Assembly (NCBI GenBank): GCA_038062675.1
Contig: JBBTWP010000003.1
Span: forward strand, 129,378-193,377
DNA length: 64,000 nt
Source of the DNA: Patescibacteria group bacterium
GTDB taxonomy: Bacteria > Patescibacteriota > Minisyncoccia > Phycocordibacterales > UBA1550
Reading direction: 5' to 3'
The notes below the pieces were generated by a model. It was not told the origin of the DNA, searched no databases, and was given only the letters and a program-made list of their open reading frames with translations. Positions 1 to 64,000 of the stretch are shown here, piece by piece. Both the position numbers and the translations under genes were made by a program. Positions within the stretch are counted from its first letter, which is position 1. Every line of letters begins with the position of its first letter.

Positions 1-435
1 TCCTATCGCACCCAAAAGTCCGTTTGCCGGCGTCGTCGCTCCAACACCGGCAAACGCAGGAGGGGATCCATATCGGGAGCCGATTGAATAACAGTCGCTC
101 GACACGCTCCTTTTTTTAGGGCGCCACGCCTTCTCCTGCGGAAGGCTCGCTAATCCTCGGCGCTTTTCGTGCAGATTACTGCACGAACCAAGCAAAGCGC
201 CTGCGGACCCTGAAAAAAGGAGGTGTCTCGCTCTAAGTGCATACAAACTAGTTTGGGATGAAGGTTTTTGGAGCCTTGCGCAGCCTGACGAGGCGAGCGG
301 AGCAATTCGCCAGCAGGCGAATATGCGTGCCACAAAAACCTTCATCTCAAATGAGTTCTGTTTTTAAACTTCAGTCGTACCCTTAAAACGACACAGCGAG
401 CAAAGAGTTCCGCAGTTTGGTCGCGCTTAACGGAC
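1..435. other. GC-rich non-coding leader region with several hairpins, including a 15-bp inverted repeat (256-270 / 333-347) enclosing about 60 nt. Candidate structured RNA or regulatory region.
   Basis: No convincing ORF (the 150..335 minus ORF has no supporting motifs). GC content is visibly above the local average. The arms gatgaaggtttttgg and ccaaaaaccttcatc are perfect reverse complements. Confidence 0.3.
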
Positions 436-461
436 TTGCGCGACACGATTCCGCAGAATCG
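419..461 (+). promoter_or_regulatory. Copy 1 of the conserved bipartite element: hairpin GGTCGCGC...GCGCGAC followed by palindrome CGATTCCGCAGAATCG (446-461). It sits upstream of a TATAAT (487-492) and the PrgI-like gene.
   Basis: The same architecture recurs at 33832-33876 and 44776-44820. A -10 TATAAT lies 25 nt downstream, followed by an ATG at 499. Confidence 0.55.
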
Positions 462-498
462 AGTTTTTTATTCTCTGCGCATGCGGTATAATAATTGT

Positions 499-927
499 AT
501 GCAGTTTCACATCCCTCAACATCTTGAGATCGAAGATAAAATTTTTGGTCCGCTTACCATAAAGCAAGCGATTTACAGTGCTGGTGGGGCAGGGGGAGCA
601 TTTCTCATTTACAAAATCGTTCCTTCTGTTTTTTTTGCAGCTCCACTCATAGTCCTACTCGGCGCACTGACATGGGCGCTCGCATTCTATCCGGAGGAAA
701 AGCTCGGTAAACCATTTATCGAAATCCTTGAATCCGCAGTAAAATATTTTTTTGGCGAAAAACTTTACACGTGGAAAAAAACAAAAAAAGATGTTGCTCT
801 CGGAGAAGAGCAGGAGTTCATTTCAGCAAAAGGCCCTTCTGTTCCCATGGTTTCAAAAGGGGGACTTGCCTCCAAGTCATTTGACCTCGATGTAATCAAA
901 ACGGGGGAGAAACAAGAAAAATTATAA
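499..927 (+). CDS. PrgI-family small membrane protein (T4SS component; VirB3 functional analogue). The start is probably at 499 rather than the track's 436.
   Basis: The KIFGPLTIKQ motif is typical of the PrgI family, and two hydrophobic helices follow. The track ORF 436..927 would begin inside the upstream palindromic element. TATAAT-N6-ATG at 487-501 suggests a leaderless start. Confidence 0.5.
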   Translation: MQFHIPQHLEIEDKIFGPLTIKQAIYSAGGAGGAFLIYKIVPSVFFAAPLIVLLGALTWALAFYPEEKLGKPFIEILESAVKYFFGEKLYTWKKTKKDVALGEEQEFISAKGPSVPMVSKGGLASKSFDLDVIKTGEKQEKL

Positions 928-934
928 TAATCAT

Positions 935-1588
935 ATGGCAGTCAAATCAACCGCAGCTCAAAATTTTGTTCCCATCAAAGAAATTCGTGATGGTGTGATT
1001 ATTTTGAAAGATGGTACCTTGCGCACAATCCTCATGGCATCATCAGTAAATATTGCACTCAAATCCGAAGACGAACAATCGGCAATTCTTATGCAATTTC
1101 AAAACTTTTTAAACTCCCTTGAATTTTCAACACAAATTTTTATCCAGTCGCGACGTCTCGATATTCATCCCTACCTCATGCTCCTCGAGGAACGCCTTCG
1201 TGAAGAAGTGAACGACCTTTTGAAAATTCAAATTCGTGAGTACATGAACTTCATAAAAACGGTTGCCAAATCAACCAACATTATGAACAAACTATTCTTA
1301 ATTGTGGTACCGTACGCTCCTCCAAAATCAGTTACGGCGTCGGATGAGAAGAAAGGTTTTTTTGGTTCAGTGACAAAGAAAACATCAAATCCAGTACTTT
1401 CAAAGGGAGCGATGGATGCATTTGAGGAAGCCCGCTCCCAGCTCGAGCAGCGCGCAGGCGTTATCAGCCAAGGACTTTCCCGAACAGGGGTTCGCGTAGT
1501 CGGCCTCGGCACAGAAGAACTTACCGAGCTCTACTACCGCCTCTTTAACCCAGGCGAAGCAGAGAAGCAAACGTCCAAACAACAATAA
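935..1588 (+). CDS. VirB4/TraC-family N-terminal domain, encoded as a separate ORF. Either a naturally split VirB4 or a frameshifted one.
   Basis: The pattern I recognise as the VirB4 N-terminal domain is present (FVPIKEIRDGVIILKDGTLRTILMASSVNIALKSEDEQ...). The ORF ends 12 nt before the ATG of the ATPase ORF. The two ORFs total about 825 aa, the size of a full VirB4. Confidence 0.5.
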   Translation: MAVKSTAAQNFVPIKEIRDGVIILKDGTLRTILMASSVNIALKSEDEQSAILMQFQNFLNSLEFSTQIFIQSRRLDIHPYLMLLEERLREEVNDLLKIQIREYMNFIKTVAKSTNIMNKLFLIVVPYAPPKSVTASDEKKGFFGSVTKKTSNPVLSKGAMDAFEEARSQLEQRAGVISQGLSRTGVRVVGLGTEELTELYYRLFNPGEAEKQTSKQQ

Positions 1589-1599
1589 TCACCATCACC

Positions 1600-3426
1600 A
1601 TGTTTGATTTTTTATCAAAAAAGAATACCGCACCTGAAACAAAGAACACAGTTCCTGTACTCCCGCAGGAGCTCTACAGCGACACAAGCCTGAGCCTCAC
1701 TGATGTCATAGCTCCTTCCGCAGTCAAAATAAACCCAAAAGATATCAACTTGGGGGAGAAGATCGTGCGCACCTTTTTTGTAACATCATACCCAAGCGTG
1801 GTGACCGACAATTGGCTCTCACCGCTCATCAATCTCGACAAAGTCTTTGATATTTCAATCTATATCCACCCTGTCGACACCGCGGGTATCATGAAGAAAT
1901 TTGAGCGCAAGGTTGCTGAAGTACAAAGTCAAATCAACATGCGCGAACAAAAAGGATTCGTTCGCGACCCCATGCTCGAAGCGGCACATCGCGACTTGGA
2001 AGACCTCCGCGACCGACTCCAACAAGCACAGGAAAAAATGTTTGATGTGGGACTTTACCTTTCACTCTACGCCGACACCGAAGAAGAGCTCATGGGCGTT
2101 GAAGCTGAAATCAAATCCATGCTCGAGTCGCGCTTGATCTACCTCCGCCCTGCACTCTTTCAGCAAGGGGAGGCGTTCTTAAGCGTTCTTCCGGTAAACG
2201 ATGACAAAATTGCTGTTACCCGAAAAATCAATTCCGAACCACTCTCAAGCTTCTTCCCGTTTGTGTCTTTCGACCTCACCTCAGACCACGGCATTCTCTA
2301 CGGTATCAACCGCCACAACTCATCCCTTGTTCTTTTTGACCGATTCTCGCTCGAAAACTACAATTCCATCACGTTTGCAAAGTCAGGTTCGGGTAAATCC
2401 TACGCCACTAAACTCGAAATTTTGCGCAGTCTTATGTTCGACGTGGATGTTATTGTTATCGATCCCGAACGCGAGTACGAATCCATGGCGGAAGCTGTTG
2501 GTGGGCGTTATTTCAATATTTCCCTCAACTCCGAACACCATATCAATCCTTTTGATTTACCTGTCCCAAGAGAAGGGGAGTCGCCAGCAGACGTACTTCG
2601 CTCCAATGTTATTGCCTTGGTGGGACTTTTTCGTCTCATGTTGGGTGGGCTCACCGCCGAAGAAGACGCGATTGTCGACCGTGCAATCTCAGAAACCTAC
2701 GCGCTCAAGGACATTACCCCTGATTCAGACTTCTCAACCCTTCAACCACCACTTCTTTCAGACTTTGAAATGATTCTTTCAGGAATGCAGGGAGCAGAAA
2801 GTATCGTTCAGAAACTTTCAAAATACACCCGCGGATCATGGTCCGGGTTCTTGAACCAACCCTCAAATGTGGACATTAACCGCAAATTCATTGTCTTTTC
2901 CGTGCGCGACATGGAGGACGACCTGAAGCCGGTCGCGATGTACATCGTGACGCATTTTATCTGGAATGCCATCCGTCGTACCCTCCGCAAACGCCTTTTG
3001 GTTGTGGATGAAGCGTGGTGGATGATGAAGTCTGACGACACCGCCGCATTCCTTTACGCGCTTGCAAAGCGTGGGCGTAAATATTATCTTGGTATCGCGA
3101 CCATCACTCAAGATGTGAATGACTTTTTGAAATCTCCCTACGGTTTGCCCATTATGACCAACTCGTCTATCCAAATTCTTCTCAAGCAATCACCAACATC
3201 TATTGAATCCATTCAAAAAGCCTTCAATCTCACCAATGAAGAAAAATTCCTCTTGCTTGAGTCGGGCGTAGGGGAGGGGATATTCTTTGCCGGCATGAAA
3301 CACGTCGCCATCAAAACGATTGCATCCTACACCGAAGACCAAATCATCACCTCTGACCCTTCTCAAATCCTTGCCATCAAAAAAGCAAAGCAAGAGCTCG
3401 CTTTGGCTGAGGAAGCCAGTCGGTAA
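1600..3426 (+). CDS. virB4: VirB4/TrbE/CagE-like T4SS ATPase (C-terminal ATPase part).
   Basis: Walker A FAKSGSGKSYATK is present. A DExx-like VVDEAWWMM box is present. Overall length and layout fit conjugative ATPases. Confidence 0.8.
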   Translation: MFDFLSKKNTAPETKNTVPVLPQELYSDTSLSLTDVIAPSAVKINPKDINLGEKIVRTFFVTSYPSVVTDNWLSPLINLDKVFDISIYIHPVDTAGIMKKFERKVAEVQSQINMREQKGFVRDPMLEAAHRDLEDLRDRLQQAQEKMFDVGLYLSLYADTEEELMGVEAEIKSMLESRLIYLRPALFQQGEAFLSVLPVNDDKIAVTRKINSEPLSSFFPFVSFDLTSDHGILYGINRHNSSLVLFDRFSLENYNSITFAKSGSGKSYATKLEILRSLMFDVDVIVIDPEREYESMAEAVGGRYFNISLNSEHHINPFDLPVPREGESPADVLRSNVIALVGLFRLMLGGLTAEEDAIVDRAISETYALKDITPDSDFSTLQPPLLSDFEMILSGMQGAESIVQKLSKYTRGSWSGFLNQPSNVDINRKFIVFSVRDMEDDLKPVAMYIVTHFIWNAIRRTLRKRLLVVDEAWWMMKSDDTAAFLYALAKRGRKYYLGIATITQDVNDFLKSPYGLPIMTNSSIQILLKQSPTSIESIQKAFNLTNEEKFLLLESGVGEGIFFAGMKHVAIKTIASYTEDQIITSDPSQILAIKKAKQELALAEEASR

Positions 3427-3504
3427 TTTCTTTTCTCTTTATGTTCCACAGGGTGTGGATATAACTGGATAGCATCTATTCTTATTTCGCGGTATACTAT
3501 TTTT

Positions 3505-4635
3505 ATGCATCGCATGCGTTTTTTCTCACAAGGCGTTATATTGGGGACACTCTTTGCGCTCCCTGTTTTTATATTTGCACAGACGACCACTGGAACATCT
3601 ACTGCAGAAAAAACTGCCCTTCAAGAACAACTTGACACTCTTGTTCAAAGTCGTATCAATCAACTTTCCAGTCCGGCACAAATTCGCATAAATGCCATCC
3701 GCGACTATCTCGAAATTACCACGAGCCCAAAATACCCAAAACCAAATGAGTTGGTGCGTATTACAATAGAAAGTTATCTTACCGACCTCAACAAAGCAAC
3801 GCTTGCTTGGTCAGTAAATGGCGACGTAGTCACACAGGGTATTGGGAAAAAAACTTTCTCCTTTAACAACGGTGCATCAGGAAAAACGACACGCGTCAGT
3901 GTTTTGATACGCACCAACGGGGGAGAAGTGGTTGTTAAGGAATTTTCCTTTAGCCCTATTGGTGTCACCATTCTTTGGGAAGCAGACACCTACACACCGC
4001 CATTCTATAAGGGCAAACCTCTTGCATCCGCACAATCAAGCATCCGCGCCGTCGCCATCCCTGACACCGGCAATGCAAAAAATATTTTAGGCGCGGGAAA
4101 TCTGGTATATGTATGGAAAAAGAACGGTAACAACGTTTCCGAAGCATCAGGCTATGCAAAAAATTCATTCACATTCACAGCACCAAAACCTTACGACGAA
4201 GCAAGTGTCGGGGTTCAGGTTTCTCCAATCGATAGCAATACTGTAAAATCGGAAACACGCGTAAATGTCCCGCTCTCCAATCCTTTTGTTATGTTTTACG
4301 AAAAACACCCCCTCGAAGGCGTGCGCTACGACCGCCCATTAGGAACAAAATTCGCTCTTTCAGGGAAAGAGGTCACCTTGCGCGCAGAACCTTATTTCTT
4401 TTCAAATGAATCCGGCAACAAATCAACCCTGTCCTACCAATGGTCACTCAATGGAAAAAAGACCAGCAATCAAGGACGCACCATTACCCTCAAGAACGAC
4501 AAGGGGGTAAAAGGGGACTCAACCATCAGTATTGCAATTCACGGAATCACACAAACATTCCAATCAGGAAGCAAATCAATCATGCTTCATTTTGGAGAGA
4601 ATACTGACAGTGATATTGAACGACCCATTTTTTAA
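3505..4635 (+). CDS. Secreted protein with a signal peptide, beta-rich, unknown function. Part of the T4SS-like operon.
   Basis: N-terminal signal peptide MHRMRFFSQGVILGTLFALPVFIFAQ. The gene is tightly packed with its neighbours. Confidence 0.5.
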   Translation: MHRMRFFSQGVILGTLFALPVFIFAQTTTGTSTAEKTALQEQLDTLVQSRINQLSSPAQIRINAIRDYLEITTSPKYPKPNELVRITIESYLTDLNKATLAWSVNGDVVTQGIGKKTFSFNNGASGKTTRVSVLIRTNGGEVVVKEFSFSPIGVTILWEADTYTPPFYKGKPLASAQSSIRAVAIPDTGNAKNILGAGNLVYVWKKNGNNVSEASGYAKNSFTFTAPKPYDEASVGVQVSPIDSNTVKSETRVNVPLSNPFVMFYEKHPLEGVRYDRPLGTKFALSGKEVTLRAEPYFFSNESGNKSTLSYQWSLNGKKTSNQGRTITLKNDKGVKGDSTISIAIHGITQTFQSGSKSIMLHFGENTDSDIERPIF

Positions 4636-4647
4636 CACACTATTTTT

Positions 4648-5556
4648 ATGAAATATCTTGCACCAATTCTCGCCGGCACAACTCTCGCACTTTTGGGAGG
4701 GGTGCTCTCTGTGGGTGCGGCGGAAACAATAGGGGAGTACACGCCCTTGGCGCCGCTTCCCGGAACGCTCATCGATGGGACAACGGCAACCAATCTCCCC
4801 ACCTATCTCGCCGGCATGATGAAACTTCTCATTGCCGTTGCGGGATCCCTTGCGTTCCTTATGATGGTCATCGGTGGCACGGAGTATGTTGCGGCAGGCA
4901 TCACTCCCGACGCAAAAGGTCACGCGAAAGAAAAAATCACCAACGCCATCATTGGACTCATCCTCACGCTCGTATCCTATCTCATTCTTCTCTCTATAAA
5001 CCCGCGACTGGTGGAATTTAACCTCGAACTACCGGCAATAGTGCCGAAATCGGAGGCAATTCTTGAAAACAACGTCTCAGGTAGTCCTGCCGGTCCGGGG
5101 GGTTTGGGTGATTCTGCAATACGATTGAGAATCATTAGTGGTGGGAATGACAAGATAACATTTAATCGCGACAATGTTGAGTGCGCAGAAATTGGCCAAA
5201 AAAATTGCACGACAGTATATGGCTTGGGTGAACAAGCAATCAAGGGGGTGATAAATCTCGCCGCCTACTGCACAGGGTGCAAAATAGTTATCACGGGAGG
5301 AACAGAGTACTGGAACCACAGCGAGGGGACAGCTCACAAACCAGGAGGAAACGTTCTAGATCTCTCAAAAAATGACACTGCGCTCAACACCCACATCACC
5401 AAAAATGGTCTTGCGACAAACCAAACAGGGTGTGCAAAGGGGAAACATTATGAAGTTACTGATCAGGCTACAGGAGACAAAATTGTTTATGTAGATGAAG
5501 AAACGGCAGGAACAAACAACGCCCCACATTGGCATGTATGCTTTAGTAGACAATAA
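4648..5556 (+). CDS. VirB2/TrbC-like pilin (signal peptide plus two TM helices) fused to a C-terminal Cys-rich, zinc DD-peptidase (M15/VanY, Hedgehog/DD-peptidase fold)-like domain.
   Basis: The N-terminus has the pilin layout: signal peptide, then the helices MMKLLIAVAGSLAFLMMVIGG and ITNAIIGLILTLVSYLILLSI. The C-terminus has ITGGTEYWNHSEGTAHKPGGNVLD and APHWHV. These resemble the SxHxxGxAxD and WH zinc-ligand motifs of M15 peptidases. Confidence 0.55.
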   Translation: MKYLAPILAGTTLALLGGVLSVGAAETIGEYTPLAPLPGTLIDGTTATNLPTYLAGMMKLLIAVAGSLAFLMMVIGGTEYVAAGITPDAKGHAKEKITNAIIGLILTLVSYLILLSINPRLVEFNLELPAIVPKSEAILENNVSGSPAGPGGLGDSAIRLRIISGGNDKITFNRDNVECAEIGQKNCTTVYGLGEQAIKGVINLAAYCTGCKIVITGGTEYWNHSEGTAHKPGGNVLDLSKNDTALNTHITKNGLATNQTGCAKGKHYEVTDQATGDKIVYVDEETAGTNNAPHWHVCFSRQ

Positions 5557-5563
5557 TTAATAT

Positions 5564-6862
5564 ATGGACCGTAAAAAAATTCTCATCATCGCCACCGTCA
5601 TCATCCTTGTCCTTGGGGGAGGAATTGGCGCGTATTACTATTTTTTAAAAAAACCCGTAACTCTCCCACCATCAGGCAACCCATTTCCGGGGGGAGGAAA
5701 CCTTGTTACCAAACCACCCCTCCCACCAGACAACAATCCTGACGATGGCGTCTTCCCCCCTTCAAATGCCAGCACGTCACGCCTCTACGAACTCCACAAA
5801 ACCCCCGTTGCTGGCGTCGGCTTTGCAGAACAAGTGAACGGCAAGAAGAAAACATTTTTTGCACGTTCGCTTGAGCGCGGGTTGGGCCACATATTTGAAA
5901 CAAACTTGGAGACATTGGTTGAATCTCGCATCTCGGGAGAAACATATCCGGGTATTACAGAGGCATTTTTCGGCAACAACGGAAAAAGTGTTATCATCCG
6001 TTCTCTCTCAGAACAAGAAGGGATTGCCATCAAAACTCGTTCGCTTGGACTTACTGCACCTACTATTTCTTTTGCACCAGCAAACAGCGACACAGGAGAA
6101 GCCAACATACCCCCACCAACAGAGACAAACCTTCCTGACTATATCCCACACCTAGGAGTAGCGGAAGACGGCGCCGACAAGATATTTTACATGGAAAACT
6201 CCTTTAGTAGCGCCCGTGGCTCAACTTCAAACTTCAAAGGCACGGCCATCTCGACTATTTTTAATTCATCATTCACTGAATGGTTGCCGCAACTACCCAA
6301 CCAAAAACTTGCGACCCTCACCACCAAGCCATCAAGCAATGTTCCGGGGCACCTTTACTTCATCGACACACAGAGCTCCGCACTCACCAAAATCCTTGGT
6401 GACGTAAAAGGGCTTACAACCACAACAAGTCGTGATGGAAAATTTGTACTCTACACAGAGGTCAAAGCAGGGGTTCCCAACCTTATTGCCTACGATGTTG
6501 CAAAAAAAGAATCTCGTCCACTTTCGCTCAACACACTTGCTGAAAAATGCGGATGGAGCACAAAAGATCCCGTCATCGCTTATTGCGCCATCCCTGAAAA
6601 CCCACCTCGTGGACAGTATCCTGATCAATGGTACCAAGGTGTAATTTCATTTTCTGACAGTATGTGGAAAATCAATGCAAAAACTGGCTTTGCAGAAAAA
6701 ATCTTCACCCCAGAAAAATACCGTGGTGGAATAATGGATATTATAAATCCTATTGTCTCTTCGGATGAAGCGTACTTAGTATTCATCAACAAGAAAACGA
6801 GCACCCCATGGCTCTTTATGCTCAATGAAAAGCCTCAAATCATCGTTCCCTCAACACAATAA
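5564..6862 (+). CDS. Membrane-anchored protein: N-terminal TM, proline-rich linker, beta-rich periplasmic domain. Unknown function; T4SS operon member.
   Basis: TM helix ILIIATVIILVLGGGIGAYYYFL followed by a Pro-rich stretch. No catalytic motifs recognised. Confidence 0.45.
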   Translation: MDRKKILIIATVIILVLGGGIGAYYYFLKKPVTLPPSGNPFPGGGNLVTKPPLPPDNNPDDGVFPPSNASTSRLYELHKTPVAGVGFAEQVNGKKKTFFARSLERGLGHIFETNLETLVESRISGETYPGITEAFFGNNGKSVIIRSLSEQEGIAIKTRSLGLTAPTISFAPANSDTGEANIPPPTETNLPDYIPHLGVAEDGADKIFYMENSFSSARGSTSNFKGTAISTIFNSSFTEWLPQLPNQKLATLTTKPSSNVPGHLYFIDTQSSALTKILGDVKGLTTTTSRDGKFVLYTEVKAGVPNLIAYDVAKKESRPLSLNTLAEKCGWSTKDPVIAYCAIPENPPRGQYPDQWYQGVISFSDSMWKINAKTGFAEKIFTPEKYRGGIMDIINPIVSSDEAYLVFINKKTSTPWLFMLNEKPQIIVPSTQ

Positions 6863-6955
6863 AAGAGTGGGATGAAGCATTGTGGATATGTGGTGCTTTA
6901 ACAAGCGGAAGGTGGCGCGGCAAAAAATTCATTTTAATTAACATCAGTAAACCTT

Positions 6956-8266
6956 ATGGTAAACCAAGAATTACTTACTTTCATCAAACAAGAGCTCGCG
7001 AGGGGAATAACCGAGAGCGACCTCAAAGCATCCCTCAGCACCGCAGGTTGGCCAGAAGCCGACATCTCTGAAGCATTTTCTCTTGCCACAGGAGGGACCT
7101 CAATGCCAGAACTGGGGCAACCAGCCATGCCTGTCTCCACAGTCCTTCTTGGCGCCCCAGCGCTTCTTGGTAAAGCATGGACGCTCTACAAACAGCGCTG
7201 GACGACCTTTTTGACCATCATGATTGCACCTGCTCTGCTATCGATTTTGGTTGAAGTAGGGTCTAGTTCAGTAAAAAACATGGGGGCCTCTTTAAATCCT
7301 TTCATTTTCTTTGGCGTTGCTCTTGTAATGTTGCTTGCTCTTGTAATAATCAACATCTGGTCAAGCGTTGCTCTCTTGCATGCCATCAAGGGAACTTCTG
7401 AGCACCTGAGCGTCACTGCCTCATACGGCAGAGGAGCGCGTCACATTCTTGCTTTTGTGTGGATTTCAATACTTACCACGCTCATTGTGATGGGTGGTTT
7501 TATGCTCCTCATTATCCCGGGAATTATTTTCGCTATTTGGTTCATGTTCGCAACAATGGTGGTTGTGGACGATAACACAAAAGGAATGAACGCGCTCCTC
7601 AAGAGCAGAGAGTACGTTCGTGGCAGGTGGTGGGGGACATGGTGGCGCATGTTTTTTGTGGGGTTAATTTTTATCCCTATTTTCATAGTACTGTTTATCC
7701 TCTCATACCTCCTGACGTTTAAATTTCTACTTCCGGTCGCCGGAGATATTCTCTCGACAATCTCGACCCTATTCCTGACACCCATCATGATGACCTATAT
7801 GTTTGTGCTCTATGAAAACCTCAAAGCAACCCGTGGCTCGTTTGCGTTCGCACCCACAACAGGAAAGAAAGCGCCTTTTATCATTTTGGCGATTTTAGTG
7901 CCCATTTTAATTATTGCATTTATAATCTTTTTAACTTATCTACAAGCAGACACTGCAAAAGACAAAGGGAGAGATCCTGCCATAAAATCAATTATTTCAA
8001 ACATCAAACCAGCTGCAGAGGTTTATTTCGACTCTCACAACAACTATGAAGGATTTTGCAAAAATAACCAACAAGTAAGGGAATCTATTGATACCATTGA
8101 TAAAATAGAAAAAATGGGCACAATATGCAATGCTAACATAACCCAGTATGCGATATCGGCACGCCTCTCGTCGGGAAAATACTTCTGTGTCGACAGCAGC
8201 CAAAACCCCGCAACCCTAACCTCCCGCGGCCTCAAACCCACGGAAACACAGTGCCCTACAGAATAG
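6956..8266 (+). CDS. Polytopic membrane protein (VirB6-like candidate) with a C-terminal type IV pilin-like globular domain.
   Basis: Multiple TM helices. The C-terminus (TAKDKGRDPAIKSIISNIKPAAEVYFDSHNNYEGFC...C) resembles the pilin head region (pattern RDAKR...LELYYxxNNxYxG..C). It is a paralogue of 25480..26262. Confidence 0.5.
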   Translation: MVNQELLTFIKQELARGITESDLKASLSTAGWPEADISEAFSLATGGTSMPELGQPAMPVSTVLLGAPALLGKAWTLYKQRWTTFLTIMIAPALLSILVEVGSSSVKNMGASLNPFIFFGVALVMLLALVIINIWSSVALLHAIKGTSEHLSVTASYGRGARHILAFVWISILTTLIVMGGFMLLIIPGIIFAIWFMFATMVVVDDNTKGMNALLKSREYVRGRWWGTWWRMFFVGLIFIPIFIVLFILSYLLTFKFLLPVAGDILSTISTLFLTPIMMTYMFVLYENLKATRGSFAFAPTTGKKAPFIILAILVPILIIAFIIFLTYLQADTAKDKGRDPAIKSIISNIKPAAEVYFDSHNNYEGFCKNNQQVRESIDTIDKIEKMGTICNANITQYAISARLSSGKYFCVDSSQNPATLTSRGLKPTETQCPTE

Positions 8267-8373
8267 CCAAAGCCGATTCGAACACCTAGCCAAAAACCCT
8301 CATTCGCGCTAGAATGCGGGGAGTGCTTGGCGCAAGCTTAACCAATTACCACATAACAACTTAGTATTTCTTC

Positions 8374-9105
8374 ATGATGGACTTTTTTTCAACCGTTTTT
8401 TACGAACCGCTCTATAATGCGTTGGTTTTTCTCATTTCTGTCGTTCCGGGCGCCAATGTAGGTTTCGCGATTATCCTTTTGACCCTCCTTGTCCGCACAA
8501 TATTGCTGCCCCTTTCCCACAAGTCGGTCGTTTCGCAGGCAAAAATGCGTGCGATTGCTCCCCATGTTGAAAAAGTGAAGGAAAAACACAAAGACAACAA
8601 ACAAGAACAAGCAAAAAAAATTATGGAGCTCTATAAAGAACACGGGGTCAACCCATTTTCAGGATGCCTCTTGCTCCTCATCCAACTCCCGATCATTTTT
8701 GCCCTCTATTTCGTATTCTTTAAGGGCTTACCAAATCTTGATGCTGATATTTTGTACTCATTTGTAAACCATCCGGGGACTATTAGTATGATGTTTTTGG
8801 GCATCTTGCTTTCAGGGAAGAGCATTTTGCTTGCAGCCATTGCGGCAATTAGCCAATATTACCAAATTAAGCTTTCTATTCCTGCCCTCGCAGCGCCAGA
8901 AGCAGGCGCAAAACCTTCATTCAAAGACGACTTCGCGCGTAGTTTCAACCTCCAAATGCGCTATATGCTTCCGCTTATCGTCTTTGGTGTCTCGTACACC
9001 ATCTCTGCGGCAATCGCGCTCTATTGGGCAACCAGCAACCTTTTCTCTATCGCTCACGAGCTTTATGTGAAGAGCAAGGCGGACAAGATAAAAGTTTTGT
9101 CGTAA
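8374..9105 (+). CDS. yidC: Membrane protein insertase YidC/Oxa1, short form.
   Basis: Conserved YidC core (LLPLSHKS..., EHGVNPFSGCLLLLIQLPIIFALYFVF). Located in the rpmH-rnpA-yidD neighbourhood. Confidence 0.85.
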   Translation: MMDFFSTVFYEPLYNALVFLISVVPGANVGFAIILLTLLVRTILLPLSHKSVVSQAKMRAIAPHVEKVKEKHKDNKQEQAKKIMELYKEHGVNPFSGCLLLLIQLPIIFALYFVFFKGLPNLDADILYSFVNHPGTISMMFLGILLSGKSILLAAIAAISQYYQIKLSIPALAAPEAGAKPSFKDDFARSFNLQMRYMLPLIVFGVSYTISAAIALYWATSNLFSIAHELYVKSKADKIKVLS

Positions 9106-9114
9106 CAATCCTCC

Positions 9115-9160
9115 TCAAGCCAAAAAACCTCAGGAAATTCCTGAGGTTTTTTGGCTTGAG
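9115..9160. terminator. Bidirectional intrinsic terminator between convergent yidC and yidD.
   Basis: Perfect long inverted repeat caagccaaaaaacctcagg / cctgaggttttttggcttg with A/T runs on both sides. Confidence 0.7.
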
Positions 9161-9163
9161 CAA

Positions 9164-9400
9164 CTACACCAATGGATCATCATGATTCTTCTGCCACGGA
9201 TGACACCGCAAAATGCGCCGTATGCCCAAAAATACCCCCTTCACGACACCATACTTCAACACCGCCTGCTTGGTATACTCTGAGCATGTTGGGTAGAATA
9301 CGCACGTTGTACCGCGTCTGAGGGTAAACATGCCGGTATCCGGCGAGAAAAGCTTTTGATAGCCGGTAATGACTGATGCGACTATGTTACGAAATATCAT
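9164..9400 (-). CDS. yidD: Membrane protein insertion efficiency factor YidD.
   Basis: VFYPTCSEY motif. Length about 78 aa. Overlaps the rnpA stop. Confidence 0.8.
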   Translation of the reverse strand: MIFRNIVASVITGYQKLFSPDTGMFTLRRGTTCVFYPTCSEYTKQAVLKYGVVKGVFLGIRRILRCHPWQKNHDDPLV

Positions 9401-9729
9401 GAGAGGAGTTTTGATTGTTGCAGCGCTTTTATTAATTCGGTACGTAAAACGGTGGGGGAGGAGGAGAGTGCCTCCTGTTTTGGATACACAACGACTGTTG
9501 CCGAACGCAAATTTTTTATTTGAGGCTCCAAAAGTGCGTATAAACGGCGGCGAAGAGTATTCCGTACAACAGCAGATTTTGAAATTTTCTTGGAGGTAAC
9601 AACAGCAATATGAACGCCTTCACTTTTTGTATACACCACCAAAGAAAAGAGGGGAGAGAAAACGCGAAAACCCCGCACATTTGAGGCGGGGAAGTCTTTT
9701 CGTGATATGCGGTTCTTTTTAGACAACAT
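9397..9729 (-). CDS. rnpA: RNase P protein component.
   Basis: MLSKKNRISRKDF...RNTLRRRL. Position downstream of rpmH. Confidence 0.85.
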   Translation of the reverse strand: MLSKKNRISRKDFPASNVRGFRVFSPLFSLVVYTKSEGVHIAVVTSKKISKSAVVRNTLRRRLYALLEPQIKNLRSATVVVYPKQEALSSSPTVLRTELIKALQQSKLLS

Positions 9730-9750
9730 GTGTGGTCAAAAAACACCAAT

Positions 9751-9792
9751 TAGACATTTGGACGATTTGGACGTCCAACGTCCAAATGTCTA
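9751..9792 (-). terminator. Hairpin between rpmH and rnpA (attenuator/terminator-like).
   Basis: Inverted repeat tagacatttggacg ... cgtccaaatgtcta with a nested ttggacgtccaa palindrome. This position is a known attenuation point in rpmH-rnpA operons. Confidence 0.45.
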
Positions 9793-9806
9793 AAACATTC
9801 GAGGTA

Positions 9807-9944
9807 TTATACGGTTGAAAGTCGCTTGCGGCCCTTTTGGCGACGGCGCTTAATCACATTCTTTCCGTTTTTTGATGCACTGCGGACAAGGAAACCATGG
9901 GTTCCTGCGCGTTTCTTCTTTTTTGGCTGGTATGTTTGCGACAT
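9807..9944 (-). CDS. rpmH: 50S ribosomal protein L34. Not in the ORF track because it is under 60 aa.
   Basis: Reverse-strand translation gives [45 protein letters not shown]. Confidence 0.8.
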
Positions 9945-10075
9945 AATAAGCCACTATACACTATGTTCCCAGAAAAATCCAGCTTTTTGGAAAATACTTA
10001 TCATTTCCAGCCAAGATGGGATTTTACCCAGTTTGCATTCCCTGCAACTTATTGGGTATAATGACAGTCCACACG

Positions 10076-10084
10076 TTATCCACA
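10076..10084 (+). promoter_or_regulatory. Consensus DnaA box TTATCCACA upstream of dnaA.
   Basis: Exact 9-mer match. Confidence 0.6.
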
Positions 10085-10169
10085 GTTTAGAAACACTCTC
10101 ATCCCCGTGTGTTGGTTTCGTATGAGCATTAGAAAGACTATAATACAAAGAACAGCCTCTTACCCCTTT

Positions 10170-11525
10170 ATGCTCGACAATACACAACTTTGGGATCACA
10201 CACTGCGCGAACTCGGGAACGAGCTGTCTCGGGCAAATTTTAGTACATGGTTTAAAAACACTGCGATCACCAAACAAGAAGATGGTATCGTCACTATTGG
10301 TGTTCCCAATGAGTTTGTAAAAGATTGGTTGCAAAACAAATTCCACAAAATGATTCTGAAATCATTGCGTGGGCTTTCTGAACATGTCCGTAATATTGAA
10401 TATGTAATTTGCAAGATTGAAGAAAAATCTGATAAAAAACAAACTGAAAAAACTCCATCAAACCCAACATCTGAGCTTCCTTTGGAAAACCTTTATATCG
10501 ACCGTGCGGATGGGCTTAACCCTCGTTATGCATTTGATAGCTTTGTGATCGGAGCGTTTAATGAACTTGCGTACGCCGCATCTCAAGCAATCTTAAAAAA
10601 AGTGGGAAAGAATGTATACAACCCTTTATTTATTTATGGCAATACCGGACTTGGAAAAACTCATCTCATTCAAGCTATCGGCAATCAAGTAAAAAAACTA
10701 CACCCTGATAAAAAAGTATTTTACACGACATCAGAAAAATTTTCAGTGGACTACATCAGTTCAGTAGGGCAGGGGTCGAAGACAATGAATACTTTTAAAG
10801 ATAAGTACCGAAAATACGATCTCTTAATTATGGATGACATCCAATTCCTTTCAAATAAAGAAAAAACTCAAGAGGAACTCTTTCATATCTTTAACGAACT
10901 TTATAATAACAACAAACAAATTGTTTTTTCTTCCGATCGTCATCCAAACTATATTCCTGCACTTGAAGAACGCCTTAAATCTCGTTTTAATGCTGGAATG
11001 ACTGTAGATGTGCAGGAGCCTGAATATGAATCACGGCTCGCTATTTTACGGGCAAAAGCCGACAGTAGTAAATTCTTCCCTCCAGATGAAATTATTGAAT
11101 ATCTTGCTTCATCAATCCAAGGAAATGTTCGTGAATTGGAAGGGCTTTTAAATGGTGTTATTTGCCAATCACAGCTTAAAAATAGGCATTTAACACTTAA
11201 TGAGATTAAACCCTTTATAAAGAACACGTCAAAACCAAAAAAACTTCTTTCTGTGAAAGAAATAGTGAAGGTGGTGTGCGGTTTTTACAATATTGAAGAA
11301 GATCATGTGTATGAAAAAACAAGAAGGAAAGAAGTAGTGAAACCACGCCAAGTTGCAATGTTTATTTTGCGCGAGGATTTCAATATCTCATATCCAACTA
11401 TTGGACAAAAATTAGGTGGTCGTGATCACACCACTGTTATGCATTCGTATGATAAAATTAAAGTAGATATGAAGAATGATTTATCGCTTATGCAGGAGGT
11501 TGATCAGATCCGCGCAATGTTTTAA
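10170..11525 (+). CDS. dnaA: Chromosomal replication initiator DnaA. The ORF is open from 10107; the likely start is MLDNTQLW at 10170.
   Basis: AAA+ Walker A GNTGLGKTHL is present. A C-terminal DnaA box-binding HTH is present. Confidence 0.9.
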   Translation: MLDNTQLWDHTLRELGNELSRANFSTWFKNTAITKQEDGIVTIGVPNEFVKDWLQNKFHKMILKSLRGLSEHVRNIEYVICKIEEKSDKKQTEKTPSNPTSELPLENLYIDRADGLNPRYAFDSFVIGAFNELAYAASQAILKKVGKNVYNPLFIYGNTGLGKTHLIQAIGNQVKKLHPDKKVFYTTSEKFSVDYISSVGQGSKTMNTFKDKYRKYDLLIMDDIQFLSNKEKTQEELFHIFNELYNNNKQIVFSSDRHPNYIPALEERLKSRFNAGMTVDVQEPEYESRLAILRAKADSSKFFPPDEIIEYLASSIQGNVRELEGLLNGVICQSQLKNRHLTLNEIKPFIKNTSKPKKLLSVKEIVKVVCGFYNIEEDHVYEKTRRKEVVKPRQVAMFILREDFNISYPTIGQKLGGRDHTTVMHSYDKIKVDMKNDLSLMQEVDQIRAMF

Positions 11526-11538
11526 AACGTGGATTACT

Positions 11539-11713
11539 TGTGGATAGAGTTGTTGTTATGTGTTGATAGGTATGTGGAAAAGTTTACCTGAAACATATTC
11601 AAAAAAATATTATCCACAAAGAGGTGAGTGTTGTTCCTATAATAACAAAAAGTATGAGAGGGGATTTTACTAAGCAATTAAAACGGTTTAATAGAGTTAT
11701 CCACTTATCCACA
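11539..11713. promoter_or_regulatory. dnaA-dnaN intergenic DnaA-box cluster. This is the putative oriC / DUE region.
   Basis: tgtggatag at 11539-47 (reverse orientation, 1 mismatch). ttatccaca at 11610-18. ttatccact at 11697-705. ttatccaca at 11705-13. The surrounding spacer is AT-rich. Confidence 0.65.
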
Positions 11714-11761
11714 CCTATAGTAATAATAATAAGAATTTAAAGTAATAATTAATACAATACT

Positions 11762-12862
11762 ATGAACCTCTCTTGTAATCGTGAATTTCTTCAAAAATGT
11801 ATTTCATCTGCTGATCGAGTAACAGGAAAACATTTAAGCCTTCCTATTTTAGGAACTGTTTTTATTGCAACTGATCATAAAAAAATAATTATTCGTGCAA
11901 CAAATCTTGAAGTAGGTGTTGAGTTTCAAATTCCTGCTACTATAAAAACAGAAGGAAGTGTTGCACTTCCAGGAAGTCTTTTAGCAAATATTCTTTCAAG
12001 TATTACTGATGAACAAGAAATAAATATCAGTGTTTCTGGAAGTGTTGGGAAAATAACCACAAAAACAAAAAATCTTACGATTAAAGGTTTTTTACCTGAT
12101 GATTTCCCAACTATTCCTTTAGTTAATGAAGGTGATAAATTTACCCTTCCAGCAGTAAAATTTATACAAGGTGTTAAGTCAGTGGTAGGGAGTGCGGCTA
12201 TTTCTGATATAAAACCTGAAATCTCAAGCATTTATATTCATCAAGTAGGAGATTTTTTGATTTTTGCCGCAACAGACTCATTTCGTCTTTCTGAAAAGAA
12301 AATAAAATACCAAGGGACCGCGTTAACACATGGAATTATTATACCTGTAAAAAATATCCTTGAAGTGGTAAGAATTCTTGAACAAAACCAAGAGGATATT
12401 TCATTCACCGCGACAAAAAATCAATTTTCTTGCGCAGGAAAGTCTGTTTACATAACTTCCCGTGTTGTACAAGGGGTGTATCCTGATTACGAGCAAATCC
12501 TCCCTAAAGGGCACACCACAGAAGTGGTTATGTTGAAACAAGATCTTTTAAACACTTTAAAATTATCTACACTTTTTTCCGATAAATTCAATAAAATAAC
12601 ATTTACTATAAACCCTCAGCAAAAAAAGTGTATTATTGCGACAAAAAACACAGAAATTGGGGAAATTGAGTCAAATCTTACCGCAACTCTTTCTGGGGAA
12701 CCCATTGAACTTTCATTGAATGGAAAACACCTTTTTGATTCACTGGGGTCAATCGAAAAAGATAGTGTGATTATTCAGTTCAATGGAGCAGACAAACCGG
12801 CAGTTATTCGCGGGCTTGGTGATCCATCATTCACCAACCTCACAATGCCCCTTACACAATAA
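11762..12862 (+). CDS. dnaN: DNA polymerase III beta sliding clamp.
   Basis: N-terminal MNLSCNREFLQKCISSADRVTGKHLSLPILGTVFI. Length 366 aa. Position after dnaA. Confidence 0.9.
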   Translation: MNLSCNREFLQKCISSADRVTGKHLSLPILGTVFIATDHKKIIIRATNLEVGVEFQIPATIKTEGSVALPGSLLANILSSITDEQEINISVSGSVGKITTKTKNLTIKGFLPDDFPTIPLVNEGDKFTLPAVKFIQGVKSVVGSAAISDIKPEISSIYIHQVGDFLIFAATDSFRLSEKKIKYQGTALTHGIIIPVKNILEVVRILEQNQEDISFTATKNQFSCAGKSVYITSRVVQGVYPDYEQILPKGHTTEVVMLKQDLLNTLKLSTLFSDKFNKITFTINPQQKKCIIATKNTEIGEIESNLTATLSGEPIELSLNGKHLFDSLGSIEKDSVIIQFNGADKPAVIRGLGDPSFTNLTMPLTQ

Positions 12863-13116
12863 TGCTCCCTCTCGGTAATCTTCTCGCACGATTTAAAAAT
12901 CTCACCAACACAGAAAGGGTGCGAAAAGAGCTTATTTGTGAAGTTTTGAAAGAATTTAAGATTCCTCTTTTGAACACCCAAATATTTTTTTCAAAAAATA
13001 CCGTTTTTATAAAAGCACCACCTATTATAAAAACAGAAGTAGCACTTAAAAAAGGGGATATCCTCAAAAAAATCACCACAAATACAGGGTTGCGTCATAT
13101 TCAAGATATTTTTTAA
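12862..13116 (+). CDS. Small protein overlapping the dnaN stop (TAATG). Possibly a DUF721/DciA-like or S4-like RNA-binding protein.
   Basis: 1-nt overlap coupling with dnaN. No diagnostic motif recognised. Confidence 0.35.
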   Translation: MLPLGNLLARFKNLTNTERVRKELICEVLKEFKIPLLNTQIFFSKNTVFIKAPPIIKTEVALKKGDILKKITTNTGLRHIQDIF

Positions 13117-13132
13117 AATAGTTATACACGCG

Positions 13133-13141
13133 TTATCCACA
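13133..13141 (+). promoter_or_regulatory. Consensus DnaA box downstream of the dnaN operon.
   Basis: ttatccaca exact. A near-copy ttatacaca lies at 13122-30. Confidence 0.4.
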
Positions 13142-13297
13142 TACCACCCCTTGACAAACCTAATCTTTCAGATTACAATCTGTAATTAGATATACTATAA
13201 AGGAAATTTTCTTATATGGATTACAGAGTACCTTGTCAATTAATGATGGCATTGTGCCATCTCAACTCAATGTTTCAAGTGTTTCAGGAGGTTTACT

Positions 13298-14899
13298 ATG
13301 AAGACGCTCTCAAAGCTAATCTTTCTTTCCGTGGTTCTGGTGTTTGGTGTGACTGGCTGTAATGATGGGGGAGGAGATTCTCCGCCCCCTGTAAAACAGG
13401 AGCCGATTCCGGTTCCTGTGCCAACACCTGAACCTGCACCATTTCCATTACCGGCGCCTGAAAAACTCACTATTACCAAAACTAGTCTAGCAAACCGAGT
13501 TTCTTCCACGCTAGGCTTTCAAGAAGTAGGCAGATTTTCAATCTCAGCTCTCGGGGAAAAGAATTTTTCTTCCGAAGGGGAAATGATGCTTACTTTTGGT
13601 GGCACACTTGCAGGGAGTGTTGGGTATGTGAGGATTATGGATATTTCAAGAATAGGTTATGTGGAAGAACGTATTTCTTCTGAACACACCGGAGCTCCTG
13701 TGGAGAACAAGAAAGCCACTGTGGTTTTCTCGACCCCAATTGTTGGTTCAAAAATCATGGCAACCTGGTTGGTTGACGAAAAGTACACCTCAGACTTTTC
13801 TGTGGAAGTAGCCCTTGTGGGAGTTGATCCAATACCTCATGGTTCTTTTGCGGATTTGACTGTTACCATAGAAACAAAAGACCATATACAGTTTGGGAAC
13901 AATGTCGTTGTGGCAGAGTTTCCATTTCGTCTTGCTGTTGCTCGTATTGAAACAGGTAAGTTGTTTTTTGCAAAAGATTCTGAGATTGTACGAGAGGATG
14001 TGGAAACGGGAGTTAATACTGTTTTAACATTCTCGCCGCAGGTTGCGGAACGCAACATGGTGCCTTCGCGTGACGGTAATAAGCTTGCTTTCATTGCGGA
14101 TCTTTTGGGCGTAAATGTTGTTAATGTGGGAATAATGGACAGTAATGGCGATGGGTGTTTTGTAGTAGATGCAGCTGGATGTAATCAGGCGTATCAGATT
14201 GTGCAGGCTCATATCTGTTATGCCACAGAACGTATCGCTTTGTTTCCAAACATCAATATGGTTGCTTGTCCCGGGACGAATTTTAGGGATAATAGTCTTA
14301 AACGCGCGAGAAACATATTTCTCACGCAAATCTCCCCAAATCTTGGAGCGCAACTTACCAATGATGTGTATGAGGACTTTGAGTCTGTTGTTTCTGCTGA
14401 TGGCAAGATGACCTACTTTCTTTCCTGTCGCCCGTTTGATAAGCCGGAAGCTCCTTTTGTTGAATACGTAGGAGGTTGTGGTATTTTTAAACGGGAAATT
14501 ATTGATTTGGATAAATTAGTTTTTGGTCCAATTCAATATGTGGTGGGAAGGGGGGATTGGAAGTTTGGCAGTGGAGGTGATTCACTTTCCGGTATTTCTC
14601 TGTCTCCTGATGACAAACAGTTAGTATTTTCTCGCGACATCGGAACAAGGAACTTTTTTGGGTCGATGGCAACGGTAAGTATTGTAAACACTGACGGAAC
14701 GGTACTTAAGGAGATTGGTGAAGGATTTCATCCGTACTGGGTCACTGATGGAAGGATTCTCTACAAAAAGAAATCTTCTCTTTTTGGCAGAGAAATTATC
14801 CTCAGTGATTCCGACGGAAGTAATCCGCGTGTTGTTTTGAAGTTGAAAGATGGAATTTCTGGTCAGGAATCGGCAACAAGTGTAACGTTTATCCCTTAA
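13298..14899 (+). CDS. Lipoprotein with a Pro-rich linker and a beta-propeller-like C-terminal domain.
   Basis: Signal peptide with lipobox VTGC. PEPAPFPLPAPE linker. RBS GGAGG upstream. Confidence 0.55.
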   Translation: MKTLSKLIFLSVVLVFGVTGCNDGGGDSPPPVKQEPIPVPVPTPEPAPFPLPAPEKLTITKTSLANRVSSTLGFQEVGRFSISALGEKNFSSEGEMMLTFGGTLAGSVGYVRIMDISRIGYVEERISSEHTGAPVENKKATVVFSTPIVGSKIMATWLVDEKYTSDFSVEVALVGVDPIPHGSFADLTVTIETKDHIQFGNNVVVAEFPFRLAVARIETGKLFFAKDSEIVREDVETGVNTVLTFSPQVAERNMVPSRDGNKLAFIADLLGVNVVNVGIMDSNGDGCFVVDAAGCNQAYQIVQAHICYATERIALFPNINMVACPGTNFRDNSLKRARNIFLTQISPNLGAQLTNDVYEDFESVVSADGKMTYFLSCRPFDKPEAPFVEYVGGCGIFKREIIDLDKLVFGPIQYVVGRGDWKFGSGGDSLSGISLSPDDKQLVFSRDIGTRNFFGSMATVSIVNTDGTVLKEIGEGFHPYWVTDGRILYKKKSSLFGREIILSDSDGSNPRVVLKLKDGISGQESATSVTFIP

Positions 14900-14920
14900 T
14901 TTTGTACATTTGGTTTATTT

Positions 14921-14957
14921 AAAGGGTCTTGCTTCACAGCGAGACCCTTTTTTTTTG
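14921..14957 (+). terminator. Intrinsic terminator.
   Basis: agggtcttgc-ttcaca-gcgagaccct hairpin followed by T9. Confidence 0.65.
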
Positions 14958-14970
14958 CCCACATTCCCAC

Positions 14971-14979
14971 TTATCCACA
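14971..14979 (+). promoter_or_regulatory. Isolated consensus DnaA box upstream of the Gly-rich protein gene.
   Basis: ttatccaca exact. Confidence 0.35.
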
Positions 14980-15054
14980 CCTCCACATAGTATTCACTTC
15001 CCCACACTGATATACTAAGGAAGTATTATCAAACCAACCATCATTTATTATATT

Positions 15055-16185
15055 ATGAAAAATATTGCTCAAAATCTTAAACTCATCGCCCTTGCTGTCA
15101 TCCTCTCGTTTGGTATTAGTTTTGCTTCAGCATGGGTTCTCCCTACTGCTGCACCACCCAATGGAAATGCGGATGCGCCGATTACGACGGGAGGAGGGCA
15201 GACAATTAAAGGGAATTTAACAATCGGTACTCCTCTAAACCCAGGAACTCTTACTATTGCTCCCGCGTCAAACCTCAAAATTCCCGGTGCAACAGTCGGA
15301 GAATTTCTTAAGGTCACCGGAGCTGATGGATCTGTGGGGACGGGGGTAGCTGGGGGCGGAGCCGCTGACAACCTTGGGAATCATACAGCAACGCAAAATT
15401 TAACCATGGGAGGGAATCAGATTACGGGTTCGAGCGGTATTACAGCGTCAGTTTTTAGCGACAAGGAAGACACAACATATTTTGCTAACCCAGCTTCTTC
15501 GTCGCGATTTAATGATGTTGTCGTGGTTGGTGCTGTTAATGCTGGGTCTGTTGTTGCCAACGGAGGAGCACTACTCCCCCACGGTAAACAACGTTTTGTT
15601 GGACCAGGAACATACACATTTGCGGTACCTGCGGGTGTGAACAAGGTATGGGTGACCATGGCGGGTGGTGGAGGAGGGGGGACATCAAGCCTTACTACAA
15701 ATGGAGGTCGTGGTGGTGGAGGAGGAGCCGCTGTTGTAGCGCAAGAAGTCACAGGGCTTACGCCTGGTAGTAATATTACTGTGACCGTTGGTTCTGGTGG
15801 CGTCGGTGGTTTGGGGGGCGTAAGTGGCTTTGCAATTTTCAATGTGGGAACCTCAGGGGGGGTATCGTCGTTTGGTGGTTATGTTATTACCCCTGGTGGA
15901 GGGGGGGGTGCTGGTAGTTTCATTCTTCATGCTCCACCTGGTGGTCCTGGGGGTGGGTTTGGTGGTAATGACCTTAGTGAAGGTCACCGTATGGGTGGTG
16001 TTGGAGGGGGTAGTATGTTTGGTACAGGCGGAATACGCACCGCTCTTGGTAGTTCTGCTATAATTCACCCTGCTGGCATTGCCACTGGCTTCGGTGCGGG
16101 TGGCGCCGGAGGTCCAGGTGCTACCGGTTCGACTTATTACGCCGGTGGAGCTGGTTCCCCCGGCTTTGTCTTGGTTGAGTGGTAA
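15055..16185 (+). CDS. Secreted glycine-rich repeat protein.
   Basis: Signal peptide. Long GGxGG/GxGxG low-complexity runs. Confidence 0.5.
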   Translation: MKNIAQNLKLIALAVILSFGISFASAWVLPTAAPPNGNADAPITTGGGQTIKGNLTIGTPLNPGTLTIAPASNLKIPGATVGEFLKVTGADGSVGTGVAGGGAADNLGNHTATQNLTMGGNQITGSSGITASVFSDKEDTTYFANPASSSRFNDVVVVGAVNAGSVVANGGALLPHGKQRFVGPGTYTFAVPAGVNKVWVTMAGGGGGGTSSLTTNGGRGGGGGAAVVAQEVTGLTPGSNITVTVGSGGVGGLGGVSGFAIFNVGTSGGVSSFGGYVITPGGGGGAGSFILHAPPGGPGGGFGGNDLSEGHRMGGVGGGSMFGTGGIRTALGSSAIIHPAGIATGFGAGGAGGPGATGSTYYAGGAGSPGFVLVEW

Positions 16186-16355
16186 GAATTTTTCTTTGGC
16201 CCCCGATTGGCCCCCGAGGTGAGACCTCGGTAAAAAGACCTCGGTAAAATAAATTTGTGGTGTAATTTAAACAAAATTCTTAAAAATCCCCAAGATTAGA
16301 AGTCTTGGGGATTTTTACTTAAAGGGGAAAGGAGGTCAGGTACCCTTTATTTTTG

Positions 16356-16450
16356 GGTGTAATTTAAAAATCTCTTGAGGTGAAATCTCGAGAGATTTTT
16401 GTTGTACGCCTTTTGAAGGGAAAGGGATCTTTTGGAAATGAAAGCGGGGG
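16356..16450 (+). repeat. 95-bp direct repeat, copy A. It contains the hairpin aaaatctcttgagg-tgaaat-ctcgagagatttt.
   Basis: About 96% identical to 17861..17955. A partial third copy of its 5' end (ttgtggtgtaatttaaa) lies at 16253-16269. Confidence 0.8.
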
Positions 16451-16544
16451 AGGTGAGGCAGCTTTTAGATTTGCTGCCAATTTATAGCCATGGTTTATAT
16501 AGCTATTTTCCACAAAAGAAAGATTTGCTATTTTTTTAGCAATT

Positions 16545-17690
16545 TTGTACAATAAGAAGATGCTCATATTTAAAAGGCTTATAGAACAAAACATTAAAAA
16601 CTCGCTTTTCAAAGGCAAGGCAATCCTAATCTTTGGACCACGGCAAGCAGGGAAAACAACGCTCGCTAAAAAGCTTCTTGGTGAATATGGTGCAGAGGAC
16701 GCTTATTTTAATTGTGAATTGACAGAAGTTCGTGCCGCTCTTCGAGTTGGCGCTCCAGAGAAACTAAAAAATCTCATTGGTGAGAAAAAAATTATTGTTC
16801 TTGATGAAGCTCAGACGGTGGAAAACATAGGTTCGATTCTCAAAACATTCATAGATACCTATCCGGAAGTTCAGATTATTGCGACGGGTTCGTCATCTTT
16901 TGACTTGGCGAATAAAATCAATGAGCCGCTTACCGGCAGATCTTTTGAATTCACGTTATACCCATTGTCTCTGGCTGAGCTAAAAAATAATTCTCTCAAT
17001 GTTAATCAGGAACAGTTGTATGAATATTTGTCAGTAGGGCTTTATCCAGGAATCATTGCTGAAAAAGATAAAAAGTTAAAAGAAAGCATTCTCAAAAATA
17101 TTACCACCAACTACCTCTATAAAGATATCTTCACTTTCGAGAGTATTAAAAGTCCTCAAGTATTTGAAGATCTCATTGCCATGCTCGCTTTTCAGATGGG
17201 TCAGCTTATTTCTGTAAACGAGCTTGCAAAATCGCTTGGAGTCAGTCGTTTTACCGTAGAAAAATATATAAAATTGCTTGAGCAAGCGTATGTTATAAAA
17301 AAAGTCAGAGCATTTTCTAAAAATAAACGAAATGAAATTAAAAAGAGTTTCAAACTCTACTTTATAGATATGGGTATACGAAATGCGGTTGTGCAAAACA
17401 TCTCACACGATATGACCACAAGGGCAGACAGGGGGTTTTTGCTCGAAAATCTATTTTTTATGGAATTACTAAAAAATAATATAAATGAATCTTTTCCCCC
17501 GCAAGTATATTTTTGGCGAAACACCAAAGGATACGAAGTTGACTTTGTTCTGGAGGACAAGGGAATAATACATGCGTATGAATGCAAATGGAACGAGCAA
17601 GAGCAAGTGGTTTTCTCTGTATTTAAAAAATCGTACCCGAATGCGGAGATTGATGTCGTTACGCCGAATAAATTAATTTCAAAAAACTAA
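16545..17690 (+). CDS. AAA+ ATPase of the COG1373 / DUF4143 family.
   Basis: Walker A GPRQAGKTTLAKKL. Overall family layout. Low-GC codon usage relative to neighbours. Confidence 0.75.
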   Translation: MYNKKMLIFKRLIEQNIKNSLFKGKAILIFGPRQAGKTTLAKKLLGEYGAEDAYFNCELTEVRAALRVGAPEKLKNLIGEKKIIVLDEAQTVENIGSILKTFIDTYPEVQIIATGSSSFDLANKINEPLTGRSFEFTLYPLSLAELKNNSLNVNQEQLYEYLSVGLYPGIIAEKDKKLKESILKNITTNYLYKDIFTFESIKSPQVFEDLIAMLAFQMGQLISVNELAKSLGVSRFTVEKYIKLLEQAYVIKKVRAFSKNKRNEIKKSFKLYFIDMGIRNAVVQNISHDMTTRADRGFLLENLFFMELLKNNINESFPPQVYFWRNTKGYEVDFVLEDKGIIHAYECKWNEQEQVVFSVFKKSYPNAEIDVVTPNKLISKN

Positions 17691-17860
17691 CCACAGCTTT
17701 CACAGCTCTCCGTGGCGACACCATGATAAAAGTTGAGTCGTTACTTTTTGATAGCATTCATATACACGATGTGTATGCAAAAACAAACAAAACAATCGGG
17801 CAGATTAGAAATGAATTAGGAAAAGGCTTCTCGAGGTCACACCTCGGAAAAAGAAGCTTG

Positions 17861-17955
17861 TGGTGTAATTTAAAAATCTCTTGAGGTGAAATCTCAAGAG
17901 ATTTTTGTTGTACGCCTTTTAAAGGGAAAGGGATCTTTTGGAAAAGAAAGCGGGG
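17861..17955 (+). repeat. 95-bp direct repeat, copy B.
   Basis: See copy A. Together the two copies bracket the AAA+ gene. Confidence 0.8.
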
Positions 17956-17968
17956 ATGGTGAAATAAG

Positions 17969-20515
17969 TTACTGAATTTTTAGCTTTGTACTCACTGTTG
18001 ATTTGTTGAACACGGAGTCGTAAGCAATAATCGTAATTTCATTTTCAGGATTGGAGACGTCAATGTTTTCAGGGATAAAGGAGATGGTGAAGGGGGGTTG
18101 GGTACTTTTGTCCACAAATACTCCGTTTACATAAAGCTCTACGCGGCTTAATGGATAGGGGCCTGTGCTTCCTACGGTTATGCTGATGCGGTCGGCTTTG
18201 GTGTGAGGCACAGCAAGGTCTGAGCCAGAGAGTGAAATGATAGGGGAGGATTCGGGGGTATGAACGTTGTCGTACTCTGTGGGAATGCCACTACGGTCGC
18301 CCTCAGGGAATGATTGTTTTGCAAACCATGCACGGACAGGTTCTTCCCATAAAACAAACTGAGCGTCATTTTGGGGGTTTGTGGGAGGTGCTCCTCGAGG
18401 ATCGTCTTTCTTGATCCATTTCAAAATAGTGTGTACTTCGGGAACAACGCGAATAACTTTTGTTTGTACTGGAGTGTTTGGTGTTGCCAGCTTGCCTGAT
18501 ATGGTGTCAACAACATATTTTTCTCCACCCTGCCAAATACCTTGAAGGGAAGCAGGAAGTGCGGTTAAATCCTCATTTTCTAGTGGGATGAATTTTTCGG
18601 GTGAAGTTTTCCTTAAAATATCATCCATAACTGCGCGCCAGACGAGGGTGACGGTGAAGCCAGCGGAATTGCCTTTTTTTATGGGCGTGGCGTCGTTATT
18701 ACCTGCCCACATACCGAGGACAATTTTGGGGGTGTAGCCAATAGTCCACACATCTTTGTAATTGTTGGTGGTACCCGTTTTTACGGCAACGTCTTTGCCG
18801 CCGAAGTAGAGAGCGGAATTTGCACCAAAGGTTGGTGTACGTGCTTTGTTGTCGGAAAGAATACTCGTGATTTGACGTGCCACTTCTGTGGGGAGTACTT
18901 CTTCTCTTGATTCTTGAAATTCCTCAATAATTTTACCCGCCTTGTCTTCAATGCGCAGGATTGCGGTGGTTTTATTTTTGACGCCGTCGTTTGCAAAAAC
19001 GCCGTAAGCGCCCGTCATATCAAGAAGAGAAACTTCGCCACCACCCAAGACGAGCGAAAGCCCAAAACGAGATTCGTCATTCAGGCTGGTAATACCCATG
19101 CGACGAGCAGTGGCGATAGTGTCTTTGAGTCCGGCGAGATAGAGTGTTTTAACCGAGGTGATATTGCGGGATTGCGCAAGAGAACTGCGCATGGAAATAG
19201 GTCCACGGTAACCCCCTTCATAATTTTCCGGAGTGTAACAATCTTCTTTTTTGGTGGCAGGAGTGAGAGGAACGCCGTGCCAATCACAGTCGGTGCTAAA
19301 GTTTGTTGGCACATCAAATAAAACTGTCTCAGGTGTGTAGCCTTTTTTGAACGCCGTTGCATAGGCAAATGGTTTAAACGTAGACCCCGGTTGGCGATAA
19401 GCGAGGGCAACATTAAAGTTTCCATCGTTTGTTGTTTCAAAATAGTCGCGGGAGCCGATCATTGCCAATACTTGCCCGTTTTTTGGGTCCATTGCTACGA
19501 GCGCCATATTTTTTGCTCCAAATTTTGTTTCCATGTTTGCTGCATGGTCGGACACAATTTCCTCTGCTTTTTTTTGAAGTTCGTAATCAAGCGTGGTGAT
19601 GACGCGGTACCCGTTTTCGTCAAGCGCCTGTTCACCATATTTTTCTGCCAGATATTCTTTAATCCACACTACAAAATGAGGTGCTTTTATGCCGCGCGGT
19701 TCTCGGGGAAGAAATTCAACTTTTTCTTTTTGGGCGGAAACGTAGGTGACTTCGTCAATAAAGCCAAGTTCACGCATTCGTTTAAGCACAAAATCTTTGC
19801 GAGCATCAAGATTTTTTCGATTGTTGCCGTAGGGGGAATAAAATGTGGGGGCCTTGGGAAGTGCGGCAATATATGCAGCTTGCGCAAGGGTGACATCGCG
19901 CGGTTCTTTGCCAAAAAAGACGCGACTTGCCTCCGCAACGCCATAAATGTTACCCCCATAGGGGATTTCATTGAGGTAGAGCTCGAGAATTTCTTCTTTG
20001 GTGAATGCCTGTTCGAGCTTGAACGAAAGAAGCAACTCTTTGAATTTACGAGTGAGGTTTTTGTCGGAAGTAAGCAGGGTATTTTTCACCACCTGCTGGG
20101 TGATAGTTGAGCCTCCTTGACTAAAGCCACCCTCGGAAATGTTTGCAATAATAGCGCGAAGAATGGATTTTGGCTCAACGCCATAATGGTGGTAGAAGTT
20201 TGCATCTTCGACGGCAATCGTAGCATTTTTGAGTTCGGGTGCAATAGCCTCAAAAGGGACCATGGTGCGCTTGATACCCTCATGTACATCATAAAGGAGT
20301 ATTTTCCCGGTGCGGTCGTAGATTTTTGTTGATTCTACGATTTTTCGGTCATTAAAATTTTCAAAATCAGGAAGCTGAACAAAAGAGACCATTAAAAGGA
20401 AAACACCCCCCATAGCAAAGAATGCGCTCCCTGAAAGAAAAAGCAACGATTTAAAGTGCTTACGAAACAAAAACCGTTTCGTTTTGCTGCGTTTTTTGGG
20501 GGTGGCGTGCACCAT
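17969..20515 (-). CDS. Class A penicillin-binding protein (transglycosylase plus transpeptidase) with a C-terminal extra beta domain.
   Basis: The GT51 motifs are present. The transpeptidase motifs SGSTFKP and KTGT are present. Confidence 0.9.
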   Translation of the reverse strand: MVHATPKKRSKTKRFLFRKHFKSLLFLSGSAFFAMGGVFLLMVSFVQLPDFENFNDRKIVESTKIYDRTGKILLYDVHEGIKRTMVPFEAIAPELKNATIAVEDANFYHHYGVEPKSILRAIIANISEGGFSQGGSTITQQVVKNTLLTSDKNLTRKFKELLLSFKLEQAFTKEEILELYLNEIPYGGNIYGVAEASRVFFGKEPRDVTLAQAAYIAALPKAPTFYSPYGNNRKNLDARKDFVLKRMRELGFIDEVTYVSAQKEKVEFLPREPRGIKAPHFVVWIKEYLAEKYGEQALDENGYRVITTLDYELQKKAEEIVSDHAANMETKFGAKNMALVAMDPKNGQVLAMIGSRDYFETTNDGNFNVALAYRQPGSTFKPFAYATAFKKGYTPETVLFDVPTNFSTDCDWHGVPLTPATKKEDCYTPENYEGGYRGPISMRSSLAQSRNITSVKTLYLAGLKDTIATARRMGITSLNDESRFGLSLVLGGGEVSLLDMTGAYGVFANDGVKNKTTAILRIEDKAGKIIEEFQESREEVLPTEVARQITSILSDNKARTPTFGANSALYFGGKDVAVKTGTTNNYKDVWTIGYTPKIVLGMWAGNNDATPIKKGNSAGFTVTLVWRAVMDDILRKTSPEKFIPLENEDLTALPASLQGIWQGGEKYVVDTISGKLATPNTPVQTKVIRVVPEVHTILKWIKKDDPRGAPPTNPQNDAQFVLWEEPVRAWFAKQSFPEGDRSGIPTEYDNVHTPESSPIISLSGSDLAVPHTKADRISITVGSTGPYPLSRVELYVNGVFVDKSTQPPFTISFIPENIDVSNPENEITIIAYDSVFNKSTVSTKLKIQ

Positions 20516-20829
20516 AGATGTGTACCATTATACCACGAGAGCGGGGTAGGGTGTATTGTTTTTTGTCCGTTTAATTACACGCTGTTTTTTTCGAGTTCTT
20601 CCTGAATTCGTTCTTCGAGATTTTTTGGGTCATCGCGATACCGGTCTTCTACAATTGTCGCGCCGTGATGAGCTTCTCGATATGCTTTTCCTGTGCCCAT
20701 AAGGAAGCGCTCGTGGAGTTCGTGCAAGATGATGAATTTACGTTCTTGTTTCGTAAGTTTACCACAGCGCGGTGTTGATGCCGAAGGCTCTATGTAAAAA
20801 GGTCAATAATGTGATACCATAAATATATT

Positions 20830-22026
20830 ATGGTTAATGACGAGAGAATACAGGAGCTTCTGACGCGCGGTGTTGCAGAAGTTATTTATGATGATGCCCT
20901 TCGCACAAAGCTCACTACAGGAAAGCCGCTTCGCATAAAATTTGGCGTAGATCCTACCAGTCCCAATATCCACTTGGGTCGCGCAACCGCACTCTTGAAA
21001 CTTCGCGATTTTCAAAACTTAGGACATCAAATTGTCTTCATTATCGGCGATTTTACGGGGGTTATTGGTGACACTTCCGACAAAGAAAGTGAGCGTCCGA
21101 TGCTTTCCCGTGAGACGGTGGAGCAAAACCTTACCACCTATTTCGAGCAGGCGGGAAAGATTCTTGATATGAGCAAAGTGGAAGAGCATCGCAATACTGA
21201 ATGGCTTGAAAAACTCCAATATCGTGAGATTTGCGACCATGCGGACACATTCTCACTCTCTGATTTTATAGCCCGCGACAATATTAAGAGAAGGCTCGAT
21301 GCAGGCAAGCGCATCTCACTTCGCGAGCTCCTCTACCCACTCATGCAAGGGTACGACAGTGTGGCGGTGCGTGCGGATGTAGAAATTGGTGGTACTGACC
21401 AGAAATTTAATATGCTTGCAGGGCGAAAACTACAAGAGCGCGCCGGTATGGTCCCGCAAAATATCATCACTCTCGAGATTCTCGAAGGTTTGGATGGGCG
21501 CAAAATGAGTTCCAGTTGGGGGAATACTATCAACCTTAACGATACGCCAGCTGACATGTTTGGCAAAGTGATGAGCCTGCAAGACCAGCTCATGATGGAC
21601 TATTTTAAGTTTGCGACTAGAATACCGATAGTACGCGTGGAGGAGATTCAAGCCGAACTCAATGCTGGCGCAAACCCCCGCGATATTAAAATGTTGTTGG
21701 GTGAAGAGATTGTAAAAATGTTTTACGGAGAAGACCGAGCAAAGCACGCACGAGCGCAGTTTGTCGCAACATTTCAAGATCGCGCACTTCCGGATGACAT
21801 CGAAGAGGTGACCGCCAAGGAGGGGGAGTCATTTGCGGATATTCTCGTGCGAAGCAAAACTGTTGCCTCAAAAACTGAATGGCGTCGATTGGTGGGCGAG
21901 GGAGCGGTGAAAGAGTTGGATGATGAGGGTGCAGAGACAAAAATAGAAGACCCTGCAATCCTTTTTTCAGCAGACATTACACTCAAAGTGGGCAAGCGAC
22001 GCTTCATAAAGATAAAAAAGGATTAA
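20830..22026 (+). CDS. tyrS: Tyrosyl-tRNA synthetase.
   Basis: HIGH-region NIHLG. The GDFTGVIGD and KMSSS motifs are present. A C-terminal S4-like region is present. Confidence 0.9.
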   Translation: MVNDERIQELLTRGVAEVIYDDALRTKLTTGKPLRIKFGVDPTSPNIHLGRATALLKLRDFQNLGHQIVFIIGDFTGVIGDTSDKESERPMLSRETVEQNLTTYFEQAGKILDMSKVEEHRNTEWLEKLQYREICDHADTFSLSDFIARDNIKRRLDAGKRISLRELLYPLMQGYDSVAVRADVEIGGTDQKFNMLAGRKLQERAGMVPQNIITLEILEGLDGRKMSSSWGNTINLNDTPADMFGKVMSLQDQLMMDYFKFATRIPIVRVEEIQAELNAGANPRDIKMLLGEEIVKMFYGEDRAKHARAQFVATFQDRALPDDIEEVTAKEGESFADILVRSKTVASKTEWRRLVGEGAVKELDDEGAETKIEDPAILFSADITLKVGKRRFIKIKKD

Positions 22027-22033
22027 TGTGCAA

Positions 22034-22065
22034 AAAAAGGCCGGAACATTGTTCCGGCCTTTTTG
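22034..22065. terminator. Bidirectional terminator.
   Basis: aaaaaggccggaac-att-gttccggccttttt. Confidence 0.75.
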
Positions 22066-22080
22066 ATATAAACCCCTCTA

Positions 22081-22215
22081 CTCATCAAGGGTACTTAGCC
22101 TGAATCCAAGGAGCTGTTCGTCGTCCGCAGGGTCGGTGACGAGCTCGTCGTCAAGCTCAAGGTCGGTGTCGGCGAGCTCTACTTCACTTGGCTCTGCAAT
22201 TTCGTCTTCACTCAT
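22081..22215 (-). CDS. Possible 44-aa highly acidic small protein downstream of ruvC.
   Basis: ORF MSEDEIAEPSEVELADTDLELDDELVTDPADDEQLLGFRLSTLDE. TATAAT 16 nt upstream. Ends at the bidirectional terminator. Confidence 0.3.
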
Positions 22216-22315
22216 GAATATTTTAAAATTATACATCTTAACAGCGCCTATTCGCTGAAGATTGCTATAGTTGTAGCAAAAAGTTTTTCATTCTGCAACA
22301 CTTTTTTCACAAAAC

Positions 22316-22324
22316 TGTGGATAA
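22316..22324 (-). promoter_or_regulatory. Consensus DnaA box (tgtggataa) between ruvC and the small acidic ORF.
   Basis: Exact reverse complement of ttatccaca. Confidence 0.35.
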
Positions 22325-22387
22325 GCTGTAGAGAAGATGAGGACAGAAAAACAAAGCTTGGTATATAAGGGTTATTTTAGAGTGTAC

Positions 22388-22858
22388 CTAGTGCCTTACA
22401 TACGCAAAATGAGTGAGTCCAATGGCAATAGCGTCCATTTCGTCGTCTTGGAACTTCTTTTCTGCACCAGTTATGAGTCTTCGCACCATACTCATAACCT
22501 GTTCCTTGGTCGCTTTGCCGTAGCCGGTGGTCGCGACTTTGATTTGAAGTGGTGTGTATTCAGCAATGGCGAGCCCTGAAAGGCGCGCTTGGTAGAGTAT
22601 TGCCCCGCGTACCTCCGCGACACGCATCGCCGTCTTTTGGTTATTGTCCATGAAGAGATTTTCGATGGCAAGCTCTTTGGGTTCATATTCGGCAATCACG
22701 CGTGCCACCTCGCGCCCCACGAGCTCGAGCCGTTCCACAAAGGGAAGTGTTTTTGATGTCTTAAAACATGTCGAAAACACCAACTCCTCTTTTTTGTATT
22801 TCTCCAAAACGGCAATCCCCAGCCGTTCATACCCCGGATCGATGGCAATGATGCGCAT
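22388..22858 (-). CDS. ruvC: Holliday junction resolvase RuvC.
   Basis: MRIIAIDPGYERLGIAVLE... RNase H-like fold motifs. Confidence 0.9.
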   Translation of the reverse strand: MRIIAIDPGYERLGIAVLEKYKKEELVFSTCFKTSKTLPFVERLELVGREVARVIAEYEPKELAIENLFMDNNQKTAMRVAEVRGAILYQARLSGLAIAEYTPLQIKVATTGYGKATKEQVMSMVRRLITGAEKKFQDDEMDAIAIGLTHFAYVRH

Positions 22859-22908
22859 AAAGACATAATAACACAGAGGTGCTGGGCGCTAGGGGTGAAT
22901 TCAATCAA

Positions 22909-23643
22909 TTACAGATTCCCATAGATTTCATCTGGCCTTCTTTTTGTCGCGGTCATTTTGAGGGTTTCGTGCAGGGCGTTGAATGTGGAAATAAATGCTA
23001 GTTCTTTGCTAATAGAGGCCTTTTTTGTTGCATGGTCAATGGTTACCAACATTTTTCCATCTGATATTATTTCAAGGGAAGTAATGAAGGAATTATTCGG
23101 GATACTGTGAAGGATTGTCGGTCTACCGAAGTGCGAGCCCAGTATTTTTTTTGGCAGGCTTTTTATTGTTCCAATCGCGTCATCCGTTATGATTGCGTCG
23201 ATGATAACTTGGCGCAGTTTTTGTCGGGTATGAGCTTGCCCAAAACTTTGTCCCTTGCCTATCATGTCGAGGATGGATTCAATCGCCTCCTTCCCTTGAA
23301 TGCCGATGATAGTATGGCTTCCACTTGCGTGCAAAGCCTGGTATGCATCAAGAATCGAAACAGAGTGATGAATCCTTTCTTGAAGAGAGCCGGTTGTTTC
23401 AAGGAGGGAAAGTGCCCATGTGTGAGATTTTGATGTGTTGTTGAGAATAACCAACCCGCGTTTTTTTAGTTTTTTGAGATTATAGAGGGCGGTGAGACGG
23501 TTAATGTCGAGCGCTTCGCAAAGATTTTTCAGAGCGATAGGCTTCTTTGATTGTTTGAGTGTTCGTAAGATAACCCCTTCCGTCTTATTCGGGAGGGCAA
23601 TTTTAGTAACCATTGCGGGTGATATGTTAAAATTTTTTGACAT
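22909..23643 (-). CDS. Winged-helix transcriptional regulator with an uncharacterised C-terminal domain. Co-oriented with ruvC.
   Basis: N-terminal wHTH (ILRTLKQSKKPIALKNLCEALDINRLTALYNLKKLKKRGLV). It is not YebC-like. Confidence 0.45.
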   Translation of the reverse strand: MSKNFNISPAMVTKIALPNKTEGVILRTLKQSKKPIALKNLCEALDINRLTALYNLKKLKKRGLVILNNTSKSHTWALSLLETTGSLQERIHHSVSILDAYQALHASGSHTIIGIQGKEAIESILDMIGKGQSFGQAHTRQKLRQVIIDAIITDDAIGTIKSLPKKILGSHFGRPTILHSIPNNSFITSLEIISDGKMLVTIDHATKKASISKELAFISTFNALHETLKMTATKRRPDEIYGNL

Positions 23644-23771
23644 GTATACGTAATATAGTATATATATTGCAAGGTTTTGTCAACCTACTGGAATTCTTTG
23701 AAAAATAGAACGCAGCTTGTATATGCTAGTAACTAGAGGTACCAAAGTCTTTCTTTTTAACAACATGAGGA

Positions 23772-23996
23772 TTGAACATGAAACTACTCGACATCACCCC
23801 TGCGAAATTTTCATGCGTACTCGGGATGTGCCCAGGAGTGTACGCATCTGATAACAGTTATGTTGTGGTTGGAAAACAAATTGACGCCAGCCGTCATTTG
23901 CCCGGTCGAGTTGCGCCACACGAACAGGCTGTGGAGATACCAAAGGAATTGCTTGAACAAGCGGTAGTTGATTATTTAAAAACAAGGCATAAGTGA
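23772..23996 (+). CDS. Small hypothetical protein (74 aa).
   Basis: RBS AGGA 7 nt upstream. Followed by a strong terminator at 24029-24060. Confidence 0.35.
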   Translation: MNMKLLDITPAKFSCVLGMCPGVYASDNSYVVVGKQIDASRHLPGRVAPHEQAVEIPKELLEQAVVDYLKTRHK

Positions 23997-24028
23997 TATT
24001 TGCGCTTAATGCACTGGACTGAGTTTTT

Positions 24029-24060
24029 GCCCCCGCACATTCGTGCGGGGTTTTGTTTTT
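24029..24060 (+). terminator. Intrinsic terminator.
   Basis: ccccgcac-attc-gtgcgggg followed by a T-run. Confidence 0.7.
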
Positions 24061-24123
24061 GAGTAGTTGCGTGGATGCAAAAACAGATTGTGCCTCTGTT
24101 AAATAGTTAAAGCAATTTTTGCT

Positions 24124-24215
24124 GTCGATCCTCGGGATATCCAAACCCAAATGCTCATACGCGCGCGCCGTGGCGATACGGCCACGCGGGGTGCGCTTTT
24201 TAGCGCCGTAGGGGG
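24124..24215 (-). pseudogene. Diverged duplicate of the ruvB 3' end (would encode ...RVYEHLGLDIPRIDS). Scar of an old insertion behind ruvB.
   Basis: DNA and encoded-peptide similarity to the true ruvB C-terminus at 26257-26340 (…[15 protein letters not shown]). Confidence 0.5.
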
Positions 24216-24318
24216 TTTAGTCGTAACTTAATACCAGCATTTTGGCTACAATATACTTTGTACGAATTCTTGACATGACATGTTTGCATTTCGTACATAT
24301 ATTATGTATACTTGAAGC

Positions 24319-24993
24319 ATGAGTATTAAGTACGCACCATTTATAAAAAGTCTTCGCACAAAAAAAGGGCTTTCACAGCTTGCGTTGGCGCAAAAGATAG
24401 GCATATCTCGCCCATTGTACATTGCAGTCGAGCAAGGGAAGCGAGAGCTTACACTGGGCGAATTTGATAAACTTTCGGGCGTGCTTGGAGTGTCGCTTGA
24501 GGAGCTTGAAGGTGGCGAGGTGCCCGATTACGAAAAGTACAAGCAAATGATTTTCATGTTTCTTCGTTTGAATAAAGAAATTACGAAAACAAAGCTGGCT
24601 AAACTCCTCTATTTTGCGGATTTTGGTTGGTTTTACTCTCATCTCAAAAGTATGAGTGGAATGCAGTATCGGAGAATTACTTATGGTCCTGTTGCGGATA
24701 CATATTTTCGACTTATCGACGAGATGTCCGAGGCGGGGGAGATATCTATCAAGCAAACAGAGGAGGGGGCTATGCTCATTTCCCAAACTCGAAGCGGATC
24801 AAAAGCGAACCTCTTGGGTGTAAGCATTGAAGAAAAGAAGCTTATAGAAAAGATTGATAAAAAATGGAAAGGCAAAAAAACAGCAGACATTGTAAAATTT
24901 ACCCACAATCAGTTTCCCTATCTTTACGCCCAAGATAATGAAATTGTGTCATACGGACTTTTTACTCAAGAAAATCCAGATGAAATCTACTAA
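24319..24993 (+). CDS. HTH-XRE domain fused to a Panacea (DUF4065, SocA/PanA-type) antitoxin domain.
   Basis: N-terminal KKGLSQLALAQKIGISRPLYIAVEQGKRELTL. C-terminal KLAKLLYFADFGWFYSHLKSMSGMQYRRITYGPVADTYF, as in Panacea-domain antitoxins. An imperfect palindrome tacata-tat-tatgta overlaps the -10 upstream. Confidence 0.7.
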   Translation: MSIKYAPFIKSLRTKKGLSQLALAQKIGISRPLYIAVEQGKRELTLGEFDKLSGVLGVSLEELEGGEVPDYEKYKQMIFMFLRLNKEITKTKLAKLLYFADFGWFYSHLKSMSGMQYRRITYGPVADTYFRLIDEMSEAGEISIKQTEEGAMLISQTRSGSKANLLGVSIEEKKLIEKIDKKWKGKKTADIVKFTHNQFPYLYAQDNEIVSYGLFTQENPDEIY

Positions 24994-25375
24994 CTACGAA
25001 GTAATATTCGAATCTTTTACAGAGAGGCACTTCATAAAATCCTTTGCTAAAAAATATAGAGGATCTTGGGACTTTACTTTTAAATATTTGTATCAAGAAT
25101 TCGAGCAGATAGAGCTATTGTTTTTGAAAAATACTGCTGAGACTATTTCAGATTCTGAAGATGTAAAAATTTGCAAAACTGAGTTTAAGATTGCGGGAAC
25201 ACAAGACTCAAGACATGGTTCAGGAAATAGATGTATTGTTGCAATTCATAAAAATATAAATAAAGTTCGTGTTTTACTCGTCTATCACAAAAACGATCTT
25301 GGCGGTGGCAATGAAACAGCAAACTGGAAAAGGGTCATAAAAGAAAATTACCCAGAGTACTTAAGCCTTTTATAA
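24980..25375 (+). CDS. RelE/ParE-superfamily-like toxin. 14-nt overlap with the antitoxin gene.
   Basis: C-terminal CIVAIHKNINKVRVLLVYHKND resembles the RelE beta-strand core. Coupled to the Panacea gene. Confidence 0.5.
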   Translation: MKSTNYEVIFESFTERHFIKSFAKKYRGSWDFTFKYLYQEFEQIELLFLKNTAETISDSEDVKICKTEFKIAGTQDSRHGSGNRCIVAIHKNINKVRVLLVYHKNDLGGGNETANWKRVIKENYPEYLSLL

Positions 25376-25384
25376 CAAACTCTT

Positions 25385-25440
25385 CTGCCGGTCCTCTAGA
25401 TAGTCAAATCCCAAGTGCTCATAGGCGCGCTTAAAGAGGC
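25385..25440 (-). repeat. Second duplicate of the ruvB 3' end (atagtcaaatcccaagtgctcataggcgcg).
   Basis: About 90% identical over roughly 35 nt to 26284-26318. Confidence 0.6.
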
Positions 25441-25479
25441 CGCACAATATGATTTTTTTTCGCATGGTATAATACGCAT

Positions 25480-26262
25480 ATGAATATCCAAATAAACAAA
25501 AAATTTTTTATTTTCGTTGTAATTTTAACCATCTTTTCTTTAATCGGGTTAACAATAGATAATTGGGTTTCGCAAAGCACCCCAGAACTCTTCATTGCCG
25601 GGGTGTCTGTCGCAGTTCTCTTTTTTCCAGCAATCCTCGCCATCCTAGTGTCATTTTTGTTGGGAACACTAGTAAAGGTAATCATAGTACTCAAAGATTT
25701 TATTACGAAGAAAGAACCAATTCAGCTTAAAAATATTTTCCCCCGCACCGTTTCTTTACCACTAGTTGTGCTCTTTGCGTTATTTTTTTACTGGTCACTA
25801 CTTTGTAATTCACTAAACACAGCTCGAGAAAAACCTCTTGCAAGCGCCATAATATCAATTCTGACAAGCGAGCGAGGAATGGCAGAGCTTTACTACGAGC
25901 AAAATAATGGTTCGTATGGGGGACAAAAGCCAGCTTCGCATGAAACATGTTCTGCTGAGAGCACAATGTTTGTAGATAAGAATAGCGGACTCAGGAACAT
26001 AGAAAGCAACCGTGCTTATATAAAAGATTCGATGGTTTGTGCCGTTGGGGGCAAGGGGCAGACATGGGCAGTTAGTGTTAAATTTAGAACAGACCTCGTA
26101 CAAAACAGCTGCATTCCTTTTTCTAAAGGAATAAAAGATTTTTTTATTACGCCAAAGGAATCTTTGTGGTGTGTAGACAGTAGTGGGAAAGCCGGTCCAT
26201 CCTTAGATGTTGAGACTCACAACGATGGTTCTGTGGGTTGTGCTACCCCGCCAGTGCTATAA
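25480..26262 (+). CDS. Membrane protein (about 4 TM) with a C-terminal type IV pilin-like domain. Paralogue of the C-terminal part of 6956..8266. Leaderless-type promoter TGGTATAAT-N6-ATG.
   Basis: [14 protein letters not shown]...C...C pilin-head pattern. Extended -10 at 25465-25473. Confidence 0.5.
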
Positions 26263-27276
26263 AAGTCTCCCTTGCTTATCCTCCGGATAGTCAAATCCCA
26301 AGTGCTCGTAGGCGCGGGGTGTGGCGACGCGGCCGCGTGGGGTGCGCTCGAGGAGGCCGAGCTGGAGGAGGTAGGGTTCGTTCACTTCTTCGATAGCAGC
26401 AGTTTCTTCGGAAAGTGCTGCTGCAATTGTGGTGAGGCCGACTGGGCCGCCGTTGAATTTATCAATAATCACTTCAAGTATTTTTCGGTCGAGGGCGGTG
26501 AGGCCAAGCTCGTCGATTTCAAGCAGGGCAAGGGCGTCCGCGACAAATTTTGCAGAGATGTCACCGCGTTCTACTTGGGCGAAATCACGCGCACGTTTTA
26601 AAAGATAGTTTGCGGTACGGGGCGTTGCACGACTGCGACGTGCGATTTCTTGCGCAGCCTCGGCGGGCAAGGGGATTCCCAAAATCTCTGCCGAGCGCGT
26701 TACAATTTTTTCAATTTCAGGTTGTGTATAAAATTCGAGACGGAATGTGCCGCCAGAGAAACGCGAGCGAAGTGGAGCAGAGAGCATGGCGACACGCGTC
26801 GTTGCGGCGATGAGGGTAAAGGGTGGAAGATCGAGCTGAATGGTGCGCGCCGACGGACCTTTGCCAATAATGATGTCGAGCACGCCGGACTCCATAGCAG
26901 GGTAGAGCACTTCCTCAATCATCTTATTTAAGCGGTGAATTTCGTCGATAAAGAGCACGTCGCCAGGAGCAAGGTTGGTGAGAACCGATGCCAAATCACC
27001 CACCTTTTCAATAGCAGGACCCGAGGTGCTCTTCACTTGACAGCCCATTTCATTTGCGATAAGATGCGCTAACGTTGTTTTACCAAGGCCAGGGGGTCCG
27101 TAAAACAGCACATGTTCGGGAGGGTGGGCGCGTTCCTTGGCAGCCTGAAGCAGTATTTTAAGGTTTTTCTTTATCGTTTCTTGACCAATATAGTCATCAA
27201 AACGCTTCGGCCGCAATGTTTGGTCGAGGAAAGAAAACTCTTGATTTAACTGCTTATTTTGTTGTTCGGGGTCCAT
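26257..27276 (-). CDS. ruvB: Holliday junction branch-migration helicase RuvB.
   Basis: [22 protein letters not shown] Walker A. Full-length AAA+ RuvB. Confidence 0.9.
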
Positions 27277-27290
27277 AAAAGGGATGAATG

Positions 27291-27690
27291 CTTGACAAAA
27301 TTTTTCCTGTATGCTAAGATAGTTTTACATATGGCTTGAGGCCATATTGTTCGTTTAAAAGATTCCCTACATAAGCCTCTTTCAGTTAAACCCTCCGGGG
27401 TTCACATGATTGCGATCGAGGACGTGCCGGTACTTCGCTTTATGCGACGCTCGCGGGCACCATCCTTAGATTGCTGTTTAACTCGATTTGTTTACATTTC
27501 GAGAGCTGCTGGGGGTTTATGTAAGGGATTTTTTTGTGCTCCTGTCTTGCTTGCCAACTTGCTAAAGCGCCCAAATATCGCGACACTTTCTTTCATAGTA
27601 GCTGTTTTGAGGGCAAAAAACAAATGGGGTGATAACTTGAACTTTATAAATAAAAAACGCTCCCCCACATTATTATGGAAGAGCGTTAAG
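27291..27690 (+). ncRNA. Candidate non-coding RNA. The TTGACA-17-TAAGAT promoter (27291-27319) drives about 350 nt with no credible ORF, ending at a hairpin/T-run (27656-27697).
   Basis: A 420-bp gene-free interval is large for this genome. Consensus promoter. No tmRNA, RNase P or SRP signature recognised by eye. Confidence 0.25.
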
Positions 27691-27698
27691 TTTATTTT

Positions 27699-28988
27699 TT
27701 AGAACTTTCTATTTTTAGGCTTAATACTTTGAATGCCCACGTATTGTTGTAGGACTTCAGGTATCAAGACCGTCCCATCAGCTTGTTGGTTGTTTTCCAA
27801 AATCGCCAACATAGTTCGGGTAACAGCAACTGCCGTTCCATTGAGCGTGTGTACCAAACTCAACTTCCCGGTAGTTTTATCCTTAAAACGAACATTTAAG
27901 CGTCGTGATTGAAAATCAGTACAGTTTGAGGCAGAAGTAACCTCTCCATACCCTCCATTGTCGCCAATGAATGGCATCCATGCTTCGATGTCGTATTTCC
28001 GGTAGGCTGGCGCTCCGAGATCACTTTTACACATAAGTAGCACACGATACGGGAGATTGAGGGATTGATAGAAATCTTCCTCGATCGCCAACATTTCCTC
28101 GTGAGCCTCTGCACTTTTAGTTGGGTGAACAAATTGATAGAGTTCAACTTTGCTAAACTGGTGAACTCGATACAGACCCTTGCTCTCTCTTCCAGCACTA
28201 CCTGCTTCAGTCCTAAAGCAATGACTCACTCCGGCAATTTTTATCGGAAGGTGCTCTTCTGGGACTACTGAGTTTGCCATATATCCACCGATGGCAATCT
28301 CCGAAGTTCCTATAAGACTAAGGTCTCCCTCCGATAGAGAATATATCTGACTTGCCGGACCTCTAGGTGTGAATCCTGAGGCGGAGATGATGTCATCTCG
28401 TACTATTTCAGGTGTGGTCATCAACGTAAAGCCGTGTCTGTTTGCGATTTCCATTGCGTAGCGAATAAGCCCCATTTCAAGAAGAACAGCTTCGTTCTTA
28501 AGGAAATAAAACTTTGAACCAGTGATTTTCGCAGCTGCTTCAAAGTCCATGATGTCTAATTTTTTACCAAGCTCGACATGATCGAGAGGTTTAAAATTAA
28601 ACTTCGGTGGAGTACCAAAGAACTTTACTGGTATGTTGCCACCTTCGTCAGACCCTTGTGGTACATCAAAGGCACTAAGATTTGGAATTCTAAGAGCCTC
28701 ATGATGGTATTCCTTTTCAAGTATAGAGACCTCATCCTTAAGAGTTTTTATTGTTTCCCTCAAAATGGTAGATTCTTCCTTGAGTTGGTCTCGGGTTGGG
28801 TCATCTGCTTTTTCAAACTGCTTCGCAACTTGATTCACTCTTTGCTGGGATGTCTCAAGAGACATTTTTTTAATCTTCAGTTGCTCATATAGACCAACTA
28901 CTTTGTCTACGTTAGCATCAGCACAGCGTTCTTGTGTGTTTCTGCGAACCAGGTCAAGATTGTTTAGGATAAATCGTATATCTAACAT
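27699..28988 (-). CDS. serS: Seryl-tRNA synthetase.
   Basis: N-terminal coiled-coil arm. The class II motifs are present. Confidence 0.9.
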   Translation of the reverse strand: MLDIRFILNNLDLVRRNTQERCADANVDKVVGLYEQLKIKKMSLETSQQRVNQVAKQFEKADDPTRDQLKEESTILRETIKTLKDEVSILEKEYHHEALRIPNLSAFDVPQGSDEGGNIPVKFFGTPPKFNFKPLDHVELGKKLDIMDFEAAAKITGSKFYFLKNEAVLLEMGLIRYAMEIANRHGFTLMTTPEIVRDDIISASGFTPRGPASQIYSLSEGDLSLIGTSEIAIGGYMANSVVPEEHLPIKIAGVSHCFRTEAGSAGRESKGLYRVHQFSKVELYQFVHPTKSAEAHEEMLAIEEDFYQSLNLPYRVLLMCKSDLGAPAYRKYDIEAWMPFIGDNGGYGEVTSASNCTDFQSRRLNVRFKDKTTGKLSLVHTLNGTAVAVTRTMLAILENNQQADGTVLIPEVLQQYVGIQSIKPKNRKF

Positions 28989-29150
28989 AACACGCCTCCA
29001 TTAAAAAGACTTGATTTTAACAACGAACTGTATTTACTATGCCTACGACATCCTAATACTAATTTTATAGATAGTCAAGGAAGCACATTGACAAATAATG
29101 AAAATACAGTATTATTCACATAGGTGGAATAAAGAACCTTGAAACTCTAA

Positions 29151-30347
29151 TTGGAGGCTAAAATGAATAAAACTGTCCTAGGAAACCCGCTTGAGGCCGT
29201 AATTGAGTTTATGGCTTGGAAGGGGTGGTCGTCTTACTCTTGTGAGTCTTGCGGAAAAACCTTTTTCGTTAAAACATCAGTCATTCTGAATAACACAAAT
29301 TGTACGCGCGGTAAATGTTCTTTCGTGGCGGATTCATTTGTGGATCTTCCAAAGAAAAAGAAAAAGGTTTCACCTGTTGATGCAGTTGCAATAATGGAGA
29401 AACATTTTACTTCGCTTGGCTTTATGTTGGTTCCACCAAGGAACATTGCAAATTCTGATGGCCGTACCGATCTTGTTATTGCTGGTGTTCAAATGTTTGA
29501 CGACATTATTCATCAGAACAAAGAAGTCCGTGAAGAAAAGATGTTCGTTGCACAACCATCCGTCCGCATGCAATTTCAGGCACAGGTGCAATCTCAAGAG
29601 GGGATATCAACATCCTTCGTGAACGTGTGCACTGAAAAGATGGGTTCAGGATTTGATACTCACCTTGAGGCTGTTGATCATTGGTGCGGAGTTCTCTCTA
29701 GGCTTGGTTTGCATATGAATGACCTAGTCATCGTCATGCGTACCTCGCAAAAAGATTGGGGGACGGGACCGTTTATTGCTTCGGAACTCTTCTTTGTATA
29801 TGGAGGGCTCGAATTAGGAGATGCAGCATATCTTCTAATCCCACAGTCCTCACGGGACCCACTACCGATTAGTGATATCGGTTTTGGTCTAGAGAGAATC
29901 GTATGGGCAATGAATAAAACCGAGTCATATTTCGATGTGATTACCCCATGGACTTTTGGTGGCTCAAAGGAAATGTTTGATTCATGTCGTACACTCGCAT
30001 TACTTGTTATCTCTGGGGTAAAAGCAAGCAATAAAGGTCCAGGGCTTCAGTTTAGACGTTTCGCAAAAGCCCTCAGTGAGAAGTATTACGGAGAAGATAT
30101 TTTTCAAATCATTCTGCACTACTTCGGCTACTGGGAATGTTTCATTAAGCCCTCAGTAAGTAGAGTCGAAGCGCTCCAGACGGTGCGGTTAGAAGTTGAA
30201 AGGTTTATCAATCTGAGAATAGGGCAGATGATGAAGCTCCCGCCTCCTCGCGAGGAAACAACAGAGGCATATTTTAACCGCTTGGTGTATACTCATAGTG
30301 TAGATATTTACGAGCTACGCAAGGCGATAAAAACATGCAAAATATGA
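29151..30347 (+). CDS. Alanyl-tRNA synthetase catalytic-domain paralog: N-terminal CxxC Zn-ribbon, AlaRS aminoacylation core, start of the tRNA-recognition domain. It lacks the editing and C-Ala domains.
   Basis: LVPPRNIANSDGRTDLVIAGVQMFDDII aligns with the AlaRS segment around FTNAGMNQFKDVF. DIGFGLERIVWAMNKTESYFDVIT aligns with the AlaRS GMGLERI…NYDIDLF motif. LQFRRFAKAL aligns with YVLRRIIRRA. Confidence 0.55.
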   Translation: MEAKMNKTVLGNPLEAVIEFMAWKGWSSYSCESCGKTFFVKTSVILNNTNCTRGKCSFVADSFVDLPKKKKKVSPVDAVAIMEKHFTSLGFMLVPPRNIANSDGRTDLVIAGVQMFDDIIHQNKEVREEKMFVAQPSVRMQFQAQVQSQEGISTSFVNVCTEKMGSGFDTHLEAVDHWCGVLSRLGLHMNDLVIVMRTSQKDWGTGPFIASELFFVYGGLELGDAAYLLIPQSSRDPLPISDIGFGLERIVWAMNKTESYFDVITPWTFGGSKEMFDSCRTLALLVISGVKASNKGPGLQFRRFAKALSEKYYGEDIFQIILHYFGYWECFIKPSVSRVEALQTVRLEVERFINLRIGQMMKLPPPREETTEAYFNRLVYTHSVDIYELRKAIKTCKI

Positions 30348-31033
30348 ATAAGGATAACAAAATATATTTGTCGGGAGGTGGTAATGAACATCAATCATCC
30401 ACCCTCGACAAATTTTTTTTTGACTCGATCCCACAAGGAGGTAATTTTTTATACATTCCCGTAGCGTTACGCGGGCACAAGTTGTTCCCAACTGCTAATT
30501 TGTGGATGAATGGGATTTTAGAGATGCACAAAAGGACTGATATTCAATTTGAAACATTAGATGATCTTTTAAGTAAAAATATTGATGATCTAGAAAAATT
30601 TGATGCTATATATATAGGTGGTGGGAATACATGGAGTCTCTTGAAGGAGTTTGAGGAATCTGGTTTCTCAAAGACTCTAGTCCAGTACCACAACTCTGGT
30701 CACTCCGTGTATGGAGGTAGTGCTGGGGCAATTATTTTAGGCGCAAAAATAAATACACATGACGACAAAAATGAAGTAAGTTGGATAGATAATAATGGTC
30801 TAAATTTGTTGAATAATTATTCAATTGCTTGCCACTTTAAAAATGAGGACGAGGAAAGGTTTAAAAATTGGGCAACAGAGAATAATCTACCAATAATTTG
30901 CCTTTTTGAGGAAACAGGATTAATTATTGGTGATGCAAAAATAGAATGTGTTGGTACTAAACCTTTTTTTCTTTATACTCCTCAGGGAGAGAAGTTGATG
31001 AAGGAACCAGGAGAAACACTCTCTTTGTTATAA
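30335..31033 (+). CDS. Peptidase S51 family (peptidase E / cyanophycinase-like). Overlaps the AlaRS-like gene by 13 nt.
   Basis: GGGN...IGGGNTW and the GGSAGAIILG nucleophile elbow. Confidence 0.7.
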   Translation: MQNMNKDNKIYLSGGGNEHQSSTLDKFFFDSIPQGGNFLYIPVALRGHKLFPTANLWMNGILEMHKRTDIQFETLDDLLSKNIDDLEKFDAIYIGGGNTWSLLKEFEESGFSKTLVQYHNSGHSVYGGSAGAIILGAKINTHDDKNEVSWIDNNGLNLLNNYSIACHFKNEDEERFKNWATENNLPIICLFEETGLIIGDAKIECVGTKPFFLYTPQGEKLMKEPGETLSLL

Positions 31034-31077
31034 AAAAAGTGCCACACGCTTTAGGCGTGGGCACTTTTGTCTGCATT

Positions 31078-32337
31078 TTAGTATAGATTAATTTCTCCTT
31101 TCACAATTTTTTGGGTCGTTTCATTTGCGTTCGCGAGGCAACGCTCAACAATCCCTTCTATAAATTGTCTTTGTGTGGGTGAAATACTCCCACCATAGAC
31201 ATCGACATAGACAGACCATGGATCTGAAATACTGCGGCCCATTTGTGATGTTAGGTATACGCAGGTTTCAAGTCCCAGCAAACTAAAAATTTCACTGGAA
31301 ATGAGCGATCCGATTGCTGTATAAATCTTGCCTACATGATAGACAGGATTTTTACCACAGCAAGCTTCTATGCTCATGTGCCTCGTAAAGGGGATAATTC
31401 CATTGTAACGATTCCCTCTACCAACAACTCCCTCGTCGCCACTCTCGATCGCACTACCGGTTAACGTGAGGTAGTAGTCTGACTTGGATGGGTTGTCTCG
31501 TGTGTTAAGCGAAACAGACACCTCGTAGTTCTTGTACTGATTAAGCACTAACTCTTTAATTAATTGTTCAAGGAGAGCAAGCTTTTGTGCGTAAAATTCC
31601 TTGTCAGGGGTATGTAGGGCAATGAAAGGAACGCACGCAGTAATACCCACCTTCTTTTGTATGCGCCTAGCCATAACTTTGATGTCTGACCCCACAAAGG
31701 GATAAAGTTTTTTGAATTCTTTGCTATTGAGAGTGTTTTCCGCAAGGATAACGATCTTTTCGGTGACACTTAGTGGGCTGTAGGAAACAGTCGTAGAAGT
31801 ATCATTCGAACGTAAGCTATTGTCGTGGAAAACAGCAAACTCTTTTTGCGGGACCTCAAAGAAAAATTGACGCTCGTTCAGTGTAGACCCGTCTGCCTCA
31901 TAGACAACCCCTGGACCAGGTGCAAAGTGCGTATTATTCACAATCATGAGCCACTTATCCAGATCGAGAAGAGGTAATACCTCCCCGAAATGTTTGCGAA
32001 CGACATCGGTTACTATTTCAAGATAGGGGATTGTTTCGTTCTGGTATGTTCTGGTGAATCGGCAATTCAGATAAAGCCGTATTGGCATTTGCATTTCACC
32101 GCCACCAAATTTTACCTTTGCCGAACCGCCCGAGAGCGCAATCTTGTCTACCATGTGACGGAGGATAATACCGTAATGATCTAAACAGTACTGCGAATAC
32201 GCCTGAGAGACTTTCTCCGCGATGGTGTCACAAAGTGTGTCTGGGTGACCGATACCTTTTCTTTCAACTACTTCATAGTCAGTATCGTCGATACAGGGTT
32301 TACCCGAAGCGCTTATAAACAGGTTATTTTTATCCAT
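31078..32337 (-). CDS. Archaeal-type S-adenosylmethionine synthetase (MAT, PF01941-like). Start at MDKNNLF with a GGAGGT RBS.
   Basis: VERKGIGHPDTLCDTIAE matches the archaeal MAT signature VERKGIGHPDS(I/L)AD. Confidence 0.65.
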   Translation of the reverse strand: MDKNNLFISASGKPCIDDTDYEVVERKGIGHPDTLCDTIAEKVSQAYSQYCLDHYGIILRHMVDKIALSGGSAKVKFGGGEMQMPIRLYLNCRFTRTYQNETIPYLEIVTDVVRKHFGEVLPLLDLDKWLMIVNNTHFAPGPGVVYEADGSTLNERQFFFEVPQKEFAVFHDNSLRSNDTSTTVSYSPLSVTEKIVILAENTLNSKEFKKLYPFVGSDIKVMARRIQKKVGITACVPFIALHTPDKEFYAQKLALLEQLIKELVLNQYKNYEVSVSLNTRDNPSKSDYYLTLTGSAIESGDEGVVGRGNRYNGIIPFTRHMSIEACCGKNPVYHVGKIYTAIGSLISSEIFSLLGLETCVYLTSQMGRSISDPWSVYVDVYGGSISPTQRQFIEGIVERCLANANETTQKIVKGEINLY

Positions 32338-32553
32338 GTTACCAACCTCCAAATGGGTTAAAAAATTGTGAATGTACTGGTAGCCAACTGCTTGCACTCT
32401 ATAATTTTTTTAAAGAGTTGTCAATTTTTTTTGGGCGTGCAATCGTTGGTAATGATTTACACAGCTCTATCCAATTTTAGATTCCTGCTGAGTAAAATTT
32501 ATTTGTGAGTTTGCCACTCACAGAACTACACTAGTGGTGGTTTCTGGTATACT

Positions 32554-33516
32554 ATGAAGTATATGAGATTCGGTAATTTCGAAGGGATGAACCAAAAGCC
32601 TCTCGGGGAGGGGGATGAGAAAAAAGTTTTCATTAACCCCGAAGACGAGGGGAGGGTTATTGCTGTCACTAAAAAAGAGGCAGGAAAAGACACTCCGCGC
32701 CAACTCAAAGGCAGATACTATCTCACCAAAATAGCGCACATGCTTTTGCCCCAGCATGTGCCGGATATTTATCAAGCGGGAGAGTCTCAGAGTGGCGTGC
32801 AAACCGTTGATGCAGAGCGCATTGCACATACACAAGGACACGCACTTTTACAAGAAGCGCGTCAATTGGGAGAAGGGGAGGAGTCTGCACATCAGCAAAT
32901 TATCAAAGAAATGGATGGTGCGATGACAAAAGTGGATATGGAGCTTGAGCGCATTGGGCTTAGTTTTAATATTGACGCAAATGTTGGGAACTACACAAAA
33001 GACGAAGCAGGAAATGTATATTATCTCGAAACGTTCAAACCTTGGCAGGTGGATGTTGCAAACCCGAAAGAGCTCGAAGTGCTTTTTGATGAAGAAGAAA
33101 TGAGGATTGCTATTGATGGGATGGCTGACCAAGAGGCAAAGGCGGAATGCATGAATCATTTGGAAAGACTTCTTGCGCTCCTTGAAGAAGAGCGACAGGA
33201 GCTACGAGAACAACCGGAAGCGATTTCAATAGAGTGCGGTCCGCATGTTCAAGAACTTGAAGCGACACTCGAACCGTTTCTTAAAGAAGATGTTCTTGCT
33301 GTTTTGCATACCATCCAAACGGAAGACGATGCTATAAAGAGCAAGGAGCGAGCGGATGCTAAAAAAGTTCTTCTCGTCGCATTTAATAAGCTGAAATTCT
33401 TGCAGAACGAAACAAATATCACCACAGAAGAATATGCGCGACTACAGGCGAAATACAAAACTCTCGATCGTGCGATAGGGGTGGGGAACCGCGGGGTGAT
33501 TGACCATACGAGGTAA
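32554..33516 (+). CDS. Uncharacterised acidic protein, possibly with an atypical kinase-like fold.
   Basis: Weak resemblance only (GEGDEKKVF...AVTKK; FNIDANVGN). Not diagnostic. Confidence 0.35.
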   Translation: MKYMRFGNFEGMNQKPLGEGDEKKVFINPEDEGRVIAVTKKEAGKDTPRQLKGRYYLTKIAHMLLPQHVPDIYQAGESQSGVQTVDAERIAHTQGHALLQEARQLGEGEESAHQQIIKEMDGAMTKVDMELERIGLSFNIDANVGNYTKDEAGNVYYLETFKPWQVDVANPKELEVLFDEEEMRIAIDGMADQEAKAECMNHLERLLALLEEERQELREQPEAISIECGPHVQELEATLEPFLKEDVLAVLHTIQTEDDAIKSKERADAKKVLLVAFNKLKFLQNETNITTEEYARLQAKYKTLDRAIGVGNRGVIDHTR

Positions 33517-33831
33517 ATTCAACTTTTTGGGCAATTTGGAGTATACGAGTATAAGTAGTGTCATCGCGACCATAGAGGAAATAATTAGAAAAAAATAGAC
33601 CCAATATCGTTAAAATTGTTCTTTTTTCTGATATTTTAACGAAAATGATTGACTTAATCGTTAAAATTAGTGAGGTGGCGCCAGCGAACCGGTTTTTCTT
33701 GGTAATTTGGTTGGCATGAGTATTGTACAGGTATAATACGAGTATAAGTATACTTGTTGTGGGGTGCATGAAATTTAGCTTGTAAAAATCATATTTGAAA
33801 TAAGGCAAAAATGAAATAAAACGCGGGGGAG

Positions 33832-33876
33832 GGGTCGCGCTCAAGGGATCTTTTGCGACCCGATTCCACAGAATCG
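33832..33876 (+). promoter_or_regulatory. Copy 2 of the conserved bipartite element: hairpin GGGTCGC…GCGACCC followed by palindrome CGATTCCACAGAATCG.
   Basis: See 419-461. Lies about 10 nt upstream of TAAAAAT and an ATG at 33904. Confidence 0.55.
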
Positions 33877-33903
33877 AAAATTCCTTTAAAAATAAGCAGA
33901 AAA

Positions 33904-34299
33904 ATGCTAGAGTTTGGGGATAATATGGGAATTTTTGATATATTAAGCAGTGCGGCAAAGATAGCTAAGGAATCTGGTAAACTAGAATTACAAGGGGAGA
34001 TTTTGGGTGTTTATGAAAAACTTTTGGAGCAACAAAAGAAAATTTCGGATTTAGAAACTGAGAATCGAGAACTGAAACAACAACTTAAGACAAAAGAAGC
34101 TCTTGTTTTTGAAGGTAATGTTTATTGGATAAATGACAATGACAATGACAAAAAGAATGGACCTTTCTGTAAAATTTGTTATGAAAAAGAGAATAAGATG
34201 ATCACTTTAGATATTGGAAGCTTTGGTTTTGGTTCATCGAGAAATCTAGATTATTATCAATATCATTGCTTGGTATGTAAAAATTATTTTAAGAAATAA
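33904..34299 (+). CDS. Small coiled-coil protein with a C-terminal 2xCxxC Zn-ribbon. First gene of the R-M operon. The track ORF starts at 33853, inside the element.
   Basis: CKICYEK…CLVCKNYF. Abuts the mod start codon. Confidence 0.45.
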   Translation: MLEFGDNMGIFDILSSAAKIAKESGKLELQGEILGVYEKLLEQQKKISDLETENRELKQQLKTKEALVFEGNVYWINDNDNDKKNGPFCKICYEKENKMITLDIGSFGFGSSRNLDYYQYHCLVCKNYFKK

Positions 34300-34300
34300 A

Positions 34301-36400
34301 ATGAAACTCACCGACAACGAAAAACGAGATGTGATGAAGTATTTGGAGGCGGGGAAACCGCTTCCGGAGAAGTATCGGTTCTTGCTGTTTGGAGATGCGC
34401 AGGAGGTGGAGCTACTTTGGAATGGGAAGACGAATGAGGTGACGAATGTAGTGTTGCCGTTTCAGACTATTGAGCAGATAGATGAGCCGAGGAGCAATGA
34501 GAAGTTTGGTAATCAAGCCTCACTTTTTGATATGTCGGGTAGGCAGATAACTGGCTGGACTAATAAATTGATTTGGGGCGACAACAAGCTCATTCTCTCG
34601 TCGCTCAAAAATGGTCCGATGCGAAAAGAGATAGAAGCGCAGGGCGGTTTGAAATTGATTTACATCGACCCGCCGTTTGATGTGGGCGCGGATTTTTCTA
34701 TGGATATTACGATCGGTGAAGGCGAGGATGGTGAAAGTTTTACTAAAAAACCGTCGGTGATAGAAGAAATCGCCTACCGTGATACTTGGGGCAAGGGCGC
34801 GGACAGCTTCATTGCGATGATTTATGAGCGTTTGAAATTGATGCATGATTTGCTTGCGGAGGATGGGAGTATTTATGTGCATTGTGATTGGCGGGTAAAT
34901 AGTCACATGAGACTGGTTCTTGATGAGGTTTTCGGGAGGGATAACTTTATTAGTGAAATAATTTGGTATTACCAGAATGGCGGAGGGCGTTCGAAGTCTT
35001 CATTAAGCAGACAGCATCAAACCGTACTCTGTTATAAAAAAGGAGATAATTACCTATATAATTCTGTAGATATGGCAGTTCCATACAAGGAGACAAGTAT
35101 GTATTCTAAATATGGAATCACTAGTGAGGCAGACAAGAAGTATAGTGCATCTGAGGGTGGAAAAAATATGGATGATGTTTGGGTTATAGATTTAATTAAT
35201 CCATCTGCAAAGGAAAGGACTGGATACCCTACACAAAAACCCGAGAACTTTATTGAAAATATCATTAAGGCATCTTCAAACGAAGGCGACCTCGTTGCTG
35301 ATTTCTTCTGTGGTTCGGGCACCACGCTTGCTGTTGCGGAAAAACTTGGCAGAAAATGGATTGGTTCTGATTTGGGGAAATTTGGTATACATACATCGCG
35401 CAAGCGATTGATTGGTGTACAGCGTGAACTCAAAAAGGCGGGCAAGGATTTTCGCGCATTTGAGATTTTGAATGTGGGCAGGTACGAGCGCGAGAACTTC
35501 CTTGCGGTCAATGACGACCTGCGCGCGGAGGAAAAAGCAAAGCAGGCAGAGCGAAAAGAAAAAGAGTTTGTGAAGCTCATCATTTCGGCGTATAAAGCGG
35601 AACCAATCTCGTCTTTTGAGACGATGATAGCAAAGAAGCGCGACAGATTGGTCGCGATCGGACCTATCAATGCGCCTGTTTCAGGGAAATTCATCGAGCG
35701 TATCATCAAGGAATGCGGAGAGAACAACATTACCAAAGTGGATGTCCTCGGTTTTGATTGGGAGATGGGCTTTGACCGCCATGAGTTTGGCAATAGCGGT
35801 ATCGATATTGCGCTCAAGGTCATTCCTAAAGAAGTGTTTGATAAACGCGCGGTGGAAAGAGGACAGGTGAAGTTTTATGATGTGGCGTTTATTGAGGCGA
35901 AGCCAATTATTGCAGGCAGGGGGAATATCAAGGAGCTTTCCATTGAGCTTGCCGACTTTTCTGTTTTTTACAATCAAGATGACTCGGGTGAGATAGCAGA
36001 GGCGCTTCGCCCTGGGAGCTCCAAGGTGGTGGTAGAAAACGGGCAGGTGATAAAGCTCAGCAAAGATAAAGTGACGGAGGCGGTGACGCGAGAGATTTTG
36101 ACGAAAAAATGGAGTGACTGGATAGACTACTGGGCGGTGGATTATGATTTTGCGGACAGAAAAGAGATAATCAAAGTCGTAGAAGATGGCGAGGAAAAAG
36201 AGGTGTGGACAGGCGACTACATTTTCGACAACGAGTGGCAGAGTTTTCGTACAAAAAGAGCCTTTCGAAGTGGTAAATATCAAGATATCGAGCTCGTCTC
36301 TGCGCCAAAGGAGATGCAAAAAGGGACTTACAAAGTGGCGGTAAAGGTCGTGGACATTTTCGGGAATGATACAACGAGGGTGGTGGAGGTTAAGATATAA
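34301..36400 (+). CDS. mod: Beta-class N6-adenine/N4-cytosine DNA methyltransferase with the layout of a Type III R-M Mod subunit.
   Basis: Motif IV IYIDPPF precedes motif I FFCGSGTT (beta-class order). Res partner downstream. Confidence 0.8.
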   Translation: MKLTDNEKRDVMKYLEAGKPLPEKYRFLLFGDAQEVELLWNGKTNEVTNVVLPFQTIEQIDEPRSNEKFGNQASLFDMSGRQITGWTNKLIWGDNKLILSSLKNGPMRKEIEAQGGLKLIYIDPPFDVGADFSMDITIGEGEDGESFTKKPSVIEEIAYRDTWGKGADSFIAMIYERLKLMHDLLAEDGSIYVHCDWRVNSHMRLVLDEVFGRDNFISEIIWYYQNGGGRSKSSLSRQHQTVLCYKKGDNYLYNSVDMAVPYKETSMYSKYGITSEADKKYSASEGGKNMDDVWVIDLINPSAKERTGYPTQKPENFIENIIKASSNEGDLVADFFCGSGTTLAVAEKLGRKWIGSDLGKFGIHTSRKRLIGVQRELKKAGKDFRAFEILNVGRYERENFLAVNDDLRAEEKAKQAERKEKEFVKLIISAYKAEPISSFETMIAKKRDRLVAIGPINAPVSGKFIERIIKECGENNITKVDVLGFDWEMGFDRHEFGNSGIDIALKVIPKEVFDKRAVERGQVKFYDVAFIEAKPIIAGRGNIKELSIELADFSVFYNQDDSGEIAEALRPGSSKVVVENGQVIKLSKDKVTEAVTREILTKKWSDWIDYWAVDYDFADRKEIIKVVEDGEEKEVWTGDYIFDNEWQSFRTKRAFRSGKYQDIELVSAPKEMQKGTYKVAVKVVDIFGNDTTRVVEVKI

Positions 36401-36402
36401 AA

Positions 36403-38019
36403 ATGAAAACTTCAATCGAACAATTAGATAGTTGGCTACAAAATCAAGAGGGTTTGAATCTTGAGTTTAAAAAAGCAGAAAATAGTTTTAGCAATACTGA
36501 GCTTTTTAATTACTGCAGTGCGTTGTCTAATATGGGCGGTGGAAAGTTAATTTTCGGCATTGAGCCCAAAGAACACAAAGTTGTAGGGACTAACCTGTAT
36601 TGTGGTACTTTCAATATTATCCCGAATCAGATTTTTCAAAAGCTCGGTGTCCGTGTTGACATAGAAGAAATAGAGCACCCTGATGGCAGAGTTTTAATTT
36701 TTCACATACTGGATCATTACATCGGGAAGCCAATAAAATCAAATGGAACCTACTGGATGCGGTCAGGGGAATCGCTTACGCCTATGGACGAACAAACTCT
36801 TAGGAATAAACTTAATCAACATGAGCAAGATTTTTCGGCTTCAGTTGCCACTGGAGTCACTTTTTCTGATTTAGACAACGAGGCAATTTCTGTTTTGCGA
36901 AATATTCTCATAAAAAATAACAAGAAGACACTCACTGACCTAAGTGATACGAAATTGCTTACGGCCCTTGAGCTGACGACAGAGAAGGGTGTGACTTTTG
37001 CAGGGCTTATTTTACTCTGTAAGAAAGAAAAGATTGATGAATTGCTTCCTTGCTCAGAAATTATTTTTGAATGGCGACAGGAGGAAAAAATCAGTCATGA
37101 TTTTCGCAAAGAATGGAGGGAATCATTTTTGAAAATATACGATGACATATGGAAAACAATTAGCGATAGGAATAGTCGCATTCCAATTCAAGAAGGGTTA
37201 ATACAAAGCGAGATCCTTGCGTTCAATGAAAAAGCCATAAGAGAGGCACTTTTAAATGCAGTCACCCATAGAGACTATTCTGTCCAATCGCAATCCGTGT
37301 TCATTAAAGCAGATTCTAAAAATTTAATAGTGATTAGTCCGGGCGGGTTTCTTCCTGGCATAACACCAGACAATGTAATAGATAAACAAGCATGGAGAAA
37401 TCGCAGACTTGCGGAAGTCTTTCAAAAATTAGGGCTTGTTGAACGGGCAGGTCAGGGGATGAACCAAATTTTTGAAACCACTATTCGTGAAGGGAAAGGA
37501 CTCCCTGATTTGTCAAAATCAGATGACTTCCAAGTTGTGTTAGATATGCCAGCGAGAGTAAAAGATAAAGACTTCATCTTGTTTTTGGAAAAAATTTCTC
37601 ACGAAAGACAGACAATTTTTTCTTTTGAAGAAATATACGAACTAGAATTATTGAGAGAGAATAAGGTTGTTAATAATCTAAAAAATAAGAATAAGTTTTT
37701 AGAATTAGGTATTATTGAGAAAATTAACAAAACTAGTGGTACAAAATATATTTTATCTCACAAATATTATAGGTATGAAAATAAGCCAGGTGTTTATACG
37801 AGAATAAAAGGGTTAACGAGAGAACATAAGAAAGAATTGATTTTGAAACATATAGAAAGAGAAGGTAGTGGAAAGAAAAAAGATTTTAGGGATGCATTCC
37901 CAGACTTGAAAGTAAGTGATATTTCTAATTTTCTTCAAGAATTAAAAGACGAAGGAAAGATTCAACGAAAAGGTTCAGATAGGGCAGGATATTGGGTGCT
38001 TGGAGATAGTCCGAATTAG
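36403..38019 (+). CDS. AlbA_2 (Schlafen-like) N-terminal domain plus HATPase_c_4 C-terminal domain protein (the so-called RecG-like putative transcriptional regulator), located between mod and res.
   Basis: LEFKKAENSF…NMGGGKLIFGIEP (AlbA_2). ALLNAVTHRDYS…NRRLAEVF…ERAGQGMNQI (HATPase_c_4). Confidence 0.65.
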   Translation: MKTSIEQLDSWLQNQEGLNLEFKKAENSFSNTELFNYCSALSNMGGGKLIFGIEPKEHKVVGTNLYCGTFNIIPNQIFQKLGVRVDIEEIEHPDGRVLIFHILDHYIGKPIKSNGTYWMRSGESLTPMDEQTLRNKLNQHEQDFSASVATGVTFSDLDNEAISVLRNILIKNNKKTLTDLSDTKLLTALELTTEKGVTFAGLILLCKKEKIDELLPCSEIIFEWRQEEKISHDFRKEWRESFLKIYDDIWKTISDRNSRIPIQEGLIQSEILAFNEKAIREALLNAVTHRDYSVQSQSVFIKADSKNLIVISPGGFLPGITPDNVIDKQAWRNRRLAEVFQKLGLVERAGQGMNQIFETTIREGKGLPDLSKSDDFQVVLDMPARVKDKDFILFLEKISHERQTIFSFEEIYELELLRENKVVNNLKNKNKFLELGIIEKINKTSGTKYILSHKYYRYENKPGVYTRIKGLTREHKKELILKHIEREGSGKKKDFRDAFPDLKVSDISNFLQELKDEGKIQRKGSDRAGYWVLGDSPN

Positions 38020-38102
38020 TAGATTCCGAATGTATTTAGTAGAAAAAATGACAAAAAATGACAAAAAATAAGGGTGTGAATAAGTAGTAAATCAAATAGT
38101 TT

Positions 38103-40805
38103 ATGGCCCTACACAAAAATTTCCCAAAAGACCCATACGCGATTTTAGACCCCGAGATTAGGTGGTTTCCTGCTGACGAGGATTTGCGCGAGAAGGGTTT
38201 TGATAAGCTTATTCCACCGCTTGTGGCTGATTTGCGCAAGAAAGTGAAGGAGTGGCGGGATATGCAGTACGAGGGCGCAAGCGACACATCGAAAGCGCTC
38301 CTGAACTGGTGGTTTAAAGAAGAGCATGTTATATACAATGCAGATGGATCGTCGTTTAACTTTCGTTACTATTTTGCACAAAGGGAAGCACTGGAGACGG
38401 CGGTGTGGCTCTATGAGGTGGCGAAAGTGAAGGATAAGCATGATCTCATCCGCTACAATTCTACCGGCGTTCTGAGTGCGCAGATGTTCCCCGAGGAGTG
38501 GCTTCGCTTGGTGATTAAAATGGCGACAGGTGCCGGCAAGACAAAGGTGATGAGCCTTGTGGTTGCGTGGGCGTATTTTCATAAAAAATACGAGGCAGAT
38601 TCGAATCTCGCAAAGAATTTTCTTTTGATAACGCCGAATGTTATTGTTTTTGAAAGAATTAAAAATGATTTTGAAGGTTTGAAGATATTTTTTAGCGACC
38701 CTGTTTTACCTGACAATGGTTATCAAGGGCAAAACTGGCAGGATGATTTTCAGGTCACGCTTCACTTACAGGATGACTTGCGAAATGTTTCTGACACAGG
38801 TAACATATTTTTGACGAACATTCACAGAGTATTTGAGAGTGATGTTCGTGTTGCAAGTCCTGACGACGAAGACACAACAGAGTATTACCTTGGGAATAAA
38901 CCTGTAGCAAAAACGAATGATTCAACGGTTGATTTGGGGATGATTGTGCGTGATATTGATGAGCTCATTATTATTAATGACGAGGCACATCATGTAAGAC
39001 CAAAGACGGCTTGGTATAAATCAATCGAGGATATACATAACAAATTGAAAGCAAAGGGCTCAAAGCTCTCTCTCCATATAGACGTGACCGCTACCCCAAA
39101 AGATGACGATGGTTCTATGTTTGTTCAAGTTGTATCAGACTATCCTTTGGTAGAAGCAATTCATCAAAATATAGTAAAAATACCGGTGATGCCCGACGAG
39201 GCGAGCCGTGCAAAACTGAAAGAAAATCAAAGTATAAAATTTAGTGAAAAATACAGGGACTACATCAATCTTGGCGTAGAAGAATGGCGTAAAACCTATG
39301 AAGAATTAAAGCAGATGAATAAAAAATCGATTCTTTTTATTATGACCGACGACACAAAGAATTGTGATGAAGTGTCAGAATACATTCAGGCAAGTTTCGT
39401 GGACTTAAAAGGTGCGGTTCTGACCATTCATACTAACAAGAGCGGGGATATTTCCGAAAGCGTGACGGGGAAGAATAAAGAAGAGCTGGATAAACTGAGG
39501 AAGCAGGCGAACGAAATAGACAGCATGGAAAGTCCGTTCAAAGTGATTATTTCTGTGATGATGCTCAAGGAGGGTTGGGATGTTAAGAATGTTACGACTA
39601 TTGTCGGGCTGAAGCCTTTTACTGCTGAAAATAAAATTTTACCAGAGCAAGCATTAGGAAGAGGTTTAAGGAGGATGTTTTTTGGAAAAGATGCTGAAGA
39701 AAAAGTAAGTGTTATTGGAACACAGGCTTTTATGGATTTCGTGGCGTCGATTAAGAGCGAGGGGGTTGTTCTTGAGAAAAGGGCAATGGGGGAGGGGACA
39801 AAGCCGATCGCACCAATGGTTATTGAGGTAGACAAAGAAAACCCAAAGAAAGATATCGAGAGGTTGGATATTGAGGTTCCTGTGATGTCCCCGAGAATTC
39901 AAAGAGAGTACAAAAACTTAGGAGTACTCGATGTTGCCACTTTTGGAAATGTGAAAGTTCTGGTAAAAACTTTTTCTGAGGAAGAAAAAAGGCAGATCGT
40001 GTTTAAGGAAGTTATCAGTGAAAAAATAAGTCATACGGTTGATTTGACTGGAGAAATTTCCTCTGACTACCAAAGAGTGGTCGGCTTCTTTGCTCAAGCG
40101 ATAATGAGAGAGCTAAGAATGTTTAGTGGTTACGATATTTTGTTTGGCAAGGTTAAGGAATTTATCGAAAAACAGATGTTTGAACAGATGGTAGATATAT
40201 CAGACCTCAATATCTTGGCAAATTTGTCCGAGGTGGAATATGCAAGACTCATTAAGGATTCTTTCAAAAAGGCTATCAATGATCTCACTATAGAGGACAG
40301 TGGTGATACGGAGATTAAAAATTATATTAAAATTAGCGATGCACGCCCATTTGTGGTGAATGATAAATCGTATTTGATATCAAAAAAATCTGTTTTCAAT
40401 AGAATTGTTGGTGACAGTAACTTTGAATTGGAATTTGCTGATTTCCTCGAGGGTTGCGAGGATGTAATTTCGTACGCGAAAAACTTTCAGAACAAAGAAG
40501 CAAGTGCTCTACGGGTTGAGTATAAAAACTCTGAGGGAATGATAGCTAATTATTACCCAGATTTTTTTGTTAAGAAAGATGACAAGACGGTATATATTGT
40601 TGAAACAAAAGGGAGAGAGGAAGCTGACGACAAATTGAAGTTTGAAAGGTTGCAAAAATGGTGTGTGGATGTGAACAACAGACAAACCAAAGTAGTATAT
40701 AAAGCTCTCTACCTAAAACAGGAGGAATGGAACAAGGATAAACTTAGGAATTTTGATGAGGTTGTGAGGGTATTTGGTTCGACCAGTCACAAGAATGGTC
40801 AATAG
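38103..40805 (+). CDS. res: Type III restriction enzyme Res subunit (SF2 helicase plus C-terminal PD-(D/E)xK nuclease).
   Basis: Walker A MATGAGKTKV. DEAH box INDEAHHV. C-terminal YYPDFFVKKDDKTVYIVETKGRE. Confidence 0.8.
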   Translation: MALHKNFPKDPYAILDPEIRWFPADEDLREKGFDKLIPPLVADLRKKVKEWRDMQYEGASDTSKALLNWWFKEEHVIYNADGSSFNFRYYFAQREALETAVWLYEVAKVKDKHDLIRYNSTGVLSAQMFPEEWLRLVIKMATGAGKTKVMSLVVAWAYFHKKYEADSNLAKNFLLITPNVIVFERIKNDFEGLKIFFSDPVLPDNGYQGQNWQDDFQVTLHLQDDLRNVSDTGNIFLTNIHRVFESDVRVASPDDEDTTEYYLGNKPVAKTNDSTVDLGMIVRDIDELIIINDEAHHVRPKTAWYKSIEDIHNKLKAKGSKLSLHIDVTATPKDDDGSMFVQVVSDYPLVEAIHQNIVKIPVMPDEASRAKLKENQSIKFSEKYRDYINLGVEEWRKTYEELKQMNKKSILFIMTDDTKNCDEVSEYIQASFVDLKGAVLTIHTNKSGDISESVTGKNKEELDKLRKQANEIDSMESPFKVIISVMMLKEGWDVKNVTTIVGLKPFTAENKILPEQALGRGLRRMFFGKDAEEKVSVIGTQAFMDFVASIKSEGVVLEKRAMGEGTKPIAPMVIEVDKENPKKDIERLDIEVPVMSPRIQREYKNLGVLDVATFGNVKVLVKTFSEEEKRQIVFKEVISEKISHTVDLTGEISSDYQRVVGFFAQAIMRELRMFSGYDILFGKVKEFIEKQMFEQMVDISDLNILANLSEVEYARLIKDSFKKAINDLTIEDSGDTEIKNYIKISDARPFVVNDKSYLISKKSVFNRIVGDSNFELEFADFLEGCEDVISYAKNFQNKEASALRVEYKNSEGMIANYYPDFFVKKDDKTVYIVETKGREEADDKLKFERLQKWCVDVNNRQTKVVYKALYLKQEEWNKDKLRNFDEVVRVFGSTSHKNGQ

Positions 40806-40816
40806 TCTTTGCGTGA

Positions 40817-41152
40817 CTATTTCTTCGCGAGTATTTCTCTTGACACTGCACCTTGACCTGGTCCCACGACACTGTTTTCCTCGAGAGTGTCCACGAGGCG
40901 GGCTGCGCGGGCGTAACCGATTTTTAGCTTTCGTTGCAGGAATGAAACCGAAGCTTTTTGCGAAGCAATAACAATTTTCTTTGCCTCTGCATATAGTGTT
41001 TCGTCGTCCATGGTGTTTTCTTGCGAAGCACCGTCAAGTTTCGACATAATCTCAGTGTATTGAGCGTTTGTGCGAGTGTTGAGTAACTCAATTTTTTTAG
41101 ATAGCTCAACAACTTCCTTTTCGAGAGTCTTAATTTTTTCTTGGTTAGGCAT
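40817..41152 (-). CDS. Stand-alone FtsK gamma (KOPS-binding winged-helix) domain protein with an N-terminal coiled coil. Immediately downstream of pilB.
   Basis: LYAEAKKIVIASQKASVSFLQRKLKIGYARAARLVDTLEENSVVGP closely matches the FtsK gamma domain (…[31 protein letters not shown]). Confidence 0.65.
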   Translation of the reverse strand: MPNQEKIKTLEKEVVELSKKIELLNTRTNAQYTEIMSKLDGASQENTMDDETLYAEAKKIVIASQKASVSFLQRKLKIGYARAARLVDTLEENSVVGPGQGAVSREILAKK

Positions 41153-41168
41153 ATTATAGTTTTAAATT

Positions 41169-42854
41169 TTATCCCTCCTTTTCCAAATCCACGACGCGCT
41201 CAACTTCATCAAACGAGGTCGAACCGGCGAGGATTTTCTCGATACCGTCTTCACGCATCGTGAGGAGACCTTGTTTTTCGGCGATGGCGCGGATTTCGCG
41301 CTCGCTCGGAATGCCGTCGAGAAGTGCTTCGATTTCGGCATTCATAATCACGGCTTCAAAAATACCCACACGCCCTTTGTAGCCAGTGTTGTTGCAAATG
41401 GGGCACCCAACAGCGCGCCAGACTTTTTCTGTTTGCACGACGGTGCCTGTTTTTGCGGTGATTCTCGCAGAGAGATCGGCAATAATCTTTTTCTCGCGCT
41501 CGTTAGGGACATCTTCTTTTTTGCAGGCGACACAAAGCTTGCGCGCAAGACGTTGTGCAAGGGCGACGGTAAGCGCCGACCCGATAATCTTTGGTGTAAC
41601 ACCAATATCAATCAAGCGGGGGATGGCGCCGGCGGCGGTGTTGGTGTGGAGTGTGGAAAACACCATGTGTCCCGTGAGTGCGGCATTGATGGCTATTTTT
41701 GCCGTTTCGCCATCGCGGATTTCGCCGACCATGATCACGTCGGGGTCTTGGCGGAGGGCAGCGCGGAGACCATCTAAAAAGGTGTAGCCCTTTTCTGCTT
41801 CGATTTGTGTTTGGGAGACGCCCTTCAAGTGATATTCAATTGGATCCTCAATCGTCATCATCTTTATTTCCGGCGAGTAAATTTTCTTCATGAACGAATA
41901 CAGCGTCGTTGTTTTTCCTGAGCCAGTAGGGCCGGTATTCAAAATCATGCCGTGTGGTTTTGCGATTTCCTTTTCCATGACGGCAAGTAAGCGCGGGCTC
42001 ATCCCCAAGTCTTCCAGTGTGACGTTCAAAGATTGCGGATTCAAAAGGCGCATAACCACGCCTTCTCCATAGGCACTCGGAATGACCGACACGCGGATTT
42101 CGATTTCTAGATCGGAAACTTTAATACTGAAACGCCCATCTTGGCTTTCGGAGCCGAGGTTGAGTTTCATGCCAGCGATGAGTTTCAGGCGCGAGCTGAA
42201 CAGGCGGTATATCGTATGAGGGAGTGTCGCCACTTCGTGGAGGACGCCATCGATACGATAGCGGATACGAATGATGTCCGCTTCGGGTTCAATGTGAATG
42301 TCTGAGGCGTGAATGCCGATAGCGCCCGCAAGAATAACGGTAAAAATTTTTGAAATGTAGCGCGCATCTTTTGAGTCAACCGTGGTCTTGAGAACCTCTT
42401 CTACGTTGGCAAGTGTTTTAAAACGCGCCACCAAAATCTCGATTCCTTCGCCAGAAATGTCGAGCACTCCCGCTTCTGACTTTGTGGCACCGGAAATTTC
42501 TTTGTATCGCTCCCATGCTTTTTCTAGACTGACATGCGAGGCGAGATAGGGCTCGATTTGGTATCCGCGCTCTACAAGCCCTGCCAGCACTTCTTTGGTG
42601 TGCTCGCCAGTGGGGGAGAAGAGTGCCACTTTAAGTTTTTTATTTGAAAGTTCAAATGGTCCGACAAGGGCAGCACGCGCGTCAGCCTCTTTTATGATGC
42701 CGACCGCACTGATGTCGATGGGGATGCCGTTTAGGTCGATGTACGGAATCTTGTATTTGCTCGACATTGCTTGAAGGAAATCCTCCTCTTCTTTCTTGCG
42801 AAGGTCGTTCAGTTTCTCGTCGCCGGCAATGTCTTTGAAATTAAGCATAATCAA
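41169..42854 (-). CDS. pilB: Type IV pilus assembly ATPase PilB / GspE family.
   Basis: Walker A LNTGPTGSGKTTTL. The Asp box, His box and CxxC tetracysteine motif are present. Confidence 0.9.
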   Translation of the reverse strand: MIMLNFKDIAGDEKLNDLRKKEEEDFLQAMSSKYKIPYIDLNGIPIDISAVGIIKEADARAALVGPFELSNKKLKVALFSPTGEHTKEVLAGLVERGYQIEPYLASHVSLEKAWERYKEISGATKSEAGVLDISGEGIEILVARFKTLANVEEVLKTTVDSKDARYISKIFTVILAGAIGIHASDIHIEPEADIIRIRYRIDGVLHEVATLPHTIYRLFSSRLKLIAGMKLNLGSESQDGRFSIKVSDLEIEIRVSVIPSAYGEGVVMRLLNPQSLNVTLEDLGMSPRLLAVMEKEIAKPHGMILNTGPTGSGKTTTLYSFMKKIYSPEIKMMTIEDPIEYHLKGVSQTQIEAEKGYTFLDGLRAALRQDPDVIMVGEIRDGETAKIAINAALTGHMVFSTLHTNTAAGAIPRLIDIGVTPKIIGSALTVALAQRLARKLCVACKKEDVPNEREKKIIADLSARITAKTGTVVQTEKVWRAVGCPICNNTGYKGRVGIFEAVIMNAEIEALLDGIPSEREIRAIAEKQGLLTMREDGIEKILAGSTSFDEVERVVDLEKEG

Positions 42855-42975
42855 TGAAATAAGTTTCTTTTATTGTAAGGGTTTTTGGCTTTTATTACCA
42901 CTTGACAAAATCTGTTAATTTGATATAATATAAATAGAGTTCATTTTACACACAATAACCTTAAGGAGTCGGGCA

Positions 42976-43374
42976 ATGAATACGAAGCAAACTCTAGTAA
43001 TCCTTGCAATTTCTGTTGTCATGTTGGCAACAGGGTGTGCAACCAGCCAGAAAGCTCCCGATACGAAAGAACAATACGTGTGTCGGGTAAATTGCAAAGA
43101 ACAAAAGCAACAGCCGGTTCAAAAGTACTTTAGTATCGAAGAACGGATGGCGGCAGAACAAGGCGTTCTCGATCGGCAGGCGGAGGCAACCAAACGCCTC
43201 AAGTTGCACCATTACTGCAAAGCATACGCAAATGGGCAACATAGTATCTATGTTGCATGCGTAGAGAGGAGTGTCGGCAGGGGGTATTTTCAAGCCCAAG
43301 GATTTCCTTGGCAAGAAAATCGCCCGCGAAACAGGTGTCCTGAACTTTTTGATAGCCGAGGTCCTTGTTGGTGA
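42976..43374 (+). CDS. Small lipoprotein.
   Basis: Lipobox LATGC. RBS AAGGAG. Confidence 0.5.
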   Translation: MNTKQTLVILAISVVMLATGCATSQKAPDTKEQYVCRVNCKEQKQQPVQKYFSIEERMAAEQGVLDRQAEATKRLKLHHYCKAYANGQHSIYVACVERSVGRGYFQAQGFPWQENRPRNRCPELFDSRGPCW

Positions 43375-43398
43375 CGAGGGGGTTGCGAGGCAACCCAC

Positions 43399-43466
43399 AA
43401 TGACGGTCTTCCTTAGGGACGACCGTCATTTTTTATATAAAAAAAGGGGTTCCCCACGGAACCCCT
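43399..43466. terminator. Pair of back-to-back intrinsic terminators, one for each convergent gene.
   Basis: aatgacggtc…gaccgtcattttt serves the + strand. aaaaaaaggggttcc-ccac-ggaacccc serves the - strand. Confidence 0.7.
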
Positions 43467-43486
43467 CAAACAACTCCCAAGACAAA

Positions 43487-44677
43487 CTAATACAGCGTAT
43501 TCAAATCCTCAACATACCAATTTCCCCATTGATACGTATCAGGATCAAAAAATATACTCATACGCGCAAGTGGATTTTGCGTGTCGATTGCATGCCACAT
43601 TGTCACCGTACGTTCATTGGTAAGAGTAAACTCCATACTGTGAAGATCATATCCCGAGCTCCACCCCGGATATGTTTCGGGACCATAGTACGTCTCGGTT
43701 TTCACTGAAACAAAACGCGGATCCTTGCTTGCCACCCGAATCATATCTGCCTTCGCGCGGTCAGCCTGATTGTCTGCAGTGTTGAGAGGACGAAGGATAT
43801 TCAAGGTAACACCATTCAGTAATGGCATCAACGCATACGTGTTGGTGTTGAAAAAGAAAAGCTGATTTACAGGAGAATATCCCCAACCACTTACTCCGTA
43901 GTATTGCCAAATCTGACCTTGTATCCACCCCAAATCAATTGCAAACTGAAGAGATACGCGGACTCCTTGATATTCCACATACGCTGTAGACGAAGGCGCG
44001 TTTCCTGACATTTGAAATACTATCCATTGCCACGCATTTCCCGGATATGTCACCACATCAGTTCGGTCGGCGACAAACAAGGAAGGAGAGGGGTATTTGA
44101 GTGCCGTAGTAACAGCAAGAGGTGCACGAACATAGCCAGCTCCGCCCGCAGTAATATCGGTATTCATTTCCCAATGCAAGTGAGCATTAGTAGAGTTTCC
44201 TGTCCTGCCAATCGTTGCAACAAGTTGACCTTTTATTACAGTGCCATCCTTCACAATTCCCTTCGCTATGCTATTCAGATGAAAGTAGATACTTTTTATC
44301 TGTTTAGCATCGGGAAGGTTGTAAACAATATGCAACGATATTCCTCCATCCCCAGTGTTTGTAGGATTTATAAATGACACAACCCCGTCAGCAACAGCAT
44401 AGAGAGGATCACCAAGATCGCTATCGCCGCCGCATACACCATTCCAATCTTCGCCAGGGTGATATGAAGTAGGTTTATCCTTAAAACCACCGTAATTAAA
44501 GTGAGTCTGGTCTTTTTTATAACCAATGTCTGGTACACCATCTCCCCCAACACAGTCCCCCCAGCTTTTATCTGCTTGAAACGGCAACTGAAATCCCGCC
44601 GTATTCACCGTTGCTGCATTTGCAGTGGCACATATCACCAACAAACACACTCCCAGAACCACATTTCTTACGTCCAT
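43487..44677 (-). CDS. Secreted M23 (LytM-type) metallopeptidase with a C-terminal accessory domain.
   Basis: Signal peptide. HxxxD-like YHPGEDWNG and the TNAHLHWE motifs of M23. Confidence 0.7.
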   Translation of the reverse strand: MDVRNVVLGVCLLVICATANAATVNTAGFQLPFQADKSWGDCVGGDGVPDIGYKKDQTHFNYGGFKDKPTSYHPGEDWNGVCGGDSDLGDPLYAVADGVVSFINPTNTGDGGISLHIVYNLPDAKQIKSIYFHLNSIAKGIVKDGTVIKGQLVATIGRTGNSTNAHLHWEMNTDITAGGAGYVRAPLAVTTALKYPSPSLFVADRTDVVTYPGNAWQWIVFQMSGNAPSSTAYVEYQGVRVSLQFAIDLGWIQGQIWQYYGVSGWGYSPVNQLFFFNTNTYALMPLLNGVTLNILRPLNTADNQADRAKADMIRVASKDPRFVSVKTETYYGPETYPGWSSGYDLHSMEFTLTNERTVTMWHAIDTQNPLARMSIFFDPDTYQWGNWYVEDLNTLY

Positions 44678-44775
44678 TAGTCATACCTCTTTTGAGTTTA
44701 AAAGAACATATCAGTTGTTTCCAACTGCCCGAGGGGAGTATAGCACAAGTATGTTTTTTTTTGCAAGAAAAATTT

Positions 44776-44820
44776 CGATTCTGCAGAATCGTGTCGCAAA
44801 AGATCCTTTGGGCACGACCC
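44776..44820 (-). promoter_or_regulatory. Copy 3 of the conserved bipartite element, same orientation relative to its gene. The palindrome CGATTCTGCAGAATCG is perfect here. It lies immediately upstream of TTGCAA-18-TATACT.
   Basis: See 419-461. A PstI-site-centred 16-bp perfect palindrome. Confidence 0.55.
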
Positions 44821-44825
44821 CCCCC

Positions 44826-45506
44826 TTATTGCTTCAAAGATTTAAACGAGAGGAGGATTTTTTCCAACACTGGCAAGTTCTTCCGGAGCTCTGGAAATCC
44901 CTGAAAATATTTTGAGAAATAAATCTCAAAAGTTACATTGCCTCCATCAAGAATATGGATTTCAATTTCATTCCAATCTCCTTTATCATTTTTGCTGTCA
45001 AGGATGACTCCCTGCAAATTGCTTAGTTGAATCATTTTTTTTACTTGAAGATGCCCATTTTCTAAAAGAATTGCTTTACGTTTCACAAAAGGTTCTGAGA
45101 AAACAGAGAGGTTAAACCACATGTCAGTATCAACCCCCCCCCTTAATTGTGATTTGGGCAAAGTGTACACACCTCCAAGGGACCCGCTACGACCAGCAAA
45201 TCTCATTTCGCTCCAATCGCTCGGATATGTCAATTCAAACCCAAATGGGTAATAGTTATTTTTGAATTGATACACTTGCATACCGTCTGAGCCAATTGTG
45301 TTCACAGAAGTTATTTTTTCCGAAACATCAGATGGTGGAAATTTAGATGGCACTGAAGGTGTGTGCGGAGGAAGATTCGATGTCCCCACATCCGTTTTCG
45401 GAACCAAAACAGGTGCCTTTTTTGTGTAGTTGCTCACACCAAAAAGCACGCCGATGAGAGTGACCGCAACCGCAAAAAGAATCACTTTGTATTTTGTATT
45501 TATCAT
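44826..45506 (-). CDS. Membrane-anchored hypothetical protein.
   Basis: N-terminal TM KVILFAVAVTLIGVLFGV. No recognisable domain. Confidence 0.4.
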   Translation of the reverse strand: MINTKYKVILFAVAVTLIGVLFGVSNYTKKAPVLVPKTDVGTSNLPPHTPSVPSKFPPSDVSEKITSVNTIGSDGMQVYQFKNNYYPFGFELTYPSDWSEMRFAGRSGSLGGVYTLPKSQLRGGVDTDMWFNLSVFSEPFVKRKAILLENGHLQVKKMIQLSNLQGVILDSKNDKGDWNEIEIHILDGGNVTFEIYFSKYFQGFPELRKNLPVLEKILLSFKSLKQ

Positions 45507-45612
45507 AATACTTACATCGTAGCACAAATAAGGGTTTTTGAAGGAATTGTGTTGTTCTCGCCTCTCACCTTTTTAAAACCAACAGTAGAACGCGGATTAT
45601 TAGGGGGGGTAT

Positions 45613-45641
45613 TGACATTTTATATAAAAGTAGTATAATGG
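45613..45641 (+). promoter_or_regulatory. Consensus sigma70-type promoter TTGACA-17-TATAAT for the 45648 gene.
   Basis: ttgacattttatataaaagtagtataat. Confidence 0.55.
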
Positions 45642-45647
45642 AAACTT

Positions 45648-46418
45648 ATGAAAAAAATGATAACCAGTATGAAGTTTTGGGGGGTATCGGCAACGCTTGC
45701 AGTTGTTATTTTCCCTATGGTTTCGTGGGCGGCAATTGTGGTTTCGCCAGCTTCCGCAGGCAGTATTTCCGAGACGGGAGCGTCCCTTACTGCGCACATT
45801 GATAATCCGTGGAAGACCACCACGGTGTGGTTTGAGTGGGGGGAAACTCCTGAGCTTGGCTCTGTCGCCGGCATGTCTTCAATATGGCATCAAGGTTTCT
45901 CTTCGGGGTATCTTTCGGGATTGAAACCCGGAACTAAATATTATTATCGTGCGGTTGCCACCGAGGGCGGTGAACGCAAAGAGTCCTCTGTGGCGTCATT
46001 TACGACACCTGCAGAGCCTGTGCCTGTTGTGAAAGTTGCGCCGACTCCCGCACCTGCTCCCAAGGCGGAGCCCGTGGCTGAAAAAGTGGTTGCTCAAAAA
46101 CCAGCACCAAAATCAACAAAAGATATAACCACAAAAACAGTTGCCAAGGCGGAAACCAGCACATCTTCTATTGTATGGAGAGATAACAGTAGCATGGCGT
46201 CAGTATTTGGTATTGGAGAGGGAATTTTCCCTGATACTCTTGTGGGGTGGGTTGCGCTCATCATCACACTCATGGCAATCGTGCTCATTGTCCGCATGAT
46301 TTTTGATTCAGTTGAAAAGCGTGGGCATGTGAATGCGCGTGAAGATAAAGAGGGGAAAGAAGGAGAGGTGGAGAAGCATCCACACGCACTCGAGGTTCCT
46401 CGCCCACCAAAGGCGTAA
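45648..46418 (+). CDS. Secreted protein with one Fn3-like WFEWG…YYYRAVA domain and a C-terminal TM anchor.
   Basis: Signal peptide. The domain is homologous to the repeats in 47733..50795. IFPDTLVGW-TM motif. Confidence 0.5.
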   Translation: MKKMITSMKFWGVSATLAVVIFPMVSWAAIVVSPASAGSISETGASLTAHIDNPWKTTTVWFEWGETPELGSVAGMSSIWHQGFSSGYLSGLKPGTKYYYRAVATEGGERKESSVASFTTPAEPVPVVKVAPTPAPAPKAEPVAEKVVAQKPAPKSTKDITTKTVAKAETSTSSIVWRDNSSMASVFGIGEGIFPDTLVGWVALIITLMAIVLIVRMIFDSVEKRGHVNAREDKEGKEGEVEKHPHALEVPRPPKA

Positions 46419-46628
46419 AAGCCTTTAAATATACGACAGATTTATGCAAGAAAGTCAGCCTCGAAAGGGTTGACTTTTTCGTATAGTGTGATACAATAGA
46501 TAAAGACAAGAAATTCACCTTGAAATATAAGGAGGAGGAGAATGCTCCCTTCAGACATTAATGAAGACGGCACACTAAAAACCAAAGTTCAACAAAGTTA
46601 TACTCTTGATGAATCTAATGGAGGTTTT

Positions 46629-47588
46629 ATGAAAAAGTATGGTTGGTGGATGTTGCTCGTTTTGCTGGTTGCCGGTGGGTTAGTATATTGGCTATGGCCT
46701 GTTACTGAGGAAGCGCCAAAGTCGGGGACAATTAACCGTCCTGCGGACATTCTGCTGTCGGATGAGATTGAGCGTCTTAAAAGTGAGAACGCTGCGCTCA
46801 AACAGCAACAGGAACAGGAAGCAAAGCCCAAGGAACTTACCTCTGAAGAAATCGCGGCGAAAAAGAGAAAGGCACAAGAGCAACGGGATCGTCGCAAAGC
46901 TGAACAAGCCAAGCGAGAAGTTGCCGAGCTCAACAGAAAGGAGAAGGCAGATCAAGCACGGCGAGAGCTTTTGGCAGCAGAAGAACGAGCGAAGAAAGCC
47001 TGCGGTGTTCTGGGGTATACCCCAAGAGCCGGAGGAAAATTTTCTTGCAATCAGCCGCCAGTAGAAAAAGTTGTCACGCCGGTTTCACCAAAACAAAGTG
47101 TTGCCTGCGGAGATCGATTGGTGTGGACTGAGGTTGCACAGAATGACTGGAAATGTCTTCCTGTTGTTTTGCAACCAGCGCCAGTTGCCTTTGTGGCGCC
47201 GACTCCTCCACAAGTAGCACCTCCCGTCGATGATTGTCGCGGAAAAAAGGTGCAACCTGACGGAAGTGTTTGGTGTTTAGAGGAGGTTCCTGTTCAAAAG
47301 AAAGAACATCCCGGCTTGCTTGCAGGTGCGGGAAGTGCTCTTTTGGGGGGAGTAATTGGTTATGTTATTGACCCAAGTGGTGGGGGTGTCCGTGGAGCAC
47401 TCGCAGGAGGGCTCTGCGGTTGGGGATTCAATCGAGACGGAGACTCCGGAAGTGCCGTCAGTTGCGGTGTCGTCGGCGGTGTCCTTGGTGGTCTTGTTAA
47501 CAAGGGTGATGGTGGCGGAGGTTCTTCGGGCGCGGGGCAGCCAGTAGAGTCTCCTGTTCCTAGTGGTCCCGTGGAATCTCCTATATAG
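46629..47588 (+). CDS. Membrane protein with a Lys/Glu-rich coiled coil and a C-terminal glycine-zipper region.
   Basis: RBS GGAGG. TM WWMLLVLLVAGGLVYWLW. GxxxG-rich tail. Confidence 0.45.
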   Translation: MKKYGWWMLLVLLVAGGLVYWLWPVTEEAPKSGTINRPADILLSDEIERLKSENAALKQQQEQEAKPKELTSEEIAAKKRKAQEQRDRRKAEQAKREVAELNRKEKADQARRELLAAEERAKKACGVLGYTPRAGGKFSCNQPPVEKVVTPVSPKQSVACGDRLVWTEVAQNDWKCLPVVLQPAPVAFVAPTPPQVAPPVDDCRGKKVQPDGSVWCLEEVPVQKKEHPGLLAGAGSALLGGVIGYVIDPSGGGVRGALAGGLCGWGFNRDGDSGSAVSCGVVGGVLGGLVNKGDGGGGSSGAGQPVESPVPSGPVESPI

Positions 47589-47732
47589 CTCTTTGAAGTT
47601 TAACTTTTGGATGTGTGTCATAGCAATATGGCCCACATCCGCATTTTCAAGTTTTTGACCTATTTTTTGGTCGAGGGTTTGAAAATGCGCGTAATATCGT
47701 GTATTGTGCGCACAAGAGTAAAACGTAATTAT

Positions 47733-50700
47733 ATGAATACCATTATGAAAAAAATACAAACAATCCTTTTAGCTTTCGCACTTTTGGTAGTGCCGACGGC
47801 TTCTTTTGCGGCGGCGCTTAATAATGACGCGCAAGATTTTAAGACATTGCGCGCGGTTAATATTACAAAAAATCCCGGATGTGTCGCTTGTCGTTCGACC
47901 GCGATAACCGCAAATCCGGGGGATGTTCTTGCGTTTTCAATTTACTATCACAATACTGGTCCTGACACAGCAAACAATGTGCGCGTGTGGTTGACTCCAC
48001 AAATAAGTCCATCAGGAACAACTCATTCGTTTGTTGCCAAAGTAAGCGCTGATAATGCTTCGGCGGTGAACGGTACTACTGTTGTCACTCTTTCAGGGAA
48101 TCAAACAATAGATTTTCTTCAGGGTTCAGTAATCTGGTGGCCAAACCAATCAGTAACGACTTCAACTGCGTTTCCTTCTGGACAAACAGGAGCGGAGATT
48201 TTTACGAGTGAGGGCTTGAATCTTGGCTCTATTGCTTCGGGATGGGGGACGCAAGGGGCGGTGAATATGCGTTTTCAGGTTGCTAACACAGGAACGGGTG
48301 GAGGCACACAACTTTCTGTCCCAGTTGTTGCCACTCATGTCGCAACGAATGTTTTGACAGGTTCCGCGACACTCAACGGATATGTTGACCCAAAAGGCAC
48401 AACCGACACGGTGCGCTGGTTTGAATGGGGCGCTGCAACGTCGCTCAATAATACGACATATCAAGTAAGTCAGGGTGGGAGCGCTTCAGATTTTTCTGCG
48501 AGCATCTCCGGTCTTACACAAAATAGTGTTTATTCCTACCGTGCTGTTGCACGCAATGCGCAAGGGACAGTATATGGCAGTGTGATGACGCTTACCACTA
48601 CACGCGTGAGTGAGCCAGTGTACGCACCTCTCGTGTCCACACGTTCTGCCTCAGGTGTTCTCTATGAGACTGCAACACTCAACGGTTTTGTTGATCCAAA
48701 AGGTTCAGCCGATACGGTGCGTTGGTTTGAGTGGGGAAGTTCATCTTCTCTCAATAATTCAACCGCTCGTGTAAATCACGGAAGCTCAGCTTCGAATTTT
48801 TCTGCAAACATTTCTGGACTTACTCAAAACACTACCTACTACTACCGTGCAGTTGCGCAAAATGCGCAGGGGACGGTCAACGGAACTACGATGAGTTTTA
48901 CGACAGAATACTTCAACATACCAGATTACCCCTCAGAAATTCTTGTTTCTACGCGTTCAGCGTCGAATGTTTCCCATACCTCTGCAACACTCAATGGCTA
49001 TGTTGATCCAAGTGACTCGACCGATACTGTGCGCTGGTTTGAATGGGGCAGTTCATCATCCATGAACAACACTACCTACCAAGTAAATCAGGGTAGTAGT
49101 GCTTCGAATTTTTCTGCAAACATTTCTGGACTTACTCAAAACACTACCTACTACTACCGTGCAGTTGCGCGAAATGCACAGGGGACGGTGTATGGCAGCG
49201 TGCTTTCGTTTACGACGAGCTACTCTGGAGGCGGAGGTTACTCAATCCCTCTTGTGTACACACGAACAGCTACAAACATCACCTATGACTTTGCTATCTT
49301 GAATGGACATGTTGACCCAAAAGGCACGACCGACACAATGCGCTGGTTTGAGTGGGGGAGTTCTTCGTACATGAACAACACTACTTCGCGTACCTATCAG
49401 AGCAATAATGCATCAGATTTTTCCGCAAGTATTTCAGGATTGGCACAAAACACCACCTACTACTATCGTGCTGTTGCACAAAATTCTCAAGGAACCGTTT
49501 ATGGGGATATGATGAGTTTTTCAACGAACTACACAGGCGGTGGCAATCAAACAACGTTTGTTCCAGTAGTTTCTACACGTAATGCCGAAGTTTCAGGCGA
49601 CTTTGCTGTCTTGAATGGATATGTCGACCCCAATGGCTCAAATGACACAACTCGCTGGTTCGAGTGGGGTGGTTCACAATCACTGGGAAGCCAGACGAGT
49701 CGTCTTGCTCAAGGAAATGTTGCATCGAATTTCAGCGCAACGCTTTCAAGCCTTGTTCCTAACACCACTTATTATTATCGTGCGATGGCGCGCAATTCAC
49801 AGGGTACGGTGTATGGCAGTGTGCTTTCGTTTACGACAAATAGTTACGGCGGCGGATATACCGGAGCACAAATTGCACCAACCGTGTCAACAACACTTGC
49901 AACTGAGATTGCGGCAAACAGTGCACGCTTGAATTCCCTCGTGTTTTCAACAGGGAACTATCCATCAAACGCGTGGTTTGAATGGGGTACTAACACGGCG
50001 CTTGGCAACAAAACGCAAACCGTGAATGTTGGCTCGCTTCCTTCGGTGCGTCATACCGACGTGATTACCGGACTTGTGCCAAGTGTGACGTACTACTATC
50101 GTGCCGTTGCAGAAAATCCCTATGGAAAGAGTTACGGTTCAATTTATAGTTTTGTGGTGAACCAAACTATTAACACTCCTCCTCAAACACCAACAACAGT
50201 GGTGATAACTCAACCTGCGCGACCAACACCTGTTCGTCCGCAAGTTGTGGTCGTAAGTCCGGGTGCGGGAACAGAGTCATTGGTTGAATTGCTACTTGAT
50301 GGTGGCGCCGATACGATTTCTTCAAACGAAGAGCGAACCTATCGCATCTCGTGGAAAAACACCAGCAAGCAGACATTGAAACGCGTTGTCTTGCGCGCCA
50401 TTATCCCTGCTCAAATGAATTTCAAGAGCGCAAGTACTGGCTCTTTCTCGAGCGAGGGAAACATTGTTACTGTCGATGCAGGGACGTTGACTCCGGGTGC
50501 GATTGGCGAAGCGACGTTTGTCGCGACCACAGAGCGTGGACTTGAGTCAGGAACACTTTTGGTAACAACTGTTAATCTTGTATATACCGATGCGAAGGGT
50601 GGACAGGGAGATGCAGTTGCGTATGTAACCCATCGTGTGGAAGCACGAGACGGTGGACAGGGCGCAAGCCCGTTTGGTGCCGGGTCATTCCTTCCGACAA

Positions 50701-50795
50701 CACTCTTTGAGTGGATGATTCTCGTAATCCTTATGCTCCTCCTTGTGCTTCTCGGCAACCATCTTTACGGACGATTTTCAGGACCAAAACACTAA
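47733..50795 (+). CDS. Large surface protein: signal peptide, DUF11-like N-terminal domain, six tandem Fn3-like repeats (WFEWG…ISGLTQNTTYYYRAVA…QGTVYG), second DUF11-like domain, C-terminal TM anchor.
   Basis: Repeats are readable in the translation. The track ORF starts at 47607, but a signal peptide follows the M at 47733/47744. Confidence 0.6.
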   Translation: MNTIMKKIQTILLAFALLVVPTASFAAALNNDAQDFKTLRAVNITKNPGCVACRSTAITANPGDVLAFSIYYHNTGPDTANNVRVWLTPQISPSGTTHSFVAKVSADNASAVNGTTVVTLSGNQTIDFLQGSVIWWPNQSVTTSTAFPSGQTGAEIFTSEGLNLGSIASGWGTQGAVNMRFQVANTGTGGGTQLSVPVVATHVATNVLTGSATLNGYVDPKGTTDTVRWFEWGAATSLNNTTYQVSQGGSASDFSASISGLTQNSVYSYRAVARNAQGTVYGSVMTLTTTRVSEPVYAPLVSTRSASGVLYETATLNGFVDPKGSADTVRWFEWGSSSSLNNSTARVNHGSSASNFSANISGLTQNTTYYYRAVAQNAQGTVNGTTMSFTTEYFNIPDYPSEILVSTRSASNVSHTSATLNGYVDPSDSTDTVRWFEWGSSSSMNNTTYQVNQGSSASNFSANISGLTQNTTYYYRAVARNAQGTVYGSVLSFTTSYSGGGGYSIPLVYTRTATNITYDFAILNGHVDPKGTTDTMRWFEWGSSSYMNNTTSRTYQSNNASDFSASISGLAQNTTYYYRAVAQNSQGTVYGDMMSFSTNYTGGGNQTTFVPVVSTRNAEVSGDFAVLNGYVDPNGSNDTTRWFEWGGSQSLGSQTSRLAQGNVASNFSATLSSLVPNTTYYYRAMARNSQGTVYGSVLSFTTNSYGGGYTGAQIAPTVSTTLATEIAANSARLNSLVFSTGNYPSNAWFEWGTNTALGNKTQTVNVGSLPSVRHTDVITGLVPSVTYYYRAVAENPYGKSYGSIYSFVVNQTINTPPQTPTTVVITQPARPTPVRPQVVVVSPGAGTESLVELLLDGGADTISSNEERTYRISWKNTSKQTLKRVVLRAIIPAQMNFKSASTGSFSSEGNIVTVDAGTLTPGAIGEATFVATTERGLESGTLLVTTVNLVYTDAKGGQGDAVAYVTHRVEARDGGQGASPFGAGSFLPTTLFEWMILVILMLLLVLLGNHLYGRFSGPKH
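48300..50160 (+). repeat. About 310-bp period intragenic tandem DNA repeats (6 copies) encoding the Fn3-like domains.
   Basis: Near-identical 30-40-nt stretches recur, e.g. caaaacactacctactactaccgtgcagttgcgc at 48829 and again at 49138. Confidence 0.7.
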
Positions 50796-50804
50796 CAAAT
50801 GGAC

Positions 50805-50840
50805 TAAAAAACCGCCTCATATATGAGGCGGTTTTTTTTG
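50805..50840 (+). terminator. Intrinsic terminator.
   Basis: aaccgcctcat-atatgaggcggtttttttt. Confidence 0.75.
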
Positions 50841-50955
50841 GTGTAGGTTATGTATTTATTGTAACGTGTCCAAGCCGCTGAACCATTACGCATGACTTGC
50901 AAATATTTTTATATTATGATATAATTGAGTTAGAAATTCACAAGGAGGTCCGAAA

Positions 50956-51093
50956 ATGAAAATGTACATTCAGGCGTCCACGTCTATGGACCATTACATC
51001 ATAAAGACTGTTGTGATAAGTCTTTTTGTTCTGACAATGTTTATGGGTTTGTTAGCTCTTTCCGTTGCATTTGGATTTGGAGGGTTCGAATGA
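50956..51093 (+). CDS. Possible 45-aa hydrophobic micro-protein.
   Basis: Strong RBS AAGGAGG 7 nt upstream. Single TM. Followed by a hairpin/T-run terminator. Confidence 0.35.
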   Translation: MKMYIQASTSMDHYIIKTVVISLFVLTMFMGLLALSVAFGFGGFE

Positions 51094-51264
51094 GGGCCAC
51101 TATATATTGTAAACCGCTCGGTAGTCTCTGGGCGGTTTTTTTGTAATTCGCCTTTATGTTTTTGTTGACAAAACACTTGTTTTTTGGTATCATTTAAAAT
51201 AGTTTAGAGTGAGAATTGTTAAAATGTCCTTTGATTTATAAACCAACTAGCAGGGAGACGTGCT

Positions 51265-51816
51265 ATGAAAAAGATGAATATGTCCTTGGTTGCAATGATG
51301 GTATTTTTCTTTTCGCAGATGCTTTTTGCGGAAAGTTCAGAATATGTTGTTGTTGGCAAGATACTGTATCAAAAAGTTTCCCCTACTCAACAAGGCGCCA
51401 CCACTCTTCGGTTAGAAGTTTTGAGTGGTGTTCAGAAAATCTTTGATGAAAACAAGAGCATCCTTCTTGTGCAGGGTGAGGGAGGGCAAGGCTTTATCGT
51501 AGACAAGGCAACCAAGAAGATTCAAGAAGTTGGTGAAAATGTAGCACGAGGCTCAATTTCTCCGCTCAAGCAAAGTGTCTTGATACAAACAAAAAGCGGA
51601 GAGATTTGTTTGATAGGCATCGACACGGGGCTGATTGCAAACGTTGGGACAGGGAACTTCTCTGGATTTTCACCCGATGGAACAAAAATTATCTATTCGA
51701 AAAGAAAGAGTGTGGCGTCTCCTAATCAAAAAGACTCTCAGGAGGTCGTAATATACGATATTGCGGAAGAAAGAGAATCTACCATGTCTGTGAAAAATGC
51801 AGCTTCCCCATTTTAG
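51265..51816 (+). CDS. Secreted beta-propeller-like protein.
   Basis: Signal peptide. RBS. Terminator at 51838-51870. Confidence 0.45.
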   Translation: MKKMNMSLVAMMVFFFSQMLFAESSEYVVVGKILYQKVSPTQQGATTLRLEVLSGVQKIFDENKSILLVQGEGGQGFIVDKATKKIQEVGENVARGSISPLKQSVLIQTKSGEICLIGIDTGLIANVGTGNFSGFSPDGTKIIYSKRKSVASPNQKDSQEVVIYDIAEERESTMSVKNAASPF

Positions 51817-51919
51817 TGAATAAAATTTGTTATTCGTGCGCCCCAGATTGTTCTGTGGGCGCTTTTTTTATAAAAATGATAAGTTTCCGCCATGGGCGCG
51901 AAGGTGGTAAGATGAAGCT

Positions 51920-52414
51920 ATGTTTGGAAAAACCCACGAAATCCCCAAGGTTCCCAAGAGGGAAATAAAGAGCTTGGAAGAATTACACATCTTTGCGGAG
52001 GAGTTTTTGCATAAACTTGTCGCGCTACCCGTAAAAAACTCAGCAACTTTCGTTGCGCTTTCAGGTGAGCTTGGTTCTGGTAAGACAGCATTTACTAAAG
52101 AAGTCGCAAATCTTCTTGGCATTACTGAAACCATTACAAGCCCGACGTTCATCTTAGAGAAAATATATCCAATCCCTGTGGGGTCGCTTGTGGAGGGGCG
52201 ATTTACTACATTGATACATATCGATGCGTATCGCCTTGAGAAACCCGAAGAGATCAAAGCTCTTGACCTCGACGCTCTGGTCGCAAACACGAAAAATCTC
52301 ATATTTTTTGAATGGCCTGAACGCGCCGGCACACTGCTCCCTGTTGATGGAATCAAACTCTCTTTTGAATATGTGAACGAATCTGTGCGCTCAGTTAGTG
52401 GTGTGGATTTGTAA
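51920..52414 (+). CDS. tsaE: tRNA t6A37 biosynthesis ATPase TsaE.
   Basis: LSGELGSGKTAFTK…SPTF…HIDAYRL. Confidence 0.75.
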   Translation: MFGKTHEIPKVPKREIKSLEELHIFAEEFLHKLVALPVKNSATFVALSGELGSGKTAFTKEVANLLGITETITSPTFILEKIYPIPVGSLVEGRFTTLIHIDAYRLEKPEEIKALDLDALVANTKNLIFFEWPERAGTLLPVDGIKLSFEYVNESVRSVSGVDL

Positions 52415-52416
52415 TC

Positions 52417-54798
52417 ATGGCTAAAAAAGAATTACGGAAAACACTGGTACTTCTCGACGCACATGCGATCCTTCATCGTGCTTATCATGCGCTTCCAGAT
52501 TTTGTCTCGAGCGCAGGAGAACCGACGGGAGCGCTCTATGGCTTGGTGACGATGCTCATGAAGATTGTAAAAGACTTGAAGCCCGACTATATTGCCGCAT
52601 GTTTCGATCTTCCGCAGCCGACGTTTCGCCACGAAGCGTACGATGCGTATAAGGCGGGACGTGCAAAAACTGATGGTGATTTAGTACACCAGCTCAAGCG
52701 GGCGCGCGATGTTTTTTCAGCGTTTAACATTCCTTCGTACGAACTCACTGGATTTGAAGCCGACGATCTGCTTGCGACCATTGTGGAGCACATGAAAGAC
52801 CGAGATGATGTGCGTGTCATTATTGCATCGGGCGATATGGATACACTTCAACTCGTGGATGATGACCGTGTCCTTGCGTATACATTGAAAAAAGGAATTA
52901 ATGATACGGTGCTTTACGACGAACAGGCGGTGGTCGCGCGCTTTGGTTTTGTTCCAAAACTTTTACCGGACTATAAAGGCTTGCGTGGTGATCCCTCAGA
53001 CAACATTATAGGTATCAAAGGTATTGGTGAAAAAACGGCGACGACACTCATTACCACATTTGGAACGATTGAGGAGATGTACAAAAAATTAAAGAAAGAT
53101 CGCAATGCGTTTCTAGAGGCAAAACTCACGGAGCGTATCGTAAAACTTCTTGAGGAGGGAGAGGAAGAAGCGCTTTTTTCCAAAACACTTGCGACGGTGC
53201 GCCGTGATGCGCCGATTGAATTTCGGTTACCAACGAAGATGTGGCGCGAAAGTTTTGAGTCGGTGCGTGCCGAAGTCTTGCTCACTGAGCTCGATTTTCG
53301 CTCGCTTCGTGATAGGGTGCGGGAGTTTTCGGGGAACAGCTCGAGTGCTTTAGAAACCGAAAACACTCCAGAGCCCGAAGTTATGGAAATAGTAACCTCT
53401 GAAAACTCCGGAGATTTTAAGCGTGCACAGATTGCTCTTTGGCTTATCAACTCCGATCTCACTACGCCATCACTCGAAGATATTTTCCAGCACACTGATA
53501 AGAAAAATCTTGCACCCGCGCTCGAGGCTCTTGAGGCAGAGGTGGTGAAGCAGGGACTTGAGAAGGTGTATCAGGATATCGAAATTCCTCTCATTTCACT
53601 TATTGAAGCGGCGCAAGCCTACGGTATTTTGATAGATGTAAAACACCTCGAAAAACTTTCGCACGAATATCATAAAACTCTCGACGAAATTACGGCGCGG
53701 ATTTACGCGCACGCGGGAGGGGAGTTTAATATGAATTCACCAAAACAACTCGGTGAAATCCTCTTTGACAAACTTGGACTTGCAACGAAGGGTCTTAAAA
53801 AAACCGAGGGTGGTGCGCGCTCGACTCGTGAATCTGAGCTCGTGAAGCTACGCACGGTGCATCCGATTATTGAAGATATTTTATTGTATCGCGAACTTCA
53901 AAAATTGCTCTCAACCTATATCGACAATCTTCCAAACTTGATTGGTGAAGATGGTCGACTGCACACGACCTTGAATCAGGCGGGGACTACAACAGGGCGC
54001 ATGTCGTCATCAAACCCTAACCTGCAAAATATTCCTGTGCGCGGTGAGATGGGGGTCGCCATCAGAAGTGCGTTTGTGGCACCCAAGGGAAAGGTATTGC
54101 TTGCGTTCGATTATTCGCAGATTGAAATGCGTGTCCTCGCTGCACTTTCACAAGATGAAAACTTGCTCGAGATTTTCAAGACGGGCGCGGATGTGCACAC
54201 GTCGGTTGCTGCTCGCGTGTTTAGGGTTTCCGAAAAAGATGTGACAGCAGAAATGCGTCGTCGTGCGAAAGTTATTAACTTTGGGATTGTGTATGGCATG
54301 GGGGTGAATGCCCTCAAGGATAATCTGGGCTCGACGCGTGTGGAAGCTCAAGAATTTTACGATAATTATTTTGTTACGTTTCCCAAAATTGCCGCATATT
54401 TTGAGGATGTGAAAGCACGCGCAAAAAAAGATGGATTTACAACAACGTACTTTGGTCGTCGGCGATTTTTTGCGGGACTCAAATCATCGCTTCCTTTTTT
54501 GCGTGCGAGTGCTGAACGGATGGCGATGAACGCACCGCTTCAGGGAACAGCAGCGGATATTATTAAGATTGCGATGCAAAAAGCAGAAGTGGGGCTCGCG
54601 TCAAAAAACTTATCGGACAAAGCACACCTGCTTCTCCAGATTCATGACGAACTTTTGTACGAGGTCGACGAGAATGCAGTGCCAGGTGTGCGCACGGTGG
54701 TGGAAGAGGCGATGGAACATGCGGTAGAGTTTCCTGTGCCCATTACAGTAAGCGTGAAAAGGGGACACAGTTGGGGGGCAATGGAAGATATAAAATAG
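52417..54798 (+). CDS. polA: DNA polymerase I (5' nuclease plus polymerase; short form).
   Basis: 5'-nuclease N-terminus. Pol motifs RRRAKVINFGIVYG and LLQIHDELL. Confidence 0.9.
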   Translation: MAKKELRKTLVLLDAHAILHRAYHALPDFVSSAGEPTGALYGLVTMLMKIVKDLKPDYIAACFDLPQPTFRHEAYDAYKAGRAKTDGDLVHQLKRARDVFSAFNIPSYELTGFEADDLLATIVEHMKDRDDVRVIIASGDMDTLQLVDDDRVLAYTLKKGINDTVLYDEQAVVARFGFVPKLLPDYKGLRGDPSDNIIGIKGIGEKTATTLITTFGTIEEMYKKLKKDRNAFLEAKLTERIVKLLEEGEEEALFSKTLATVRRDAPIEFRLPTKMWRESFESVRAEVLLTELDFRSLRDRVREFSGNSSSALETENTPEPEVMEIVTSENSGDFKRAQIALWLINSDLTTPSLEDIFQHTDKKNLAPALEALEAEVVKQGLEKVYQDIEIPLISLIEAAQAYGILIDVKHLEKLSHEYHKTLDEITARIYAHAGGEFNMNSPKQLGEILFDKLGLATKGLKKTEGGARSTRESELVKLRTVHPIIEDILLYRELQKLLSTYIDNLPNLIGEDGRLHTTLNQAGTTTGRMSSSNPNLQNIPVRGEMGVAIRSAFVAPKGKVLLAFDYSQIEMRVLAALSQDENLLEIFKTGADVHTSVAARVFRVSEKDVTAEMRRRAKVINFGIVYGMGVNALKDNLGSTRVEAQEFYDNYFVTFPKIAAYFEDVKARAKKDGFTTTYFGRRRFFAGLKSSLPFLRASAERMAMNAPLQGTAADIIKIAMQKAEVGLASKNLSDKAHLLLQIHDELLYEVDENAVPGVRTVVEEAMEHAVEFPVPITVSVKRGHSWGAMEDIK

Positions 54799-54799
54799 T

Positions 54800-55510
54800 A
54801 TGCTGTACCTTATTCATGGTAGCGATAGAGCAAAAGGGCGCACACAGTTTCAGGCACTCAAAAAGAAATTCTTAGCAGAAGGGTGTGAGGTGCGCGTTGT
54901 GGCAGAGGGGGAGGCAACCGATGGGTTCTTGGATACGGGGGCGGTATCTCGCGGTCTTTTTGGTGAGACGACATTATTTACCTTTGACGGTGTTCTCGAG
55001 AAAAAAGGAGAACAAGAAATATTTACTGCGCATGCAAAAGACCTTGCGCAGTCATCTAATCATTTTTTAATATTTGAACCGACGTTCGAAAAGGAATCGA
55101 TGGGCGTACTTTCAAAACATGCGACCGAAATATTTGAGTATGTAGGAAAGAAAGTTGATACACGCCCCGCGTTCAATATTTTTTCATTGGGTGATGCGCT
55201 CGGCGTACGTAAAAAGAAAGATTTGTGGGTTTTGTATCAACAGGCGATTGCGGCGGGACTTGCGCCAGAAGAACTTTGCGGGACGCTCTTTTGGCAGGTA
55301 AAAAATATGGCGCTCGTGAAGGGGGCAAAGTCGGGAGATGACTGCGGACTTAAACCTTTTGTTGCGCAAAAAGCGCGAGGCTTTGCAAAGAATTACACAC
55401 CGACAGAAATCGTGAATCTTGCGCGTGCGCTCGCAGGGATTTTTCATGAAGACCACCGTGGGGGAGAGCCGATGGGTATTGGGCTCGAAAAATTTATACT
55501 GAGTTTGTAG
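54800..55510 (+). CDS. holA: DNA polymerase III delta subunit-like (HolA), short.
   Basis: NIFSLGDALGVRKKKDLWVLYQQAIAAGLAPE resembles the delta C-terminal region. Confidence 0.5.
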   Translation: MLYLIHGSDRAKGRTQFQALKKKFLAEGCEVRVVAEGEATDGFLDTGAVSRGLFGETTLFTFDGVLEKKGEQEIFTAHAKDLAQSSNHFLIFEPTFEKESMGVLSKHATEIFEYVGKKVDTRPAFNIFSLGDALGVRKKKDLWVLYQQAIAAGLAPEELCGTLFWQVKNMALVKGAKSGDDCGLKPFVAQKARGFAKNYTPTEIVNLARALAGIFHEDHRGGEPMGIGLEKFILSL

Positions 55511-55542
55511 GCGGGGGTCACTTGCAAAAAATTATCGACAAC

Positions 55543-55572
55543 AAAAAAAGCCCAAAATGAGGGGCTTTTTTT
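55543..55572 (+). terminator. Intrinsic terminator.
   Basis: aaaagccc-aaaatga-ggggcttttttt. Confidence 0.6.
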
Positions 55573-55766
55573 CTGCGTGTTCACGAAAGAACTTATTTTA
55601 TTTTTCTCTGCGAGAAACGAAGGTGCAATTGATGATAGTGAGTGGGGAAGTCAGAGGTGATCAGACTCTAAAATCTTACTCGTCATCGGCTACCTGTTTT
55701 CATTATACTCCACACATAGAGATTCGCAAGAGAAATGGTGTGGATAACTGGAAGTGCATATCGTCT

Positions 55767-56334
55767 GGCTCGTGTTTTTTGATTACAAAAAAGCACTGCG
55801 CCTTGCACACACGTTAAGAAAACCTCCCGCAGGGGAGGTTTTCTTAACGTGTGGTCACGGATAATTTTCTCGTCGTCACTCGAAAATTTCCGCGACCCCG
55901 CCTCACTACCTCGTTTTGTGGTCAGGAATAATTTTGTTTTCGTCACGTGTGGTCACGAATCACTAAGCATTTTTTCGTTTCACTCAAAACTGCAAAGTGT
56001 TCGCGAAGCTTTGCACTTGATCTTCTAACTCGCTTCACTCGTAAGAAGATCTACGCCCGGCTCGTGGTTTTTGATTACAAAAACATCACTGCGCCTTGCA
56101 CAAACTAAAAATCTGCCACAGGGCAGATTTTCTTAACGTTTGTGCACCCAGTAGGGGACGGTCACGAGTTACTAAGTCGCTTCGCTCCTAAGTACTCGCG
56201 ACCCCGGCTCGCACGTCGCAGGGCGACATGGCTCCGCCTTTCGATCCCCAGAGCAAGCCAAGCAGTTGGCTTGCTCTGGGTGCACCAAATAAAAAAACAC
56301 GGAAAGAATCCGTGTTTTTTTATTTGGTGCACCC
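55767..56334. repeat. Degenerate roughly 290-bp tandem repeat zone next to tRNA-Lys. Each unit carries a hairpin with compensatory changes (gttaagaaaacctccc/gggaggttttcttaac vs aaaatctgcc/ggcagatttt). A direct copy of the tRNA 3' end lies at 56142-56158. A 12-bp-stem hairpin lies at 56250-56277. A 57-bp perfect palindrome (56278-56334) embeds the tRNA acceptor 3' end.
   Basis: Direct reading. The left and right 25-nt arms of the palindrome are exact reverse complements. Confidence 0.7.
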
Positions 56335-56400
56335 AGTAGGGATCGAACCTACGACCGTTTGCTTAAAAGGCAACTGCTCTACCAGCTGAGCTATGGGTGC
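56325..56400 (-). tRNA. tRNA-Lys (anticodon UUU).
   Basis: Cloverleaf GCACCCA…TGGGTGC acceptor. T-loop TTCGATC. Anticodon loop CTTTTAA. CCA encoded. Confidence 0.85.
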
Positions 56401-56554
56401 ATATATTTAATTTTCAAACTTTTTACGTTACTTGTTACTCCTCGCTGTTATCTATCAAAACAGCTATGGGTGCATGCTGTGTGCTTGGGTAACGACAAAA
56501 TACTACCACAAAACAAGACTTTTGCAATTCAAACTAGAATGTAGACGTTTTGAC

Positions 56555-56965
56555 CTAGAGGGGGAGGTCAACGGCGAATGCTCCGGGTCCAACAAAAACC
56601 ATAACAAAAGAAACGACGGCAAGAATAATATAAAAGTCGAGCGTGTTCAAAGGGAGCGCTTCCGGACGTTTTATTTTTATTCCTGCCGCGAGCGTCATGA
56701 GGGTTCCCGTCACAAGAGCAGCGACTTGAGTGAATGCGCCCACAATAAGAAGAACGCCCGCAAGGAACTCCGCTCCTGTCACGAGACCAAAAAATACTAT
56801 TGCAGGACGCATGCCAAGTTTTTCAAAAAAAGCCACTCGTGCAGGACGATTACCAAAGAATTTCGCATACGCAAAACCAACAAAAATAAGACCAAGCACC
56901 ACGCGAAGCACGGAGATTGCGAGGAAGTCATAATTGAGAAGGGTTGGAAACATGCTTACCATCAT
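56555..56965 (-). CDS. DoxX-family membrane protein.
   Basis: Four hydrophobic helices. DoxX-like sequence. Confidence 0.7.
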   Translation of the reverse strand: MMVSMFPTLLNYDFLAISVLRVVLGLIFVGFAYAKFFGNRPARVAFFEKLGMRPAIVFFGLVTGAEFLAGVLLIVGAFTQVAALVTGTLMTLAAGIKIKRPEALPLNTLDFYIILAVVSFVMVFVGPGAFAVDLPL

Positions 56966-56992
56966 GGCGAAAGTATACCAAAAATATCTACA

Positions 56993-57493
56993 ATGCGCTA
57001 TTATTCCTTAATGCAGACAGAAACTCAAATCGCAGTTCTTGTTTTAGAAAATATACGCAGTGCTCAAAACGTGGGGGCGATTTTTCGTACAGCAGACGCA
57101 ATTGGTGTGCAAAAAATATATCTTACCGGCTACACACCAGCACCTATTGATAAATTTGGGCGACCGCAAAAGGAGATTGCAAAGACAGCGCTCGGAGCGG
57201 AAAAAACCATTCCATGGGAAAGTGCTCCCGATACTGCGTCGCTTGTAGCACGTCTTCGGCAGGATGGATTTTTTATTGCGGCAGTGGAAAAAGTGTCCGG
57301 TGCGATGGATTACAAAACATTGGAAGCTCCAGGCAGGGTTGCATTCATATTTGGAAATGAGGTTGACGGCGTGTTGCTCTCGACGCTCGGTGCCACCGAT
57401 GCGGTAGTAGCTATCCCTATGCGGGGGATGAAGGAGTCACTCAACGTAGCGACAACAGCGGGGATTGTTTTGTTTCGAGTGTTGGATAAGTAG
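56993..57493 (+). CDS. SpoU/TrmH-family RNA 2'-O-methyltransferase. The track ORF extends from 56432, but the upstream part is antisense to doxX and is rejected.
   Basis: LENIRSAQNVGAIFRTADAIG and FIFGNEVDG motifs. Confidence 0.7.
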   Translation: MRYYSLMQTETQIAVLVLENIRSAQNVGAIFRTADAIGVQKIYLTGYTPAPIDKFGRPQKEIAKTALGAEKTIPWESAPDTASLVARLRQDGFFIAAVEKVSGAMDYKTLEAPGRVAFIFGNEVDGVLLSTLGATDAVVAIPMRGMKESLNVATTAGIVLFRVLDK

Positions 57494-57499
57494 AGGATA

Positions 57500-58084
57500 T
57501 TATTTCCCGAGCTTCTTGAGGGCTTCTTTGATGCGAGCAGCCGGGCCAATAATGGTGGCAGGGATAAGATGGAGAGCGTCACGCGCTTCTTTTGTGGAGT
57601 AGCCGAGCGCCATAAGCCCTTCGATGGCATCGTGTTCTTCTCGAAGCACACCAGTCCCGACATCACCTTCATGTCCACCGAGTTTTTCTTGGAGTTCAAT
57701 AATTATTTTCTGAGCACTCTTTGCGCCAATGCCAGAGACTTTGGTAAGGGCGGCTGCGTCACCGCGAGAGATGGCTTGCTTCAAGTGGTCGACAGGGGCA
57801 ATGTTGAGAATGCCAAGCGCAGACTTGGGGCCGATACCTGAAACACTGATGAGCATTTCAAAAAATTCAAGTTCCGCTTCTTCGCGAAACCCATAGAGGT
57901 CGAGCACGTCTTCACGCACGACGAGGTGAGTCCAGAGGTCGACTTTTGAGCCGGTGTTTCCGCGAATGGTGCGCAAGGTGTCGAGCGCAACACGGACTTT
58001 GTAGCCTACGCCGCCTACGTCGACAACAATGAAGCGGTCGCTTGCAAACATGAGGGTTCCAGAGAGGTGAGCAATCATACGCAT
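57500..58084 (-). CDS. ruvA: Holliday junction DNA helicase subunit RuvA.
   Basis: MIAHLSGTL…VVDVGGVGYKV. HhH motifs. Confidence 0.85.
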   Translation of the reverse strand: MRMIAHLSGTLMFASDRFIVVDVGGVGYKVRVALDTLRTIRGNTGSKVDLWTHLVVREDVLDLYGFREEAELEFFEMLISVSGIGPKSALGILNIAPVDHLKQAISRGDAAALTKVSGIGAKSAQKIIIELQEKLGGHEGDVGTGVLREEHDAIEGLMALGYSTKEARDALHLIPATIIGPAARIKEALKKLGK

Positions 58085-58173
58085 ATAGTACAGGGTTTCC
58101 AACTATTTTGCACTGGGGGTTTGTGGCGCAAAAAAGTTGCAAAATTTGAAAAATGATATATAGTATGTGAATT

Positions 58174-58437
58174 ATGCCAATTACGACATCAGCAAAACGC
58201 AATATTCGTGGGTCAGCCCGCAAGCACGTCTATAACGAACGCCGCAAAAAGGCGATGAAGGACGTGACGAAGGAGGTTCGTGGGCTAGCAGTAGCAAAGG
58301 ATAAAAAGGCTGCACAGGAGCTTCTTTCGAAGGCTTACAAAGCTATCGACAAGGCGGCAAAGACCAACCTTATCAAGAAAAACGCTGCATCTCGCAAAAA
58401 GTCCCGTCTCGCTCAACTTATTAAGAAGATTAAGTAG
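58174..58437 (+). CDS. rpsT: 30S ribosomal protein S20.
   Basis: MPITTSAKRNIRGSARKH…. Confidence 0.85.
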   Translation: MPITTSAKRNIRGSARKHVYNERRKKAMKDVTKEVRGLAVAKDKKAAQELLSKAYKAIDKAAKTNLIKKNAASRKKSRLAQLIKKIK

Positions 58438-58458
58438 ATAGCTATTTTTAAAAGGTTC

Positions 58459-58490
58459 AAAAAACACCATGGCTCGCCATGGTGTTTTTT
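58459..58490 (+). terminator. Intrinsic terminator.
   Basis: aacaccatgg-ctcg-ccatggtgtttttt. Confidence 0.75.
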
Positions 58491-58505
58491 GGTATAATAG
58501 CGATT

Positions 58506-58820
58506 ATGAACACGATTGTACCAAAGGATGCAGAGAAGATTATTAGAGAGGGTGATGTGGTGGTGCTTGACGTGCGTTCGTCTGAGGAGTATGCCGAAGG
58601 GCACCTTGCTGGTGCGCGCAACATGAACATCAATGATGCTGGGTTTGCTGATAATGTGCGTGCGCTTGATCGTGATAAAAAGTACGTCGTCTATTGTTTG
58701 GCGGGTGGTCGTGGTGGTCGTGCGGTGTCGCTCATGAATGAGCTTGGTTTTAAAGATGCAAAAAATCTTGTAGGGGGGATTACGGTATGGAAGTCTGAGG
58801 GGTTGCCAGTGGAGAAATAA
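58506..58820 (+). CDS. Rhodanese-domain sulfurtransferase.
   Basis: VLDVRSSEEYAEGHLAGA…CLAGGRGGRA. Active-site Cys loop. Confidence 0.75.
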   Translation: MNTIVPKDAEKIIREGDVVVLDVRSSEEYAEGHLAGARNMNINDAGFADNVRALDRDKKYVVYCLAGGRGGRAVSLMNELGFKDAKNLVGGITVWKSEGLPVEK

Positions 58821-58852
58821 AAGCAGTTGGTTTGCTCTTGAGCACAAATACA

Positions 58853-58882
58853 AAAAAACACCCGTTGAGGGGTGTTTTTTTG
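58853..58882. terminator. Bidirectional terminator hairpin, copy 1 of an identical 30-nt element.
   Basis: aaaaaacacccgttgaggggtgtttttt. The identical sequence is at 60669-60698. Confidence 0.7.
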
Positions 58883-58905
58883 TATGTCATGCTAACACCA
58901 AAGAA

Positions 58906-60648
58906 TTAGAGTTTCTGCTTTTCCCACAATTCAAAAAAACGCCCTTTCTTTTGGTGGAGGTCAGCGAAGTTTCCAGACTCTATAATTTTTCCGCCTTCGA
59001 TAACGATAATTTTATCCATTTCTTTTACCGTAGTCAGGCGGTGGGCAATAACAACAGCGGTAACACTTTGGAAAAATTTGTGGAGAGAGTCTTTTATTTT
59101 TTCTTCCGACTCAACATCAAGGTGTGACGTTGCTTCATCCATGAGGAGGATTTGAGGGTTTTTGAATATTGCACGTGCAACGCCAACACGTTGTTTTTCT
59201 CCTCCCGAAAGCTTTACTCCTTTTTCTCCCACAATAGATTTAACCCCTTGTGGAAGTTTGTTCATAAAGTCGCGCACATGCGCAACATTAATGGCGCTGG
59301 CCAAGAGTTCAGCATTCTCGGATTGCTCAGTATTGGTGATAGTTATATTTTCACGGAGCGTGGTGTCAAAGAGCTCGATATCTTGAAGAACGACTGCTAC
59401 ATGATTGAAGTAATCTTTTTTGCTAATGTTTTTTAAGGGAACATCGTCGAAATAAATGTGGCCTGTATATGACTCATGTTCTTTGAGAAGAAGTTTAAAG
59501 AGGGTAGATTTTCCTGCGCCAGACAGTCCAACAATACCAATTTTTTCCCCGCGCCTGATTTCAAGAGAAACATCATCCAAAATCAGTTTGTCGTGATATG
59601 AAAACGAAACATTTTTTATCGAGATTGTTTGCCAGTTGCTAGGGAACGCAACTTTACCATCTTCGCTGTCAATGGTGATTGGAGTCTGAAAAATGCTCTG
59701 CATGCGCGAGAAGGAGTTTTTTGCAACAGCGAAATCTTCTGAAACGTCGGCGAGTTCACCCATCGACTGCACTACGCTTCCGAAATACCCAGCAAAGAGA
59801 ACAAGGAAACCAAGCTCATACACACCCTCAGTGATTCCGTACACAATAAAAATCATAACTGATATGCGAAAAATTTGTGCGTAGAAATTTCTTGCAGAGT
59901 TTCCGCCTTGGTACCAAAATATTCTTTTTTTGATGGTTTCAAAAAGGTCTGCGCCACTTACGGAGAGTTTGCTTAAGATTTGTTGCGCCATCGACATGAT
60001 TTTAACGCTCCGTATATTGCTAATGGACTCAAAGAGTATTCCACTCCGTCGCTCCTCCTTCTCGCTCAAGAGGGAAGCGACAGCGATGACTTTTTTCCGC
60101 GAAAAGCGAGACATGGTGTAGTAAGTAAGGAGGAATACGGTGGTCGTTGCGCCTATAACGAAATCAAATTTAGTAATAATAAATATTACCCCAATGAGGT
60201 TGATGGTGATTTCAATAAAATTGTTGATCCAGATTCTCAGCATCCTGTCCAAGCTTGAAGAGCCACGTTCAATACGCTTGAATTTACTGCCCGCACTTTC
60301 TTGCTCGTGCCACGACATGTCCAAGAGTATGAGGTGCTCTATCGATTTTTGTTGGGCCCTCAAAGCGGCCTTTTCCGAGATTCGATACATGAGCGTTTTC
60401 CCGATATAGATGCCAGCATAGCGGAGTACGATAGCAAGAATGGTGAGTGAGAATGCAATGTAAAGTGGAGTTAGCGGTTTTTCCGGCTTGTAATTGCTGA
60501 AGAAATTTACAATGACGGCGAACGCGTAGGGTGGGTAGAGCCATGCAATATCGCTGAGTGCTCGGCATGTGGTAGCAAGCCAAAATCTCCACTTATCCGC
60601 TTTGACATAGAGCCATACATCAGCAATTAAATCTCGAGTTGTGTACAT
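58906..60648 (-). CDS. ABC exporter, fused permease-ATPase (MsbA/MdlB-like).
   Basis: Six-TM N-terminus. Walker A GLSGAGKST. Signature LSGGEKQRVGVARA. Confidence 0.85.
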   Translation of the reverse strand: MYTTRDLIADVWLYVKADKWRFWLATTCRALSDIAWLYPPYAFAVIVNFFSNYKPEKPLTPLYIAFSLTILAIVLRYAGIYIGKTLMYRISEKAALRAQQKSIEHLILLDMSWHEQESAGSKFKRIERGSSSLDRMLRIWINNFIEITINLIGVIFIITKFDFVIGATTTVFLLTYYTMSRFSRKKVIAVASLLSEKEERRSGILFESISNIRSVKIMSMAQQILSKLSVSGADLFETIKKRIFWYQGGNSARNFYAQIFRISVMIFIVYGITEGVYELGFLVLFAGYFGSVVQSMGELADVSEDFAVAKNSFSRMQSIFQTPITIDSEDGKVAFPSNWQTISIKNVSFSYHDKLILDDVSLEIRRGEKIGIVGLSGAGKSTLFKLLLKEHESYTGHIYFDDVPLKNISKKDYFNHVAVVLQDIELFDTTLRENITITNTEQSENAELLASAINVAHVRDFMNKLPQGVKSIVGEKGVKLSGGEKQRVGVARAIFKNPQILLMDEATSHLDVESEEKIKDSLHKFFQSVTAVVIAHRLTTVKEMDKIIVIEGGKIIESGNFADLHQKKGRFFELWEKQKL

Positions 60649-60668
60649 GAATTTTTAGTATAGCATAC

Positions 60669-60698
60669 GCAAAAAACACCCGTTGAGGGGTGTTTTTT
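60669..60698. terminator. Copy 2 of the identical 30-nt hairpin. Terminator of the tRNA-Arg transcript.
   Basis: Identical core to 58853-58882, in the same orientation. Confidence 0.65.
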
Positions 60699-60702
60699 GC
60701 GT

Positions 60703-60777
60703 TGGTGCTCCTGGCAGGAATCGAACCTGCATTTCTCCCTTCGCAGGGGAGTGTCCTATCCATTGAACGACAAGAGC
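60703..60777 (-). tRNA. tRNA-Arg with anticodon GCG (75 nt, CCA encoded).
   Basis: Acceptor GCTCTTG/CAGGAGC. T-loop TTCGATT. Anticodon loop CTGCGAA. Confidence 0.7.
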
Positions 60778-60859
60778 GTTTTTAGGTGCTTTTTAAAGCT
60801 TCCACACTCTACCACAAAATTTTAGAAAATCAAAAGTTTTTCTAGTCAGCGCAAAGAGC

Positions 60860-61342
60860 TTAAAATCCCAGCATGCGCATAAGGCGATGGGCTACGGGTT
60901 CAACTTGAGGTTGTTCTTCGAGCATGTGCGCAAGGGTGGCACGAATGTCTTCCATGGGGGCATCATTGCCGAGCGGGATAATGATTTGTGGTGCAAGGGG
61001 TTTTTTTGAGGTGAGAAGAATGATGCGGGTAACGGCACCTGTTTTTTTGTCGGTTGATTCGTCAACCCAGAAAGACAGAAGTGTGTCCCACGGATAGAGT
61101 GTTCCGTTGGTACGAATGCCTTGTGCGGAAAGTTCACATTCAACGAAACTCATGGGGCGCTTTGCGCTGACGAGTAGTGTTCCCACGCCGAGAATAACAA
61201 TAATAGAGAGGAGTGCGTTGCCGAGGATGAAAAAGGCGATGGCGAGCGAAATGGTGATGATTCCCGCCGCCCAATACCAATCCGCGGAATGTTCACGATA
61301 TCCATGCTCGGGGGCTTTCCATAAAATACGATCATCGTTCAT
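60860..61342 (-). CDS. Two-TM membrane hypothetical protein.
   Basis: Hydrophobic helices only. Confidence 0.4.
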   Translation of the reverse strand: MNDDRILWKAPEHGYREHSADWYWAAGIITISLAIAFFILGNALLSIIVILGVGTLLVSAKRPMSFVECELSAQGIRTNGTLYPWDTLLSFWVDESTDKKTGAVTRIILLTSKKPLAPQIIIPLGNDAPMEDIRATLAHMLEEQPQVEPVAHRLMRMLGF

Positions 61343-61414
61343 GACTATAGTGTAGCAAGAGAATGGAGTTCCGTACAATTTTTACATGTTCATCAATTGT
61401 AGTCTGTTCATAAA

Positions 61415-62140
61415 GTGCGCTACAATACTCGCATGGGAGACATGACAATACTTATTGCGTTTGGTGCGGGCCTCGTCTCGTTTCTTGCGCCGTGCGTATT
61501 GCCACTGGTTCCGGGGTTCCTTGCTTATTTGGGGGGAGTTGCTGTGGAAAAAAAATCACAAGGTAAGGAAGTGCATCATGCAACATTTCGGGCGAGTATT
61601 TTTTTTGTACTTGGTTTTGTTTCAGTGTTTGCGGTCTTGGGACTCATACTTCATGGAGTGCTTGCACCGCTTGGTGTTGCCACGCAAGCCATACTCGCTC
61701 GCGTGGGCGGGGTCATCGTGATTTTTTTTGGGCTGTATCTCATGGGGCTTATTAAGTTGGGGTTTTTAGAGCGAGCGAGACCTGTGGTGGTGCATAAAAA
61801 GTTTTCTTCGCGTTCGATTACGTCGTTTGTGTTTGGTGTGGCGTTTGCCCTTGGGTGGACACCCTGCGTGGGTGTGGCACTTGGCGCCATTTTTGGTTTG
61901 GCGGTCTTGGCTCCCGCACAAGCATTTGTCCTTTTGCTTGCCTATGCGCTCGGCCTCGGGGTGCCATTTTTGATCATGGGATTTTTTGCAGACAAAATTG
62001 CGCGGCACCTCAATCGCAGTTTCGTGTGGGTGCAATATTTGAACATTCTTTTTGGAGGAGTGTTGGTGTGGTTTGGTGTCCTTGCGTTTACGCAAAACCT
62101 AGCGTCATGTCGTGAGGTGTTGTGGAGTTTTCCTTTTTAA
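61415..62140 (+). CDS. ccdA: Cytochrome c-type biogenesis / thiol-disulfide transporter CcdA (DsbD core).
   Basis: FLAPCVLPLVPGFLAYL and the second conserved Cys TPCVG. Confidence 0.75.
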   Translation: MRYNTRMGDMTILIAFGAGLVSFLAPCVLPLVPGFLAYLGGVAVEKKSQGKEVHHATFRASIFFVLGFVSVFAVLGLILHGVLAPLGVATQAILARVGGVIVIFFGLYLMGLIKLGFLERARPVVVHKKFSSRSITSFVFGVAFALGWTPCVGVALGAIFGLAVLAPAQAFVLLLAYALGLGVPFLIMGFFADKIARHLNRSFVWVQYLNILFGGVLVWFGVLAFTQNLASCREVLWSFPF

Positions 62141-62144
62141 TGCT

Positions 62145-63404
62145 ATGAAATTAATTTTCGCAATAGTAATACTCCTTGCTTCGAGCGCCCTTATTATTTT
62201 TTCCGGTGCGTCGGTAAAAGTTTTGGAATCGCAGAGCTTGAATCAAGAATTGAATCCTCAAAAAATGATTGCAGGTGCATTTTTTACCAAGAGCATTACA
62301 GCGCCATACCTCCAGCACAAATTTAATGTTGCAAGTACAACGGGGCAAAAGATAAGGGTACTCTTGGTTCCGGGGCACGAGCCACATTTTGGTGGGACGG
62401 AATACAAAGATTTGAAAGAGCGCGATTTGGTAGTTGACCTCACTCAGGAGCTTGCAAAATATTTGAGCGCTGACGATACTTTTGAAGTTATTGTAACGCG
62501 TGGGAAAAATTCATGGAACCCGCAGTTTGAAAAATATTTTGTGGAAGGAAAGAAAGCCATTGAGGATTTTGCAGTAGCCCAGAGGGATGAAATGAATCGA
62601 CTAATAAAAGAAGGAAAGATTTCGAAGGTTCCTGATGTGGTTCCCCACAATGACGCTCCCGGAGATGTTGCACTACGACTCTATGGTATCAACAAGTGGG
62701 CAAATGAATATGGCGTAGATGTTGTGATCCATGTTCACCTCAATGATTATCCAAGAAAACGCGTCACGCGTGCTGGTGAGTACACAGGATTCTCTATTTA
62801 TGTTCCCGAGAAGCAGTATTCGAATGCAGAAACGAGCGTTGAAGTGTCGACAAAGATTTTTAATCGATTGGCAAAATTGTTCCCTGTGAGCGATATGCCA
62901 AAAGAGGATATGGGAATCGTCGAAGATCAAGAGCTTATCGCCATCGGCAGTTTTAATACGGTAAATGCGGCAAGTATGCTCATTGAATATGGGTATGTAT
63001 ATGAATCTCAGTTTGCCAATCCAAAGATTGCGCAGGCAGTGCTCAAAGAAATGGCACTGCAGACGTACCTCGGGCTACACGATTTTTTTAATGAAGCAGG
63101 GAGTCCTACGGTGGGTGTTCATGATACGACATTATTGCCGTTTGAGTGGAAGACGGCGATTAAAAAAAATCAGAACCCAAGTCAAGATGTCTTGTCTCTT
63201 CAGGCGGCGCTCATGAAGCGCGGATCATATCCGCCAGCAGGAAGTTCAAAGAATGATTGCCCGCTCAGTGGAACATTTGGACCATGTACGCGAACGGCCC
63301 TCGCTGTGTTTCAGAAGGAATTTGATACACAAGGAGAACGAGGAGTTGTCGGAAAGGAGACGCGAGATTGGTTGAATAGTTTATATGGCGAAGTGGGGAG
63401 GTGA
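62145..63404 (+). CDS. Cell-wall hydrolase/amidase-like protein with a C-terminal PG_binding_1 domain.
   Basis: N-terminal TM. LLVPGHEPHFGG. C-terminal LSLQAALMKRGSYP…GTFGPCTRTALAVFQ peptidoglycan-binding repeat. Confidence 0.5.
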   Translation: MKLIFAIVILLASSALIIFSGASVKVLESQSLNQELNPQKMIAGAFFTKSITAPYLQHKFNVASTTGQKIRVLLVPGHEPHFGGTEYKDLKERDLVVDLTQELAKYLSADDTFEVIVTRGKNSWNPQFEKYFVEGKKAIEDFAVAQRDEMNRLIKEGKISKVPDVVPHNDAPGDVALRLYGINKWANEYGVDVVIHVHLNDYPRKRVTRAGEYTGFSIYVPEKQYSNAETSVEVSTKIFNRLAKLFPVSDMPKEDMGIVEDQELIAIGSFNTVNAASMLIEYGYVYESQFANPKIAQAVLKEMALQTYLGLHDFFNEAGSPTVGVHDTTLLPFEWKTAIKKNQNPSQDVLSLQAALMKRGSYPPAGSSKNDCPLSGTFGPCTRTALAVFQKEFDTQGERGVVGKETRDWLNSLYGEVGR

Positions 63405-63432
63405 TTGTTCTTTATGAAAAACACAGGAATGC

Positions 63433-63466
63433 AAAAGGGGCGCGCCGTACCGCGCGCCCCTTTTTC
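63433..63466. terminator. Bidirectional GC-rich terminator.
   Basis: aaaaggggcgcgc-cgtacc-gcgcgccccttttt. Confidence 0.8.
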
Positions 63467-63483
63467 ATTACAGTGTTTTAAGG

Positions 63484-63933
63484 TTATTTTAAGGTCACCG
63501 ATCCTCGAAACTCAGGCTTCAAGTGGTCGTGGTAGCGCCACTGTCCTGCGGTTGTAAATGTGTATTCATACACAGATCCTTTTGGTTCTCCTTCGAACTC
63601 ATCAAACCCGGGAAGTTCTTTGTGCGTAGGATGCATTGCTGATGCTACCCACATGTCGGTGTTTGAGTTGTTTACGAAACGTACTTTTGATCCTGCCGTC
63701 ACCTCAAGCGTTGCTGGGTTGAATCCAGCGTCGCTGTAGGTGACGGTGTACTCAGCTACTTGCATAGCAGGCACCATAGCGTCTTCTGTGGTCCCTCCTT
63801 TTGGAGCACTGTTTAAAAAGAAAAATAAACCAATGAGGACAATGAATCCGGCAATAATATAATAAACTTTTTTACTTTTTGGTGATTCCATTGGTGGCTG
63901 CATTGATGACTGTGTCGTTTGCGTTGGTTCCAT
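63484..63933 (-). CDS. Membrane-anchored cupredoxin-like domain protein.
   Basis: TM, then beta-sandwich-like domain with His/Met candidate ligands (MHPTHKELPG…YHDH). Confidence 0.45.
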   Translation of the reverse strand: MEPTQTTQSSMQPPMESPKSKKVYYIIAGFIVLIGLFFFLNSAPKGGTTEDAMVPAMQVAEYTVTYSDAGFNPATLEVTAGSKVRFVNNSNTDMWVASAMHPTHKELPGFDEFEGEPKGSVYEYTFTTAGQWRYHDHLKPEFRGSVTLK

Positions 63934-64000
63934 GATAATGAATTAAGACTAAATGATTAATGAAAGCACTTTTTAAGTATACCATTTCGGTACAGAAAAC

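Follow-up and report, generated by a model that had tools for sequence, protein, structure and literature searches.

We asked what kind of secretion system is encoded at the start of the 64,000-nucleotide stretch of DNA analysed here (the window), and whether it serves conjugation or another purpose. The source organism is a Ca. Yonathbacteria-like member of the Paceibacteria from Hainich groundwater. Co-directional genes occupy positions 499-6862 on the + strand with intergenic gaps of only 7, 11, 78, 12 and 7 nt, in agreement with the original prediction of one tight operon; the first gene begins with the ATG at 499 rather than the TTG at 436. The predicted adjacency to the replication-origin gene set also held, with yidC, yidD, rnpA, rpmH, dnaA and dnaN as downstream neighbours and a change in the sign of the GC skew at ∼10-13 kb in the window. 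The system had further been called compact, which was wrong because just the downstream half of the cluster falls within the window. The sequence continues on an identical metagenome contig (L004), which adds 9.5 kb 5' of the window and carries four further conserved cluster genes, beyond which lie ksgA and uvrD/pcrA. The conserved cluster spans ∼13 kb, with ∼7 kb located 5' of the window, and its ten genes are arranged in the order u2, u3, u4, u6, PrgI/VirB3, TrsD, VirB4, a secreted Ig-like protein (g4), a pilin-peptidase fusion and a bitopic beta-rich protein (g6). Housekeeping genes bound it on both sides, ksgA on one and the yidC-rnpA-rpmH-dnaA-dnaN origin set on the other. All cluster ORFs are intact, and the GC content of 44-47% matches that of the surrounding genome. 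Positions 1-6862 probably belong to a chromosomal T4SS of the Patescibacteria clade that has been inherited vertically and derives from monoderm MPF-FATA conjugation machinery; they make up its downstream half. This system has already been described (Wang 2023; Quinonero-Coronel 2025), most ultra-small Patescibacteria have it beside the replication origin, and the locus adds no new system type.

The conservation of the cluster was surveyed in 80 related loci, using BLAST first and iterated HMMs after; upstream and downstream genes were counted over the 54 and 63 loci, respectively, with enough sequence. In 54-63 species-level genomes of Paceibacteria the genes follow the same order. The identity of VirB4 to its homologues in 80 Paceibacteria/Yonathbacteria genomes is 72-89%, while the best plasmid VirB4 among more than 5000 plasmid records compared reached at most 38% identity. 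Judged by pairwise identity, VirB4 thus appears to group with Patescibacteria homologues and not with the VirB4s of plasmids or ICEs. Synteny and these identities together favour vertical inheritance over a mobile element. Within the 73.5 kb of the genome examined, from −9.5 kb to +55 kb, we found no relaxase, T4CP (VirD4) or integrase, the downstream search covering the 30 largest ORFs. Hence, VirD4 and a relaxase are missing downstream as predicted, and extending the locus upstream, proposed as the test that could overturn the original prediction, revealed no relaxase, VirD4 or integrase on the 9.5 kb of L004. The locus could in principle be a conventional ICE or its decaying remnant, with the relaxase, coupling protein and integrase encoded outside the examined sequence: VirB4, PrgI and TrsD have homologues among the conjugation proteins of Firmicutes plasmids and ICEs, and most Patescibacteria genomes have VirD4-like genes at other sites, often far from virB4 (PMC12102498). 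However, we consider an ICE very unlikely because the same gene order is kept, at an identical position, across dozens of species. The absence of mobility genes over the examined range, the housekeeping genes that directly abut the cluster, its genome-like GC content and its intact ORFs all argue against an ICE as well.

The core of the machine begins with a 142-aa PrgI-family protein (499..927, + strand), the VirB3 equivalent, which has a hydrophobic hairpin and is annotated with the same length in four public assemblies. It matches PF12666 with an E value of 2.1e-9 and 38 bits, above the curated cut-off of 27, consistent with its earlier description as PrgI-like. The protein is present in 76 of the 80 loci and would act as the membrane partner of VirB4. 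The next gene (935..1588, + strand) encodes a TrsD-like protein of 217 aa, a stand-alone homologue of the VirB4 N-domain. It matches NCBIfam VirB4 models over the N-terminal ∼120 positions only and TrsD/TraD with an E value of 7e-6, and its existing annotation lists PF26593 (TraC-like). TrsD occurs in 79/80 loci (median length 214 aa) and is 29% identical (E value 9e-26) to a 274-aa protein that precedes VirB4 on a Pontibacillus plasmid; trsD and virB4 are therefore a conserved split and not the result of a frameshift. The VirB4-family ATPase itself (1600..3426, + strand; 608 aa), the presumed motor of the system, is present in every one of the 80 loci. It matches the CD1110-family model NF045971 of NCBIfam over model positions 182-734 (E value 2.9e-112, 376 bits versus a cut-off of 325) and P-loop_TraG of Pfam (E value 8.7e-26), and the Walker A (KSGSGKS) and Walker B (VVDEAW) motifs are intact in the translation. 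The assignment of VirB4 was correct for the ATPase but not for a single gene, as the separate TrsD at 935-1588 had been missed.

The original prediction also included a VirB6-like polytopic protein at 6956-8266. This ORF has no TrbL/VirB6 signal and no homologue in any of the 80 related loci, and it was ruled out as VirB6. It gave weak UPF0259/YciC matches instead; its homologues bear PF06790, PF25231 and PF10110, and some of their source genomes are labelled Deltaproteobacteria or Thermodesulfovibrionales. The ORF shows no similarity to PrgH or the u4 family and is a YciC/UPF0259-type membrane protein outside the T4SS. A likelier candidate is u4 (L004:5367-7628), which lies upstream of the window, combines ∼7 hydrophobic stretches with an extended hydrophilic tail, and is present in 52 of 54 loci. 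Its match to Pfam TrbL extends over profile positions 32-214 of 215 but stays below the cut-off (E value 0.012), and 3 of 53 relatives match TrbL, with a best E value of 2.6e-4. By hhalign, u4 is related to the polytopic protein at the equal position in the Pontibacillus T4SS cluster with a probability of 88% (E value 3e-6), compared with just 17% for PrgH, the protein that takes the same position in pCF10. We regard u4 as the probable VirB6 equivalent, a weak assignment made from sequence profiles and gene position. A VirB8-like component was not identified in the cluster.

The chief novel lead of this locus is the pilin fusion and the swapping of its domains. As predicted, a single gene (4648..5556, + strand) combines a VirB2-like T4SS pilin with a peptidase-like domain. 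The pilin part (residues 1-128) consists of a signal peptide and a two-helix hairpin that matches PF18895 above the cut-off and structurally resembles the solved conjugative pilin 8dfu_B. A disordered linker with pLDDT values below 50 at residues 130-147 leads to the C-terminal domain (residues ∼150-302, nt 5089-5556), which is zinc-peptidase-like and has the Hedgehog/DD-peptidase (LAS) fold shared by M15, VanX, VanY, MepA and Hedgehog-N. Across 65 homologues six residues never vary (E220, H224, D238, E284, H294 and H296), which, judged by sequence conservation, would be compatible with a His/Asp/His metal triad. The domain had no sequence match in Pfam, NCBIfam or the PDB, where the curated M15, VanY and M23 families were sought, and hhalign did not relate it to the VanY-type domains found in sister pilins. 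It belongs to a family of its own, which has at least 484 representatives at 50% identity.

The pilin is present in 73 of the 80 loci, and 75 positional homologues were available for comparison, most of which have a T4SS_pilin (63) or TrbC (6) domain. What is fused to the hairpin varies widely. NlpC/P60, VanY/M15, YkuD, SLT, amidase, subtilase, CBM and Ig-like domains all occur in relatives, and the attached domains of 68 homologues fall into 39 sequence clusters. At least 60 residues follow the hairpin in 68/75 homologues, many also have 150-350 residues N-terminal of it, and some relatives encode short unfused pilins of 124-190 aa. Genomes whose VirB4 is 86-89% identical already bear different pilin-fused domains; the pilin position is a domain-swapping hot spot. 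It is conceivable, though far from certain, that the Paceibacteria T4SS pilin is a modular carrier with roles beyond that of a filament subunit, in which a conserved VirB2-type hairpin displays rapidly exchanged extracytoplasmic domains. We found no description of such a carrier in the T4SS literature searched. If the domains sit on or at the tip of a T4SS pilus and attack the host envelope, the pilin would be both a wall-breaching device and a determinant of host range.

A pilin with a globular domain of 170 aa on each subunit might, however, fail to polymerise. Possibly there is no pilus at all, and the hairpin simply anchors a peptidoglycan hydrolase, or in relatives another wall-active or binding domain, in the membrane beside the translocon, as a fused VirB1/PrgK equivalent that acts on the cell's own wall. 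The fused bulk on either side of the hairpin would pack poorly in a VirB2-type filament, the gene is the only one of pilin type in the 73.5 kb examined, and it sits where PrgK does in pCF10. Against such an anchor speak the bona fide pilin domain in most homologues, the likeness to a solved conjugative pilin, the unfused versions in some relatives and the essential role of pilins in the Saccharibacterial system (PMC10633639); the disordered linker could also be a processing site. On balance we consider an anchor without a pilus a doubtful, if serious, alternative to a pilus-forming subunit.

The locus is a cleanly delimited example of the Paceibacteria-type cluster, and five of its ten conserved genes belong to no named family. 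A proline-rich protein of 309 aa, u6, is encoded just upstream of prgI on the + strand (L004:8664-9593), with its 3' end at 1..91 of the window, as shown by the identical overlap with L004. It has the same position in 53/54 loci and matches no Pfam or NCBIfam family. The bitopic protein u2 and the secreted protein u3 are found in 44 and 49 of the 54 loci, respectively. Downstream of virB4, g4 (3505..4635, + strand) encodes the predicted secreted protein, which has 376 aa, an N-terminal hydrophobic signal peptide and repeated Ig-like beta-sandwich modules; it is present in 63/63 loci, and its 50 examined homologues gave only weak Ig-like, BiPBP_C or PKD matches in Pfam. The membrane-anchored beta-rich protein was likewise correctly recognized as g6 (5564..6862, + strand; 432 aa), also in 63/63 loci. 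It is bitopic: a single TM helix at the N-terminus is joined by a proline-rich linker to a large, beta-rich ectodomain, in which Trp and Cys residues are conserved. None of its 120 homologues contains a Pfam domain, with only faint similarity to TolB/PD40, and we detected no relation between g6 and PrgL.

How might these components work together? VirB4 and TrsD, the latter supplying the missing N-domain, may assemble into a membrane translocon by docking on PrgI/VirB3 and the VirB6-like protein, and VirB4 would power the extraction and assembly of the VirB2-like pilin. Given the topology of the pilin (signal peptide, TM-loop-TM), the peptidase domain is expected to be extracytoplasmic. There it could locally cut peptidoglycan cross-links and let the apparatus pass through the cell wall, a task that elsewhere falls to separate VirB1/PrgK hydrolases, while the remaining extracytoplasmic proteins may build or decorate the wall-spanning part. 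Because neither a relaxase nor a coupling protein was found in the examined range, the most likely role of the machine is not conjugation but contact with a host, through which it would transfer proteins or take up host macromolecules. This agrees with the predicted non-conjugative, host-interacting T4SS-like system as opposed to a classical conjugative element, a claim that rests on the lack of mobility genes in the examined range and on experiments in Saccharibacteria, and consistent with a published survey in which the Patescibacteria T4SS has the same repertoire, no relaxase and a dnaA-proximal position (PMC12102498). Epibiotic growth depends on the Saccharibacterial homologue, which has pilins but no recognisable coupling and relaxase proteins (PMC10633639). 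Tubular structures, possibly T4SS pili, have been seen at a parasite-host interface (preprint 10.64898/2026.06.21.733656), and a review calls the role of the Patescibacteria T4SS 'completely unknown' (PMC11665869).

The direction of transport could also be inward. The system would then be a T4SS in reverse, like ComB or Ced, and a conduit for host DNA, RNA or nucleotides that the organism cannot make. ComB likewise has no T4CP or relaxase, the T4SS has been suggested as a route of nucleotide acquisition (PMC11665869), and a Minisyncoccota parasite has been tied to feeding on host RNA and to possible T4SS pili (10.64898/2026.06.21.733656). VirB4 also has weak NCBIfam matches to the DNA-import ATPases CedB and CedD, but this similarity is confined to the shared P-loop region and far below the cut-off. 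S. epibionticum that has lost comEC is no longer competent yet stays viable, and import, if it occurs, would therefore have to bypass ComEC. We therefore think of an import machine as rather unlikely. A large part of bacterial diversity consists of Patescibacteria, most of which live on other cells, and in the only species tested the T4SS beside the origin is essential. The swapping of pilin domains makes it testable what the T4SS touches: whether the wall of the epibiont or that of the host is cut, and whether the domain tracks the type of host.

The locus is closest to the Patescibacteria-clade T4SS (Quinonero-Coronel et al. 2025, PMC12102498), with which it shares an MPF-FATA-type VirB4, a separate TrsD, PrgI/VirB3, a VirB6 candidate, one or more VirB2-like pilins, the lack of a relaxase or T4CP beside the cluster, and a chromosomal position near dnaA, dnaN, rnpA, rpmH and ksgA. 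In the experimentally studied example, Southlakia epibionticum SEML1_0006-0019 (Wang et al. 2023, PMC10633639), ∼6 short divergent pilins accompany separate peptidase and lysozyme genes, whereas the Paceibacteria locus has one pilin gene fused to the peptidase. The Paceibacteria locus also has the conserved g4, g6, u2, u3 and u6, which lack named counterparts, and the requirement for epibiotic growth is known from S. epibionticum. Monoderm MPF-FATA T4SSs, such as those of pGO1 (TrsC/TrsD/TrsE), pCF10 (PrgH-PrgI-PrgJ-PrgK-PrgL) and the Pontibacillus megaplasmid, share the core order of polytopic membrane protein, PrgI, (TrsD), VirB4 and cell-wall hydrolase, and like the present locus they have no outer-membrane components. 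Their VirB4s are ∼30-38% identical to ours. They differ in having VirD4 (PcfC), a relaxase (PcfG), oriT and surface adhesins, generally lack pilins, and encode the hydrolase as a large separate protein instead of a pilin fusion. H. pylori ComB and archaeal Ced are also VirB4-based and run without relaxase or T4CP, and hence show by example that such machines can be used for something other than conjugation. Their envelopes and component sets are different (VirB7-10 in ComB, CedA in Ced), and we found no specific homology to them beyond the ATPase core. With VirB1/PrgK/TcpG-type hydrolases the locus shares a wall-degrading activity encoded within the T4SS cluster. With evolved VgrG/PAAR proteins and polymorphic toxins it shares a conserved carrier with highly variable C-terminal enzymatic domains, but here the carrier is a pilin, and the attached domains are predicted cell-wall enzymes and not classical toxins.

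The first six genes of the cluster within the window all lie on the + strand and are separated by gaps of only 7, 11, 78, 12 and 7 nt, and therefore form a tight operon. It starts with the VirB3-equivalent, a PrgI-family protein (499-927, 142 aa; Pfam E 2e-9, above cut-off). The prgI ORF opens with a TTG at 436, and four public assemblies call the ATG at 499. Then follow the gene for a 217-aa protein (935-1588), a CD1110-family VirB4 ATPase with intact Walker motifs in its translation (1600-3426, 608 aa; NCBIfam E 2.9e-112, above cut-off, model positions 182-734), g4, a secreted protein with a signal peptide and weak Ig-like signals (3505-4635, 376 aa), the pilin fusion (4648-5556, 302 aa) and g6, a beta-rich protein with a large ectodomain anchored by a single TM segment at the N-terminus (5564-6862, 432 aa). 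The g6 ectodomain had no family match in domain and profile searches, and the g6 profile retrieved nothing useful from PDB sequences. We found no relation of g6 to VirB8/PrgL or to the PD40 protein at 13298-14899 and rejected it as an analogue of the former and a paralogue of the latter. The next ORF, g7 (6956-8266, +, 436 aa), starts 93 nt further on, followed by yidC (+), yidD, rnpA and rpmH (-), and dnaA and dnaN (+). The NCBI locus tags have the form AAB552_026xx, on a contig of 385 kb. Promoter and terminator scans gave results near shuffle expectation and hence were not used.

The 217-aa gene had been missed in the original prediction. Because its matches were limited to the first ~120 positions of the VirB4 model and to the TrsD/TraD family (PF26593 on record), the protein is, as judged by sequence, TrsD, a separately encoded homologue of the VirB4 N-domain. 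A scan with VirB4, keeping one genome per species, yielded 80 related loci, and in 79 of these TrsD is free-standing (~214 aa). A Pontibacillus plasmid also encodes a separate TrsD-like protein (29% identity, E 9e-26). This conservation, extending to a Firmicute plasmid, indicates that the VirB4 split is ancestral, and we rejected a frameshift or pseudogene as its origin.

An exact-protein look-up found the same DNA in groundwater metagenomes from Hainich (Germany). One contig, L004, is identical to the window over its first 600 bases (window position 1 is L004 9503) and adds 9.5 kb upstream. In the direction of the window, it carries the 3' end of a uvrD/pcrA helicase gene (L004 1-476), the rRNA methyltransferase gene ksgA (L004 683-1474) and six genes that we call u1 to u6: a PG_binding_1 protein (u1, L004 1521-2573, -), a bitopic protein of 270 aa (u2, L004 2672-3484), a secreted protein of 622 aa (u3, L004 3491-5359), a 753-aa protein with a signal or TM segment, six more hydrophobic segments and a charged tail of ~400 aa (u4, L004 5367-7628), a 148-aa protein with a single TM located between u4 and u6 (u5, L004 8062-8508), and a Pro-rich protein of 309 aa (u6, L004 8664-9593, ending at window position 91). 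The operon as first described was too short, as cluster genes continue upstream; u5 had no homologue in the 80 related loci. The spacer between u6 and prgI (window 92-498, 407 nt) contains two long near-perfect hairpins (MFE -168 kcal/mol, z -8.55 versus shuffles) and had no match in Rfam. It is much shorter in close relatives, and in two further assemblies from this population contigs begin inside or just past it. Candidate explanations for the spacer are a MITE-like insertion, a structured leader and a pair of terminators.

The original prediction had assigned the VirB6-like role to g7. We found no TrbL/VirB6 signal in g7, which instead gave weak UPF0259/YciC matches. The domains of its 59 homologues in the database are PF06790, PF25231 and PF10110 (glycerophosphodiester phosphodiesterase membrane domain); some of these proteins derive from genomes with the label Deltaproteobacteria or Thermodesulfovibrionales, and some have TPR repeats attached. 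None of the 80 related loci contained a homologue, and g7 showed no similarity to PrgH of pCF10 or to the upstream polytopic family of the u4 type. We therefore rejected g7 as VirB6; it is a lineage-specific insertion that separates the T4SS operon from yidC. By visual inspection, the last ~100 residues of g7 may resemble a pilin. A better candidate for VirB6 is u4, with evidence that lies under curated thresholds. It matched Pfam TrbL across nearly the entire profile (E 0.012, under the curated threshold), 3 of 53 relatives had TrbL hits, and hhalign paired u4 with the polytopic protein at the equivalent position of a VirB6-PrgI-TrsD-VirB4 cluster in Pontibacillus (probability 88%, E 3e-6). 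The position of u4 corresponds to that of PrgH in pCF10, with a weak direct comparison (hhalign, 17% probability), and a search of the PDB with the single u4 sequence returned nothing useful.

The yidC side appears rearranged. Here the gene itself (8374-9105) reads on the + strand, whereas each of the 68 relatives in which it was found has it on the - strand. A 15-nt inverted repeat brackets it (8288-8302 and 9142-9156), and behind it, facing the convergent yidD, lies a perfect palindrome of 23 bp (9114-9160). The strand flip, the inverted repeat, the palindrome and the lineage-specific g7 together suggest a local inversion plus insertion at 6956-9160.

Among the 80 loci, the closest VirB4 relatives belong to Ca. 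Yonathbacteria (86-89% identity); others, at 72-76%, carry the labels Nomurabacteria, Kaiserbacteria, Taylorbacteria, Zambryskibacteria, Adlerbacteria, generic Paceibacterota/Patescibacteria and, in many cases, Saccharibacteria. Among more than 5000 records of plasmid VirB4s the best were at most 38% identical. BLAST and iterated HMM searches of the relatives' ORFs revealed the common order ksgA, (u1), u2, u3, u4, u6, PrgI, TrsD, VirB4, g4, pilin, g6, yidC(-), rnpA(-), dnaA, dnaN. Counting loci with enough sequence, u2 was found in 44, u3 in 49, u4 in 52 and u6 in 53 of 54, g4 and g6 each in 63/63, and PrgI in 76, TrsD in 79, VirB4 in 80 and the pilin in 73 of 80. The original observation of no relaxase or VirD4 downstream held up: when the 30 largest ORFs at 13-64 kb were scanned with Pfam, no relaxase, T4CP or integrase was found, and none appears in the 9.5 kb upstream on L004. 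The downstream ORFs encode housekeeping functions, type III restriction-modification, a PilB-type ATPase and surface proteins. Because position and order are conserved and the GC content is host-like, the data argue for vertical inheritance of the cluster, not for an ICE.

The GC skew (window 1-13000, L004 1-12573) is negative throughout the T4SS cluster and positive past ~13 kb, and its cumulative minimum falls in the AT-rich region of dnaA (~10-11 kb). Transcription of the 13-kb cluster therefore runs head-on against replication, towards the origin. Relatives share this orientation, an unusual one for an operon that is highly conserved and presumably strongly expressed. Elsewhere in the window, the two genes of a type III restriction-modification pair (34301-40805; a 699-aa N6_N4 methylase and a 900-aa ResIII helicase) are separated by an inserted gene for a Schlafen/AlbA_2-HATPase_c_4 protein (36403-38019), in a region of strongly positive GC skew. 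Two further genes on the - strand, for a PilB-type T2SSE ATPase (41169-42854) and a protein with Peptidase_M23 (43487-44677), may be parts of a type IV pilus machine; type IV pili are the other envelope system that has been linked to epibiosis. A DUF4143/AAA_14 ATPase (16545-17690) and an HTH-SocA/Panacea antitoxin-like protein (24319-24993) may have defence or toxin-antitoxin functions close to the origin.

The pilin consists of a VirB2-like hairpin, a disordered linker (residues 130-147, pLDDT <50) and a C-domain of 155 residues, and no second pilin-type gene was present in the window and its upstream extension. Sequence searches with the C-domain against Pfam, NCBIfam and the PDB found no match, and PDB sequence searches with the whole fusion, as single sequence or profile, gave nothing useful. 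The pilin-peptidase fusion of the original prediction was borne out at the level of the fold by structural matches to LAS-type peptidases: just under the top matches, the C-domain hits include the T5 and Ply500 L-Ala-D-Glu peptidases, VanXY and a Streptomyces DD-peptidase. Foldseek with the full-length model gave nothing significant (ShhN only, at E 0.83). The residues R159, C179, C187, G218, E220, H224, D238, E284, H294 and H296 are invariant in 65 homologues, and the conserved His, Asp and Glu suggest that the C-domain is catalytically competent. Candidates for the zinc site are H224/H230, D238 and H294/H296. Clustered at 50% identity, the C-domain family comprises at least 484 representatives, and a pilin hairpin precedes the domain in 130 of the 150 best members.

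The domain carried by the pilin differs between relatives. Among 75 positional pilin homologues (63 matching T4SS_pilin and 6 TrbC), extensions carry NlpC/P60 (7), VanY (6), YkuD (4), M15_4 (2), SLT (2) and Amidase_5 (2) domains, as well as subtilase, CBM, and TIG or Big domains. At least 60 residues follow the hairpin in 68 homologues, with tails that form 39 BLAST clusters, and many homologues have an N-terminal domain of 150-350 residues ahead of it. By hhalign, the C-domain profile was related to C-terminal regions of these 68 sister pilins only within its own subgroup. VanY replaces the LAS C-domain on hairpins ~50% identical to the present one, and genomes with a VirB4 86-89% identical to that of this locus already differ in the domain. 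The enzymes may act on the host's wall or on that of the epibiont itself; some Paceibacteria are parasites of methanogens. The 2025 survey of Patescibacteria T4SS (PMC12102498) does not mention pilin-domain fusions, and literature searches found no description of pilin fusions with swapped domains. This variety seems to be new.

We propose that VirB4, with TrsD in place of its missing N-domain, would dock at the membrane onto PrgI/VirB3 and u4, the VirB6-like protein, and energise pilin extraction and assembly. Given the pilin topology, the LAS peptidase would lie on the outer side of the membrane and could open peptidoglycan for the apparatus there. The extracytoplasmic or membrane proteins g4, g6, u2, u3 and u6 presumably build or decorate the wall-spanning part. 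In pCF10, a separate hydrolase, PrgK, is encoded at the position equivalent to the pilin fusion.

The class of system is already known, and the feature is real. In the survey by Quinonero-Coronel et al. (2025; PMC12102498), about 80% of 3,035 genomes of Patescibacteria encoded a VirB4, monophyletic and nested in MPF-FATA, with TrsD as the commonest accompanying component, PrgI/VirB3, VirB6 and VirB2-like pilins nearby, relaxases almost absent, T4CPs seldom adjacent, and the Paceibacteria cluster near dnaA, dnaN, rnpA, rpmH and ksgA. The present locus is a textbook instance, which supports in outline the original reading of a non-conjugative T4SS-like system of the host-interaction type. Wang et al. 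(2023; PMC10633639) showed that epibiotic growth requires the Saccharibacterial cluster and, within it, the pilins; later reviews call the role of the T4SS "completely unknown" and speculate on effector delivery or uptake of nutrients or nucleic acids (PMC11665869, PMC12857230), and a 2026 preprint (10.64898/2026.06.21.733656) describes tubular structures, possibly T4SS pili, at the Minisyncoccota-host interface. A similar cluster lies on a Firmicute megaplasmid typed as non-mobilizable (Pontibacillus sp. NZ_CP062975, 7468-17021), adjoining flagellar genes, in the order pilin-like protein (Mbov_0395 family), 779-aa polytopic protein, PrgI-like, TrsD-like, VirB4 and 1050-aa DD-metalloendopeptidase. 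Thus, MPF-FATA relatives that have both a pilin and a split VirB4 also occur beyond Patescibacteria.

What the first reader, a model, noticed from the sequence alone, without database searches (positions are those of the whole stretch)
16253..17955. AAA+/DUF4143 ATPase gene bracketed by 95-bp direct repeats
Near-identical 95-bp repeats (16356-16450 and 17861-17955) flank a single low-GC gene. Each repeat contains a terminator-like hairpin. A partial third copy of the repeat start (ttgtggtgtaatttaaa) lies 100 bp further left, next to another hairpin. This looks like a cassette-type insertion or duplication scar, or like paired copies of a small structured RNA.
Basis: seen in the sequence. Interest (0 to 1): 0.5.

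Follow-up and report, generated by a model that had tools for sequence, protein, structure and literature searches.

The report
Defence-gene cassette with duplicated insertion site
A single candidate anti-phage gene, carrying its own promoter, sits in a groundwater CPR bacterium between two copies of the DNA it apparently landed in, and about a quarter of its relatives in other genomes show the same kind of scar, which matches a little-known insertion mode described for restriction-modification genes.

Summary
The repeats are real: 16356-16456 and 17862-17962 are 96/101 identical. The right copy runs on to 17828. The left copy is the same roughly 135-nt segment, split by an extra 84 nt.

They bracket one intact gene for an AAA_14/DUF4143 ATPase-nuclease. 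This is PADLOC candidate defence family PDC-S01. The host is a Patescibacteria (Yonathbacteria-like) chromosome near dnaA/dnaN.

The repeated unit is almost the whole intergenic region between two convergent genes, including their bidirectional terminator. It is not a known RNA, tRNA, attC or transposon end.

In 43 homologous loci from other metagenomes, 11 have locus-specific direct repeats of at least 30 nt around the ATPase gene. Only 1 of 148 neighbouring genes does (p = 2.5e-7). Those repeats are fragments of adjacent genes, so they are target duplications.

The cassette itself carries a conserved palindromic promoter.

Best reading: "insertion with long target duplication", described by Kobayashi's group for restriction-modification genes, here seen for a new gene family and phylum.

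No empty site could be found for this locus, and the whole genome could not be scanned. A new member of a known kind; moderately interesting.

The parts
16211..16271 (.). Left copy, part 1, of the duplicated intergenic segment.
   Evidence: It aligns with 17828-17874 of the right copy ([D3, D5], 23, 64, 80).
16272..16355 (.). An 84-nt segment present only in the left copy. It is bounded by the 13-nt direct repeat GGTGTAATTTAAA (16259-16271 and 16356-16368). It carries a strong bidirectional terminator-like hairpin (16281-16317, 15-bp stem). It is either a later small insertion with its own short duplication, or a piece lost from the right copy.
   Evidence: (I4). It is found nowhere else in the window or in the fetched loci.
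16356..16456 (.). Left copy, part 2: the 101-nt direct repeat, with hairpin 16366-16400 (AAAAATCTCTTGAG-GTGAAAT-CTCGAGAGATTTTT; one G.T wobble).
   Evidence: (D1, I8).
16457..16559 (+). The 5' part of the insert. It holds a DnaA-box-like TTTTCCACA (16506-16514) and the family-conserved promoter with an embedded palindrome, GATTTGCTATTTTTTTAGCAATTTTGTACAAT (16522-16553; -35 TTGCTA, 17-nt spacer, -10 TACAAT). The ATG follows 6 nt later with no Shine-Dalgarno sequence.
   Evidence: The promoter scan hit is at 16525-16553. The same motif sits at the same distance from the ATG in 56 of 70 homologous loci. There are 20-23-nt matches at 95-100% identity to other loci, although the flanks are unrelated. 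For the DnaA-box position.
16560..17690 (+). An intact 376-aa AAA+ ATPase / winged-helix / PD-(D/E)xK-like protein. It belongs to Pfam AAA_14 + DUF4143 and to PADLOC candidate defence family PDC-S01. It has Walker A GPRQAGKTT, Walker B VLDEAQ, and EVDF...YECKW near the C-terminus.
   Evidence: Pfam. PADLOC PDC-S01 at E 1.7e-127. The invariant columns of the family alignment are all present. The AlphaFold model has pLDDT 89, and its best solved-fold matches are AAA+ proteins including RuvB and Cdc6/Orc1.
17691..17827 (+). The 3' part of the insert: 137 nt of unknown origin between the stop codon and the right repeat copy. It overlaps a 53-aa ORF (17723-17884) with no family match.
   Evidence: no similarity to other loci.
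17828..17962 (.). Right, contiguous copy of the duplicated intergenic segment. It holds hairpin CGAGGTCACACCTCG (17832-17846), the 101-nt repeat 17862-17962, and the perfect bidirectional terminator hairpin 17872-17906. It ends 6 nt before the stop codon of the convergent PBP1A gene (17969-20515, minus strand).
   Evidence: (D1, D3, I6). For PBP1A.

Best explanation
The two repeats are a long target duplication left when a one-gene cassette was inserted into the roughly 170-nt gap between two convergent chromosomal genes. Those genes encode a glycine-rich protein (15055-16185, plus strand) and PBP1A (17969-20515, minus strand).

The insert (16457-17827, 1371 nt) is self-contained. It has a promoter with an embedded palindrome, which is probably the operator for the protein's own winged-helix domain. 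It has an ORF with no ribosome-binding leader, and 137 nt of trailing DNA.

About 135 nt of the target, including the shared bidirectional terminator, now lies on both sides. Both old genes therefore keep a terminator, and the new gene is insulated and terminated.

There are no fixed element ends, no integrase and no transposase. The process is therefore most likely illegitimate recombination of incoming DNA that joins the chromosome at two offset points. [quoted passage not shown]

What is shown: the anatomy, the recurrence in the family, and that the repeats in other loci are local target DNA. What is inferred: that insertion created the duplication at this particular locus, the recombination mechanism, autoregulation, and the defence role of the gene.
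For: 1. The repeat is nearly the whole local intergenic region, not just a terminator module. It starts 25 nt after one stop codon and ends 6 nt before the other.

2. The insert holds one gene and no mobility gene, and there is no tRNA nearby.

3. The arrangement recurs. Among ATPase homologs (51-64% identical) in other metagenome contigs, 15 of 53 have direct repeats of at least 30 nt. Windows shifted by 1.9 kb give 3 of 67, and cross-locus pairs give 0 of 53. At gene level the count is 11 of 43 ATPase genes against 1 of 148 other ORFs, Fisher p = 2.5e-7.

4. Those repeats are 18-126 nt, 86-100% identical, and different in every locus. They include starts (L094, L105) or 3' ends (L083, L049, L078) of adjacent genes. 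In L094, L105, L083 and L049 the intact copy continues into the full gene (L078 was not resolved).

5. Boundaries vary. The left repeat ends 5 nt to more than 60 nt upstream of the promoter. The right repeat starts 3-6 nt after the stop codon, or overlaps the last codons.

6. The promoter-operator travels with the gene across unrelated contexts.

7. In relatives with 68-70% identical PBP1A, the dnaN-PBP1A interval lacks this gene.

8. In L049/L123, the 116-nt repeat is the 3' end of an NYN gene. The syntenic relative L127 has a single copy and no ATPase.

9. A second, unrelated single gene in this window (25480-26262) has the same architecture, with a duplicated ruvB 3' end.

10. Furuta, Abe and Kobayashi 2010 (PMC2853133) describe the same signature. 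It consists of long variable repeats, no mobile genes, and repeats that span the start or stop codons of target genes. It occurs mostly in naturally competent species.
Against: No empty site was found for this locus. The closest PBP1A in the databases is 78% identical, and its contig ends 76 nt after the gene. More distant relatives have unrelated intergenic DNA.

The rest of the source genome could not be scanned, so a dispersed repeat family is not excluded. This genome does hold at least one pair of identical 28-nt terminators elsewhere.

The left copy is interrupted by 84 nt, which needs a second event.

Low GC does not distinguish the gene from dnaA and dnaN.

The L049 versus L127 comparison is not a clean empty site. 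The filler genes differ, and the right junction there is complex, with a partial terminator copy fused through an AGTGG microhomology.

About three quarters of homologous loci show no repeat of 30 nt or more.

The neighbouring genes used as controls are mostly core genes, not other accessory genes.
Confidence: 0.62

Rival explanations
1. The ATPase-nuclease moves its own gene. In this reading PDC-S01 is an autonomous one-gene mobile element. The winged-helix domain binds the palindrome at the left end. The AAA+ oligomer and PD-(D/E)xK nuclease make widely and variably spaced staggered cuts in the target. Repair of those cuts gives the long duplication.
For: Flanking repeats are about 50-fold enriched at these genes relative to their neighbours. 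A tandem PDC-S01 paralog in L084 also has a 22-nt flanking repeat. The protein combines DNA-binding, ATPase and nuclease-like parts. A conserved palindrome sits at the left edge of the minimal cassette, and the right edge is often within 3-6 nt of the stop codon. Kobayashi's group suggested that double-strand breakage by the encoded nuclease underlies the equivalent restriction-modification insertions.
Against: No near-identical copies exist within or between genomes. The nearest homolog of the window gene is 64% identical, so there is no sign of recent transposition. Element ends are not fixed, and there are no terminal repeats. A gene with no recognisable nuclease (25480-26262) shows the same scar in the same window. 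No activity has been shown for any PDC-S01 protein.
Confidence: 0.12
2. The repeat is one member of a dispersed intergenic repeat or terminator family in this genome. In this reading the gene merely lies between two members by chance. This is Furuta's third class, 'chance insertion between repeated sequences'.
For: This genome re-uses terminator sequences. An identical 28-nt hairpin occurs at 58853 and 60671, and related units occur at 55774-56151. The 84-nt extra unit resembles the main unit in layout: GGTGTAATTTAAA, an A-run/T-run hairpin, then a purine-rich tail.
Against: The 64-kb window holds only these copies. The similarity extends about 60 nt beyond the hairpin on one side and, across the split, 47 nt on the other. 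It covers a second hairpin too. In other loci the equivalent repeats are unique coding fragments.
Confidence: 0.1
3. The repeat is a local segmental duplication made after the gene was already in place. It might have arisen, for example, by slippage or unequal exchange that copied the terminator region. Such a copy could have been kept because it insulates the gene. In this reading it has nothing to do with insertion.
For: The duplicated segment supplies a functional-looking terminator to each side. The region shows other small duplications: a 14-nt tandem repeat and the 13-nt repeat around the 84-nt unit.
Against: The idea needs a non-tandem duplication that lands exactly on the far side of one gene. 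It does not explain why the same geometry recurs around this gene family with repeats that are non-functional gene fragments.
Confidence: 0.07
4. The repeats are attL/attR sites from site-specific recombination. The recombinase would act in trans. This covers an integron-like cassette with attC sites, or a satellite of an integrase-bearing element.
For: Direct repeats of this length that contain an imperfect palindrome and flank a single gene resemble attC-bounded cassettes. A XerC-like integrase lies 1.3 kb from the ATPase in the L049/L123 locus.
Against: The window region has no integrase and no tRNA. Repeats from different loci share no core, with 0 of 53 cross-locus matches. Their lengths vary from 18 to 135 nt. 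They are pieces of neighbouring genes. The cassette has its own promoter, unlike integron cassettes. The hairpin stem is 14 bp and has no R'/R'' GTTRRRY-type cores.
Confidence: 0.04
5. The two repeats are paired genes for a small structured RNA, or cis-regulatory leaders.
For: Both strands fold well below shuffled controls, with z of -4.1 to -4.8. There is a sub-threshold Rfam His_leader match of 31 bits over the two adjacent hairpins.
Against: No Rfam family reaches its gathering score. The low folding energy comes from A-run/stem/T-run terminators placed at the ends of convergent genes. The left copy lies upstream of the ATPase promoter, so it is not in that mRNA. The equivalent repeats elsewhere are coding fragments.
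Confidence: 0.03

Closest known systems
Insertion with long target duplication of restriction-modification gene complexes (Nobusato et al. 2000, cited as ref. 37 in Furuta, Abe & Kobayashi 2010, Nucleic Acids Res 38:2428, PMC2853133)
   Same: A small insert carries nuclease-type defence genes and no integrase or transposase. It is flanked by direct repeats far longer than transposon duplications. The repeats vary in length and differ at every site. They often span the start or stop codon of a target gene, so the target stays intact. Cases occur mostly in naturally competent bacteria. All of these anatomical points are seen here and in the homologous loci.
   Different: The cargo is not a restriction-modification system. 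It is a single AAA_14/DUF4143 (PDC-S01) gene with its own conserved palindromic promoter. The host is a Patescibacteria/CPR genome. The left copy here also carries an extra 84-nt unit.
PDC-S01 candidate defence genes (PADLOC-DB; discussed in PMC12988326)
   Same: The window protein matches the PDC-S01 model end to end at E 1.7e-127. It has the described ATPase plus PD-(D/E)xK architecture.
   Different: The literature held here treats PDC-S01 only as an abundant, unvalidated single-gene candidate. No paper in the library links it (as DUF4143, COG1373 or PDC-S01) with flanking repeats or a conserved promoter-operator.
Integron gene cassettes with attC sites
   Same: A single ORF is bracketed by similar repeats of about 100 nt that contain an imperfect palindrome.
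   Different: There is no integron integrase. The repeats of different loci share no attC core. The repeats are local target DNA. The gene has its own promoter, whereas integron cassettes are usually promoterless.
Genomic islands integrated by tyrosine recombinases at tRNA genes (attL/attR direct repeats)
   Same: Direct repeats of tens of bases flank horizontally acquired DNA.
   Different: There is no integrase in the insert and no tRNA at the site. The insert is only 1.4 kb, and the repeats are not conserved between sites.

Membership tests
Insertion with long target duplication (criteria of Furuta et al. 2010) | Direct repeats longer than 30 bp flank the insert | tested here: met
   101 nt at 95% identity. 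This extends to about 135 nt across the split in the left copy.
Insertion with long target duplication (criteria of Furuta et al. 2010) | Insert shorter than 20 kb and free of integrase, transposase or phage genes | tested here: met
   The insert is 1371 nt and holds one ORF with AAA_14/DUF4143 domains only. There is no tRNA.
Insertion with long target duplication (criteria of Furuta et al. 2010) | Repeat sequence is low-copy in the genome (not a dispersed repeat) | tested here: inconclusive
   There are no other copies in the 64-kb window, in 129 other loci or in IMG/VR. The remaining part of the source genome could not be searched. The GTDB scan with a gapped pattern gave only chance hits in unrelated phyla.
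Insertion with long target duplication (criteria of Furuta et al. 2010) | An empty site in a related genome carries one copy of the repeat and aligns with both flanks | not testable with these tools
   The closest PBP1A relative is 78% identical, and its contig ends 76 nt after the gene. Relatives at 68-70% lack the gene, but their intergenic DNA is unalignable. The exact glycine-rich neighbour protein is not on record elsewhere. Indirect support comes from L049/L123 against L127, where the syntenic relative has a single copy of the NYN 3' end.
Insertion with long target duplication (criteria of Furuta et al. 2010) | Insert contains restriction and modification gene homologs | tested here: not met
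   The cargo is a PDC-S01 ATPase-nuclease, with no methyltransferase. The process matches. The cargo class does not.
PDC-S01 / AAA_14-DUF4143 proteins | Full-length match to the family models, with intact Walker A/B and PD-(D/E)xK-type motifs | tested here: met
   PADLOC PDLC04789 at E 1.7e-127 over residues 4-372. Pfam AAA_14 and DUF4143 score above their cut-offs. The family-invariant residues are present.
PDC-S01 / AAA_14-DUF4143 proteins | Protects against phage | not testable with these tools
   The 2026 survey describes experimental validation as pending for most of these candidate systems and reports none for PDC-S01 (PMC12988326).
Integron cassette (attC) | Conserved attC structure and cores shared between cassettes, integron integrase nearby, promoterless ORF | tested here: not met
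   There were 0 of 53 cross-locus repeat matches. The region has no integrase. The gene's own conserved promoter lies inside the insert.
Insertion sequence / transposon | Transposase gene, terminal inverted repeats, short duplication of fixed length | tested here: not met
   There is no transposase domain. No inverted repeats occur at the insert ends. The duplications span 18-135 nt and vary in length.
Rho-independent (intrinsic) terminator | A stable, largely G+C-paired stem-loop followed by a T-run on the transcribed strand, at the 3' end of a gene | tested here: met
   Each of the two 101-nt repeat copies has a 14-bp stem with an A-run before and a T-run after. It therefore reads as a terminator on both strands, and it lies downstream of convergent genes. 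The simple scan listed only the 16281-16317 hairpin, because the other two stems have fewer than 3 G-C... they have 5 G-C-type pairs but were not reported. Function was not tested.
Known small RNA or cis-regulatory RNA family (Rfam 15) | Match at or above a family's gathering score | tested here: not met
   The window gives only two tRNAs. The best local match is His_leader at 31.1 bits, against a cut-off of 49.

The most novel reading that the evidence does not exclude
PDC-S01 genes are not (or not only) defence genes. They would be the smallest kind of autonomous mobile element: one protein (AAA+ ATPase, winged helix, PD-(D/E)xK nuclease) that recognises the palindrome in its own promoter and inserts its own gene through widely spaced staggered breaks. 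This would explain both the long variable target duplications and why the family is among the most abundant 'candidate defence' genes in prokaryotes.
Probability: 0.1. Interest if true: 0.85.

Novelty: new member of a known kind. Interest (0 to 1): 0.5.

Why it matters
PDC-S01 is reported as the fourth most common defence candidate across prokaryotes, yet nothing is known about how it spreads or works (PMC12988326).

Three findings bear on that. The gene travels as a minimal unit carrying its own promoter. In at least a quarter of sampled CPR loci it sits between long, locus-specific target duplications. And the scar matches the insertion mode proposed 25 years ago for restriction-modification systems.

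Together these extend that poorly understood route of gene gain to a new gene family. They also extend it to the streamlined genomes of the Candidate Phyla Radiation. Mobile-element genes were not found in or next to the inserts examined here, and such bacteria are thought to depend on DNA uptake.

The repeats also give a practical marker for recent gene gain in metagenome-assembled genomes. They offer a built-in route for precise loss of the gene by recombination between the repeats.

The conserved palindrome and the DnaA-box-like site give concrete handles for testing how the gene is regulated.

Tried and rejected
1. GTDB genome scan. I used a gapped pattern (GGTGTAATTT...AAAAATC...GATTTTT) in the hope of finding the source genome and other copies.

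2. Empty site for the window locus. PBP1A homologs and their contigs were too distant, or the contig was too short. An exact look-up of the glycine-rich neighbour found nothing on record. Exact look-ups of the ATPase and PBP1A returned only the same arrangement. The short Logan contigs break at the 34-nt exact repeat run, as expected from the repeat alone.

3. Empty site for a homologous locus (L049). All contigs with the identical NYN neighbour carry the ATPase. The best relative (L127) lacks it and has one copy of the repeated segment. However, the interval holds other genes, so it is only a partial answer.

4. Diversity-generating retroelement idea. Four of the five mismatches have A in the right copy. 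I rejected this because there is no reverse transcriptase, the repeats are non-coding, and mismatches in other loci show no adenine bias.

5. Low GC as evidence of foreign origin. I rejected this as weak, because dnaA and dnaN are as low.

6. Phage carriage. IMG/VR holds only two homologs, both distant at 42% identity.

7. Solved structures and fold search. These gave generic AAA+/winged-helix relatives only (RuvB, Cdc6/Orc1, RFC, Apaf-1-type, MuB), which does not bear on mobility.

8. Terminal copies of the DnaA-box-like motif as element ends. The motif is enriched upstream only: 16 of 67 loci, against 4 of 69 downstream.
Full report
**Observation.** The window region was read directly and searched for repeats.
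- One two-copy direct repeat stands out: 16356-16456 and 17862-17962, 101 nt, 96 of 101 identical. The mismatches are at 16390, 16415, 16439, 16450 and 16451.
- Each copy contains an A-run, a 14-bp stem, a 7-nt loop and a T-run, at 16366-16400 and 17872-17906.
- Pairwise alignment changes the picture slightly. The right copy is contiguous from 17828 to 17962. It begins with a small hairpin, CGAGGTCACACCTCG.
- The left copy is the same segment in two pieces, 16211-16271 and 16356-16456. They are separated by 84 nt that are bounded by GGTGTAATTTAAA on both sides.
- There are therefore two copies of a segment of about 135 nt, one of them interrupted. There are not three copies.
- The structure, with the same mismatches, is present in independent assemblies of Hainich groundwater metagenomes.

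**Context.**
- The window carries dnaA (10107-11525) and dnaN (11762-12862). It also carries a PBP1A gene (17969-20515, minus strand) and a class I tRNA synthetase gene of the Trp/Tyr family.
- PBP1A homologs place the organism in Patescibacteria, close to Candidatus Yonathbacteria.
- The gene between the repeats (16560-17690) is an intact AAA_14 + DUF4143 protein. It matches PADLOC's candidate defence family PDC-S01 end to end, at E 1.7e-127.
- It has Walker A and B motifs and an EVDF...ECKW motif of the PD-(D/E)xK type. DUF4143 is listed in that nuclease superfamily by Steczkiewicz et al. 2012 (PMC3424549).
- The predicted structure is confident (pLDDT 89). It resembles AAA+/winged-helix proteins in general. 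No close solved relative exists.
- PDC-S01 is described as the fourth most common defence candidate in prokaryotes; the paper reports no experimental validation for it (PMC12988326).

**What the repeated segment is.**
- It starts 25 nt after the stop codon of the glycine-rich protein gene (15055-16185). It ends 6 nt before the stop codon of the convergent PBP1A gene.
- In other words, it is almost the entire intergenic region that these two genes would share if the ATPase gene were absent. It includes a hairpin that reads as an intrinsic terminator on both strands.
- A-run/stem/T-run hairpins of this type occur at other gene ends in the window.
- No Rfam family reaches its threshold. The best match is a sub-threshold His_leader hit caused by two adjacent hairpins.
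- There is no tRNA, no integrase and no transposase.

**Comparative evidence.** I aligned 26 homologs of the ATPase with the window protein. I then fetched 80 loci that encode relatives (51-64% identical) from metagenome contigs. Comparing the flanks of each gene gave the following.
- 15 of 53 loci with enough flank have a direct repeat of at least 30 nt around the ATPase gene. Windows shifted by 1.9 kb give 3 of 67. Upstream and downstream flanks taken from different loci give 0 of 53.
- At gene level, 11 of 43 ATPase genes are flanked by such repeats, against 1 of 148 other ORFs. The odds ratio is about 50 and Fisher p = 2.5e-7.
- One of the four other ORFs with a shorter repeat is itself a tandem PDC-S01 paralog.
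- The repeats are 18-126 nt long and 86-100% identical. They are unrelated from locus to locus.
- They are local DNA. In L094 and L105 they contain the start of an adjacent gene. In L083 and L049 they contain the 3' end of one, and in L078 part of a histidine-kinase 3' region whose two copies diverge after the repeat. In the first four, the intact copy continues into the full gene.
- Most repeat pairs are not identical, so they cannot come from an assembler walking round a loop.
- Spacing between copies is 1187-1892 nt, so every insert holds a single gene.

**Anatomy of the cassette.**
- Upstream of the ATG, nearly all loci share one motif at a fixed distance. It is ACAAATTGC-N10-GCAATTTGT followed by TTATATT, and then the ATG about 8-10 nt later with no purine-rich ribosome-binding site. 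The TTGC...GCAA core is found in 56 of 70 loci.
- In the window this motif is at 16522-16553, and it coincides with the promoter-scan hit.
- It reads as a sigma-70-type promoter whose spacer carries a palindrome. The natural inference is autoregulation by the protein's own winged-helix domain, with a leaderless or nearly leaderless mRNA. Neither point was tested.
- The motif is conserved at 95-100% over 20-23 nt between loci whose other flanks are unrelated. It therefore belongs to the travelling unit.
- The edges of the unit are not fixed. The left repeat ends from 5 nt to more than 60 nt upstream of the motif. The right repeat begins 3-6 nt after the stop codon in six contigs (five distinct loci, since L080 and L082 are the same locus), and it overlaps the last codons in five.
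- Variable edges, no terminal repeats and no recombinase argue for illegitimate recombination rather than a dedicated transposition or integration machine.

**Known counterpart.** Furuta, Abe and Kobayashi (2010, PMC2853133), extending Nobusato et al. (2000), describe 'insertion with long target duplication' of restriction-modification genes.
- The inserts have no other mobile element.
- The flanking repeats are longer than 30 bp and of variable length.
- The repeats often span the start or stop codon of the target gene, so that it stays intact.
- Cases occur mostly in naturally competent species.
- The authors suggest that double-strand breakage by the encoded nuclease may be involved. They also suggest that the repeats allow amplification and release.

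The window locus and the homologous loci share this whole signature. The cargo differs, being a PDC-S01 gene rather than a restriction-modification system, and the phylum is new. The library holds no paper linking DUF4143, COG1373 or PDC-S01 with flanking repeats.

**Is the gene the cause, or only the cargo?**
- The strong enrichment at PDC-S01 genes would fit self-mobilisation.
- Three things speak against that as the main reading. The nearest homolog of the window gene is only 64% identical. No multi-copy bursts are seen. A second, unrelated single gene in the same window has the same scar.
- That second gene is ORF 25480-26262 (260 aa, no family match). It lies between a 59-nt, 80% identical duplication of the 3' end of ruvB. 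It has a TGGTATAAT promoter 6 nt before its ATG, and its stop codon overlaps the right repeat.
- I therefore favour a general host-level process. Incoming DNA would join at two offset points, possibly bridging sister chromosomes. PDC-S01 cassettes would simply be frequent passengers. Self-mobilisation stays as the more novel minority reading.

**Limits.**
- No empty site could be obtained for this locus.
- The best indirect case is L049/L123. The context there is rpsO-NYN-[ATPase]-223 aa-pnp, and the 116-nt repeat is the NYN 3' end. The syntenic relative L127 has a single copy and no ATPase. However, the interval there holds other small genes. The right junction of L049 is also complex: a partial terminator copy is fused to the repeat through an AGTGG microhomology.
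- The remainder of the source genome could not be scanned. My one GTDB scan returned only chance hits.
- The repeat is absent from the rest of the window, from 129 other fetched loci and from IMG/VR.
- Low GC of the gene is real, but dnaA and dnaN share it.
- The origin of the 84-nt extra unit in the left copy remains open. It may be a later small insertion with a 13-nt duplication, or a loss from the right copy.

**Verdict.** The cassette-insertion reading is supported by recurrence and by the nature of the repeats elsewhere. The small-RNA reading is not supported. This is a new member of a known but obscure kind of event. The family-wide pattern and the conserved promoter-operator make it moderately interesting.

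Noticed in passing
window 25371-26316: There is a second single-gene insertion with the same architecture. ORF 25480-26262 (260 aa, no Pfam, NCBIfam or PADLOC match) lies between 59-nt direct repeats, 25371-25429 and 26258-26316, that are 80% identical. The right copy is the true 3' end of ruvB (26257-27276, minus strand). The left copy is a decayed pseudo-copy of the RuvB C-terminus. TGGTATAAT lies 6 nt before the ATG, and the stop codon overlaps the right repeat.
   Followed up: partly
window 58853-58880 and 60671-60698: Two identical 28-nt bidirectional terminator hairpins (AAAAAACACCCGTTGAGGGGTGTTTTTT) bracket a single ABC-transporter gene (58906-60648, minus strand), next to a tRNA gene (60706-60777). 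This may be another target duplication, or a re-used terminator.
   Followed up: partly
window 16522-16553; loci L043-L122 at about -43 to -14 from the ATG: PDC-S01 genes of CPR bacteria share a promoter with an embedded palindrome, ACAAATTGC-N10-GCAATTTGT plus TTATATT, at a fixed distance from an ATG that has no ribosome-binding site. The TTGC...GCAA core is present in 56 of 70 loci. This is probably an autoregulatory operator with a leaderless mRNA.
   Followed up: partly
window 16506-16514; 13 loci at -57 to -51 from the ATG: A DnaA-box-like TTATCCACA (up to 1 mismatch, either orientation) sits just upstream of the -35 region of many PDC-S01 promoters. It is found in 16 of 67 loci, against about 4 expected from the background rate. 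In the window it reads TTTTCCACA. It is not enriched downstream of the gene.
   Followed up: partly
window 12863-17968: The interval between dnaN and PBP1A is variable. Relatives with 68% identical PBP1A (L041, L042) have only an 84-aa ORF there. The window has a 533-aa PD40-repeat protein, a 376-aa glycine-rich (Gly_rich_2) protein and the ATPase.
   Followed up: partly
window 24319-25375: A gene for an HTH_3 plus SocA/Panacea antitoxin-domain protein (24319-24993) overlaps a 145-aa ORF with no family match (24938-25375). This is a likely toxin-antitoxin pair. It lies immediately left of the second insertion and is absent from the relatives' RuvC-RuvB interval.
   Followed up: no
window 16222-16249: There is an exact 14-nt tandem duplication, AGACCTCGGTAAAA x2, in the left copy of the duplicated segment. 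The right copy has one unit.
   Followed up: no
window 48323-50127: There are six tandem coding repeats of 306-321 nt (67-83% identical) inside the 1062-aa ORF 47607-50795.
   Followed up: no
window 55774-56151: Two units spaced about 290 nt apart each carry a terminator-like hairpin and a shared GTTTTCTTAACGTGTGGTCAC motif. They lie just upstream of the tRNA gene at 56328-56400.
   Followed up: no
L049 2868-2915 and 4308-4340 (also L123): There are nested repeats. A terminator (AAAATAAAAAGCGGGGGAGAGTGGTTCTCCGCCCGCTT) lies upstream of the ATPase. Its first half recurs downstream, fused to the outer 116-nt repeat through an AGTGG microhomology. A 94% identical terminator follows the NYN gene in the relative L127. 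This suggests serial or multi-step rearrangements.
   Followed up: partly
L084 4549-5673: A second PDC-S01 paralog (39% identical to the window protein) lies in tandem with the first and is itself flanked by a 22-nt direct repeat. Contig Ga0208375_1002683 (L074/L077) also carries two copies, 4.6 kb apart.
   Followed up: partly

What the first reader, a model, noticed from the sequence alone, without database searches (positions are those of the whole stretch)
23644..26340. Insertion stack behind ruvB marked by two decayed copies of the ruvB 3' end
The true ruvB 3' end (26257-26340, minus strand) is echoed twice further downstream. One echo is a short fragment at 25385-25440, about 90% identical. 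The other is a longer, more diverged fragment at 24124-24215 that still encodes a recognisable RuvB C-terminal peptide. Between these fragments lie discrete cargo segments. One segment is a Panacea antitoxin with its toxin. The other is a pilin-like membrane protein with its own leaderless promoter. This is the pattern left by successive site-specific integrations into the 3' end of a protein-coding gene, each restoring the gene end and leaving a partial duplicate. No integrase is present in the window, so the elements appear decayed or are mobilised in trans.
Basis: partly seen in the sequence, partly recalled or inferred. Interest (0 to 1): 0.7.

Follow-up and report, generated by a model that had tools for sequence, protein, structure and literature searches.

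The report
Displaced ruvB gene ends at insertion hotspot
Downstream of the DNA-repair gene ruvB in this groundwater ultra-small bacterium lie two leftover copies of the gene's last 20-31 codons, each from a different ruvB variant, showing that foreign DNA was spliced in here at least twice, most likely by ordinary recombination rather than a dedicated mobile element.

Summary
The ruvB 3' end (26257-26349, minus strand) is echoed at 25370-25432 (20 codons plus stop) and at 24107-24198 (31 codons plus stop, one frameshift). A 26-mer of the core occurs only at these two places in the window (0 expected), and independent assemblies reproduce every junction.

The echoes are not decayed copies. Echo 2 differs from the live end mostly at third codon positions (12 synonymous against 7 non-synonymous codons), so it evolved as a working ruvB allele of another lineage.

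In 135 related Paceibacteria loci, the interval between ruvB and yebC/ruvC is empty in 49 of 111 and holds 0.15-8.8 kb of varied cargo in 62. Only five genomes carry echoes. No tyrosine or serine recombinase was found in any interval, in the window, or with a ruvB end in viral contigs.

One echo in a relative is fused to a truncated gene. Another sits 148 nt from the live stop with no cargo. The pilin-like gene is also next to ruvB in a relative that has no repeat.

Best reading (about 0.5): integrase-free, homology-anchored acquisition that displaces the old gene end, as described for rhs and T6SS arrays. Site-specific integration remains possible (about 0.2).

This is a new member of a known kind, of modest interest.

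The parts
26257..27276 (-). ruvB, intact (339 aa)
   Evidence: Pfam RuvB_N, AAA_lid_4 and RuvB_C. 84-89% aa identity to Yonathbacteria/Paceibacteria RuvB.
26257..26349 (-). Live ruvB 3' end (allele 0): last 30 codons plus stop, the segment that is echoed
   Evidence: Its stop overlaps the pil260 stop by 6 nt (CTATAA).
25480..26262 (+). pil260: membrane protein with a pilin-like C-terminal domain, convergent to ruvB
   Evidence: Homologues P0004-P0007 carry PF07963. BLASTP against P0006 gives E 5e-14. A 54% homologue is also convergent to ruvB in L170.
25465..25479 (+). Extended -10 (TGGTATAAT at 25465-25473), 6 nt before the pil260 ATG; putative leaderless promoter
   Evidence: Read from the sequence. 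The same layout occurs in L170 and L171. Not tested experimentally.
25370..25432 (-). Echo 1: displaced ruvB end (allele 1), 20 codons plus stop, [20 protein letters not shown]
   Evidence: (Smith-Waterman score 78 against a control maximum of 42). Its stop overlaps the toxin stop by 6 nt (TTATAA).
24980..25375 (+). RelE/HigB-fold toxin (131 aa; an alternative start at 24938 gives 145 aa)
   Evidence: No Pfam or PADLOC hit. AF2 model pLDDT 88.8. Foldseek 1wmi_A RelE E 3.8e-4, followed by HigB2, YoeB and RelE. More than 1000 homologues.
24319..24993 (+). HTH-Panacea (PanA) antitoxin, 224 aa
   Evidence: PF01381 E 6.8e-14 and PF13274 E 8.5e-13.
24266..24318 (+). Promoter/operator region of the toxin-antitoxin cassette; left limit of DNA homology with other copies of the cassette
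   Evidence: blastn against L172, L173 and L176. Conserved TTGAC..TACAT..TATA motifs. Promoter-like hit at 24275-24303.
24107..24198 (-). Echo 2: displaced ruvB end (allele 2), 31 codons plus stop with a 1-nt deletion, [30 protein letters not shown]
   Evidence: HMM score 45.3. Codon-position analysis.
24031..24060 (+). Intrinsic-terminator-like hairpin plus T-run between s74 and echo 2
23772..23996 (+). s74: small ORF of unknown function, convergent to echo 2
   Evidence: Called as a 72-aa gene in public assemblies. No family hit.
22909..23643 (-). Winged-helix regulator (244 aa) occupying the place where relatives have yebC
   Evidence: PF12840 and PF13463. Weak similarity to TrmB-like genes in L044, L060 and L040.
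22388..22858 (-). ruvC, the downstream conserved flank of the hotspot
   Evidence: PF02075 E 5e-35. Synteny ruvB-(yebC)-ruvC-tyrS in most loci.

Best explanation
The interval between ruvB and yebC/ruvC is a gene-exchange hotspot in Paceibacteria (Candidate Phyla Radiation). Most turnover there leaves no scar, because it is plain homologous replacement using the conserved flanking genes.

Occasionally a piece of DNA from a related species is spliced in by homologous pairing on one side only and an illegitimate join on the other. That piece carries the end of the donor's ruvB plus whatever lay next to it. This is homology-facilitated illegitimate recombination, also called 'C-terminal displacement'. 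One ruvB end stays attached to the gene, and the other is stranded downstream as an untranslated fragment.

In this genome it happened at least twice, giving: ruvB(allele 0) >< pil260 | echo 1 (allele 1) >< RelE-like toxin/PanA cassette | echo 2 (allele 2) >< s74, wHTH, ruvC. yebC was lost from the locus along the way.

Shown:
- three distinct ruvB alleles in direct order;
- a hotspot with empty and variously filled sites;
- no recombinase found;
- an illegitimate junction in a related locus.

Inferred:
- DNA entered by natural transformation and RecA-dependent pairing;
- which side served as the anchor;
- the order of events.
For: 1. The three ends are separate functional alleles.
   - Echo 2 against the live end: differences at codon positions 1/2/3 = 7/4/16, with 12 synonymous and 7 non-synonymous codons.
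   - Identity is 51/65 in the conserved block, the same as between species (50-55/66).
   - The three tails ([24 protein letters not shown]) all look like tails of relatives.
2. It is a hotspot. Of 111 non-redundant loci with a downstream anchor, 49 have <150 nt and 62 have 0.15-8.8 kb. The cargo is MmeI/type ISP restriction-modification, NYN, ORF6N, transporters and pilin- or collagen-like proteins.
3. No recombinase was found.
   - XerD/CPR-Xer profile and resolvase searches find nothing in any interval or in the window.
   - A Pfam scan of 104 cargo representatives lists no integrase among the families shown.
   - There are no viral contigs with RuvB or the AYEHLGF motif.
4. Echoes are rare (5 of 135 genomes, 6 echoes). 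This fits scarless replacement being the rule and displacement the exception.
5. Some junctions look illegitimate.
   - The L027/L122 echo is fused in frame to a truncated NYN-like ORF.
   - The L040 echo is 148 nt from the live stop, with about 60% DNA identity and no cargo.
   - The L060 echo abuts the stop of an unrelated gene.
6. The toxin-antitoxin cassette is a promoter-to-stop unit found at about 75% DNA identity in unrelated contexts, without any ruvB fragment. Echo 1 is therefore not part of a mobile element's end.
7. The pil260 homologue lies next to ruvB in L170 with no repeat.
8. The same model has been published for T6SS effector/immunity arrays and rhs (PMC5361080, read). Patescibacteria are reported to keep homologous-recombination and competence genes (PMC12455944).
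Against: - All six echoes are 31 codons or shorter. Their starts fall in two zones: codons R1-P3 of ERTPRGR (three echoes) and A10-E14 near RAYEHL (three echoes). This is tighter than random illegitimate joins would be expected to give.
- Only ruvB 3' ends are echoed. No yebC or ruvC 5' fragment was found in 138 searches.
- No parent sequences were found, so junction microhomology could not be examined.
- Competence and recA genes were not checked in this genome.
- The Pfam summary shows only 25 of 78 families, so a weakly scoring recombinase could have been missed.
Confidence: 0.5

Rival explanations
1. Site-specific integration. Small elements integrate at an attachment site inside the last 60-95 nt of ruvB and bring their own copy of the gene end. 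The integrase has been deleted or acts in trans from elsewhere in the genome, as with cis-mobilisable elements (CIMEs) stacked by accretion.
For: - Three direct repeats bound two discrete segments.
- The 29/30-nt core is shared by echo 1 and the live end.
- All echoes are short and start in two narrow zones.
- Only the ruvB end is echoed, never the yebC or ruvC start.
- Empty sites exist.
Against: - There is no recombinase in 135 related intervals, 62 of them occupied, nor in the 64-kb window.
- No viral contig carries a ruvB end.
- 57 or more occupied sites have no repeat.
- Boundaries differ by 2-4 codons.
- The L040 pair shares no identical core.
- The L027 echo truncates a gene.
- The segments are bare promoter-to-stop cassettes of 0.8-1.2 kb.
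- The 29/30 core identity is no higher than between species (L092 against the live end is 31/36).
Confidence: 0.2
2. Campbell-type single crossover. A circularised foreign fragment carrying a ruvB 3' piece plus cargo integrates by RecA-dependent recombination within the conserved RTPRGR...AYEHLGF block. This duplicates that block on both sides of the cargo.
For: - The topology matches what is seen, and it needs no integrase.
- It explains why only the ruvB end is duplicated.
- It explains why echoes begin at the edges of the most conserved DNA blocks.
Against: - It needs a circular double-stranded intermediate, and no source for one is evident.
- The homology available is only 30-95 nt at about 80% identity, which is poor for RecA.
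- The L040 pair is only about 60% identical.
- The L027 junction truncates a gene.
Confidence: 0.15
3. Local tandem duplication of the ruvB end followed by decay in place, with cargo inserted later between the copies.
For: Direct orientation and proximity of the copies.
Against: - Divergence is concentrated at synonymous third positions and is at the between-species level.
- All tails are plausible working RuvB tails.
- Each echo's stop overlaps the stop of its convergent neighbour, as in a native gene pair.
Confidence: 0.03
4. Metagenome assembly chimera that joined related strains at the conserved ruvB block.
For: The source is a metagenome-assembled genome from a community with many related Paceibacteria.
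Against: - Independent assemblies from five runs cover both echo junctions at 100% identity.
- The left flank of each echo is not ruvB sequence, which a chimeric join at the conserved block would give.
Confidence: 0.02

Closest known systems
C-terminal displacement / orphan 3'-end arrays of rhs, cdiA and Vibrio cholerae T6SS effector-immunity clusters (Jackson 2009; Poole 2011; Kirchberger 2017, PMC5361080)
   Same: - A gene has a conserved body and a variable 3' end.
- Incoming DNA pairs with the conserved part and brings a new end plus adjacent genes.
- The old end is pushed downstream.
- Repeated events build an ordered stack.
- No integrase is involved. Homology-facilitated illegitimate recombination is the proposed mechanism.
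   Different: - The gene here is a housekeeping Holliday-junction motor, not a polymorphic toxin.
- The displaced ends have no function of their own, and the cargo is unrelated to ruvB and mostly convergent to it.
- The fragments are much shorter (20-31 codons).
- Selection for keeping the old immunity genes, which explains the toxin arrays, does not apply.
Integrase-mediated islands and prophages in the 3' end of protein genes (e14 and phage 21 in icd; SGI1 in trmE, PMC8409611; ICESt1/CIME accretion at fda). Named from my own knowledge except SGI1.
   Same: - A partial duplicate of the gene end marks the far side of the insert.
- The element restores the reading frame.
- Tandem accretion gives three repeats for two elements.
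   Different: - No integrase here or in any related locus.
- The repeats are diverged alleles without a strict identical core.
- Boundaries are not nucleotide-precise.
- Most occupied sites carry no repeat.
Integrase-free horizontal-transfer hotspots between conserved core genes (general concept, from my own knowledge; genomic islands in groundwater Patescibacteria are described in PMC12455944)
   Same: - A fixed interval between conserved genes is empty in some genomes and filled with defence, toxin-antitoxin, restriction-modification and surface-protein genes in others.
- Exchange is by recombination in the flanks.
   Different: The gene-end remnants give an unusually explicit record of the order and number of events. 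This hotspot (ruvB | yebC-ruvC) did not turn up in the papers searched.

Membership tests
Integrase-mediated integrative element at a gene 3' end | A tyrosine or serine recombinase encoded in the element or in intact relatives at the same site | tested here: not met
   No hit in any ruvB-ruvC interval of 135 loci or in the window. The only Xer-like gene lies 6 kb away in L005/L098/L100. None appears among the Pfam families listed for 104 cargo proteins.
Integrase-mediated integrative element at a gene 3' end | Direct repeats (attL/attR) with an identical core flanking each element | tested here: inconclusive
   Repeats are present. The core is 29/30 for echo 1 but 78% for echo 2 and about 60% in L040. 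Identity is no higher than between species.
Integrase-mediated integrative element at a gene 3' end | The same nucleotide boundary in independent insertions | tested here: inconclusive
   Six echoes fall in two zones, each spread over 2-4 codons. The sample is too small.
Integrase-mediated integrative element at a gene 3' end | Empty sites in related genomes | tested here: met
   49 of 111 loci have <150 nt between ruvB and yebC/ruvC.
Integrase-mediated integrative element at a gene 3' end | Excision to a circular form and a repaired site | not testable with these tools
   Needs read-level data or PCR.
C-terminal displacement / HFIR stacks (rhs, cdiA, T6SS arrays) | Conserved gene body with a variable 3' end | tested here: met
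   The block [13 protein letters not shown] is conserved, and the tail after it varies in sequence and length among 135 loci.
C-terminal displacement / HFIR stacks (rhs, cdiA, T6SS arrays) | Displaced 3' fragments downstream, in the same orientation, each starting within the conserved part and representing a different allele | tested here: met
C-terminal displacement / HFIR stacks (rhs, cdiA, T6SS arrays) | Illegitimate (non-homologous) join at one side | tested here: inconclusive
   Seen in the related locus L027, where a truncated NYN-like ORF is fused to the echo. In the window the parent sequences are unknown.
C-terminal displacement / HFIR stacks (rhs, cdiA, T6SS arrays) | The displaced ends encode toxin domains with cognate immunity genes | tested here: not met
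   ruvB is a housekeeping gene and the cargo is unrelated to it. The locus works like these arrays but is not a polymorphic-toxin locus.
PanA (Panacea) toxin-antitoxin pair | A Panacea domain protein adjacent to and overlapping a toxin gene | tested here: met
   PF13274 E 8.5e-13. The overlapping ORF has a RelE/HigB fold. The pairing is conserved in L172, L176 and others.
PanA (Panacea) toxin-antitoxin pair | Toxicity and its neutralisation | not testable with these tools
   Needs expression assays.
Type IV pilin-like protein (pil260) | N-terminal prepilin cleavage/methylation motif (PF07963) | tested here: not met
   pil260 itself has no Pfam hit. Its first ~95 residues are a multi-span hydrophobic region instead.
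Type IV pilin-like protein (pil260) | Homology of the globular part to pilins | tested here: met
   33% identity over 149 columns to P0006, which carries PF07963 (E 5e-14).

The most novel reading that the evidence does not exclude
The conserved coding block at the end of ruvB (RTPRGR...AYEHLGF) is a true docking site for a gene-cassette capture system in Paceibacteria. The system would work without a linked integrase: either a trans-acting recombinase encoded elsewhere, or a RecA/competence-based route with preferred entry points. That would explain three observations: only ruvB ends are echoed, echoes are always 31 codons or shorter, and their starts fall in two narrow zones in genomes whose RuvB proteins are 71-86% identical to the window's.
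Probability: 0.12. Interest if true: 0.6.

Novelty: new member of a known kind. Interest (0 to 1): 0.33.

Why it matters
Little is known about how Candidate Phyla Radiation bacteria, with their tiny genomes and few recognisable mobile elements, take up new genes. This locus is a readable record of two or more acquisitions at a hotspot shared across a whole class, with no integrase in sight. It points to recombination with DNA of related species as a route by which defence, toxin-antitoxin and surface genes move. It also shows that gene-end displacement, so far described for polymorphic toxin genes, can affect a housekeeping gene. This is useful context for annotating islands in such genomes, but it is not a new principle.

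Tried and rejected
1. Looked for strain variants with a different occupancy. All contigs encoding the exact RuvB, pil260, toxin or wHTH proteins show the same arrangement.
2. Looked for the donor lineages of the three ends among 135 loci. None is closer than between-species level.
3. Tested whether the live ruvB is a chimera. The GC3 profile rises over the last ~40 codons, but relatives show similar patterns. Segment-wise identity to 31 relatives gives no breakpoint signal. Both were uninformative.
4. Searched viral contigs for RuvB relatives and for the (R)AYEHLGF coding motif. Nothing was found.
5. Searched for recombinases with XerD- and resolvase-seeded profiles, and by a Pfam scan of 104 cargo proteins. 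None was found.
6. Checked whether the spacers between echoes and cargo, or the 148-nt L040 insert, are repeated elements. They are unique.
7. Checked whether echo 1 travels with the toxin-antitoxin cassette. It does not, because homology with other copies stops at the toxin stop codon.
8. Searched for 5' echoes of yebC and ruvC. None was found.
9. Sequence-family searches for the toxin, s74 and pil260 gave nothing. Only fold comparison placed the toxin.
10. I could not decide whether the homologous anchor was ruvB (live end foreign, echoes native) or the downstream genes (echoes foreign).


Full report
**What is in the sequence**

The window comes from a Candidate Phyla Radiation bacterium (Paceibacteria, near Candidatus Yonathbacteria) from the Hainich H41 groundwater well. 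The closest RuvB proteins are 84-89% identical.

On the minus strand lie serS (27699-28988), ruvB (26257-27276) and ruvC (22388-22858). tyrS follows on the plus strand. Between ruvB and ruvC are 3398 nt. Read in the ruvB direction, they contain:

- pil260 (25480-26262, convergent);
- echo 1 (25370-25432);
- a RelE-fold toxin and an HTH-Panacea antitoxin (24319-25375, convergent);
- echo 2 (24107-24198);
- a terminator hairpin and a small ORF, s74 (23772-23996, convergent);
- a winged-helix regulator (22909-23643, same strand as ruvB).

The live end encodes [30 protein letters not shown]. Echo 1 encodes [20 protein letters not shown]. Echo 2 encodes [30 protein letters not shown], with a single-base deletion.

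A 26-nt core occurs only at the live end and echo 1, with none in 100 shuffles. A profile of the RuvB C-terminus finds only these three sites in 64 kb. Contigs from five independent sequencing runs reproduce all junctions at 99.98-100% identity.

Echo 2 extends to its own stop codon at 24107.

**The echoes are other alleles, not decayed copies**

Between echo 2 and the live end, differences fall 7/4/16 on codon positions 1/2/3. Twelve differing codons are synonymous and seven are not, and four of those seven lie in the naturally variable tail.

The 78% identity in the conserved block equals what ruvB genes of different species in this family show to the window (50-55 of 66). All three tails resemble tails of real RuvB proteins in relatives.

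Each copy therefore evolved under selection as the end of a working ruvB in a separate lineage. Apart from one frameshift and one Asp-to-Gly change, echo 2 has hardly decayed. At least two of the three ends must have arrived by horizontal transfer.

**Comparative picture**

I fetched 80 loci from species-representative genomes and 80 from metagenomes. They reduce to 135 non-redundant loci.

The conserved order is ruvB, a variable interval, yebC (a 176-aa TACO1-family gene, present in 86 of 111 loci), ruvC, then tyrS on the other strand. The interval is under 150 nt in 49 loci and 0.15-8.8 kb in 62.

The cargo is heterogeneous and mostly convergent to ruvB:

- MmeI-type and type ISP restriction-modification genes;
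- NYN nucleases and ORF6N proteins;
- ABC and other transporters;
- glycosyl hydrolases;
- pilin-like and collagen-like surface proteins;
- toxin-antitoxin pairs.

This is a gene-exchange hotspot shared by a whole class. In the window, yebC is missing from the locus and from the whole 64 kb.

**How common echoes are, and what they look like**

I ran a Smith-Waterman search of each locus with its own last 20 RuvB residues. The maximum control score was 42. The search finds echoes in only five genomes:

| Locus | Score | Description |
|---|---|---|
| Window | 78 (echo 1; echo 2 scores 45.3 with the profile) | Two echoes, as described above |
| L040 | 76 | SPRGRTATKKAYEHLEFEWKEK*, 148 nt after the live stop, followed by a terminator, with no gene in between |
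| L027/L122 | 74 | EHLGFDGPKDKQEKLI*, fused in frame to a truncated NYN-like ORF |
| L060 | 60 | AKAYEHLGFE, directly after the stop of a TrmB-like gene and overlapping the end of a convergent EamA-like gene |
| L092 | 57 | [25 protein letters not shown], behind an NYN gene and in front of a convergent pilin gene |

All six echoes are in the ruvB orientation, lie between ruvB and ruvC, and are 31 codons or shorter. Three start at codons R1-P3 of ERTPRGR and three at A10-E14 around RAYEHL.

No corresponding 5' fragments of yebC or ruvC exist in any interval. In 138 searches the best score was 41, against a control maximum of 47.

**Search for a recombinase or element**

- Profiles seeded with XerD plus a CPR Xer, and with a resolvase, find no tyrosine or serine recombinase in any ruvB-ruvC interval or in the window. 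The only Xer-like gene lies 6 kb downstream in one organism.
- A Pfam scan of 104 non-redundant cargo proteins lists no integrase or transposase among the families shown.
- IMG/VR holds no contig with a RuvB relative or with the (R)AYEHLGF coding motif.
- The spacers next to the echoes are unique sequences.

**The cargo units**

*Toxin-antitoxin cassette.* The toxin has more than 1000 homologues at 68-83% identity across Patescibacteria. It is always paired with the 224-aa PanA protein, in unrelated neighbourhoods: tsaD/leuS, rplY, and band-7/T4SS pilins.

DNA homology with those copies runs from 53 nt upstream of the PanA start (24266) exactly to the toxin stop (25375). None of the other copies carries a ruvB fragment. 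Echo 1 is therefore not an end of a mobile unit. It is the tail of a ruvB that once lay stop-to-stop (TTATAA overlap) against this cassette.

The toxin has no sequence-family hit.

*pil260.* Its C-terminal 165 residues are homologous to type IV pilin-like proteins. It has a conserved extended -10 close to the start codon.

A 54% identical homologue sits convergent to ruvB in L170, where RuvB is 87% identical to the window's. There it is followed by a BrnT/CopG-like pair, yebC and ruvC, with no echo. The ruvB >< pil260 adjacency is thus shared by two lineages and does not by itself require an integration that duplicates the gene end.

**Interpretation**

My preferred model (about 0.5) is the one published for rhs genes and for Vibrio cholerae T6SS effector-immunity arrays (PMC5361080). 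DNA from a related species pairs with the conserved part of a gene, and the other end is joined illegitimately. The result is a new 3' end with its neighbours, plus a stranded old end. Most exchanges at the site are ordinary double-crossover replacements that leave no scar.

This accounts for:

- the rarity of echoes;
- the allele-level divergence;
- the truncated gene at the L027 junction;
- the cargo-free L040 case;
- the absence of recombinases;
- the loss of yebC.

Patescibacteria are reported to retain recombination and competence genes (PMC12455944). I did not verify them in this genome.

I could not tell which side was the anchor. If it was ruvB, the live end and pil260 are the latest arrivals and echo 2 is the ancestral end. 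If it was the downstream genes, the echoes arrived with the toxin-antitoxin cassette and the s74/wHTH block. GC3 and segment-wise similarity tests were uninformative.

**What keeps the rivals alive**

Three facts are more orderly than random illegitimate joining predicts:

- the shortness of all echoes;
- their two start zones;
- the asymmetry of six ruvB ends against no yebC or ruvC starts (roughly p = 0.016 under a symmetric expectation, my estimate).

They could reflect several things:

- GC-rich microhomology hotspots at the edges of the two most conserved DNA blocks;
- selection against stranded 5' gene fragments;
- a Campbell-type single crossover (about 0.15);
- a real attachment site served by a recombinase encoded elsewhere (about 0.2).

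In-place duplication with decay (0.03) and assembly error (0.02) are effectively excluded.

**Verdict**

- It is a new member of a known kind, namely gene-end displacement at an integrase-free hotspot, here affecting a housekeeping gene in a CPR bacterium.
- Interest is modest (0.33).

Noticed in passing
window 24266-25375; L172-L179: The HTH-Panacea plus RelE-fold toxin cassette belongs to a very large, highly conserved family in Patescibacteria: more than 1000 toxin homologues at 68-83% aa identity. None has a Pfam or PADLOC family. Copies sit in unrelated contexts as bare promoter-to-stop units.
   Followed up: partly
window 25213-25242: Logan contigs from four different sequencing runs all break at the same 30-nt stretch inside the toxin gene, while the ENA assembly reads through. 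The only mismatch between assemblies is elsewhere (27052). The cause is unknown; possibly a strain variant or a k-mer shared with another organism.
   Followed up: partly
window 22859-26256 (whole window searched): yebC (TACO1 family) lies between ruvB and ruvC in 86 of 111 related loci. It is absent here and anywhere in the 64 kb, and a winged-helix regulator (22909-23643) sits in its place. The echo-bearing loci L040 and L060 also lack yebC and carry a TrmB-like gene.
   Followed up: partly
L002 5551-5670 (same as L093): RuvB ends ...FDIPETQ* and is followed in the same frame by VVLLNEDRQGQLL*. That is a typical RuvB tail stranded a few codons behind a premature stop, a different and smaller kind of tail replacement.
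   Followed up: no
L161 2821-3495: An ORF in the ruvB-ruvC interval looks, by eye only, like an IS200/RAYT-type Y1 transposase (HFHFLL motif). It is the only transposase-like gene seen in any interval.
   Followed up: no
window 26321-26332: The ruvB codons for PRGRV (CCA CGC GGC CGC GTC) form a perfect 12-nt palindrome, ACGCGGCCGCGT. It lies next to the zone where three of the six echoes begin.
   Followed up: no
window 25465-25482; L170 about 2870-2887; L171 about 63-80: pil260 and its two homologues share an extended -10 (TGGTATAAT or GTAGTATAAT) ending 6-7 nt before the ATG. This suggests a conserved leaderless transcript.
   Followed up: partly
window 25370-25465 (minus strand): Echo 1 sits inside an intact 31-codon ORF with its own ATG ([31 protein letters not shown]). 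There is no evidence that it is expressed.
   Followed up: no
L092 3383-3964, L066 13466-14074, L027 12397-12648: NYN/LabA-like nuclease genes or fragments recur as cargo in the ruvB-yebC interval of three unrelated genomes.
   Followed up: no
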